In this document: positions 1 through 64,000 of the stretch, piece by piece
Numbering within the stretch: the first letter of the stretch is position 1
Layout of the letters: each line of letters starts with the position of its first letter
Assembly: GCF_001194135.2 (NCBI RefSeq)
Contig: NC_068986.1
Span: forward strand, 89,224,942 to 89,288,941
Reading direction: 5' to 3'
Length of the DNA: 64,000 nt
DNA from: Octopus bimaculoides
Taxonomy: Eukaryota
Program-made: the position numbers and the translations under genes
The notes under the pieces: generated by a model
Seen by the model: only the letters and a program-made list of their open reading frames with translations
The model's database searches: none
Told to the model about the DNA's origin: nothing

Positions 1-790
1 TTTAAACATTGGACTTGGCAAGAACTAAAATGTTGGTGTTCCAAATGGCGTAGTTTAGCGTTAGTATGTTTGAATAAAAGTTTGGCAACGGAAGTTTGTA
101 ATGTAGTAGTGCACTGAGCCCCGACAAAGGATGACTTTTGCTTAATTAAGTGCGCCAAAATAGTGTCAATAGGATGAGTAGGGGTGCAAAAAAGTGATGA
201 TGCACGCCTTGTTGTCTCTACCCCCTATGTAACACCATACACAGCAACTAAGGCGTGGGTATGGTTAACGGAGAAGCTATTGCAAGCAGTAATAGGGCTT
301 CAAAAGTCTTGACGTGATTTTTTACAACGAACTACCGCTTTGGCCCTCGACTAAGAACGCCTAGTACTCAATGTTACGCATTGGAACTTGCAAAACGTAC
401 GGAACACGGGACTTTTTGCTGTTTTCTTCAAAGTAAAAAGTGTAACGATGTAATGACTAAACGTTCGGCAACTGGTTTTTAAGGTAGCATTACATTGAAC
501 CCTGGCAAATAAAGGGTACGTGCTTCATTTATTGGGCCCAAAAATGTGTCAAAAAGGTAGCTAGAGGTACAAAACGTGTTGGTGCATGAGCCTTTTTTCA
601 TCTCTCCCCTCAAAACATCACATTCACGTGTAAAACGGAGCAATTAACACGTGAACAAAACTTCAGCAACACATGTGCGCATAAGGTCACTTTGTGTGTA
701 TGCCCCCGATCACGCGTGCAGGTCACGGGGGTGATTTCTTCGCCATGACCTAGCTCTGACCTTATGGAGTATGTGTATAAAATTTGAGGT
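1..790. mobile_element. Probable end of a decayed DNA transposon
   Basis: GC-richer non-coding block ending in ...aaatttgaggtcaatcggac, a motif typical of TIR ends; no intact ORF. Confidence 0.3.
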
Positions 791-870
791 CAATCGGACT
801 TTGAATGTGGATTTCTATAAAAAACATAAATGTCTACACACACACACACACTGACACACTGATTCAATTT

Positions 871-875
<5 letters not shown>

Positions 876-936
<61 letters not shown>
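876..936. repeat. (TA)n microsatellite
   Basis: Direct observation; similar runs at about 2283-2335, 35570-35598 and 61550-61670. Confidence 0.95.
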
Positions 937-940
<4 letters not shown>

Positions 941-1952
941 CAAAAGAAGTTGTACTTTAACTTTAATGATAGTGTACTCCCTTGCACCTCTGATCATAAG
1001 CCCCCACGTCCTAAATATAGGCTGTGCCCACAACTATCGCAAACATTACTTTTACCGGGGTACATGAATATCATTTTATACGTGTACTCGGGAAAGTGGA
1101 ATCACCATACGAAACTAAGAAATTGTAAAAATCAAAGAATCTGCCTGTATTTGGATGGTAAAACTGTAACATATATTCCTTTGCACAAGATGTAGCTGTT
1201 TGTTATAAAATATTATAAGCTTGTTTTCAATTTTAACCATTATTATATGGGATTTAGTTTCTTATATAAACTACCACTGCCACTACAAATATAGAAATAT
1301 AACTTTAACTCACAGAGGAGTCAAAATGTTAAAAACTGTGCTTTAGACGGCATAAACTAGTATCTTTGAAATTACAGATGAAATAGGGTTTATTAATGAA
1401 ATTTACTTAGGATCCAGGAACACTGAAAACTGTTAACATTGATTAGTTAATAATTTTTAATCTTCAGCGGATGCTTAGAGTGTTTTTGAAAAGTATTAGG
1501 TGGAGGTAATAGAATTATAGACACCTTCATACAATATCTCTTACTAAACGCATTTCTGCATGGAAAACCGATACAGAAATTGTAAAACACAAAATACGTC
1601 ATACGAGAATTGTTAGAACTATAAATACTCGTAGATCTAAAGCTATTATAAGAATTAATGTTTTTTTTTTCTAATATTCAAATCAGCAAAATTCAAGGAA
1701 TAAGGAACATTTCTTAATTATAAACACTATTTTAATCTACCTTGAAGACTACAATACCAGCCGAAAAATATTTCGAGTTCAATATTGAATATTTTATAGC
1801 AACCTATCCATCTTTAGCATCCATATTATTGATGACAACTCATAACTTTCATTCAGATTAGAATTAATTGTTTCAATATATCATGTATCATGTGATAGTT
1901 CATCATTATAAGAATATTTAAGAACTTAATTTTCAAACTCTCAAAATTGTAG

Positions 1953-2052
1953 GACATGCAGATGCTATTAACTGCCAAATAATGTACAGATCAGTGTGCT
2001 CTGAAGCCGTCAATCAATACCCACTGGTATATCCAGATAATTTTCGCTGCCA
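1953..2052 (+). CDS. Gene 1 (upstream tandem paralogue) A exon (100 nt): HADAINCQIMYRSVCSEAVNQYPLVYPDNFRC
   Basis: ttgtag|GA...TGC CA|gtacgt; same Cys spacing; most similar to gene 2 A8. Confidence 0.85.
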
Positions 2053-2279
2053 GTACGTATATTTAATTATTATTACTTTTATCATTAATACAACTTATAT
2101 TTAATTTTTCAGTTGTGTAATTAAGAAGATCGCTTTGTAAATACATGGTTGTAGTTTCGGCTGTATAGTGCTGCACATTTCGCAAGTGTATTTCACAATT
2201 GTCCTCGGTGACTAGTGTCTTTTAACTGAACACGTTAAGCGGAAGACCATCGTAGTGACAAATGTGACTTGGTGCGTGT

Positions 2280-2335
<56 letters not shown>

Positions 2336-2337
<2 letters not shown>

Positions 2338-2528
2338 GAGAATGTACGAAAAAACAACAACAGACGAGGACAGGTGGTGTAAATAACAAAAGGATGTATT
2401 AGTATGACGCTCAGGAATACGGCAAGTCTTTGACGTTTCGAGCTACGCTCTTCAACAGAAAGAATACGGAGACAAGGAGAAAAACACGGAGAAAAAAAAT
2501 TGAATAGTGTTCAGTCAACGGTCAATCA
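2336..2528 (-). mobile_element. Penelope-like terminal repeat remnant with a minimal hammerhead motif
   Basis: Minus strand TCTTT-CTGTTGA-A-GAGC-GTA-GCTC-GAAAC-GTC-AAAGA at 2427-2463; bounded by (TA)n. Confidence 0.55.
2427..2463 (-). ncRNA. Minimal type I hammerhead ribozyme motif (A6U variant core)
   Basis: Stem I UCUUU/AAAGA, stem II GAGC/GCUC, GAAA, palindromic ACGU, GUC cleavage triplet. Confidence 0.55.
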
Positions 2529-3340
2529 TATATATATATATCTATATATATATATATATATTATGCTTGAGTGAATGTGGATGTTTCTCATTCCTTGGCA
2601 ACTGTTTTAGTCTTAGAAATAATACATTTCTAAATCTCTGAGAGAGTTGTATGCAGTAGTGATACGATGAAGTAGTTGTATGCTGTCAATTTAATGTGAC
2701 AGTCCCCTGAAGAGAATAATACTACTGTTGGTTAGACCTAGGAAGCTGCACCGCTTCCTGTCGGCCTTGACATATTTCCTGTGTCCTTATGTTTTAGTCT
2801 TGTTTGCATCCCCGTAATTAGGCGGTTTCTCTAAGGAAAAGACTAAGGGATATATATGATATAAATGAAGTAATGAGGTCCATATGATAAACAAGAACAC
2901 TTCAGGGAAATGTCCGAACAAGGCTTCAGCCCAGTGACTAAAACGGGTAAAAATAATAAATTAAACCTGTACAAGGATATCATCAGCAGTTAATTACTAA
3001 CACTTTTTGCATTGGTACAAGACTACTAGTAATTAATTGGACGCAGAAGTTCACTAATGTACTCTATCTGAGTGTCGCTTTTAGCAGAGTGCTAAATCTA
3101 AAGCTGATTTCTACTGTATGGACAAGGATAGAAATGTGGAGCTAGGCAACAGACTGTTCGGTATAACTCCGGCATCTGAATACGAATAATTTCATAATAA
3201 TTAGAAGTACGATAGTTACTGATAGCAATGATAGTGACTATCTTGGTAGATATCTGAAACTGATATTTTCATTCGAAAATCAGAAATATTGTCGTATCTA
3301 TGAATAATGTGTTTTGCTTTTTAATATTGGTTTCAAACAA

Positions 3341-3552
3341 AGGCGGTGAGCTGGCAGAAACGTTAGCACGCCGGGCGAAATGCTTAGCGGTATTTCGTCT
3401 ATCCTTTCGTTGTGAATTCAAACTCCGTCAACGTTGCCTTTTTCTTTCATCAATTCAGGATCGATAATTTAAGTACCAGTTGCGTACTGGGTCGATCTAA
3501 TCGATTGGGCCCATCGCCTAAAATATCGGGCCTTGTGCCTAGAGTAGAAAAG
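3341..3552 (+). mobile_element. tRNA-derived SINE, family 1 (octopus OK-like)
   Basis: aaggcggtgagctggcagaaacgttagc head; 18-bp TSD aatattggtt(t/g)caaacaa at 3323-3340 and 3553-3570. Confidence 0.85.
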
Positions 3553-3759
3553 AATATTGGTTGCAAACAAACGGCTACCACACAAAATAGGTAGCAGGTA
3601 GTGTAAATTGCTGAGTCGTATTTCATCCGTCTTCACGTTCTAATTCCGTTGAGGTCGACTTTACCGTCCACCCTTTCGAAATCGATAAAATAAGTACCAG
3701 TTCCTAAATTTGAAATCAATACTGAATTAACGTTTGCCGATTTCTTTTTCTTCGTCCAG

Positions 3760-3851
3760 GCGCATTAAGTTATTTCAAGAGTGTGCTGTGAGTTTCAAAG
3801 ATAAACATTGTGTGGAAACATTTCAAAAAACCTATAAAGTTGAATGCCCAT
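3760..3851 (+). CDS. Gene 1 B exon (92 nt): RIKLFQECAVSFKDKHCVETFQKTYKVECP
   Basis: gtccag|G CGC...CCA T|gtaaga; aligns with gene 2 B8 (DKHC, terminal CP). Confidence 0.85.
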
Positions 3852-4279
3852 GTAAGATTAATTGTTTTTAATTTTAAAATCACGTTAGCTGTTCAAAATA
3901 TAATTTATTGTTTTGAAAAAAAAATTCATAATTTGTTGTTTATAAGTTGGATTACAAAATAATGTTTTGTACCTTAGTTCTAATGATTAACCTTAAAACA
4001 ATTTTGTGGGAATTTTTCAAGCAAAATTCGATGGTATTTTTTAAAATTTCCTCTTCATTCGCAGATAGCCACTGCCTAAAAAATCTGCTTCTAAAATATA
4101 TTTCCTGTCTTGATAAGGAAATATCTTACCTATCCTGGATAATAGAAACGTTAGGAGCTGTAGCAATTAGATCTGAGAATTATTAAATGGCACACAATTT
4201 GTCAACACTAGTGAGATTGACACTTACCACAAGGATATTCTTTTATATGCAATCATTTTCTCGTATTTGTATATTCCAG

Positions 4280-4372
4280 ACAAAGACACGCGTATCAAAA
4301 TTGTACAATGAAGAAAAATGAGAAGTGTTCAAAAGAGATTTGACATGCTTTATTTTATCTTTTTTTGCGAAG
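4280..4372 (+). pseudogene. Gene 1 defective B exon (counterpart of B9): QRHAYQNCTMKKNEKCSKE / frameshift / FDMLYFIFFCE
   Basis: 93 nt rather than 3n+2, with an in-frame TGA. FDML...CE matches B9 (FDMLHLISCE). The downstream intron (aacagaaattatatttgtcaa) matches 57018-57040. No A exon lies between it and the 3760 exon. Confidence 0.7.
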
Positions 4373-4699
4373 GTAATTGTTTTTATTAGTTATCTTTTTT
4401 TTTGCAGTAGACTGCTGTATCGCTGTAAACTCTAAACAGAAATTATATTTGTCAAGTTACGTTTTACAATCAATTCAAATTAATGCTTGCGTGAGAAATA
4501 TTCCCCTGCACCAATGTAATATACATTGAATTGTTTTCAGTCCTCCTTTCCTGGTGGTGTCATAGAAGCGGTTCCATATGCGAGGCACTGGAGTTTTCAA
4601 GCAATGGGTGGATTTCGGCAGATCTATCCGTTCTTTTTTTCTCTTTTTCAATAACTTTTGTATCCGTCAACATTTTCCTTAAACAGGTCTCCTCTCCGC

Positions 4700-5470
4700 T
4701 GATGATTTCTTAATGAGTGTTCTTTGCTGCGTTATTACATCATGCTACAGAAGCATCCCATCTTATATTTATTTTCTAAAGATTTGTGATATTACTTTCT
4801 TCGATGCCACTGTTTGGTGGATGGTTTCGCGTAAATTCTCATTGGTGATCTTCTCCAAGTACGAGATTCCTTGGATATTTCCTCCTATTTCGTGTGCCTG
4901 TATTTTTCGTTGAATCTATATTTTAAGGATCTGTATTTCGCATGCGTATGGAAGGTGTAGGATACTTACGATGTACAATGCTTATACTCTTTCTTATATT
5001 TTTGATGGAGGTGCTTTTGTCATCCGTATTGGATCGTCATCTTGCTGAACGCTTTTTCTGTACTTTTCTTCCCAGGAGTTTCGGTCTTGATCCTTGATCG
5101 ATAATATCTGCCTCCAATTATTTGATCTGCTATTTATCTCCAGTATCTTCATTTTGACATAAATGTTTCTGTGGAAAAGCGTGGAGTTTGTTCTAGGGGT
5201 ATTTTGTACATATTTGTGTTCAAGCTTCTTGAGGACATTAGCAAGGTACCGTTAATTCAACTACTTTATCCACACTGTTTGTTATATAATCCACTGAAAT
5301 CACGTATTGTAGTTTTTTTTCATATATTCTTTCCGAAGTTAACTGCACTTATATCATCTTTAAATGCTATCGCTTACAATCCACACCAACAAAAGGGTGC
5401 GGAAGGAGAGGGTGTCAACTCAACCTGATGTTGCGCAGATTTAAGTTTTTTGCTGAAGCCTTAGCGTAAA
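4700..5470 (-). mobile_element. Old LINE reverse transcriptase fragment
   Basis: Minus-strand translation has an AFKDDIS motif resembling YADD; many stops. Confidence 0.35.
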
Positions 5471-7185
5471 AGTATTACTAGAATAAATTACACTTTTCAT
5501 AATGTCCCAAAAACCGCCATTTCTGAAGTCCATGATGACATGCTAGAAAGCATATTTGACGATCTAATCAGTAATACTTCTATCTTCCCCGATACCTGCT
5601 CGTTGCGCTTCTGTGATATTATCTTTGCTTGCAAGATTTATCTTCCTGATAGTATTATCAGTTACAAATAGTTACTTCCACTGCATTACAGAATTCTGTG
5701 CAAGACAACTTAGATATTATGGTAACCGGAGTAGACAAATAAAGGAAATATCCTTACAACGGTGACGTTCTAGTTGAGTAACCTACTGATTCACTAACTG
5801 GATTTTATTGTCAGGGGGTAGGGGACATACGCAAAGAGACTGAGGTTAGACGGTCGGTAGAAGAACGACCTATATTATTGGATGCATTATCTACTATATT
5901 AGATCTCCTCATAGTATGATGACCATCGCTTTTTGCAATATTCGAAACTGGTATGAAACCTTCAGTGACGTTTAGAACAGAGTTTTTCAGCTTTTCTTTG
6001 TCCTACACAAAATTCAGTTTCCATTAGAACTTGCACCAAACATTTTTGAAATTTTTAATCCATTCCTTCTTCACTATCTTACATTCTATCAGTGCGTGCA
6101 CTGCACCATCGCAGGCATAATTTTACAAGCATGCATAGATTGCACTACATTTGTATACATAGGCCTGTAGATATCACCATGAAAATATTAAAAAAAGCTA
6201 TAAATATGAAAGGATCTGCCTGCAGCAGATTGTTCATGAGAATACATAAAGTTCTGATATCCGATTAAAATGTTCTTGATGGATATGCTGACTGTAGACT
6301 GTGTCACATTATAAGCCAGTTCTCCTCTCCATTAAATCAAAATACATATAATTCCTTGATCTGTGCCTCTCCGGTGTTCTTACATTGTATATGCTAATCG
6401 TTCTTTCTCCCAAGAACTACTCCTGTCTAGTCACCAACAGGACACATCTCATCTAGTCGAATAGGGTAGGTACCCGGGTATATATTTACTTCTTGCTCTA
6501 TTTATCCTGGTGTGCGAGTTGTAGCAGAGAGCTGCCTATGTTTAGTGTGAGCAAAATATGTTTTCTGTCGCAGCAGTGTAATATTAATGTTGTTGTATGG
6601 AGTACTATAATACCAAACATGAATAGCATACATTCAATATGTATTTAATATCTCACCGTAATGTGATATGTCTGTATTACCACTAATGCAGTGATATAAA
6701 GGGATATAAACAGAATATCAAGCCTTATCCTATAGATAGTTAACTTTAATTGTAACGAAATTGTTTATGGAATGTCAGCGCAATGCAGTAACACTTCACG
6801 TAGATGCAATATGATATAATTTAAGCTTTATAATCAGGAAGAAGACAATCCCTTGACCGTTTCAAGGCCTCTGAGAGTAGTTGGGAAGACGGTGAAGGAG
6901 GGGAGATATTCTCAAACCGAAAACCGAATGCTTGCAATAGAAAGGATTCCACTGAAATATTTCAGGAACCAAATAGTGATCATAATCTAGGTAACTTTAA
7001 CTCCAACAGCTGGAACAGCTGTCATAGTTACTAGAATATCACTGCCAACTAAAACATAACAATTAGCAAAGTCATTATCAAAATAACACAGACAATACTG
7101 AATTATAGAAAATAATATACCTTCTGTTTTAAATCACTCTTCAAAAGAAATACTTAAAGGTATATTTTTCCGTTTTCTTTTGCAG

Positions 7186-7214
7186 GACAGATTCCAATTA
7201 ACCAACAATACTGA
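7186..7214 (+). CDS. Gene 1 putative terminal exon: (G)QIPINQQY*
   Basis: ttttcttttgcag|GA CAG ATT CCA ATT AAC CAA CAA TAC TGA; colinear with 59752-59780; AATAAA at 7251-7256. Confidence 0.55.
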
Positions 7215-8399
7215 AGCTGTGACTATGGCTATTTCTTGAAATTTACATGAAATAAAATTGGATTTTGAAAGATTTCCCTTGTGTGTCTGTTATTTCGCAG
7301 TTTTATTCGAATAAGGATAGTTACTAAAAATTGCATTGTTATTTGATATTGCGGGATTTCAATGGAGGTCAAGACCAACGTTTATTGATTGAAGGGTTTC
7401 AGATATACATAATGTGGGGACTAAATTATGCTGGGTTTAGTCCTCAAGGAAGATTTGTGTTGTCTATGTCTAGTGTTAATTCCAATGTTACACTGCTCTG
7501 TATCAACCACAATTGCTATATTTCAAAAGTACAGTAATACATATTTTAGACAATCGTCATTGGTCGAGCAATGTGGTGGATGTTTTCTATTATTTCCATT
7601 AACAGCGGGGAAGCGTTATTTGTACAGCTATAACTAACTTTTATAGCGTTTAACGAAAAGCTTTATTTTGTTAAGGAGTAGTGAGATGTGTATGAGCTGA
7701 AGAAAATACTCATATATTATGTTTATTAAAATAGGACATGTAATACATACCAATCAAAGTATTATATTTATACATTATCAAACACTTTCGGATCACCTGG
7801 TAAACTAATTGCAAGACCTTACTGTGAAATTCTGGATCTTATGGGTACTTAAACATAAAAAGCAAACGATTGTATACTATAGCACTACGGTGCTTGGAAC
7901 AAGTATATGCTTGGAACAAGTGAACCACTGAAAATATCACAATATCTCTCCGAAGATATACACAAATGAATTAATATTAGAAAATGTTCTGCTTTCAATA
8001 AAAGTGGTTAAATTGTGATTTATACGACAATGATGAAATCATAGTCTTCTGACTTGATTATTAACTGAGAAACGTACGGTTATAGAAAATATAATAAATG
8101 TAATGCTGAAGAAACGACAAAATCATATTGTCATAGCGAGTGGAAATCCATTTTAAATGCAAAGACTATTGAACTGGCTAATAAACAGTATAAAATCTAT
8201 AACACCTAAATAGACACTTAAATTTTACAAAATAAAATCACATCATGAATATGCACCTGGCCTGCGAAACATTATTTCCAGAAATATTGAAGAGATATTG
8301 TGAATGTTCACACGCATGTAAAAGTCTATTTCATTTCAATAAAAACCTTAATCGAAGACAGTAGAAGGTTTCTCTATTCACAATATTTCGTTATTGTGT

Positions 8400-9480
8400 T
8401 GGATGCTTAGCGTTTTATTATTCAGGCCATGAAGTTACTGAAGGACATTGTATACACATAACTGTGGCTATATGACAGATTTGTTTTGTACAAATCTGTA
8501 TAGTAATACACTGAAAGATCACTCAGGACATTTAAATAAATTATCACAGACATTTTTGTAAAGACTGATAGTTATTCCGACGTTTTTCCTTCGCATAGAT
8601 GTCGAAAGTATGCGATAAAGAAAGATAAAACAAGATGATAGAAGAACTTAAATGAGCACTAGAAATAGACCAGATCCTAGGAGAAAAAGATTTGTTGGTC
8701 GTTTATGAAGGTCTAAAGAAAGTTATGTACAATGCTAAGAAATGTTAGGTGTGTTGAAAGAAAAATAAGATTAAACGGATGAGCGAGCAGTTAGTTACTA
8801 AGGAACAGCAGTCTAAATAGGACTAAAGAGGAGCTGGATAGACTATAAAAGAGACCTATAATGACTCAAAATTAGAGCAATCGTTCCTACTCATGGACTA
8901 TTTAAAACAACCAACTAAATTATGAGTGAAATTTCAATTTAGAGATCTCAACAAGAAAGAAGTATATAAATTCATGAAGAACGCAAAAGTGAAGAGAGCA
9001 TCTCGAGGTGATGATGTACCATACAAAATGAACGAATACCTACAACTTGTAGAGTCTTGCTGGAAATGTAAACTGGGGCACGATTGAAGGGAAATTGATT
9101 GGCCGGTTCAGACCAATTTCCATTCTGAAGGTAGACGGGAAGATTTATATGGGGTTACTCGCTAAGAGAACCGCTATTTATTTACAAAATACTAGCAATG
9201 TTGCTAAAGGTGTTTTGAAGGATGGAATCCCAGGAACTTCTGGGAGTGTGGAACACGAAATTTAAATTTGGGACTAAAGACATACGCAAAGAGGAATAAA
9301 AGGGATTTGAATGCTTTATGTTTTGGTCTGCCCAATGTTTATGGTTCTGCATTACACAAATTGTGGGTGGAAGCAACAGACTATTTCTAAATACCAGAGA
9401 AGATTAAGGATTCGATGAAGAGTTACTACAACAATTTCAAAATGCAGTTCTCGAAACAGAAATTCCACAGCACGCGGGCG
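8400..9480 (+). mobile_element. Highly decayed RTE-like LINE fragment
   Basis: Fragmentary RT-like peptides with many stops and frameshifts. Confidence 0.35.
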
Positions 9481-10369
9481 TCGTCTTGGAATTGGAATTG
9501 CTTATAGGTTGCAGAGTATCAGTCGCATTTGCTTGTTGTCGACATGCTGATCAGATCACCAGATTGCTCAGAAAAAAACCCGGCTAAATTAAAATCACCT
9601 ACGAAAACTGTCATAAATGACATAGAAATGCAAAAAGGAGACCAAAAGCACGTGCAAACAATTCTGGATAGACAGGGTGAATTAATTACTTGGTAGAGAA
9701 TGCCGTTTAAAGCCAATGAGTGATAGAGTCTGACATTCGTAAAAGATCGGTAGAAGCAAATGAAGTTCAAAATAGAAGAAACCATACCAATGGTCAAATA
9801 CAATTCTATAATGAGTTTATGATGATGATATGCTAACTGGTTGTCCGATAATAGAGAAAATATCACAAACCGAGGATAGGTTAAAACTACCGAACAAATA
9901 CAAGATTTGATACTTGTAGCTTGAACCCTAACCCTAACCCTGACCCCCAGCTCGTATGCTGACATGGTTGCTACACTTGGGAATTACGCTTCAACTTTAT
10001 CAGTAGTGCAAAAGTTGAATCTGAATTTGGGAGGGAAAGGGAGAATGGTGAAGATACCCCAAGGTCTGGACATCCAGTATCTGCTGCCACCGAACATTGA
10101 TCGTGATCAGCACGTTATGATGAAAAACAGAGCTTAACTATAAATAAAGCTGATGTTACTAACATATTCCATGGGAGAGTTGAAAGTATTCTGCACAAAG
10201 GTTTGGCATGATGAAGTTTTGTGCTCAGTGGGTGCCACGTCTTATGACACCTGATTAAAGGGCACTGAGATGATCACATCATGGGAAAATCTAACATTAT
10301 TTGACACAGATCCAGCTAATTTACTTAAAAGTTTCCCAAGTCAAGATGAATGTCGGTTTCACTTTGAGC

Positions 10370-10885
10370 CAGAGACAAAGAGACAAAGAGACAATCCAAA
10401 GAAGACCAAGATCGTTTTATCTGCAGGATAAGAGATGACTACTGTCTTCAACTTTCTGAGGCAGTTGCGGAAATATATCATGATGAAACAGCCAAGAAAA
10501 CTAACGAAAGGTGTCTTTTTACATCAGGACAATGCTCCAGTACACAACTTGTTGGTTTCAATGGCTGTTCTACTGGACTGTTTTTGAACTAGTTGATCAC
10601 GCTCTCTATTCTTCTAATTTCGCCCCACCTCACTATCATGTGTTCCTCAAGATGAAAAAGCACTTGCTTGGGAATCGGTGTCGCAGTAATGGTGACGTCA
10701 TATGTATTGTTGATAATTTTTTTAACCAACAGGATGAAAACTTTTTCACCAATGAGATACACGCACTGCAACACCGATAGAAGTGGGTGGACTGCAAGGG
10801 GAACTATGCTGAAAAATAAACATCATTTGATCACATTCCATTAGAGTATCTTAGTCAGCCTATGAACTTTTCAGCCAACCGTCAC
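10370..10885 (+). mobile_element. Mariner transposase 3' fragment with right TIR
   Basis: HQDNAPVH at about 10522; YSSNFAPPHYHVFLKMKKHL resembles YSPDLAPSDYHLF; TIR-like end cctatgaacttttcagccaacc. Confidence 0.75.
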
Positions 10886-10929
10886 AGACAATATTGAATT
10901 ACATAAAATAAATACACTCTCTCTATCTT

Positions 10930-12250
10930 CAATAAATCTTCAATAGTAATACTTGAAATATTTTTCCAACCGCTTTGCATATCAGATTCAAATTAGCAAT
11001 TAGTCCTGAAGCTGTGATTATGGCACCGTTTTGAAATTTATACAAAATAAAGTTGGATTTTTCAATAATTCCATGTGTGTCATTTACTTTGCAGTTTTAT
11101 TCTACTTTCCAAAAATTGCATCGTTATTCGATCTTGCAGTATTTCGGTGGGCGTCCAAAATTGGAGAGTTTCAGATATACTTCATGTAAAAGCTAAATAT
11201 GTGCCTAGTCCTAAAAGCGGGTATGTGTTATCTATGTCTCGTTAAATTCAGTGACACACTTCCTAGTATCAACTACAGTTGCTATGTTTCAAAGCTACAG
11301 TAATAAATACATTAGATCTCATTGGCTGAGTAATGCGGTGATTGTTTCTGTTATTTTCGATTAACACTAGGGCAGTGTTTCTTGTACAACGTTAACTAAC
11401 TTTTGCAGCAATTAATAAAAAATTGTAATGTATTCATCAGTAGAGGGAAGTTGATGGATGGTAGTAAATATTCAAATGCTTTGTACGCAGCTTTAGCATT
11501 CTAGAAAAAAGAACTATTATACTGAATTTATAATCTGGGATTTAGTACATACGAATAAATATTTATACTTTGTCAAACACTTCAGATTACCTTGTAAACA
11601 AATAATAGGATAATAGTATGTTTCTTTAGATCTTAACATCACAGATTAAATCATATAAAAACGAAAGAACATAATCCATAAAATTAAACTATTTTTGTTA
11701 TTTTTTTCTTTTCGTCACATAAATAACCCGTGACACAGCAAGTGAACCTTCCAAAATTATATGTAATATAAGTTTAATCACAAAATCTCTCGGAAAATGT
11801 ACTGAGATAAGTTACTATTATAAAAATTTCTAAGGCGGTGAGCAGGCAGAATAGTTAACACGCTGGGAAAAATTCTTAGCCTGTCATTACATTTTGAGTT
11901 CAAATCCACCGAGGCTGACTTTATCTTTCATCCTTTCCAGGTTGATAATATAAGAAACAACAGAGCACTGGGGTTGATGTAATCGACTTGACTCCGCCTC
12001 GAAATTGCTGGCAGTGTGCAAAAATATGAAACCAAGACTATAAAATGTTCACTTTCCTTTGATTTGTAAGTGGTTAAATAGTGTATTATACCTGACAATT
12101 TATGTAATTATATATCTCTTTAAGATATAAAATTAATGTCATTATTATGATCGAAATGTTGGAATAGATATAATGAATATATGAACATAATTATTCAATT
12201 ATTTTCAACTGCAACGTGAAAATCTCTATGAAGACATACGGAAATTTGCA
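10930..12250 (+). pseudogene. Degenerate third copy of the terminal exon and 3' block
   Basis: Acceptor mutated (tttgcat), premature TAG at 11001-11003, then TGAagctgtg and AATAAA (11046-11051). Alignable by eye to 7130-8300 and 59700-60480. Interrupted by a SINE. Confidence 0.65.
11832..12036 (+). mobile_element. SINE family 1 copy
   Basis: aaggcggtgagcaggcagaatagttaacacg head and shared body. Confidence 0.8.
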
Positions 12251-13599
12251 TCCGTATCAGACTGCAGATTTTGAAATTTTAATGTTTCAAATGTTACACA
12301 AACAATCTTCAGTGGAGAAAAAGAGAGAGCTTATTATAATCGAAGCTAATTGATTATAATGTGTGATAATACGATATTCATTAAAAAATCGCAAGATAGC
12401 AAGCGGAGCTACCAAAATAGTTATAAAGTGGTGCTTAATCACATTTTTACTCAAATATTAAATATTAGTTCCGAAGAAATTTGGAATGGAATATGTATTG
12501 CTAAATATTCAACAGAACGAAATTATTCGAAGCATGAAACACGATAAGACTGAACACAAATCAGCTTATAAAGTCAATGTAACCATTAAGAACCAAATAT
12601 TAGAAAGGTCTTAACAACTAGTAACGTTACACATTATAGTCTATACTATAATGGAGAAAGCTGCCTCTTAATTAGGTACGTAACAATTATTAAAAGTGCT
12701 CAAAGAAAGCAATATTTAAAGCCTGACCGTCTGGAAATATTTTTTATAAATTCATGTTCCAAGAAATTTCCAATAATTTCGATTTCTGAAGTTTCTTGAA
12801 TTTTTTAACTCCAATTTCTCGCAAATTTAAATATTCATTGCATTCACTGCGGGGTAGATTTTGTTTAATAGTAAACAATATTAATTTGTTGCAGGCGACA
12901 TTTTACGTTTTCATTTACAACAGTCTCTCATTCTCGCTAGCTTCTATTTTCATTAATGATAGTTTAATAATAGCTGTGTAACTTTGATACGAAGCACAAT
13001 TTCAAGAATATGATCAATTTCCCAAGTTTGTTAAAAGAATATTTTTTTGATAAAATAAAAATTCTCTAATATACCGGTATATATATATTGTTTTAATGAA
13101 GAAGTGATTTCGTTGGTATAGTTACTTTGAATGCTATAAGCCTTACAATAATAATTATGTGATCGCTGCTATTTCTAGCACGCTAAACAAGATAGATCTT
13201 AACGAGCTTTCAGTTAAACGATTGTTTCATTTCATGTTTATTTTCATTCAATGTTTTCAATGTTCTTTCCTCCCTCTCTCTCTCCCTCTCTCTCTCCCTC
13301 TCTCTCTCTCTCTCTCCCTCTCTCTCACACACATACACACACGCACACACATGCACAAAAAAACTCACGCTGTATCTCTAATATAAACACACAAACTTCA
13401 GGTTTGATTTCGTTATCACACAAATATCACATTTGAATTTTGCAATTCAACATGGGGCGTCCAAAAAAACATGCAACTGAAAAGAATTTAGCAGCAAAGG
13501 TACAACGACAGAAAGAAAGACGAGCAGCTGAATCAGATGAAACCAGGGCAAAGTGACTGAAGCAGATGTCTGTATATGCACGGAGATGTAGACATGATT

Positions 13600-14850
13600 C
13601 TGTTTCCGCTACACATGACCGACTGGTTAGGGTGCCACGAGAGGAGAATATTCTACTTCAAAATAATGGTGCCAGATCACAAATTGTTGATGCAACACTA
13701 AAGAGATCTTTTCTTTCTGACCATGTAGAAGTAGTGGAGGTGACAATCAGTCTAAGACTTCGTACAGAAAGTCATTCTGCTGAAAGAGTGTTTGCTAAAA
13801 ACGTTCTTGATGTTGGAAATGGTAACATTTCTTATTTCTTTACTGCCCACAGGGGGCTACACACAGAGGGGCCAAACAAGGACATACAAACGGATTAAGT
13901 GGATTACATCGACCCCAGTGCGTAACTGGTACTTTATTTATCGACCCTGAAAGGATGAAAGGCAAAGTCAACCTCGGCGGAATTTGAACTCAGAATATAA
14001 CGGCAGACGAAATACCGCTAAGCATTTCGCCCGGCGTACTAACGTTTCTGCTAGCTCGCCGCCTTGGAAATGGTAACATTTCAGATGAGAAAAATCTAGG
14101 TGAATTCAAAATCAAACTACCCAATGACCCCTGCTTTGAAAGTGGTACTCTTTCAGATCTATGTGATTTTGTATATGGTGACCTTAAAAATAACTTCACA
14201 AAAACTGGTTTAAAAGAATAGTTTTTTGATAAAATGAAAATTCTCTAATATCCCTGTATAATTTTTTTTTTGGGGGGGGGGATGAAGAAGCAGCACAATT
14301 TGTGAATGATCTTCTTCTGCCCAAGTTCCCTCGTGAGCTAAAGACATACAGAAGCTCAGATACAGTTGATGAAACTCTGTACCCAATCGAATTCTTCAGC
14401 AATCAAGTTCTTCAACTTTCACCATCAGGGTTTCCACCATACATTACCAAGCTGAAGAAAAACTGCTGCATAATGCTTGAGAAATTTCGATGCTACGAAT
14501 GAACATTGCAATGGCAAACGCTGCATCATTATTAGTTTACATGATAATGTTATTGAGGGTGAGGATGCTTGTGGTCCTTATGCAGGATCAACGCAGCTGA
14601 TCGCAAGAATACCACAATTTCCTGTTAAGCCAACTTTTGCCTTGAGGTGTAACTAGGCCCGGGGACAGACTTTTCAACAAATTAGAATATATGTTCCGAT
14701 ACAATTCTTCTCACATGGTCAGCTATACGTTGCATTTTCTTGAGTTCGAAAGAAGGCTAATCTAAAAATAACGGCTGAGAGAAATGGAAACAGTATGATT
14801 ACTGAAAATTGTATCTACAAGGAGATATTACTTTAGAGCAAAATATGCTT
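13600..14850 (+). mobile_element. Helitron PIF1-like helicase remnant
   Basis: RSQIVDATLKRSFL...FAKNVLDVGNG; YPIEF...SPSGFPP..KLK..C.IML; AxGQTF...FSHGQLYVAFS, which are PIF1 helicase motifs; stops and frameshifts. Confidence 0.85.
13832..14063 (-). mobile_element. SINE family 1 inserted into the Helitron
   Basis: Perfect 19-bp TSD ttggaaatggtaacatttc at 13813-13831 and 14064-14082. Confidence 0.9.
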
Positions 14851-15563
14851 TTTAGCAAGTTGCAGTAAATATAATTAACACACAAATTATATATAAAGTA
14901 ACATATATTTCAGAAGAATTAAATTGTTTTGACATATTTCAAATATATAACGAATTATGTCGTTATATTAGATTGTGATTGTGTGATTGGTACATGAGAT
15001 GATGCATAGATTAATACCTATAAATATATGTATGTACACACATATTTTGTCATCAAACACAATTAATATGATGCTTGTGTACATTTTCGAGACTCTCACA
15101 AGACACGTCAAAACTTAAATCAATTTTGTAGGGTTTATAGTTGTCAAAACATTCATTTCAAATATCATCTAAATCATACAGAACGCTACAATAAATTACC
15201 GTAATATACGTTTATAACAACTTTAGTAGGTGTAAATGAGGTAAACATCTGTTACAGCATGTATTGTTATATAAGCCAATGTTTACAGCAGCTGTGTGGG
15301 CTTAACATCACCACGTTTCAAGTTCAACAAGATTATCAATAATGAAGGACTGTATAAGTATATGTCTTCTAATCGCGGGTAAGTAACGGAATTATAAAGT
15401 ATTTTTAAGATTCATAAATAATCCCATTTCTGATTTTATTCATACGTACACGTACACACACTCACACGAATATTCATACGCACTCACCTACACATACTCG
15501 CAAATACATAGTTTTAAATATTTAGCTTAGTTTATATATTTATCCCACACATACTTTTCCCAC

Positions 15564-15970
15564 GTATGTATGTATGTATGTATGTATGTATGATGTATGT
15601 ATGATGTATGTATGATGTATGTATGATGTATTCGAAATATGAAACACGGTATGTAAGACTGAAAACAAATTAAGATATAAAGTCAATGTAAGCATTAAAC
15701 AGAACCAAATATTAGAATGCTCCTAGCTACTGGTAACGTCACACAATGCATGTATGTATGTATGTATGTATGTATGTATGTATGTATTATGTATGTATGC
15801 ATGCATGTCATTGTTCAGTTTAATTTCAAGACTTCTTGCCAACAGAGAACCTTGATCCAAGGCTCCTCCATTGGAATTTCAACATGAACAGATTATGTAT
15901 GTATGTATGTATGTATGTATGTAGGTATGTATGTATGTATGTATGTATGTATGTATGTATGTATGTATGC
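15564..15970. repeat. (TATG)n microsatellite cluster (three runs)
   Basis: Direct observation; another run at about 19160-19220. Confidence 0.9.
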
Positions 15971-16289
15971 ATGTGTTGTATTCTCCGTCTCCAGTGTCGT
16001 GGTACAGCCACGATCTTGTGACTGATGGTTTAGATATACTGCATCGGTGTTGTTGCAGTAAACACGATAACGATGCAGTCATAATAATAACGTAACAATC
16101 CGACAATCAATATTTCAAACAAACTAACCGATCGACACCTTCTAATTTCACTGCGAACTCCACTCGAACTAACACACAAGCTTCACTACGACCGCTGTTA
16201 TTCATAATCGCTTGGTCCAGTCTATTTCTCGCAAAGGGGCGTCGTGATTCTCATCAAAACATCTACCCTTTCGAGACTTCAACTTCCGT

Positions 16290-17880
16290 AACAACTGAAA
16301 TGTATATTATTTTCTTTAATTTTCTAGCACCTCTCCTATTTTCTTTTCTTTTTTCTCTGGCAAATTTAATATCGTTTTCGTTTTGGCATTATTTCGAAGC
16401 ATACAGTCTGTTTCCTCTTTCTACTCCAGCTCCTACGAGGCTCAATCTCTTCCGCTGTTGGCACCTCAAAAATGTCATACCAGACTTTCATTGGTATTTC
16501 CTTTCGTTTTTTAATGTCTCGTCTTTAATTGGTTTAGATGTCTGTTATGTTCCCATCGTTGTCCTTTAATTACGCACACCATTTTTCCTAATCTTTTAGT
16601 TACAAAACCTCCCAGCCTTCGTTACCATTTTTGTAAATCTTAAAATGAACTTTATTGCCTATTTCGAAATGTTTTGTTGCCTTTTCTGAATTTCCTTAAA
16701 TGTATTTTGTCCTGGTTATAATTTATCGAAGATCGATTTATTTTTCGCACGCGCAATAACTCTGCCAGAGACTTTCCTGAACTGGTATTCGGATTGGGTG
16801 TGAACTCCATATATCCTCAAGAATTTTGTTAGCGCTTCGTCATTTCCTGTCATCCATTCCTTGCATTTTTTAACACTCTTTCTACCTCCCCGTTTAACCT
16901 CGGGTGGTATGCCGGGGGTAAAAATATGCTCTATCGCATGTATTTTGCAGAAATGTTTGAATTCAGTACCCGTAAATTGTGTCCAGTATCAGATACCAAC
17001 GTGTCTGGAACACCGCATCGAGCAAAGAACTGTATTGTCTTTGCGGTTGGCTTATTGCACCTGCACGCCCTGGCGACTTTATGCCGCTATCAACAACGAT
17101 TAGATAGTATGCGTCGTTCACCGGTCCAGCGTAGTCGATATGTGCCCTAGGCCACGGACTAACCGTCTCAGGCCACCATTTGTATTTCACCGTTGGTGCT
17201 TTAGATGCCAGTGCACGACCTCTACAAGATTTTACACAGTTTTCAATGTCCCGGTCCATTGTCAGCCAATATACATAGCTCCTCATGAAAATTTTCATTC
17301 TCGACATTTCCGGGTTTCCAACGTGGATTTCCTGCAATACTTGTTTCTGTAGTGCAGTTGGTGCTATCACTCTTTGCGCGTACATTAGAACATCGTCGCA
17401 CAGTGAAAAATTATTCGAATTTGTATTTTTATTTTGCTTATTTTTCAACGCTTCTTTCATTCTTTTTATGTAACTATCCTCTGCGGATTTCATTTTTATA
17501 CCATGCGCTGTCACTGGCATTTCATTTATTTTTTTACAGTACTAGCTTATTGGGAGATCCCATAAATCAAATAACTCCAACCAGTCGGAACCAAACAGAT
17601 TAGTAGCATCCTTTACGAAGAAAACATGCACATTTTTCCTCGAAATGTGACATCATTCCAACATTTCGCGTACAAAGTGTAGTTTGTCACCCGTCCCGCC
17701 ACGTGCAGTTTTTGCTATTTTATCTTAACATATGTTTCCGTATTTTCTTCCACGTGTCGGTGCTAATGATTGAAATGTCACTACTAGTATCCAGTTGTAA
17801 TTTAATATTTACTCCCTGTACAATTTTCCTTATCCTGAGAGCACTTTAGAATGTTTCACATTTGCCTATTTCACTTTTGT
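16290..17880 (-). mobile_element. Gypsy-type LTR retrotransposon pol/integrase fragment
   Basis: ORF 16963..17520: LQEIHVGNPEMSRMKIFMRSYVYWLTMDRDIENCVKSC (integrase Zn domain) then PWPRAHIDYAGP. Confidence 0.85.
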
Positions 17881-17939
17881 TCTGCAGTAATTCGTAATGA
17901 AGTCACCATCCTCTTTTTAGTTAAATTCTAGCACCCCAT

Positions 17940-19130
17940 TCGAGTGTTAAATACAGAAGTTTTATTACCGAACATGTTAGACAGTAATTATGTTAACATC
18001 CGCCTGGGCAGCCCATTTCCACAACTGTACGCAATCTCTGTTCTCCGTCCCAAATTGAGGCTTTCATTGGGACATTCCAACAGTACTCCTTTTTTATTAT
18101 GAGTGACTATGGCTACCGCCATACTGTGGATTCTTATTTCTTTGTCCTCTAGGTTATCCTTCCGACGGATTTCATTATACAGTGTCCTGGGTACAACATC
18201 ATGTCTCATCAGTAAATAACACTGTGATGGCATTTTCGGACAGCTGCTTAGGACGTAGGTGATATCTTTGGTGTTAACTCCGCAAAGTCTGCATCGGATA
18301 TCATATTTTGCTGCTTTTCCTGCGTCTCGGTCCCTTTTGCGCATCAGTTGTTTGATTGATATTTCCTGTTCCTGGATTGCAAATGCATACCCGTCAAAGT
18401 GACAGTTAGTAATCTGGTTGTTGGTCTATGATAGACTGCTTTGATGATCAGTGCAACAATCGTCTCGGAGCTTTCTACTAACATATCCATGCATGGTATT
18501 CTGCTGATATACGCTCATCTTTTCATCTGATGATACACTGTGGTAGTTGTATGATTTTTTTTTGACATGTATGTTAAGTTTTAAGACAAGGAACGCTGCT
18601 CAAGAAGCTGCTCTGCAAGTCTTAGATGTCATCATCCACATATATGCAAACTTGGTTAAGCGATGCACGTCGATACTTGGTGGTTAATTGATGTTGCAAA
18701 AGAGATATGATACGACATTGAAAGGCAATTTGGATCGATGTTAAGCCTGTGCTGTTTTGTTTTCGTTTTAGTTAGAGGCGGTCAGCTCACTCTTGGTGTA
18801 GAAATTATGAGTGTTGGTTAGTATTTTCCATGTTTTTACATCAATGGCTCGGATTTCATCAAGCGTCCAATCAAGCAGCGCACAATGTTGGCACTGCAAA
18901 TATTGTGGACCAATGTTGTATTGAATGCAAAGAGTTTCGAGGTTCAATGTTTCTTTATTCGACAGCAATATTTTTTAGTGACACGTGTTTTGTTACAAGT
19001 TCCATCGTAAGATATGCTTTCATCCACCCCTAGATACTTGTAACATTCCTCATTAGATATAGGGGAAACGGTCAAGTCATTGATGGAGATGTTGCTAGTC
19101 CGTTTAGTTTTTTCCTCTTTTCGCAACCAT
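17940..19130 (-). mobile_element. R4/Dong-like (RLE) non-LTR retrotransposon fragment
   Basis: YKYLG; WTLDEIRAIDVKT; FAIQEQEI; CRLC...ITYVLSSCPKM...RHDVV (CCHC and RH motif). Confidence 0.8.
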
Positions 19131-19167
19131 ATAGCAATATCCTGATATATAAATGTATCTATGTATG

Positions 19168-19198
<31 letters not shown>

Positions 19199-19239
19199 GC
19201 ATGTATGTATGAATGCATGCATATATACTTTCATGCCCG

Positions 19240-19445
19240 AGTGGCGCAGGACATGCTGTGCAAAGTCCTGCACGAGTTTGGAATTAATGAGCAACTTGTG
19301 GTTGCTGTAATGACCCCATACGAATTCCCGGATTTTGTTTATGTTCAACTGAATGATGCTAAGGTGAAAGCTTCTAATGTTAGCGATGGATTTCGGCTGT
19401 GGTGCATATTGTCACCTCCCTTGTTTTTTAATTTTTATGGTAACA
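19240..19445 (+). mobile_element. RTE-like LINE RT fragment
   Basis: RVAQDMLCKVLHEFGINEQL...DGFRLWCILSPPLF resembles RT domains 3-4 (GVRQGCILSPLLF). Confidence 0.65.
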
Positions 19446-20811
19446 AAGTTTTTATAGTCTGTATCTTTCTTTGTCTCTCTGATTGAAACAGTTTGATATA
19501 ATTGCAGATTGACTTTATTGAGAAGCACTATATTTCAGCGGCAATCGAAATTGTTACCTGTTACTTGTTATAAATAAAGGTTTATAAAGAAGTCTATTGT
19601 GGCCACTGCTGCGTGATTCAACAATTCAGTACGAATGTTGACAATTCCTGCTAACTTTCCATCCTTCAGTAGATTACATAGTTGTATCCGCTGTAAGAAT
19701 GTGTGTGTGTACATGTGGCATAGCTATATAGCAATTGAATGCAAAAAGCTATTTTATGTATTAATATTCAGTACACAAATATATCTAGACTTTTTCTACG
19801 ACCTCATGAAATTTGGTTTCTGTTCTCATCTATTTGAATATCGAAGACTAGTTGGAAAGCAGTCAATGACGGAAACTTTATTGCAGTGTTTAAATGCGCA
19901 TCAGGTGGTTCTGAACGATATTTTGATCCTTTTATGTGCATTAGAGAGAGAGTACATGCACAACCACTTACATGAACTTCCGAACAAAGACAATATTCTT
20001 GAAGCATATTGATTGTATTCATTATATATTTATCCTCCAAATATAGATAAAATACAATTATATTTTATATCTACAACGAAAATCCCATGGAAATATATAC
20101 TATAATGGTCACCTGCAATTTTGATTCTCATCTGAAAATCATTCATAAAAATTCTGCTTACCATCTGTATTCAAACACCTCATCTATTTCCTGTTTATAC
20201 GTAATTTATCTAAATGGGTTGAAACATATCTTTCTCTATCGGCTAGTCTTTGAGAGATATAAGATCCACAAATTCGTCTATGAAGTACATAACTTCATCA
20301 GCTAACATCGAATGAAAGTGTAGTGTTGTCCCAAATGTTGGAATTCCTGTCAATGACAAGGGAAATACCCAAAAATAATGTACTTAAGTTGCTGCTCTGC
20401 GTTTTCAGAAGTATCCATAAAACGTTCAAGAAATACAGTCCCTGATGATAGTGCATATGAAAATAATTGCCGTTTTCAGGACAGATTCTCTAATCTATTT
20501 TAAAACAAATTCGGCTTGTTACTGCATGACACCGTTGCCCAATAAATACATTGTAAGCAGGAACATATCGCGCATGAGTATTTTGAAACTCGAATAAATC
20601 ACGCCGAAATTGATGCTTAAAAGTGTCGCAAAAACGGCCAGCTGTCAGAATTTATAGAGCGCCAAGAAAATCTTTACCGGACTTTTTCTGTCTGCTAAAG
20701 AAAATATATTCCTACTAGAATTAAAAGCTTTAATTTATGTTGAATTGTATGATATTTTTTCAATGTGGTACAATTTGGGAAGAGTGAAGAAACAAAGTAT
20801 CTAATTTCTAG

Positions 20812-20911
20812 GACTTGCAACGGCGAACGACTGCATTGAACAATACAATGCAAGATGTCCCAGTATAATAGGCCTGAACCCCATACGCAACCCAGACACT
20901 GGCTACTGCAA
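20812..20911 (+). CDS. Gene 2 exon A1 (100 nt): (G/R)LATANDCIEQYNARCPSIIGLNPIRNPDTGYC
   Basis: tttctag|GA...TGC AA|gtatat; C-x7-C-x16-C with NPD; LATA-ND resembles a signal peptidase site. Confidence 0.9.
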
Positions 20912-23900
20912 GTATATATATATTTTTACATTTCTTTATATTATTCTACATGTAATATCTACATTTATTTTATATGTACAGTAATATCAACTGCTTAATA
21001 CTAATTATTTTTAAGTTGACACAAACCTAGAAATAGTTACTCAGTGTAGTATTCCAATAGTGTACTGTCATCGTTCGGTTCAATACTGGACTGTAATTGA
21101 ACATGTTCAATGCAATAATGTGAAAACGCTCATAGTCGACTGCTAGAAAATTAATATATTATATAGCTGATTTCTAACATAGGTAGGAGTCAGAACACCA
21201 ATCTACTGATTTACATTTATTACAAATTATTATACCCATTCCGGAATATAAATGGAAAATTAGGCAGCTTTGAACTCAGAATATTACCATGGTTATACAG
21301 CCAGACAATCAAAGCTGTCATTAACCCTTGTAGAATTTAAATCCACTATGTAAATAATGCAGAATATTGCCAAACATTTTAAACATTTTTTTACATTCTG
21401 AAAGCAATGTTTATTGATATACTCTATATTTCAGTCGTTTGGTCGCATATAAAAGATGCGCTAATGCAGGTGAAAAGTGCGAAGATTACTTCGAGCAAAC
21501 CTTTCAGGATCAATGCTGTGGTAAGATATGTTCATAGATTTGATTTTTTGTTGGCAAAATGTGGTGTCAACAAGCTATACTGAAAAATAAAATATTGTGA
21601 TTTTCATATCCAGGGACGTCAACATCACATTCTAAAAGTTTCAACCTTTAAAAACAGAACTTCTGAGCAAGCATTTATCGCAAATGCTTAGCTCTCAATT
21701 TCTGGTGGTATTCTATTGACACTGTCGTGACAGACAGTACTCTAGTCTGTTCCATAGCGAATGACTTTGTTCCAGTGCTTGTGAATGTCCTGTTAAAAAT
21801 CATTTTGTTGTCCACACATCTTTTTCTTCCTTCACATATCTCTCCATTTACTCTTCTAATAATTTCTTGAAGGAAAAAAGACTACTGAATGTTATTACGT
21901 ACCATACTATTTCAGCTTCATTTTCTTCAGTATGTAAGTCAGACAATGAGATATTGGAAGTGTTCGCTGCTTACTCGCTTTGGATGTAGTCTAATAACTG
22001 CAAGATGCATGGGAATCTGTAATATATCATTAATAGTTCCTGTATCGTTGCACTAATTGAAAGATAGTGGCAGACACAGTACTGTGTCTGTCATGCTCAT
22101 GGGAAGATGAAATGTGCCTGTCCTCGCAAAAATGTGATCTGAAAGAACTGTTTCAGAGAATTTATATTCGTTTTAATTTAATCAGTATAGTCATTGACAA
22201 CGAGGTTCAATGAGTACTGTGTTTCTGTTAACATTCTTACAACATGTATCATTGAATCCTTGGATATTAGAACTGTTGCAGCAGTTGTGATTTGGACAGA
22301 AATATCTATTGTGCCGAAGAAGTCTGGCTTAGTGATGAGTATGGATTTTTCATCACTGAATTTGTGTACAAAATTGTTATTTTCTATCATGGTGACTCAT
22401 TCTTCCTTTCTGTCTGTCCATCGCCACAAAATCATAGATTTGGATGATACCCCCTTCGATACTGGCTGTACCCTAATGGCATCCAGTGTCATCATTTATA
22501 TTCTGTTCTTTGACGATGTTGAAGAATAAGAGCAAAGGGAGCGTACTACCTGATTTCTACAATAGCAACGAAAGAGCGTGCCAACTTGGTACAAATCTGT
22601 ATGTATTTCTTGCACTTTTAGTCTAGTAGGAAACATTCTTTTTTACAGAATGTTTTCTACTAGACTCGGCCGAAAGCCTTCTTGAAGCATTCTCATTAAC
22701 GCTGACGATATTTCTCACTGAAGAGGCAAAGATTCATACTTATGGAATCCTGATTCGTTCTTTATTGAGATGCTTTACACTCGATATATGTAGGTGTGTA
22801 TGTGTGCATTTGCGGGCGCGCATCCATATCTCAGCGCATATTCATTGTGTGTTCTAAGAGTCATTCTTCTATCTCTTCGATTCCGTTGTTTCCTACTTTT
22901 ATCCGGCCTTGTGCTACATATACCGACCACATGCATTTTGTTTTAATGCAGTTCATTTTAAGACCTACTGCTAACCTATGACTGCTCACTACTCTTCGTA
23001 TGGTTTGCAGCTGGTCTGTAATTTCATCGATCAGTACAATGCCACCTGTTAATCATTTATGTATTAGTTTCTCACCAGTCAATGTCCTTCATGACCATAT
23101 CTACACCGGCCGTAAAATGTTTCGGAGAGATGGTATTTCCTTGCCTGTCAGCCTTCCCAGTTGGGACCCTTACTAGTAGTGATAACAGAGCTATATCTGT
23201 TGCACATTCAGAGTTTGCATCTCTGAGCAGTTTGAAATATTGCGCCTCGAGCTACAACAGCTTGCATTTTCAGAGATTTCAACACTGCGTTCATCACGAC
23301 GCGATAGAAGACTTTTTCACTAATATTTCTCACGCTGAGAGCAACAGTATATGAAACCATATTAGTAATTAAATTGTAAAGTTCGAGTAGCTTTAACCTT
23401 TCACCGATGATTATATTTTCTGAAATGGAATGGAACTTTACGTACGTATATTTTAAAACAGTAAGTAGTAGGACGTGTCTTTGTATTCTTATGTTCTGGA
23501 AATGACGCATTAAATACATTTTTTCATACAAAACGAAAGAAACTTCTGAAACTGGCAATTTGCGGTCTAGCGTTATATTTCATTTTCTTTCAAATATATA
23601 TATATCAGGCCATCCCATAAGTGCTGTCCGATTTTACCTTTTTCAAAATTAAATGAAATTTAATAGTATTTTAGAATGTCTAATGGAATTAAAAATTATT
23701 TTTATGCATTTGCATACATTTAAAGTAATTAAATATTATTTTACAGAAAAATAGAATTAAAATTTCTTTGATTAAAACCCTTTCTAACATGGAAGTATCC
23801 CAAGAGCATTTTAGGCACATAATGCTTTATGAGTACAAAAAAGAAATCTCTGCATCCGAAGCGACTCGAAACATACACTCAGTTTATGGGAAAGAATGCT

Positions 23901-38600: not shown

Positions 38601-41600
38601 AGCAACATTTACATAGGTAAACGTTTCATTCTACATAAAAGCACACAGAAGAAAGATGTTTTAGACTTCTAGAATTATGGTCTAAAGTTTTATCGCTCTG
38701 ATCGTCCCATTGCTATTTGTTTACCAAGGACTACATTGTCCATGATTTCTTTCTAGTTTTGTTATTACTTGAAGATGTAGCTGCTATTTCTAGACATTTC
38801 ATGAACCACTTAAAGTCACCTTTCTTGAATACTGAGTGTATGAATTAATATGCTCTGCCCTTTTGAATAAGGTATGCTGAGAGTTATCCCAAGGAAACAA
38901 ATTATTTATAAGACTGTGCAGGGCCTGTCATGTTTCATCACGAATAAGATCAAGCAGTGACTCACTTGGTATGTATGTGCGTGTGACTGAGACATGATTG
39001 ACATTTTGTACAGCCCAAAACGGTGTACGATGAGTGACGTAACTGGCCTATCGGATTTCTCATGAGCTTCCGACTGGGCTTTCTCAAGTACATAGAAACT
39101 TCGTTTATTTATGATTTATAAATTGGAGTTGACAGGTCACAAATTCATAAACGTAACTCTATAATACTGTTTTCTGGAAACTACGCATAAAATGCTTTTT
39201 CTTAGTGACTGTTAGGATTTTAAAATAGACGAACCGTTTGCTATTGAATGTTTCAGGTTTGGAAGTCAACGAAATATTCAGAAGATTGTTATTGTAGCAC
39301 AAATGATTTATAGTAGGTAGAATAGTTTTCTGGTATCAGTTACAATACTGAGTGGGGTAGGTTTCAATTCATAATGCTTATGATCATTAAGATATCAATC
39401 AAATTATTTACCAATAATTGGTAAATAATCACTGCAAGTGACATTATGAGAATTATGGATAGCATGCTTGGCAAAACACGTTTCCAAAGCAAAGCACTAC
39501 ATTTACATAATGATCCCATGATTAGGAAGCATAATATGTGGGCCCTCTTCATAGACCTTCATCTTGATGTTATATTTCTGCGTAGCACTGCAAACGACAA
39601 AAGAATTGTAAAATATCTAGATTAATAAATCCGAAATTCTCACTGTCCGTCCGAAACCCATGTACCTCAGTCTAGATTTGTTGTACATTGTTATATAGCT
39701 ATTTGGAATCAGGATGATTCCGGGATTGAAAACCTGCCCTTCATTTGGTCCTTGAATATCAAGCATTGGAATCTGATTTAAAAGCATGTGGATAGCTATT
39801 TATTGCAGGCGAAGCTTGCCTGAATCACGCCATCTTGGTTGACGTATCTCATATGATGTCAGAGATCAAAGGGGCGATAGATAACATTCGCTTCGTTAAC
39901 GTCGAGATAAGAACTTTGGGACAAATTAGCCAACAGCTTGGAATTCGACATCAGAGTGGAGCAATAGAATGACTGCATTACAGAATAAATTCTCATCCTT
40001 CCATAACCTCTGATCAAACACCACCGGAGTATATAGTTATTATAGACGCATTATAGTCATGCTATTTAGCTCTCTCTCTCTAGTTTTGGTCCACAGGCCC
40101 AATTAGAACTTCGCAGGAGGTAGCTCAGAAGTCCACACGGAATGCGGTTTTCAAGCGAGTATGTTATAAGAGAGATTTTGAGAACAAAAATAAATCGCAT
40201 TAAACGTACAATTATCTTTTTAAACTACACAGAACAAAAAATAATCCAGAAACAGCCAGCATTTAAAAGTTATCAACATTACTTTTATCTAATTTTAAAA
40301 TTACAACACAATCCACATCAGTTGGAGTGCACAAAATCGCAGTTATATAAATAACAACCATTCCATCGTCAATCTCTACATTGCAACAGATAACCTGGAT
40401 TAGGAATAAAAGTTAATGTTTTAAATTATGGTACACCATGTTGTTTTTCGTCTTTATGATAAGGTTATTTTGATAAATTCAGACGGAATATGTCACATTT
40501 ATAGCCCATGAAGAACAACGTGACTGCATGGAAATATATAGATCAACTTGCTTGAAAGCCTTTAGCGAATATCCTGAACTGAATCCAGACAGAAACTATT
40601 GCAGGTACGTACATTTACGTACTGCTATCTCTAATATCTTTATATTTATTTAATATTTGCATAAATAAATAGATAACTGCGTAGTTAAGAAAATCCTTTT
40701 GTGACTATGTGATTCCGGATTCTGTTTCACTGCGTAACTCCTTTGTCAATATATATGTTAAAATAGTACCGTAAATGAATGTGCATGTGTGTGTCCGTTA
40801 TTGTTAGACAAGTGGTTTGCATCATCGTAACTTAGTGGTTCGTCAAACGATATCGATAGAATCAGTATCAAGTTTATATTATTTCCTTTCAGTTTTATCA
40901 ATTAATGTCCAGTTAAGAACTAAAGATGATTGCAGTCCAATAACCACAGCAATTAAAAGAACAAATGATGAAATACTACAACAACATATCAACAGTTAAT
41001 TACATTCGTACTGGACTTGAAATAATCGGTTGGAGTGCGATAGTTCTGTAGGTTACTTTACTTTGTTGGTACTAATTATATTGACTGAGCTAAGGATGGC
41101 GCATATCGATCACATTTACATTTGAACATACGTTTTACAGATTACTAAATATAAGGCTGATTTCTCATATAGAGACAAACACAATTATGTAACTCCAGCA
41201 TCCAACGACGAATTATTTTATATTCTTCGTCATATGAATGGATAATTACTCAAGGCAGTTATTTCACCACATAATGAATACAATGTTTTTATCGCTAGCT
41301 CTTTTGAACTTGGATATTAATATCGTGTTGGTGTATCTCTGGCAAAATGGTTAGAGTATACTAATATACTTAATAGGAGAGGTTAGGAAGGAAATAATTT
41401 AAGATAACATAAAACAAGATAAAATACAATTAAAAGTAGTAGAGTGAACATATGTAAGAGGTTTTATTTTCCGTAACAGATTTATGAGTATAAAAGTTTT
41501 AAAGGTAAAACGGCAACAAAAACCACAGCAGCAACAACATCAATAACTCGTCTCGCCCTTTTTAGATAGACTGGGGACCGTTGATGAAAAATGGGTCTTC

Positions 41601-42649
41601 TATCAAAATCTAAACATTGTTTTGATGAAGGGGTAAAAGCCCGAATACAACCGAAAGGGGAACTCCATATGAAGAAGGTTCTTCTCTCTGTTTGGTGGGA
41701 TTGCAAAAAGGTCTTCCGCTTTGAATTGCTACGAACTAATGCGCAACAATCAATAGGCAAATCTACTCTCAGTAATTAGAGTATTAGTGATTCGAAAGTG
41801 AATGGTATTTCATCAGGACAATGCAAGACCCTACACAGCAAAGATCATCACGTCACAAAACATCGAGGAACTTGACTGAAAGAGAGTTGCTCATCCGCCC
41901 TGTTCCCCAGACCTTGCACATTCAGGTTACCATTTGTTCGGTAGTTTACAGAATCATTTGGATGTAATAACTCTCGAAATAACTGAGGGAGTCGAAACTG
42001 ACCTTTCGGAGTTCTTCTCTTCGAAACCGAAACAGTTTTTCACTAAAGGGATCAAAAAGTTTACGAGTAGATGGAAATATGCTATAGATAATCATGGGAA
42101 CTATATTGACGTTTAAGTTTCATATGATCACTTGCTTTCCTTATTTAAAATTAGGACATTATTTATGGGATGGCCTGATATCCTTAATCACTTACATCCA
42201 TGAAACTTTCATATCCATAAATCTGTTACGGAAAAGTAAACCTCCTCATGCTTCTTCCAATTCTATGAATTTGTATTGTATTTTATCTTGTGTTATTTTT
42301 CATTTATTTTATTTCCGTCAAAACTCTCCTACTAACGTTATCCTGATATCTTACTATATGGGTATTTTAATATATCAATCTTTAAAAGATTATAACTTCA
42401 GTGTATCATTAAAACAAAGTATTGTCATTATTTACATTTGACGGTTATTTGTCCTCATCTTGTTTGTTGTTAATACCGTTGTATTCGGCTGATATACCTT
42501 CCAGCCTTCGTCAGGTGCCTTGGGGAAATTTCGAACTACTACGCCAATATGCCCGTTGGCATATGGCGTAGTAGTTAAGAGCGCAGGCTACTTACCCCAA
42601 GATTCCGAGTTCAATTCCAAGCAGTGGCCTGAATAATAATAATAATAAT

Positions 42650-42689
<40 letters not shown>

Positions 42690-45246
42690 TCAAAAATACC
42701 TTAGGAATGAGAACCCAGGTTCGAAATTTTCCCAAGACATCTGATGAAGGCTGGAGGGTATATCAGCCGAGACGTTGTGTTAACAACAAACAAGGTGAAG
42801 TCAAATATCTGCCATATGTAAATAATGTACATAATTCTTCATCTCTTAAATATAGAACTGGAAGTTACTGCAAATTTACACATATTTTTTACCAGTTTTT
42901 CCATATATATATATATACATACATCTTGCAGACGACTCATCGAATTCGAAAAGTGTGCTGAAAGCGATAACGACAAGCATTGCAAAATTTATCTTCGCTT
43001 ACTCTATACTATGAATTGTGGAGGTAAGAATGACTTATACAGAATGAATGTAAAGCATTCATTAAAATATTAAATCTAACTGTAACATTATTAATACGTC
43101 TTTCAGCAGCCATAATCAGTGTGATATTACAAATTTGAAACATCACAGCCACAAGAAAAATATATGCAACCTACCTTATTAAACGCTTTTCCAGACTAGG
43201 GTACTCTCTACTACACACAAGACAAATAACTCAACCTGATACACGCAAATACCTTAGACTGTATCTTTTTCTCTACATTTCTGAATGGCACCATAACTCA
43301 GAATTATGAATATAGAAGTCCCCCTCATGATGGCACTAGGTGTGATAGATCGATGATTCGGAAAACTAGATTACAGAGAGTAATGTGATTATTATACATT
43401 TTTCTTTAAATCTAAATCAAGTATCCCCATCGTTTCCTATACGCAAATTTACAATATTACATAGCGAAAATATTTTTGTCACCGTCAAGCAACGTATTTA
43501 TGTTGGCACTCTGAGGCTTACGACGTCGGGGGTTCCAGTTGATCCGATCAACGGAACAGCTTGCTCGTGAAATTAACGTGCAAGTGGTTGAGCATTCCAC
43601 AGACACGTGTACCCTTAACGTAGTTCTCGGGGATATTCAGCGTGACACAGTGTGACAAGGCTGACCTTTTGAATTACAGGCACAACAGAAACTGGAAGTA
43701 AGAGCGAGAGAAAGTTTTGGTGGAAGAGTACCACAGGGTTCGCCACCATCCCCTGCCGGAGCCTCGTGGAGCTTTAGGTGTTTTCGCTCAATAAACACTC
43801 ACAACGCCCGATCTGGGAATCGAAATCGCGATCCTATGACCGCGAGTCCGCTGCCCTAACCACTGGGCCATTGCGCCTCCACCAAGCAACGTAATATACA
43901 TTACAAATGATAACGTGGATTGTGAACAAGGTAAAAAGTTTTAAATTATGGTGTGTACAGTATAACACTTTCTTAGTATGCCAAACGTATTTTTTTAGAT
44001 TTAAAGAAAAAATGTTAAAATGTTTTGCAGTGGAAAAAATTTGCTTACGTGCGATTGAATCAAAATGTGAACATGCTGAAAAAGAGTATCCCATAAGTAA
44101 CCCAGATTTGAATTACTGCAAGTACATATATTTTCTTACATATCTGACTATTATTATTACATCTAATATTTACATATTTGTATATTTGATTGTACAGTTG
44201 CACCATAAATTATTAATTAGAAATGTTTGTTATATTGGTACAAGCCTAGAAATGCGTACTCGAAGTGTATTTGATTCAACAGAAAATAATAATTGACTCC
44301 TGCAAATTACACCGATCTAAACACGATGCATATCGACGACATTATGACTTGTACTGACTATTGGCAGATTACCGAATATATACGTAATTCCAAGGAGGGA
44401 CACAAGTCAAAAGATACACATTTTGGACAATGGTTCTTGAACAATTCAAGAGCAATTTCCCAAGTGAAATGCGCCAGCACCTTTTAAAATTTAATCTGCA
44501 TTTCCAAATTTAGAAATCAGTTTATAATACACATACAATTCCCCTCTCAAAAAGGAATTACATTGCTGTCCCGAAAATATAAAAATTAAACACAGTGACA
44601 ACTAGATTTTAGCATGTAGAAAAGATATTGTTACTAGATATTTTAACCGTAGCGAAATTTAAGCTGAGTACTTCGATAATCAAAAATATTGATGAAATTA
44701 TTAAAAGCTAGCAGGACATATTGAAAACAATATGAAATTTCAAACGAGCAAGAAATTTCAAAAACCTCTTTTCAAATCCTGACATTTCATTAAAACTGTA
44801 ATTTCAGATATATTCAAAATGAACATGTAAGCATAGGTGTGGCTATATGTATGAAGTTTGCTTCCCAACCGGGTTCAGTCTAATATACCTTCGAGCAAAC
44901 CAAGGACTTGTTAGTGGATTTGATTGGCAAAAACTGAAAGAACTCCGTCGTATATAGATATATATATATATGTGTGTGGGGGGGGGGTGAGTCTGTGTCC
45001 CCTTCCACCGCTTGACAACCGATGTTAGTGCGNNNNNNNNNNNNNNNNNNNNNNNNNNNNNNNNNNNNNNNNNNNNNNNNNNNNNNNNNNNNNNNNNNNN
45101 NNNNNNNNNNNNNNNNNNNNNNNNNNNNNNNNNNNNNNNNNNNNNNNNNNNNNNNNNNNNNNNNNNNNNNNNNNNNNNNNNNNNNNNNNNNNNNNNNNNN
45201 NNNNNNNNNNNNNNNNNNNNNNNNNNNNNNNNNNNNNNNNNNNNNN

Positions 45247-45278
<32 letters not shown>

Positions 45279-45813
45279 GCTTTCGGGTCGAATGTTTTTT
45301 TTATACGGTGCTGTATTTTACAATCCTGTAAATACTAATAATGGTATTTTTTATATAAGCTTAAAGCTTATAGCGATCACCGTGCAATGACTAACGAAAT
45401 AGTTTGATAAGAGGGCGTATAAGACCTCGACAGAAAAAAGCAGGCTTTCCTATCCGCGTTGGAGTCGAAACTACATCCCTTTGTTAACGCGACTAAGTGT
45501 GTTACCTTTACACCAGTGAATCGTGTAACGGTAACACACTTAGTCGCGTTAACGAAGGGATGTAGGTTCGACTGCCACGCGGATAGGAAAGCCTTCTTCT
45601 TTCCGTCGAGGGCTTATATACCTCGTTATTAGAGTATTTTCCTTAGCCATTTCAGATATGTATATTTCTTATAATTTAGAACTAACAGTAAAAAGTTGTG
45701 ATTATAGTACTCGGAGTACTATAATGACAGCTTTAACTGTTTGGTCTAAATTCTAACATATATAAATAATCATCTATTTGGCTAATTTCGAGGTCTCATT
45801 GTTTTGTAGTTAC

Positions 45814-45885
<72 letters not shown>

Positions 45886-47362
45886 TTAAATGAAGTAGCC
45901 AGTAGTACAGTCTGAGTGGGAATATATGGTTAAGTTTATGGAGCTCTCTGATAATCTCTCTTTGAGTCTCCTATCCCATCATGCCATAAATAGTTTAGTC
46001 ACATCGCCAGAGAAACTGACATCGGTGGCTGCGCTTTTCTCTTGGGCGTAACCTTGGTATTAAACTTGAATATCTGGACCTTGAATGTGACTCTGGTACT
46101 CGCACCCACTGCACGTACGACCATCTTTGTAACCTGATCGTTGATATAAGCCTAAGATGAAGGTATAGGCATTGGTACCAGTGTCACTGGTGATGTGTTG
46201 TGACTAAGCTCGTCAGTGCTCTTCAGTGCTCTACCAACATGCTCAAGTAGAAGATAGAGGCTCGATTAATAATATAGAGGTAAAGTTATTATACACGCAT
46301 AGAACAGACACGATATTTATACAGATTACAAAGATTGCACACAGTAATAAACAGACGAAGCGTCAACAAAAGACACGAATGGAACAATATCACCCATCCA
46401 CTACAACACCACGCAACACGACGACTAAAGACAGAAGGATGAGAAAAACTGTTACAAACATTCCAGAACAAACAAAAGACAACCATGCACATACTTATGA
46501 TGAAATATACGAAATAGAGATAAATAGATAAACAAAAGAAACTATACGAAAAGGCACGGGTACAAACAATAGAGTAAGCAAACCAAAATATATGCACACA
46601 AACATATGCAGTAACTTCACAAACTGCCGCAACAGCATGAACATCAACAACAACAACTGCCCCAATGGTAACGACATGAACAAACACGCAAACATAGAAT
46701 GCTACAAAGCAATATCAAAATAAGGGCCAAGAACAGATTTACTAGATTGCTGATATTTAGCAATGGTTTTTCCCATTGTGTTGATTTGTCATTTTCTATG
46801 ATCAATAAAACTATCGGAACTTTTGACGACACAGATATGTTGATATATAGAAAAAACTGTCCAACTACCATCACGGCTCAGTCAACCATTTAAGATTATT
46901 TTCATTTCATTTCATTTCATTTGAGTTCAGTCCAGGTACATATCTACCTGTGTATCTATAAATATATCTCTCTATTTGCATATTGGTATATCTATATACT
47001 CAACTATGTACCAATCTATCTAGCTAGGCAATCATATCTACACTCACTTCTGTATATCTCCTCTCATAATACCGATAAGTATTTGAACTAAACAAAATAT
47101 GAATAATGATGCCACGGCATAGTTATAGCCGTTGATTTGGAACGTTAAAAGATAAAAGCGTAATATCTACAGTTATTTGCTAACACGGTTATTTCGCTTT
47201 AATTCAACTATCTATCGATAATTATTTTATCGTATTAATTCATAAAACTTCATGATATTGTCTCACTATGTTAAACATTTCGACTGCAGTTGTGATTAGA
47301 TCACGCAAAAGCAGAATAATAGCGGTCTTCTCCTCCTCCTCTTTATCTCTGTATATATGTGT

Positions 47363-47398
<36 letters not shown>

Positions 47399-50300
47399 AA
47401 ACGCGTGCGTGCATACACACATATACACGCGCACGCGCACACACACACACATACNNNNNNNNNNNNNNNNNNNNNNNNNNNNNNNNNNNNNNNNNNNNNN
47501 NNNNNNNNNNNNNNNNNNNNNNNNNNNNNNNNNNNNNNNNNNNNNNNNNNNNNNNNNNNNNNNNNNNNNNNNNNNNNNNNNNNNNNNNNNNNNNNNNNNN
47601 NNNNNNNNNNNNNNNNNNNNNNNNNNNNNNNNNNNNNNNNNNNNNNNNNNNNNNNNNNNNNNNNNNNNNNNNNNNNNNNNNNNNNACGTTCTGAGTTCAA
47701 ATTCCGCCGAGGTCGACTTTGCCTTTCATCCTTTCGGGGTCGATTAAATAAGTACCAGTTACGCACTGGGGTCGATATAATCGACTTAATCCGTTTGTCT
47801 GTCCTTGTTTGTCCCCTCTGTGTGTAGCTCCTTGTGGGCAGTAAAGAAATAAGATACGTTAGCACGCCGGGCGAAATGCTTAGTGGTATTTCGTCTGTTT
47901 TTACGTTCTGAGTTCAAATTCCGCCGAGGTCCATTTTGCCTTTCATCCTTTCGGGATCGATAAATTAAGTACCAGTTGTGTACTGGGGTTGATCTAATCC
48001 ACTGGCCCCCTCCCCAAAAATTTTGGGCCCTGTGCCTAGAATAGAAAAGAATATTTATTGACCGAAATGGTAAATTAAGATAGCAATTAGAAAACACGTT
48101 ACTTTTGCCAAGTAAGGTCATAACTATGAACTTTATATTAATGGTACGGACAGTTTTTCCTTAGTCCTCCATGTACGCAAGCTTTTGTTATTATCATCCA
48201 TTTGAATTACAAACTACAAAATACACATTACATCAGATAAGTTGGAATGGACATTATAATGATCATAATTTTTTTCTTTTAAATCTAACTGAAGTACGTC
48301 CATCAAGTGCCACACACAAAATCGCAGCAATTCAGGCAGAAAGCAACTTCGTCACCATAAAGTCACGTAATATAGATTAAAAATCTAATACTGATTAAGA
48401 CCAGAATTAAATTATTTAATTTATGTTGTGTCTTCTAGTATTTCCTCATTGTATCAAGTTTATTTTTGATAACCAAAGAATCTGTCCAATTTTTACGTGT
48501 CGTAGATGATGACAAATGTATAGACGAGTTCCAAAGAATTTGTCGCTCAGGGGAAGACATGTATGCTATGCGGATTCCAGATACAAATTTCTGCCCGTAC
48601 GTATATTTTCTTACTGCTTTCTTACAACGTAACTATACAGTGATACATTCAAATGTTTAATCATGGATTAGTGGAGAGTCTTGAGACATTCGCAGTTGAT
48701 GGTGGTGCAAAATTTTCTAAATTTTACTTATATTTTACAAAAGTTTAATCTTTTACTTTTTTCAGTTCCAGGGATGTTGCCGTGCCCCGGTATGGTGTTG
48801 CTAAACATTCATTAATGCTCCTTTAATAGTTGTCATTTGGTGAATGCGGGAGTTTGATGATGCTGCCCTCATTCGCACTTCTTACCATGAAGTTGGTTCA
48901 TCTGGAACTCTTGTTAGCAGGAGATCTAGTTCAGTTTTGGAGTCATTAACATCCACACTGTGTAGATCTCTCATCCCCTTCGCGAGGATATTGAAGGGTT
49001 GTGGTCCCTTAAATCCCAAGCTATTGCAGGATATGGACCTACATTTTGACGGCAAGTGAGGGATTTAGACATTGCAACATGGCGCACTATTTTGATGTTT
49101 GTATAACTTTCCCTGCAAAGCTTACGACAAGTCCTTCTAGGATCTTCCAGAGATATATCATGACATATTTTTCCAGTCTTCGCTACAATGAGTAAAATCC
49201 TAACGTTTCCAGTTTTTCCCAGTAGCTAATTTGCTTCATTGAGCCTATCTTTTTACATGTAGCTTCCCAAGACTGCTTCACATTCTGCTATTAAAGGAAA
49301 TTTTTGTACTGCCTCATGCAGTTATGGCACAGATTTGGGTGTGTGAAACGGCAGTTTACACAGTCGTCTGCATGCCAGCAAATACCGTGCAGGTAAAACT
49401 TACATACCTGTGTGTTCTCCATCTATTTTCCATTTGTATTCTCCAGGTTCTTTCTTGTCTTAATGTTTTCTTTAATTTTTAATTATTGGTACTTTCACGT
49501 ATGTACATCCTACCTTATTTCTTTATTTGGTTGTTCTTCTTGGGAGCTGATTTTTGGATCCTTCTTATCTTTTATTTGTACCGTCATCATCTTTTTGTCC
49601 CTGTTTCTTTTTAGCAGCTTTTGATTTCCTTTCCTCTCTTAATTTCATTTTCTTCTTTTTTTTTACCCTTTCATCTCTTTCATTGTGGTTGGGCCACTAC
49701 TGATGGTGTCTCCGCTTGCCGATCTCTCCAGCATGGTTATAACAGAATATGTGATCCTCATATTTTGATGAGTGTTAGTATAATATAAGCGAAAAAAAGA
49801 TTTTGTAGCTTAGCGTGTCTAATAGGTTCGAAATGCTTAATACATAATTTGATAAGTTTTTATTTATTTTTTAGTAAGGACACTTTTTGTCTTCGTCATA
49901 TATACCTGTTGATACCTTCACTGAATATGATTTTATAAAAAGTAAAATAGAATAAATAATATTAACCATTAAAATATAGCATTGTGGGGGCTCTGTGTAC
50001 GTAAGGAATCAAAAATATGTTTATATAAAAATTATAAAACCCCAAATTATTTTTGATTATAGTTTCTCGTAACCCGAGAAAGACGGTTCTGAAATTACTT
50101 GATGCACAGGATGCACAAACGATTTATTTATAGTGATCCAATATTTGAGCTGCACATTAGCTCACTTCTTCCATCAAATAGGCGTTATCTGCTCCATGTA
50201 AGGCATCGAACTGATCGCCATGCAACAGAATATGAAGTATTATTTTGAAGAACACATCCCATCACCCGATTCAGGCATTGAAACCTCGATCTCGTCATTG

Positions 50301-53300
50301 AGAGAGCAACATCCTAAGCACTAGATCATGCACCCTAGCTGTTAGGGTATTCTTTCTATTGAAATGTCTTATGCAGTGTTACCAGTAATTTTGTTCAAAT
50401 CTCTATCATTTACCAAAATTTGAGGCAAGCGATCAGGGCACAGTCGTATAGATTTTATGCATTGCCATTGAACCTGTAGTTCAATCGAGATCAACGCAGT
50501 CCTTGAGAAAATAATATTTAAATATTAAGTTAATTGAAATTATGAAACGAAAGATTCAGAGGTTCTCATATCAAACACCCAATGTTTAGAATTGAATTAC
50601 CTACATGGTATCGAAGTCGTCATGAATAAATAAATATTATTCAATCCATTGTAGCGGTTGGATAATTCATGATTTTTAGTCACAACAATGATATGTAAAA
50701 CAAAGTAAAGATATCGTTTTGACTTATTGTTAATTCTTAAATTTAAAACAATCTTGTCAGAATTTTTTAAACGAAGTAGGCCAAATATTTTTGTTTTAAA
50801 TTTCATTTTATTTCCAGAGAGATGTATGTTAAGAATCCCTGTCTTAATTAGTAAATATTCTATATAAAAGTTAGACACAGTGGCAATTTTATCTAAGAAA
50901 ATAAACGATGTATCTATAACTGGGTATTTAAAACTGGTACATAATTTGTCAATACTAGTAACGTTTAAAATCAGTACATTAATAATCGAAAATATTTTAA
51001 ACATCGTCAGCATTCTTCTTGAGAAATTATTTTTCTCCTGTTTGTATATTCCAGACGCCTCCGAGTATACATGGTATGCGCTGATGAGGAGAAACATAAG
51101 TGTAAAAAGCACTTCGACGACCTCTATCTCGAAAAATGTACCAGTAAGATTATATTTATTCATTTTGCCTTACTGGTGATTCTACTATGTTAATTCAAAA
51201 CCAGGATTAAATTTCATATCTCGCTAGCTTTGATTTTGTTTTCAATAAAATTTAAATTTTGAAATATCAACTTTACCAATGGAAGCATATATCTTCATCA
51301 GTTCCTGATGCAGTCGTAGAGGCGGTTTCCTCATATTTTGTAGACCAGACAAGAAATCAGTAAGAGTTGGTACTGTCACTACTAAACTTCTGAATAACGG
51401 AGGAATACTCATAATAGACATTCTTATCACAAACTACTGCATAGCAAAGCAAACAGAGTGGTAAATGGTGTAGATTCTGTTACTGATCGTAATGCTTCCT
51501 AAGTACTACGATCTTCGATTATGTCAGCATGGGCGTACCAACAGAAAAATCAAACATGCAAAAAAGTTGATGCGTAGAGATTTTGTGAATTGCTTGAGAT
51601 ATTACGCTATAGCAACCATAATCTGTGATCAGATATTTCTACGAGAAATAAATTCAGCATTAATCAGAAACCATGAACTAATTCAACACGAGATAGATGT
51701 TGAATCATATCGCACAGTTTAACAACAAGGCACCTTTGAGGATATTGTATATATGGAAACTCTCGTCATTGGAGTAAAAACCTCCCATGTCCAGTGTGTC
51801 CACGTTTCTTGATGACATTTAGGAACTATCAGGGAATGAAATGAATTGTTAAATTGAGCCAAACAAATTCACAGTGTCACCAGCGTTGGGGAAACTGATG
51901 TCAATCATAAATCTTTCTGAAACCCCTCTCGAGACAATATTAACATGGCTCGATGGATATAAGAACACAGAATCTTGGCTAACAACAATGCACCTAGTAA
52001 TGTTATAGGTATGGTTGCAGATCATAGTGCGTATGAGAAGCGTTTAGCGGCTTTATTGTGTCATATTTGTGATGATGTATCATAGTAATCATGATGATAA
52101 TGTTGCTACAAAACGATCCGGTTAAGAATCGAGCAACTGGAGCAGAGCGATCCTAATGATTTTTCTTGAGTACATGCGATCTAAGATTATTACCGGAAAG
52201 CCTGACATCCCTGGAAAGTAGTTTTTCTTTCTTACTACATATATGTGGTGAAATTTTATGTACGTATGTTTCATGAACAATGCCAGGGAGGAAATGCTGT
52301 ATCACAGTATCCTCAAAATAACAGATTAAGTGTGGTTTAGTAGTTAATCTTCAAGAACATTGAATTATTTTGATACTCATTGTTTAATGATTTATACCTA
52401 ACAATTTCCTGAAAAATCTTGATTGATGGCCTTATAGAAACCCTTATTCAAATATACCTTACCAAGCACATTTTCAAACAAGAATTCAATCGCTTACAAA
52501 GAAAACAAAACCAGGAGGCCTATAACATGCACTATTCATCCATACTTTAATATTTTCGTTGTATTTGTGCATAACAGCGTGAACTATATAGAGAAATTGA
52601 AAAGTATAAACACGGTATAAGAAAATTGTTGAAAATATAAATACTCACAGGGAACCGAAAATCAGATACATATTTTCAAACACACCAAAATCCAAAAAAT
52701 ATATTATAATCTAATGAATACAAATATTATTTTTAATCGACCATTAAAATTACACCTCCAACCAAGCGGTTTTCTTTGCACAATATCAAAGAATTTTTAT
52801 AGCATCCATTCCATCTTCAACCCACATTTTGTAGATGACAAAAGATAAGGGAAACGCAGATTAGAATTGTTTGAATTTATAGTACTATGTAATTTTTCGT
52901 CGTTATAAGAATATTTATGAATTGAAAAATCCAAAATGTCTAATTTGCAGGACATGTAGAAGTAGGTGATTGCGAACCAATGTACTTATCAACTTGCTAT
53001 GAAGCCATAAGAGACTACCCACACAAGAATCCGGATACAAACCTCTGCTTGTAAGTACATATACAGGGCGCGATGAATAAACTGTCGTCTAAATTACGCA
53101 AAAACGAAAATAACACTGACAACTCATTTCAACAGATATATTTACCAAAATTACATAAAAAAAACCTTGAAATACTAAAGAATAAATCAATTCAATAAAC
53201 TCGCCATTGGCTACAACCACGGCCTTCAGACGACTTCGGAATCTCCTGCAACTCTTCAGGACGGTCTCCTCGTTTAAGTTGGTGAACGCTGCCATAATCA

Positions 53301-56300
53301 TTGCCTTCAGTTCATCCCTGGTGTTACCAAGGAGTTTCGTTGGTCCCTCGCTCAACTGTACCCCACACATAATAAACGAGGTTGCAGTCTGGGGAGGTAC
53401 GTGGCCAGGTGTTAGGGGTGATATGGTCGCGGAAAACTGTCTGACAGCCATGACTGTTCTCCTGCTTCTGTGACATGGTACAGAGTCCGGTTGCCAGACA
53501 AAGGGTCTTCTAATAGCCACCCTCTTCACCCATGGCAGCACAACTTCCTCCAGGCACTTGATGTAGGCCTCCGTGTTGAGTATGGGTCCGTGTGGGAAAA
53601 TGAATGGTGACATTACGTCGCCATCACTAGTGTTCACGACAAGCACCATGATATTGACTGGATATTTGACTTTTTTCACTCGGAACATGTTGTCAGATTG
53701 ACACCCTGACTCTCTGAAATGTTCATATTAGAGCTTCAAGCGCGAATTCCAAGCAGTACAGCATGTTGTTTCCAAAGTTGTGACAGAGTGAATAGTGACA
53801 TGGTGCTATTTTTCTCACAAACGGTGACCAACCGACCATAATGTATAGTCAAGAAAATCAAAAACAAACATTTTGCTCATGCGCGAAATTAAAAATATAT
53901 AATGGCGACAATTTACCCATCGCATCCTGTATATTTATAACTACTCATTCTATCATTACTACAATTTATATGTAAATTTTTTTTTATCTATGTAAATCAA
54001 TAGCCCTGTGGTTAAGAAGACCGTTTAACAACTACATGGTTTCGAATAAGGTTTCACTGCGCTTCCACTTTGGCAATTGCACCAGGCGACTAAAGTCTTA
54101 TGATTAAATGTGTTAAGCGGAAGCTTTACGGGAAAACGTTATAGAGGAGCATTAGTTTCCATGTGTGTGTATGTGTGTGAGTGTGTGGATGTATGTGTGT
54201 AAGTGTATATGCTCGTCTGTCACTGCTTGACTACCGCTGGAGTCATTTACATACATGATCGTAACTCAGCATTTCTTCAAATAAAACATTAACTCAATAC
54301 CAATCATATTTAGATGAAGTAATGCGATGATATGAAGACTTAAAACACTCCAACGTAATGCCTAAAAGTGGCCGAATTCCAATAACTGAAAGCAGTAATA
54401 TAACAAGAGCAGTCAGAGAGAGCAAACATCCGCCAAGGCAACACCAACGTCCTCTCAACGATTAACCGGAGATGCTTTTTAAAATGAGAATATTTGAAAT
54501 AAACTCGACTGCTGTCATAAACAAGAATACTAAAAACGAATCCGACCAGTCTTAAAAATTAAGTAAAAAAAACTGAAAAATAATCCGGTAACTGATCAAT
54601 CCTGTACCTGATCGATCCGAATGGTAGTCATGGAATGTAAAGGTAGCTATAGAAAATTTAGTAACAGTAATAAATAGTTTATCCTTATCTGATTCAAGCC
54701 AAAGTTAACAAATCCTCCATTCATAATAATTACGGCCTAAAGGGAAATAATTGAGGAAGACTTGAAGGTTAATGCTAGATGGTAATCATGTTGTTTTTGG
54801 CACTCTGTCGCTTACGACGTTGAGGGTTCAGTTGATCCGATCAACAGAACAGCCTGCTTGTGAAATTAACGTGCAAGTAGCTGAGCACTCCACATACACG
54901 TGTGCCCTTAACGTAGTTCTCGGGGATATTCAGCGTGACACAATGTGACAAAGCTGACCCTTTGAATTACAGGCACAACAGAAGCAGGAAGTAAGAGTGA
55001 GAGAAAGTTGTGGTGAAAGAGTACAGCAGGGTTCGCCACCATCCCCAGCCGGAGCCTCGTGGAGCTTTAGGTGTTTTCGCTCAATAAACACTCACAACGC
55101 CCGGTCTGGGAATCGAAACCGCGATCTTATGACAGCGAGTCCGCTGCCCTAACCACTGGGCCATTGTGCCTCCACCCGCCTGCACTAAGGAGAAGGTAAT
55201 AAAACACTAAAATAAAACATCGTTGTATCATTACCTACAGGTAAGTAATGATATTTTTTGATAAGAGATTAGAAATAATTGGTTCGAATGATATAGTTAA
55301 CCAGAGTATTTCACCGGACTGTTACTAAATATATCTACCCCAGAAGGACGCATATCAACTACATTCAGATTTGAACACAAGTTTAGCAGATTACCAAATA
55401 TAACGCAGATTTGTACCATACAGACAAGTATACAATTGTGGGACTAAACAACAAACTGTTAAAAATAACTCCTTTCTATGACAACGAATACTTGATATTT
55501 TGAAGTGGTACATATATATGTTTTCAACCAGAAATTCGAAATATTGCCAAATTTAAGAATAATGATTGTTTTTGTTTGTTTCTTTTTTTAAAATTTGGAA
55601 ATAATTGTTATCGATTTCTTTTCGTCACCCAGGCGCCTGGCGGTATACAAAACGTGTGCTGAAAATTACGAAGACAAACATTGTTTGCTATCATTTGAAA
55701 AAAAATTTGAAACTTATTGCCCTAGTAAGTTCTATTTTATTAATAATGAACTATTTGCAAAGACATAGAGTGGCTACGAACAATCTTCAAATGAGTTAAA
55801 GTATGAAAACGGGCCCTATGCTGTTCTGTAAATCTGCATGAAGTACTTTATCATTTGCTACAAAGAAAATAAGAAAACATTTACACCAAAAGTATCGTTG
55901 TCGTCTTTCAAAACACGACGTAATAGATGACACATGATAACACAGATTAAGACCAACACAAAATGTTTTATGTTGTATCAGCATTTTAAGGGGTAAAGAA
56001 ATAAAATTAAAAATTTGTATATTTTTTCAGAGATGGACAGCTGCATTGAGAAATTCAAAATATATTGTCCAAAAGTGGAAAAAGATTTTCCCACTCGTAG
56101 ACCAGACAGGTATTACTGCAAGTACGTATACTTCTTTTCCAACTTCTGTATTATTTTTACATCACATATATACATGTTTATATATTTATTTATGCAGCAG
56201 TACCATCGACAATTAATTTTGAATATTTTTTACATTGGTACAAGATTAAAAATGCTTAGTTGATGTGTACTAGATTCAATAGGAAATACCCTTTGATTAG

Positions 56301-59300
56301 TGCTAACTGTATCGATCTAGGAATGGCTCATACCAATAAACCAACTTTATGCAGATCAATAAATATATAGGTAATTTCCGATATAGGCACAATTCCACGA
56401 ATGTACGATTAGGGGAATGGTTTTTGAAAAATTCACATTCGTTTCTAAAAAATATTATTTCATACTTTAGAAAAGTCATAGTAATGTCTCTTCATTTCCA
56501 AAAACTTCTAAATCACATTTTTATGTATAAATATGATTAGTAAACTTTTTGTCGCTTACTTTTAATAGTAAATCTTAAAACATCACTTCGTTACAATTTC
56601 TATACGGAATTCGCTAGTAATTTTTATAATTATAATTAGCCACTGGATCAGAAATCAGATATTAAAATATATTAATACTTCCTCTTTTAAATTGGAAATA
56701 TTTTACGAAATATGAAAATTATATACTGTGGTAATTTGTTTCAGAAGCTAAAGAATGTGTGTATTGCAAGATATTTTAAGTTATTACATACGTTGTGAGT
56801 TTAAACCAAAGTACATCGATTATCCAGAATATTACCAAAGATTTTCCCTTCGTTTTTCAGACGTATGGCCGCATATAGACAATGTGCTATAGATAAGGAA
56901 CACAATTGTACAATGCACTTCGATATGCTGCATTTAATCTCTTGTGAATGTAAGATCCTTTTTAATAATTAATTTTGTTTTATCAAAGGATAGGCTGCGT
57001 AATGACCGTTACTTCAAAACAGAAATTATATTTGTCAATTTACGTTTCACATTAAATTCACAATAATGTTTGAGAATGCAATATTGCTTTTGCCAGTATT
57101 AGTATGTACATATTTGCTTTCAGATATCACATCATGATAGAATCATAGAAGCGCTGCGATGTGCTGAGTACTAAGTTATTCCATCAGTTAGAGGAATGCA
57201 CCAGATATCATTTCGCCTCCAATTACTTTTGTGCATGGCCACATTTTCTCTTTCAAGCTCCCATTTTTCCATACACAGCTTCCTAAATTACCTGTGGCAG
57301 ATTACTAGATATTCTTAAATTTACACATCATCTCAGATTTCCTTTCTACAGATTTGCGATACAGTCTTCGATGTTACTTTTTCGTGGATGCTTCTGCGTA
57401 CCTCTTTATTGATTATCTGATCCAAGTACGAGGTTCCTTGAAGTTTCCATCTCCCTAGCTACTCTTACTTACGTTCCACTCTGAAATCATATGCCTCAGG
57501 TTAGCTGTGCGCACAACCATCGAAAACATTTGGGTTTTGTATATATACAGAGAAAGATGTAGGAAATAACCATACGAAACAAAGGAACTCAATCCACGGG
57601 AATTGTTGAGATCCTAGTACAGTGATTTCGTAGAATTCTTGATTATGAACCCTGTCGAACTTGTATACCATCTCATGCTCTATTAAAGTAGAGTGCCGGT
57701 ACTTCCTTGATCTGTATTTTTCCAGTGCTCTTGCATTCCATATGGCAATTGGTCTATCTTCCAGGAACCATTCCTGTCGCGCCATCAACACGATACTCTC
57801 ACATGTAGACGTATAGGGTAGAAATTTCTAAATCCGTGTTGATACAGTTGTGGTATAGAGTTACTTTGGGGGGTGGGGTGAGTTTATCATTCTTCCCGCA
57901 CAATCACAGCAGATTTCTACGGACGGATAGATTCTTATTCGTGAACTCGAAGCTATTACAATTCATCAGGGAATATTTTCTCTTCGAGCCGGTAATTTTA
58001 TTATGGAAATGACATTTCCACTGGTCCTGTTAGGAGCACCTCTTCATTTAGATTTACCTGCCAGCTAAGAAAGAAATCTTGGAGTTAGTTGACTACCAGA
58101 GATAACCATCCTCTATTCTGAATTAGGGAGCAGCATGCTATCCATCAAAGATGCTACTTCGAACCAGGGTGACATTATATTCCAAGAAATTGTTTCCATC
58201 ATTTCTGAAATCAATATTTTAATAAACAATACTGCACATCATGCAGCAGTAGCCTCGCTTGTTATATCCTTAGGGTTTTTATCATTCTATTTATTTTCGA
58301 ATTATGCGTTGATAGATACCCTCCCATATAATATCGATGTTATTAAGTTAACATAAATGACCTTCGTAATTTTATAAAGTAGTCAATTAAGCCACATGAA
58401 AAAACTTAAAAGAAAATTGAGAATGCGAAAATATGAACCATCCTCAGAATATAACGGTCCTGTGTTCTCAAAGAATTGGAAATAAACTGGATTTAATTCT
58501 CAGAGTTAAACCCTATTAATTTGTAAAACATCAAACAAAATATAATTAAAATAATTTCAAACATGAATTACTTTGTATAGCGTCAAGCAAAAATATAATT
58601 ATTATAATTATTCCTTATATCTAAACCAATCATGAGAGCTAAGAGGATGGCTTTCACCTACTTCACCATCTTCCAAATCTTGTTCTTATTGTATCGAATT
58701 GATTGAATTCAGATTCATTTGCTGAAGACATATTTGATGTGGGTATATTCATACAAGACACATTAGGTTTATATTTTGTATTAGCTTTCACTTTCACTGT
58801 CGAATAATTTTATTTTCAGTGTAATACATATCAGAAGGTCAAAAACACTGGATGTACTATTACTGAGGTAAATATATATTTCTAACACTGTTATCACTGT
58901 AATGCCAATTAAATATCGCTTGTACAACATCATAATTCCGCTGCAATAACTTAATTGGTGGGTGTAGGTGACATAAGATTTGCGGGCCCTTCATAAAAAG
59001 TGAGTGTGATACAGTTAAGGTCTCATTTAAACGGTCGATGTTCGATTCCTGTAGGAAGCACGTGAGCAGGGGGGAGATTGAAAATGGATCGGATTATGGA
59101 GAGGTATGTCAGAGCATGATGTAGCTTTGTGAGCTATATATAAGAGTGACGAGAGATTGAGACACAAGAGAGCCGACGATGCCTGAATGGGAGGCGTACG
59201 AGACTAACCAGCTCCGAGGTTAGTCTCGTATACCAGCTTTATACCAGCTTATACCAGCTTTAGAAGAGACAGAGGGAGGAGAGAGCATGTTTGAGCCTGG

Positions 59301-59780
59301 AGTGTGCCTGTAAACGATTTTATGACAATCAGTCGAGTGTCCATTTGCTAGATGCGATCGGGTATGTCAAAGTACACAAGCCTTACAGTATCCAAGACAT
59401 GGAGTTATTACACCACTGTGGTCCTAACTTTAGTTTGCCTTGGTTGTGGAAGCGCCAGTCTCTGAGAAACGTGTCAAATTATGTTAAAATTCTGTTTTCA
59501 CCAAGAGATGTCCCCGGCGATTATATAACCTTGTAGCATTTGGAGCGACTGTGATGGCACTCGCTGATTTCTACTTGTGTTTAGTGTGGGCCCATGGTGT
59601 TTTCTCTAATAGCAGTATATTATCAATGATATGGCATGAGATGTATAGCTAATGTTTCTTCAATATGCCTGTTTAAAATTCTAATATTTCTTCGTTAAAT
59701 CTTTCTGCAAAAGAAATATCTAAAGACATATTTTTTCGGTTTTCTTTACAGGGCAGACTCCAATTAGCAATGAATCCTGA
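20812..59780 (+). CDS. Gene 2: multi-exon gene for an uncharacterised, probably secreted, tandem six-cysteine repeat protein (9 A exons, 8 B exons, terminal exon; 5' end not located)
   Basis: 18 short exons read manually. All have canonical AG/GT ends and alternate phase 1>2 (A) and 2>1 (B). They splice into one open frame when orphan exon A6 is skipped. Cysteine spacing C-x7-C-x16-C-x8-C-x6/8-C-x11-C is invariant. N-glycosylation sequons NCT, NHT, NCT and NES are present. Confidence 0.9.
21435..21520 (+). CDS. Gene 2 exon B1 (86 nt): RLVAYKRCANAGEKCEDYFEQTFQDQCC
   Basis: tttcag|T CGT...TGT G|gtaaga; phase 2>1; extra terminal Cys. Confidence 0.9.
23605..24890 (+). mobile_element. Full-length (1286 bp) inactivated mariner transposon
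   Basis: TIRs tcaggccatcccataagtgctgtccga and tcggacagaacttatgggatgacctga, flanked by TA. Transposase from ATG 23789 has WVPHEL, VTGDEKW, HQDNA-like and YFPDLAPSDYHLF motifs; several stops. Confidence 0.92.
25699..25798 (+). CDS. Gene 2 exon A2 (100 nt): RTETEDCLDRARQTCKHALILHPRSNPDKHFC
   Basis: tttctag|GA...TGC AG|gtaggt; Cys spacing and NPD conserved. Confidence 0.9.
26214..26584 (+). mobile_element. tRNA-derived SINE, family 2
   Basis: A box tggcccagtggtt and B box gtttcgattccc; TSD atttgttatttaagt at about 26201-26215 and 26597-26611. Confidence 0.85.
28650..28741 (+). CDS. Gene 2 exon B2 (92 nt): RMRMYALCASAIHNYECKDHFVNLYFGECK
   Basis: cttccag|A CGC...AAA T|gtaaga. Confidence 0.9.
30204..30303 (+). 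CDS. Gene 2 exon A3 (100 nt): QLTTRDCMAMYSQSCFEAIRDYPIWQPDFEYC
   Basis: ttttatag|CT...TGC AA|gtacgt. Confidence 0.9.
30640..30800 (-). mobile_element. 3' part of a SINE
   Basis: tgtttcagtcatttgactgtggccatcctggagcaccg tail; similar degraded tails at about 34140-34400, 35930-36130 and 54200-54400. Confidence 0.5.
30931..31761. other. Assembly gap (N run)
   Basis: Other gaps at 45033-45246, 47455-47685, 61184-61547 and 62593-63287; most abut microsatellites. Confidence 1.
31782..32120 (+). mobile_element. CR1/L2-like LINE 3' fragment
   Basis: LKVLGLYSLERRRERYVIIYIWKILEGLVPNF. Confidence 0.8.
32854..33060 (-). mobile_element. tRNA-headed SINE, family 3, with hammerhead-like Penelope tail (truncated)
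   Basis: Minus strand: gcgtagtggttaagagcgc...gagttcgattcc head, (AAT)n, then CTGATGA-A-GGCTG...CAGCC-GAAA ending in (TA)n. Confidence 0.75.
34829..34920 (+). CDS. Gene 2 exon B3 (92 nt): RLVVLRKCAEEEKNKLCVGFFDKLAEDSCS
   Basis: cttccag|A CGC...TCT C|gtaaga; overlaps the start of ORF 34836..35066. Confidence 0.9.
37080..37170 (+). CDS. Gene 2 exon A4 (91 nt): VDNCTNSLKTTCLQAEKNYPILKPDTNYC
   Basis: ccttgcag|CG...TGC GA|gtacat. Confidence 0.88.
38154..38242 (+). CDS. Gene 2 exon B4 (89 nt): RLRVYEICAYTKNHTCKHYFSDLFHAMCK
   Basis: tatttcag|T CGT...AAA T|gtatgt; overlaps ORF 38143..38343. Confidence 0.9.
40505..40604 (+). CDS. Gene 2 exon A5 (100 nt): HEEQRDCMEIYRSTCLKAFSEYPELNPDRNYC
   Basis: tttatag|CC...TGC AG|gtacgt. 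Confidence 0.9.
41540..42178 (+). mobile_element. 5'-truncated mariner, same family as 23605-24890
   Basis: Colinear with 24205-24890; KKVLLSVWWDCK, HQDNARP; right TIR ggacattatttatgggatggcctga followed by TA. Confidence 0.85.
42558..42830 (+). mobile_element. SINE family 3 copy with a complete minimal hammerhead motif (42736-42781)
   Basis: A box tggcgtagtagtt, B box gagttcaattcc, (AAT)n(AAC)n, then GACAT-CTGATGA-A-GGCTG-loop-CAGCC-GAGAC-GTT-GTGTT. Confidence 0.8.
42932..43023 (+). CDS. Gene 2 exon B5 (92 nt): RLIEFEKCAESDNDKHCKIYLRLLYTMNCG
   Basis: cttgcag|A CGA...GGA G|gtaaga. Confidence 0.9.
43505..43882 (-). mobile_element. SINE family 2 copy
   Basis: Reverse complement of 26214-26584; TSD aagcaacgta on both sides. 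Confidence 0.85.
44031..44121 (+). CDS. Gene 2 exon A6 (91 nt, orphan: no B exon found before A7): EKICLRAIESKCEHAEKEYPISNPDLNYC
   Basis: ttttgcag|TG...TGC AA|gtacat; intact motif and splice sites, but the partner B exon is absent from the sequenced bases. Confidence 0.8.
45411..45624. repeat. About 215-bp fold-back palindrome within a MITE-like element
   Basis: Arms ...ttaacgcgactaagtgtgttacc and ggtaacacacttagtcgcgttaa... pair around loop cagtgaatc; the left flank recurs at about 61075-61183. Confidence 0.85.
45819..45884. repeat. (ATT)n microsatellite
   Basis: Direct observation. Confidence 0.95.
47686..48050 (+). mobile_element. Two tandem SINE family 1 copies
   Basis: Repeated acgttctgagttcaaattccgccgaggtc...ctttcatcctttcggg bodies. 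Confidence 0.85.
48506..48596 (+). CDS. Gene 2 exon A7 (91 nt): DDKCIDEFQRICRSGEDMYAMRIPDTNFC
   Basis: gtgtcgtag|AT...TGC CC|gtacgt; an in-frame upstream acceptor near 48478 is also possible. Confidence 0.85.
48850..49400 (-). mobile_element. CR1/L2-like LINE 3' fragment
   Basis: Minus strand EKYVMIYLWKILEGLV, same family as 31782-32120. Confidence 0.65.
51055..51143 (+). CDS. Gene 2 exon B7 (89 nt): RLRVYMVCADEEKHKCKKHFDDLYLEKCT
   Basis: attccag|A CGC...ACC A|gtaaga. Confidence 0.9.
52951..53050 (+). CDS. Gene 2 exon A8 (100 nt): HVEVGDCEPMYLSTCYEAIRDYPHKNPDTNLC
   Basis: tttgcag|GA...TGC TT|gtaagt. Confidence 0.9.
53064..53929 (-). mobile_element. Internally deleted Tc1/mariner-superfamily transposon
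   Basis: TIRs cagggcgcgatgaataaactgtcg and cgacaatttacccatcgcatcctg, flanked by TA; ORF 53089..53688 has DDE/DDD-type segments (YIKCLEEVVLPW, WQPDSVPCH). Confidence 0.85.
54799..55175 (-). mobile_element. SINE family 2 copy
   Basis: Near-identical to 43505-43882. Confidence 0.85.
55633..55724 (+). CDS. Gene 2 exon B8 (92 nt): RLAVYKTCAENYEDKHCLLSFEKKFETYCP
   Basis: cacccag|G CGC...CCT A|gtaagt. Confidence 0.9.
56031..56121 (+). CDS. Gene 2 exon A9 (91 nt): MDSCIEKFKIYCPKVEKDFPTRRPDRYYC
   Basis: ttttcag|AG...TGC AA|gtacgt; overlaps ORF 56015..56263. Confidence 0.9.
56861..56949 (+). CDS. Gene 2 exon B9 (89 nt): RMAAYRQCAIDKEHNCTMHFDMLHLISCE
   Basis: ttttcag|A CGT...GAA T|gtaaga. Confidence 0.9.
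57480..58100 (-). mobile_element. RTE-like LINE endonuclease fragment
   Basis: IAIWNARAL...EM....I.VLGSQQFPW resembles the APE motif IxTWNVRTL...I.GLxExRW. Confidence 0.5.
59752..59780 (+). CDS. Gene 2 putative terminal coding exon: (W)QTPISNES*
   Basis: Strong acceptor ttttctttacag|GG; phase 1 matches B9; the stop (TGAagctgtg) and a nearby AATAAA (59817-59822) align with the paralogous block at 7186-7256. Confidence 0.6.
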
Positions 59781-60956
59781 AGCTGTGAATAAAGTACATT
59801 TTAAAAATTTATATAAAATAAAATTGGGTTTTGAAATAATTCCTAGTGTATCTGTTATTTTACATATTTCTCAAATAGAGATAGTAACAAAATATTGCAT
59901 CATTATTTGACGTTGCAGTATTTCGGTGGAAGTCAATGTCAACGTTTGTAGATTGAAGGATTTCAGATATACATAATGCACAGATTAAATTATGCTGGCG
60001 CTAGTCCTGAAGGCGTGTATGTGTTCTCTTTGTCTGCCGTTAAATTCAATAACACACTGTTCTGTACCAAGTACAGTTGCTATATTTCAAAGATGCAGTA
60101 ATATATGTGTTAAACTGTTAGACGTCATTGGTCGAGTAATGTGGTGGTTGTTTCTATTATATTTCGTTGACAGCAGGGCAGTGTTTGCTGTACAACTATT
60201 ACTAACTTTTGAAGTGGTTATTGAAACACTGCATGTTTTAAACAGTAGCGGTATGTTTAATGAGAATACTAAATATTTTTGTATGGAAAACATATTCTCG
60301 CTTTGTAGGAATATATTCTGTTTGTTAAAATGGCACATGTTTATTAAAACGAGACATTTGTAATACATACAAATATATCATAGCTACACTTTATCAAACA
60401 CTTTCATATCAGTTGACGACCCAATGAATTACAGTTGTATGATATTCTAGATCTTAATGTCACTAAACACTGAAACATCCAAACAAAGGACTGTACTCCA
60501 TAGCATTTGCATTTGATCATTTAGGGTTTAATGACCATAAGACCTAGAGTATCGTATTATTGTCACATACTGGGTTGCCAGTTGAACCGAAAGTCTTTGA
60601 TAAAGTACCAATATAATATGTTTGTATATATTGCATGTCCACACACACACACGCGCACACACACACATACATACACACATACATAAATACATATGTCTAT
60701 ATGCATATGTTCTAAATTTGGTTATGGGAAACATTTTGGGTATGCAAAAGAAGTTCCTATTTCATTGTGCCGGCAAAGGGTATACTGATGCCGACAAGTG
60801 AGCCAGTTTTTCAGGGTTGCATCAAGTTGTACCGACATTATGTAGGATAAATGTTATAATAATGACAATAACAATAATCCTTAGATGGAATTTATAAACA
60901 CTTAATGCAATGTTACGCGCGTTTCCTCAAATCACGACTCTTAAGATATATGCGAG

Positions 60957-61018
<62 letters not shown>

Positions 61019-61594
61019 CGTACGTATATACGTATGCATATATATAGGCAAATATGTGTGTGTGTGTGTGCGCGTGCTTTCGGTACGAATGGTTTTTTTA
61101 TACGGCGCAGTTTTTACATGCTTAAAGCTAATGGCGATCAACGTGCAAAGACTAAGGAAAATAGTCTAATAAAGGGGCATATANNNNNNNNNNNNNNNNN
61201 NNNNNNNNNNNNNNNNNNNNNNNNNNNNNNNNNNNNNNNNNNNNNNNNNNNNNNNNNNNNNNNNNNNNNNNNNNNNNNNNNNNNNNNNNNNNNNNNNNNN
61301 NNNNNNNNNNNNNNNNNNNNNNNNNNNNNNNNNNNNNNNNNNNNNNNNNNNNNNNNNNNNNNNNNNNNNNNNNNNNNNNNNNNNNNNNNNNNNNNNNNNN
61401 NNNNNNNNNNNNNNNNNNNNNNNNNNNNNNNNNNNNNNNNNNNNNNNNNNNNNNNNNNNNNNNNNNNNNNNNNNNNNNNNNNNNNNNNNNNNNNNNNNNN
61501 NNNNNNNNNNNNNNNNNNNNNNNNNNNNNNNNNNNNNNNNNNNNNNNAGATATTTATATATATATATTTATAAATATATATTTGTATATATATA

Positions 61595-61634
<40 letters not shown>

Positions 61635-62149
61635 TATATATGAATGTATATATATATATACATATATATATGTGTGTGTCTGTATGTGTGTGTGTGTGTG
61701 TGTGCGCGTGTGCATGTGTGTGTCTGTCTGTATTTATGAATGTGACAGTGCAATGCATATAAGAGCATAAATTATTATGAATGCTCGAGTGGGGCGGTTT
61801 AGAGATAAACACATATCAGATATGTCTGCATGTATACTTACATTTTGTCATTAAAGGCAATTAATGTTAATGTATCTGTATGTCTTCTAGACTCTCACAA
61901 GGCAAGTGAATACATAAAGTAATTTCATTTGTTTGCTTTATAGCAGTCAAAAATATAGATATATCATCTAAATCATACAGATTGTCACAATAAATTCTTA
62001 ATGTATATGTTTTACATCAATGTTATTAGGTGTTAATTAGGTAAACATCTGTTACGTAATGTTTTTTATTATATAAGCCATAGGTTAGATCAGATACGAA
62101 TGTATAACACCATCACATCTCAGGTTCAACAAGAATAACTAAAATGAAA

Positions 62150-62592
62150 TATGCTATATCTATGTGTTTTCTTACTGTTGGTAAGTAGCGATATTTTGAT
62201 TTTTCCTTCACGCTCATCCTGCCCTCCGCTTCTCCTGTACTATTTCCAACACTTCCGTCGCCTTTCTCGACATTTCGGTATCCATTCATCACTCCTCTCA
62301 CACCACCTCCATCAACTACAAACACACAGACTTACACTCATATCTCAACTTCTCCTCCTCCTACCCTAAATACACCAAGCTTTCCATCCTCTATTCCCAA
62401 TTCCTCCGTCTGCGCAGGCTCTGCAGTGACAACCATGACTTTGCGACTCGGTCTCAACTCATGGATATCCTACGTGGATATCCCCTCACCACTATCTACA
62501 CCGCCCTTGCCAGAGCACGTTCCATGGATGGTGCATCTTCTCTCTCTACCCGTACCCGTCCCGCCGTCTCCCGTTTCCACTCACCTACCACT
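62150..62592 (+). mobile_element. Penelope-like element RT C-terminal fragment
   Basis: NYKHTDLHSYLNFSSSYP; KLSILYSQFLRLRRLCSD; RGYP; runs into an N-gap. Confidence 0.85.
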
Positions 62593-64000
62593 NNNNNNNN
62601 NNNNNNNNNNNNNNNNNNNNNNNNNNNNNNNNNNNNNNNNNNNNNNNNNNNNNNNNNNNNNNNNNNNNNNNNNNNNNNNNNNNNNNNNNNNNNNNNNNNN
62701 NNNNNNNNNNNNNNNNNNNNNNNNNNNNNNNNNNNNNNNNNNNNNNNNNNNNNNNNNNNNNNNNNNNNNNNNNNNNNNNNNNNNNNNNNNNNNNNNNNNN
62801 NNNNNNNNNNNNNNNNNNNNNNNNNNNNNNNNNNNNNNNNNNNNNNNNNNNNNNNNNNNNNNNNNNNNNNNNNNNNNNNNNNNNNNNNNNNNNNNNNNNN
62901 NNNNNNNNNNNNNNNNNNNNNNNNNNNNNNNNNNNNNNNNNNNNNNNNNNNNNNNNNNNNNNNNNNNNNNNNNNNNNNNNNNNNNNNNNNNNNNNNNNNN
63001 NNNNNNNNNNNNNNNNNNNNNNNNNNNNNNNNNNNNNNNNNNNNNNNNNNNNNNNNNNNNNNNNNNNNNNNNNNNNNNNNNNNNNNNNNNNNNNNNNNNN
63101 NNNNNNNNNNNNNNNNNNNNNNNNNNNNNNNNNNNNNNNNNNNNNNNNNNNNNNNNNNNNNNNNNNNNNNNNNNNNNNNNNNNNNNNNNNNNNNNNNNNN
63201 NNNNNNNNNNNNNNNNNNNNNNNNNNNNNNNNNNNNNNNNNNNNNNNNNNNNNNNNNNNNNNNNNNNNNNNNNNNNNNNNNNNNNNNTATATATATATAT
63301 ATATATATATATGGGTACAGGACGTCACAAATAGTAAACAACATGAAATACGAGAACAAATGAGTCGAATACGTAAACAACGTGTGAAACAGATGGAAAA
63401 CAACAAAAGTAACATACGGAACGAACCTATTTGTCAGTTGCCTATCTACTCCTCATTCGAGTATTGAACGACAATATGAGTCTTCGAAGGCAGTTACTCC
63501 CACCAAAGCCAAAATACAATTTGGGATTTTATGGAGGGTCAAAGGTGGTAACAAAAGCAGGACAGTAGACATACAAGGAAACCGAACGAAAACAAACATG
63601 GAGGGTCATTAGACCAGACGAAGTTAATTTAGCGAAATGGTTTTTTGACAAGAAAAAAGATAGAAGAGGGAGATAGATAGGATACGTTCAACCTCTTGGA
63701 CAGCCCTGAAAGAAAAGAAAGATGATTACGTGAGGAAGAGAAAGATGAATGATGGTCACGTGTGAGCAACCGAAGAGAGCAAAGGAGAAAGAGTGAGACA
63801 GATAGAAAACGGTGAAGGGGAGAAATAAAGGAATTGGAGAAAGAATGAGCGAGAAAATGATAGGTGGAGAGAACAGTATAGGGTAGAGTCGCATCAAAAA
63901 GATAAAGATAAACTTACTTGGAAATGGATGTGGGTGTTCAATCAAATAATAGCATAAATAATATATATACATATATCTATATATATATATATATATATAT

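What the first reader, a model, noticed from the sequence alone, without database searches (positions are those of the whole stretch)
20812..56949. Phase architecture allows combinatorial, chimeric modules by alternative splicing
Seen in sequence: every A exon enters in phase 1 and exits in phase 2, and every B exon does the reverse. Any A can therefore splice in frame to any downstream B, and any B to any downstream A, always rebuilding a complete six-cysteine module. Inference: one locus could make proteins of variable length and chimeric domains (Ai+Bj). This would be a somatic diversification route loosely analogous to Dscam-type exon arrays. The architecture could equally be only a by-product of exon duplication.
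Basis: partly seen in the sequence, partly recalled or inferred. Interest (0 to 1): 0.7.

Follow-up and report, generated by a model that had tools for sequence, protein, structure and literature searches.

The report
Phase-matched exon pairs, octopus repeat gene
An octopus gene builds a secreted protein from nine copies of a small six-cysteine helical domain, each split over two exons with matching reading-frame phases; the pattern is real, but tandem exon duplication explains it and nothing found here shows that cells shuffle the exons.

Summary
On the + strand, 9 A exons (91 or 100 nt) and 8 B exons (86, 89 or 92 nt) alternate between 20812 and 56949. Every A enters in phase 1 and leaves in phase 2; every B does the reverse. 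The locus is Octopus bimaculoides LOC128248155, an "uncharacterized protein" in RefSeq. I rebuilt both RefSeq isoforms exactly from the window. Both keep all exons in genomic order and differ only by shifted splice sites. The expected B6 exon is missing from the read sequence. It is present in gap-free O. sinensis and O. vulgaris loci, and its flanking anchors bracket two assembly gaps, so it is either hidden in a gap or deleted. All A-to-B joins are open, but 4 of 33 B-to-downstream-A joins create a stop codon. I found no docking-site-like complement. A and B halves stayed paired through duplication. The module is a confidently predicted three-helix bundle, weakly but repeatedly similar to the RGM N-terminal domain. 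The family is found only in Octopus and evolves fast (dN/dS about 0.56). Verdict: an ordinary phase 1-1 module array made by exon-pair duplication. Combinatorial splicing is formally possible (2,212 stop-free paths) but has no support here.

The parts
15342..15378 (+). Exon 1, coding part: ATG and signal peptide MKDCISICLLIA, ending G|gtaagt in phase 1
   Evidence: tblastn of the RefSeq N-terminus, sequence, exact rebuild of the CDS
20812..20911 (+). A1 exon, 100 nt, phase 1 in / 2 out; three Cys
21435..21520 (+). B1 exon, 86 nt, phase 2 in / 1 out; four Cys here (three conserved plus one extra in ..QCCG)
25699..25798 (+). A2 exon, 100 nt
28650..28741 (+). B2 exon, 92 nt; ends in T, so joining it to A8 or A9 would make a stop codon
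30204..30303 (+). A3 exon, 100 nt
30931..31761 (.). Assembly gap inside the A3-B3 intron; no A- or B-type exon expected here
   Evidence: The orthologous introns (L001 3528-4974, L002 3531-4931) hold no A- or B-type exon
34829..34920 (+). B3 exon, 92 nt
37080..37170 (+). A4 exon, 91 nt; isoform X1 uses a GC donor after 37166
38154..38242 (+). B4 exon, 89 nt; read in a shifted frame in isoform X1
40505..40604 (+). A5 exon, 100 nt; isoform X1 uses an acceptor 22 nt upstream, so the exon starts at 40483
42932..43023 (+). B5 exon, 92 nt
44031..44121 (+). A6 exon, 91 nt up to the GT donor; both RefSeq models cut it at 44117 (T|GCAAGT, a GC donor) and join it directly to A7
44122..48505 (+). A6-A7 interval: holds no B exon, two assembly gaps (45033-45246, 47455-47685) and a repeat at 47686-48056. 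The B6 exon present in O. sinensis and O. vulgaris is missing from the read sequence
48506..48596 (+). A7 exon, 91 nt
51055..51143 (+). B7 exon, 89 nt
52951..53050 (+). A8 exon, 100 nt
55633..55724 (+). B8 exon, 92 nt
56031..56121 (+). A9 exon, 91 nt
56861..56949 (+). B9 exon, 89 nt
58820..58824 (+). Coding start of the terminal exon (ag|TG TAA): completes a Leu codon, then stop. It enters in phase 1, so it can follow any B exon

Best explanation
The region is the body of one annotated octopus gene, Octopus bimaculoides LOC128248155. It encodes a secreted protein with a short signal peptide and about nine tandem copies of a 60-64-residue six-cysteine domain. Each domain is predicted to be a three-helix bundle.

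Each domain is encoded by an exon pair. The A exon gives helix 1, the conserved YP..PD loop and Cys 1-3. The B exon gives helices 2 and 3 and Cys 4-6. The intron inside the domain is phase 2, and the introns between domains are phase 1. Each A+B pair is therefore a class 1-1 module.

The array grew by tandem duplication of A+B pairs, partly as a two-module long+short unit, and then by duplication of whole genes. Every copy inherited the same phases, so the regular phase pattern is a historical by-product.

Shown: the exon map, the phases, the match to the annotated mRNAs, conservation of the architecture in two other Octopus species, and co-duplication of the A and B halves.

Inferred: secretion, the fold, a distant relation to the RGM N-terminal domain, and constitutive inclusion of all exons as the main mode of expression. 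Diversity in this family is written in the germline, through many modules and many fast-evolving paralogs, and need not be made by splicing.
For: - Exon map and phases.
- Annotation: 100% identity to XP_052824892.1 (isoform X2) and XP_052824891.1 (isoform X1). Both CDS were rebuilt exactly from the window with all exons in order.
- Conservation: the A/B HMM scan of the gap-free O. vulgaris locus found 29 strictly alternating A/B exons, and the O. sinensis locus alternates the same way. A crude automatic check placed A donors in phase 2 and B donors in phase 1 for most of them.
- Co-duplication: the A and B similarity matrices agree (Mantel r 0.42, p 0.0004). Long A (100 nt) goes with B of 92 nt and short A (91 nt) with B of 89 nt in 13 of 14 modules.
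- The duplicated unit includes intron sequence: intron flanks are 0.43-0.49 identical among copies, against 0.27 for random intron.
- Family: 25 hits for the module profile in 1.84 billion representative proteins. All 11 whose source was looked up, including the query gene, are from Octopus. The other 14 include two likely spurious repeat translations (P0008, P0012).
- Fold: AlphaFold2 model with pLDDT 92.1, three helices.
- RGM_N similarity: Pfam E 0.0014-0.004; PDB profile search, top four hits all RGMB, E 0.026-0.37; the only Foldseek hit is RGMB 6z3m; a precomputed RGM_N hit on the O. sinensis ortholog.
- General rule: class 1-1 modules flanked by phase-1 introns spread by exon duplication and shuffling (PMC7502776).
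Against: - No transcript reads were available, so constitutive inclusion rests on RefSeq models only.
- RefSeq joins A6 to A7 through an unusual GC donor. That means either a missing exon in the assembly or a truly irregular transcript.
- Some computational models in this family join non-adjacent exons. The current RefSeq model of the upstream paralog joins A0 to B' and skips B0. The O. vulgaris model CAI9724703.1 joins A6 to B10 and A11 to B13. So skipping may occur.
- The RGM_N similarity is below every curated threshold.
Confidence: 0.8

Rival explanations
1. Regulated combinatorial or mutually exclusive splicing of the A and B exons, Dscam-like, gives many protein variants, including chimeric Ai+Bj domains, as a route to somatic diversity.
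For: - The phases allow it: 2,212 stop-free ordered paths.
- The signal exon ends in phase 1 and the terminal exon starts in phase 1, so any subset of modules is readable.
- Intron flanks near the exons are as alike among copies as the exons are.
- Non-adjacent A-to-B joins appear in two computational gene models of relatives.
Against: - Both annotated isoforms contain all exons in order.
- The exons alternate between two types and are all used together, unlike clusters of same-type alternatives.
- No reverse-complement copy of the conserved upstream-A motif was found, and no site is complementary to several upstream-A elements beyond what shuffles give.
- 4 of 33 B-to-A joins give stop codons.
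- The A and B subtypes stayed paired through evolution.
- Orthologous intron sequence aligns at about 70% well away from the exons too, so the flank similarity needs no special constraint.
- The O. vulgaris model comes from an EVidenceModeler consensus of ab initio, protein and transcript evidence (PMC10700109). It is not proof of a transcript.
Confidence: 0.04
2. Low-level or occasional cassette skipping of whole modules or of single B exons occurs, as in many repeat-domain genes. It changes protein length without being a dedicated diversity system.
For: - Phase symmetry makes skipped products readable.
- In the upstream paralog, two RefSeq releases differ by inclusion of B0: A0-B0-B' in the old model and A0-B' in the new one.
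- The paralog LOC128249887 has six predicted isoforms. Two have in-frame 17- or 19-residue deletions inside a module.
Against: No such isoform is annotated for this gene. All the evidence comes from computational models.
Confidence: 0.35
3. For the irregular A6-A7 junction only: B6 is truly deleted in O. bimaculoides, and the GC donor at 44117 is used in vivo. This gives a half module with two cysteines. The alternative is that B6 is hidden in an assembly gap.
For: - Both RefSeq models use T|GCAAGT and keep the frame.
- Cutting before the third Cys of A6 leaves an even number of cysteines in that remnant.
- The read sequence between the two orthologous anchors holds no trace of B6.
Against: - B6 is intact with AG and GTAAGA sites in O. 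sinensis and O. vulgaris.
- The anchors bracket two gaps of unknown true length plus a repeat insertion.
- A gene-model builder may choose the GC donor only to keep the reading frame open.
Confidence: 0.4

Closest known systems
RGM N-terminal domain (Pfam PF06535, RGM_N; structures of RGMB such as 4uhz, 4ui0, 4bq6, 6z3m)
   Same: A small cysteine-rich domain. The central motif is alike: F/Y-C-k-x-L-r-x-Y-x-x-C-x(6-7)-C. It is the only family to appear in the Pfam, PDB-profile and Foldseek searches. Several single-module relatives end in a hydrophobic tail that looks like a GPI signal, and RGMs are GPI-anchored (my own knowledge).
   Different: All scores are below threshold: Pfam 17.8 bits against a cut-off of 24.2, PDB E 0.026, Foldseek TM 0.42. 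There is no RGM_C / von Willebrand D part, no GDPH cleavage motif and no RGD. The domain is repeated about nine times here, against once in RGMs. This protein has no hydrophobic C-terminal tail.
Class 1-1 extracellular modules spread by exon duplication; the closest case is the five tandem all-alpha, three-disulfide CC domains of RECK (PMC7502776)
   Same: Modules bounded by phase-1 introns, repeated in tandem in a secreted protein. All-alpha fold with three presumed disulfides. Confined to one protein family and not widely shuffled.
   Different: Here each module also carries an internal phase-2 intron, so it is an exon pair. The family is restricted to Octopus, and the bundle has three helices, not four.
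Drosophila Dscam1 exon 4, 6 and 9 clusters (mutually exclusive splicing)
   Same: Tandem arrays of duplicated exons that encode halves of a domain, with matching phases.
   Different: Dscam clusters hold many exons of one type, of which exactly one is used, guided by docking and selector RNA pairing (my own knowledge). Here two exon types alternate and all are included in the annotated mRNAs. No docking-like complement was found.
FGFR2 IIIb/IIIc and CD44 variable exons (my own knowledge)
   Same: CD44 includes phase-compatible cassette exons in many combinations.
   Different: Those cases rest on transcript evidence. None is available for this locus.
GDNF/GAS1 (GFR-alpha-type) cysteine-rich helical domain
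   Same: UniProt labels one relative (A0A0L8GPX5) 'GDNF/GAS1 domain-containing protein'. Both are all-alpha, disulfide-rich extracellular domains.
   Different: No module here matched the Pfam GDNF model, even at E up to 10.

Membership tests
Class 1-1 module array made by tandem exon duplication | Module bounded on both sides by phase-1 introns | tested here: met
   All 9 A exons start in phase 1 and all 8 B exons end in phase 1. The signal exon ends in phase 1 and the terminal exon starts in phase 1.
Class 1-1 module array made by tandem exon duplication | Copies are homologous, including flanking intron sequence, and the halves were duplicated together | tested here: met
   Module alignment with six invariant Cys. 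Intron flank identity 0.43-0.49 against 0.27 for random intron. Mantel r 0.42, p 0.0004.
Class 1-1 module array made by tandem exon duplication | Extracellular or secreted protein | tested here: inconclusive
   There is a hydrophobic N-terminus (MKDCISICLLIAG), and relatives have similar leaders. No signal-peptide predictor was available.
Dscam-type mutually exclusive exon cluster | Tandem exons of one type, of which exactly one is included per mRNA | tested here: not met
   Two exon types alternate, and both annotated mRNAs include all 17. This rests on gene models only.
Dscam-type mutually exclusive exon cluster | Docking site complementary to selector sequences next to each variable exon | tested here: not met
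   The upstream-A motif has 4 copies, all on the + strand and all upstream of A exons, and none reverse-complemented. No 100-nt bin is complementary to more elements than shuffles give (7, against 5-8 in shuffles). This was a crude test. A thermodynamic scan timed out.
Dscam-type mutually exclusive exon cluster | Many isoforms observed in cDNA | not testable with these tools
   No read-level transcript data could be reached. The protein collection holds only X1 and X2.
Repulsive guidance molecule (RGM) family | RGM_N domain above the Pfam gathering score | tested here: not met
   Best score 17.8 bits against a cut-off of 24.2. 3 of 9 modules hit, at E 0.0014 or weaker.
Repulsive guidance molecule (RGM) family | RGM_C / partial von Willebrand D domain with a GDPH autocleavage site | tested here: not met
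   No RGM_C hit. No GDPH or RGD in the protein.
Repulsive guidance molecule (RGM) family | Fold of the N-terminal domain (small disulfide-linked helical bundle) | tested here: inconclusive
   The model is a three-helix bundle with pLDDT 92. The only Foldseek hit is RGMB 6z3m_I, but at E 4.6 and TM 0.42.
GDNF/GAS1 domain | Match to the Pfam GDNF model | tested here: not met
   No hit at E up to 10. There is only a UniProt label on one relative.

The most novel reading that the evidence does not exclude
The octopus uses this phase-symmetric array, and its paralogs, as a regulated splicing system. It skips or recombines half-domain exons to produce many secreted variants, including chimeric Ai+Bj three-helix bundles, for example for recognition in immunity or in the nervous system. 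This would add a third route to the known cephalopod ones of gene-family expansion and RNA editing.
Probability: 0.04. Interest if true: 0.75.

Novelty: new member of a known kind. Interest (0 to 1): 0.25.

Why it matters
As stated, the finding is ordinary. Matching exon phases in a repeat-domain gene are the expected trace of tandem exon duplication, and the gene is already annotated in RefSeq.

Two things have modest value:
- The family behind it is undescribed. It is found only in Octopus, is secreted or possibly GPI-anchored, evolves fast, and has a confidently predicted three-helix, six-cysteine domain. The only relatives detected are the RGM N-terminal domains, whose solved complexes contain BMP-family ligands such as GDF5 (entry 6z3m).
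- The phase symmetry explains why gene models at these loci disagree between annotation releases and between species. Any exon subset gives an open reading frame, so annotations here need long-read support.

If regulated exon choice were shown, it would be a new diversity mechanism in a mollusc.

Tried and rejected
- Pfam and PDB sequence searches with the whole repeat region gave nothing above threshold.
- The word-indexed protein search with the short module alignment found nothing. The exhaustive profile search was needed to find the family.
- I looked for a degenerate B6 in the read part of 44122-48505 with HMMs, three-frame translation and sensitive blastn against the O. sinensis intron. 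None was found.
- I looked for a docking site by motif complement and by 8-mer complement clustering. There was no signal above shuffles. An RNAduplex scan timed out.
- I considered whether the conserved 130 nt upstream of the A exons is a selector or hairpin element. It contains an A/T-only inverted repeat (AATTAAA..TTTAATT) in some copies. It is explained well enough by shared ancestry and normal near-exon constraint, because orthologous introns align at about 70% far from the exons too.
- I considered treating the non-adjacent joins in the O. vulgaris model as transcript evidence. I rejected this because the model is an EVM consensus (PMC10700109).
- Literature searches for the locus names and for an octopus cysteine-rich family found nothing.
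Full report
What is there. The window is AT-rich animal DNA (about 34% G+C) with five assembly gaps. A repeat search and a six-frame self-comparison showed two kinds of short coding segments alternating on the + strand. The A type reads ..DCxxxYxxxCxxxxxxYPxxxPDxxYC. The B type reads RLxxYxxCAxxxxxxxCxxxFxxxxxxxC. I placed every exon end on AG/GT sites by hand. Between 20812 and 56949 there are nine A exons of 100 or 91 nt and eight B exons of 86, 89 or 92 nt. The finding's limits are exactly the start of A1 and the end of B9. Every A begins with two bases of a split codon and ends TGY NN|GT. Every B begins with one base and ends one base into a codon.

Identity of the locus. The conceptual translation is 100% identical to Octopus bimaculoides LOC128248155, an "uncharacterized protein" with isoforms X2 (540 aa) and X1 (546 aa). 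I rebuilt both coding sequences exactly from the window. X2 consists of:
- a signal-peptide exon at 15342-15378, ending in phase 1;
- A1 through B5;
- A6 cut four bases early at a GC donor (44117);
- A7 through B9;
- a terminal exon starting at 58820 (TG TAA).
X1 differs only by a GC donor in A4 (37166), a frame-shifted reading of B4, and an A5 acceptor 22 nt upstream (40483). Neither isoform skips an exon.

Gaps. The gap at 30931-31761 lies in the A3-B3 intron. The orthologous introns in the two gap-free relatives hold no A- or B-type exon. The gaps at 45033-45246 and 47455-47685 lie between A6 and A7, the one place where a B exon is missing. In O. sinensis (L001) and O. vulgaris (L002) a normal B6 exon sits there (ag|ACGCC...CCTC|gtaaga). 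The sequences just upstream and downstream of it map to window 44629-44690 and 48056-48121. Nothing B-like remains in the read sequence between these anchors. B6 is therefore either hidden in a gap or deleted, and I cannot tell which from this assembly.

How far "any to any" holds. All 45 A-to-downstream-B junction codons are sense codons. Of the 33 B-to-downstream-A joins within this gene, four create a stop: B2 or B4 (both ending in T) joined to A8 (GA..) or A9 (AG..). Counting ordered alternating paths from the signal exon to the terminal exon gives 2,308, of which 2,212 are stop-free. The formal capacity is real but not universal.

Why the pattern exists. The exons are copies of one A+B unit.
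- Similarity among copies extends into the introns. The mean pairwise identity is 0.43-0.49 within 80-160 nt of the exons, 0.50 in the exons and 0.27 ± 0.03 for random intron.
- Modules come in a long form (A 100 nt + B 92 nt) and a short form (A 91 nt + B 89 nt). These stay paired in 13 of 14 modules of this gene and its upstream neighbour.
- The A-half and B-half similarity matrices agree (Mantel r 0.42, p 0.0004).
- The gap-free O. vulgaris locus shows 29 strictly alternating A/B exons. Most have the same donor phases by a crude automatic check.
Phases inherited through duplication need no further explanation. Modules bounded by phase-1 introns are the classic class 1-1 type (PMC7502776).

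Tests of the Dscam-like idea. The conserved motif about 75-95 nt upstream of the A exons (AATTAAATGTTTTAATTTATG) has four copies within three mismatches. All are on the + strand upstream of A exons, and none is reverse-complemented. No 100-nt bin in the gene is complementary to more of the nine upstream-A elements than shuffled elements give. The array also does not look like a mutually exclusive cluster, because two exon types alternate and all are used together.

Hints in the other direction come only from computational models:
- The current RefSeq model of the upstream paralog joins A0 to a truncated B' (4280-4343) and skips B0. An older model included B0.
- The O. vulgaris model CAI9724703.1 joins A6 to B10 and A11 to B13. 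That annotation is an EVidenceModeler consensus of ab initio, protein and transcript evidence (PMC10700109).
- The paralog LOC128249887 has six predicted isoforms with small in-frame deletions inside modules and none with chimeric modules.
I read these as showing that any exon subset gives an open frame, which makes gene models unstable. They do not prove regulated choice.

What the protein is. A profile of the nine modules, searched exhaustively against 1.84 billion representative proteins, found 25 hits. All 11 that I looked up, including the query gene, come from O. bimaculoides, O. vulgaris or O. sinensis and are unnamed, except one that UniProt labels "GDNF/GAS1 domain-containing". The other 14 were not looked up, and two of them (P0008, P0012) look like spurious translations of a repeat. 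Many relatives have a signal peptide, one to four modules and a hydrophobic C-terminal tail that looks like a GPI signal. This gene's product ends right after the last module.

AlphaFold2 with a 42-module alignment gives a three-helix bundle (helices 5-21, 31-44 and 48-61) at pLDDT 92.1. The A/B boundary falls one residue after Cys 3, at the start of helix 2. The only family that appears in sequence and fold searches is the RGM N-terminal domain:
- Pfam RGM_N at E 0.0014-0.004, below the curated cut-off;
- the top four PDB profile hits, all RGMB, at E 0.026-0.37, aligned over FCKALRAYAGCTQRTSKAC;
- the sole Foldseek hit, RGMB in 6z3m, at TM 0.42;
- a precomputed RGM_N hit on the O. sinensis ortholog.
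There is no RGM_C domain, GDPH or RGD. This is not an RGM. At most it is a distant relative of that one domain.

Orthologous exons of O. bimaculoides and O. sinensis are 55% identical in protein and 72% in DNA, about the same as the alignable introns. dN/dS is about 0.56 over 400 codons. Apart from the cysteines and a few motif residues, the protein evolves quickly.

Function. This part is inferred. The product is a secreted chain of small disulfide-stabilised helical bundles whose surfaces change fast. That fits a binding or recognition role. Ligand binding like that of the RGM N-terminal domain is a lead only.

Verdict. The architecture is an ordinary result of exon-pair duplication in an already annotated gene. 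The proposed somatic diversification is possible on paper but unsupported. The decisive data are long-read cDNA and a closed assembly of the A6-A7 interval.

Noticed in passing
window 1953-2052 (A0), 3760-3851 (B0), 4280-4343 (B'): This is the 3' end of an upstream paralog, LOC106874482. The A exon expected between B0 and B' is missing, so two B exons follow A0. The current RefSeq model joins A0 to B' (...FRCQQRHAYQNCTMKKNEKCSKEI*). An older model joins A0-B0-B' with a frame-shifted tail (YKDTRIKIVQ*). The current model has no signal peptide and looks incomplete at its 5' end.
   Followed up: partly
window 62144-62173 (+): A second signal-peptide-like first exon (MKYAISMCFL.., followed by gtaagt), similar to the one at 15342, suggests that another paralog starts downstream. 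In O. vulgaris a copy 91% identical to the 15342 exon lies downstream of a 14-module run (L002 57923-58021), and no signal exon separates the M-like and U-like arrays there. Gene boundaries in this cluster may differ between species or be mis-called.
   Followed up: partly
window 56969-60360 versus 4377-7634 and 11010-11396: The sequence after the last B exon of this gene is homologous to the sequence after B' of the upstream paralog, with a further partial copy near 11.0-11.4 kb. Whole gene ends were duplicated, not only exon pairs.
   Followed up: no
window 23768-24900 and 41545-42200 (+): Two copies of a mariner-like transposase remnant (173-aa ORF, 75-83% identical DNA blocks) sit in the B1-A2 and A5-B5 introns.
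   Followed up: no
window 26150-26650 (+), 43460-43940 (-), 54830-55230 (-): Three copies of another repeat lie in introns; two of them are 92% identical over 300 nt.
   Followed up: no
window 53089-53688 (-): A 199-aa ORF in the A8-B8 intron, on the opposite strand, looks like the C-terminal part of a DDE-type transposase. This is judged by eye only.
   Followed up: no
window 47686-48056, 3264-3700, 11830-12050 (+) and 13826-14100 (-): A repeat of about 217 nt per unit (two tandem units at 47686-48003) directly follows the third gap, where B6 would be expected. Copies also occur in the O. sinensis locus (L001 29129-29464).
   Followed up: partly
window 37166/37167 and 44117/44118: Both RefSeq isoforms use T|GC(A/G)AGT donors four bases upstream of the normal GT donors of A4 (X1 only) and A6 (both). 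In each case the third cysteine codon of the A exon is removed. Whether RNA reads support these donors is unknown.
   Followed up: partly
about 75-95 nt upstream of A1, A4, A5 and A7 (for example 20719-20739, 36990-37010, 40410-40430, 48405-48425): A conserved intronic motif, AATTAAATGTTTTAATTTATG, contains a short A/T inverted repeat. A weaker form is recognisable upstream of all ten A exons, including A0.
   Followed up: partly
paralog LOC128249887 (not in the window; proteins P0007, P0029-P0033): Six predicted isoforms. Two drop 17 or 19 residues that hold Cys 4 and Cys 5 of one module (RLWxYExC......FCR). This suggests an internal alternative site or a split B exon in that paralog.
   Followed up: no
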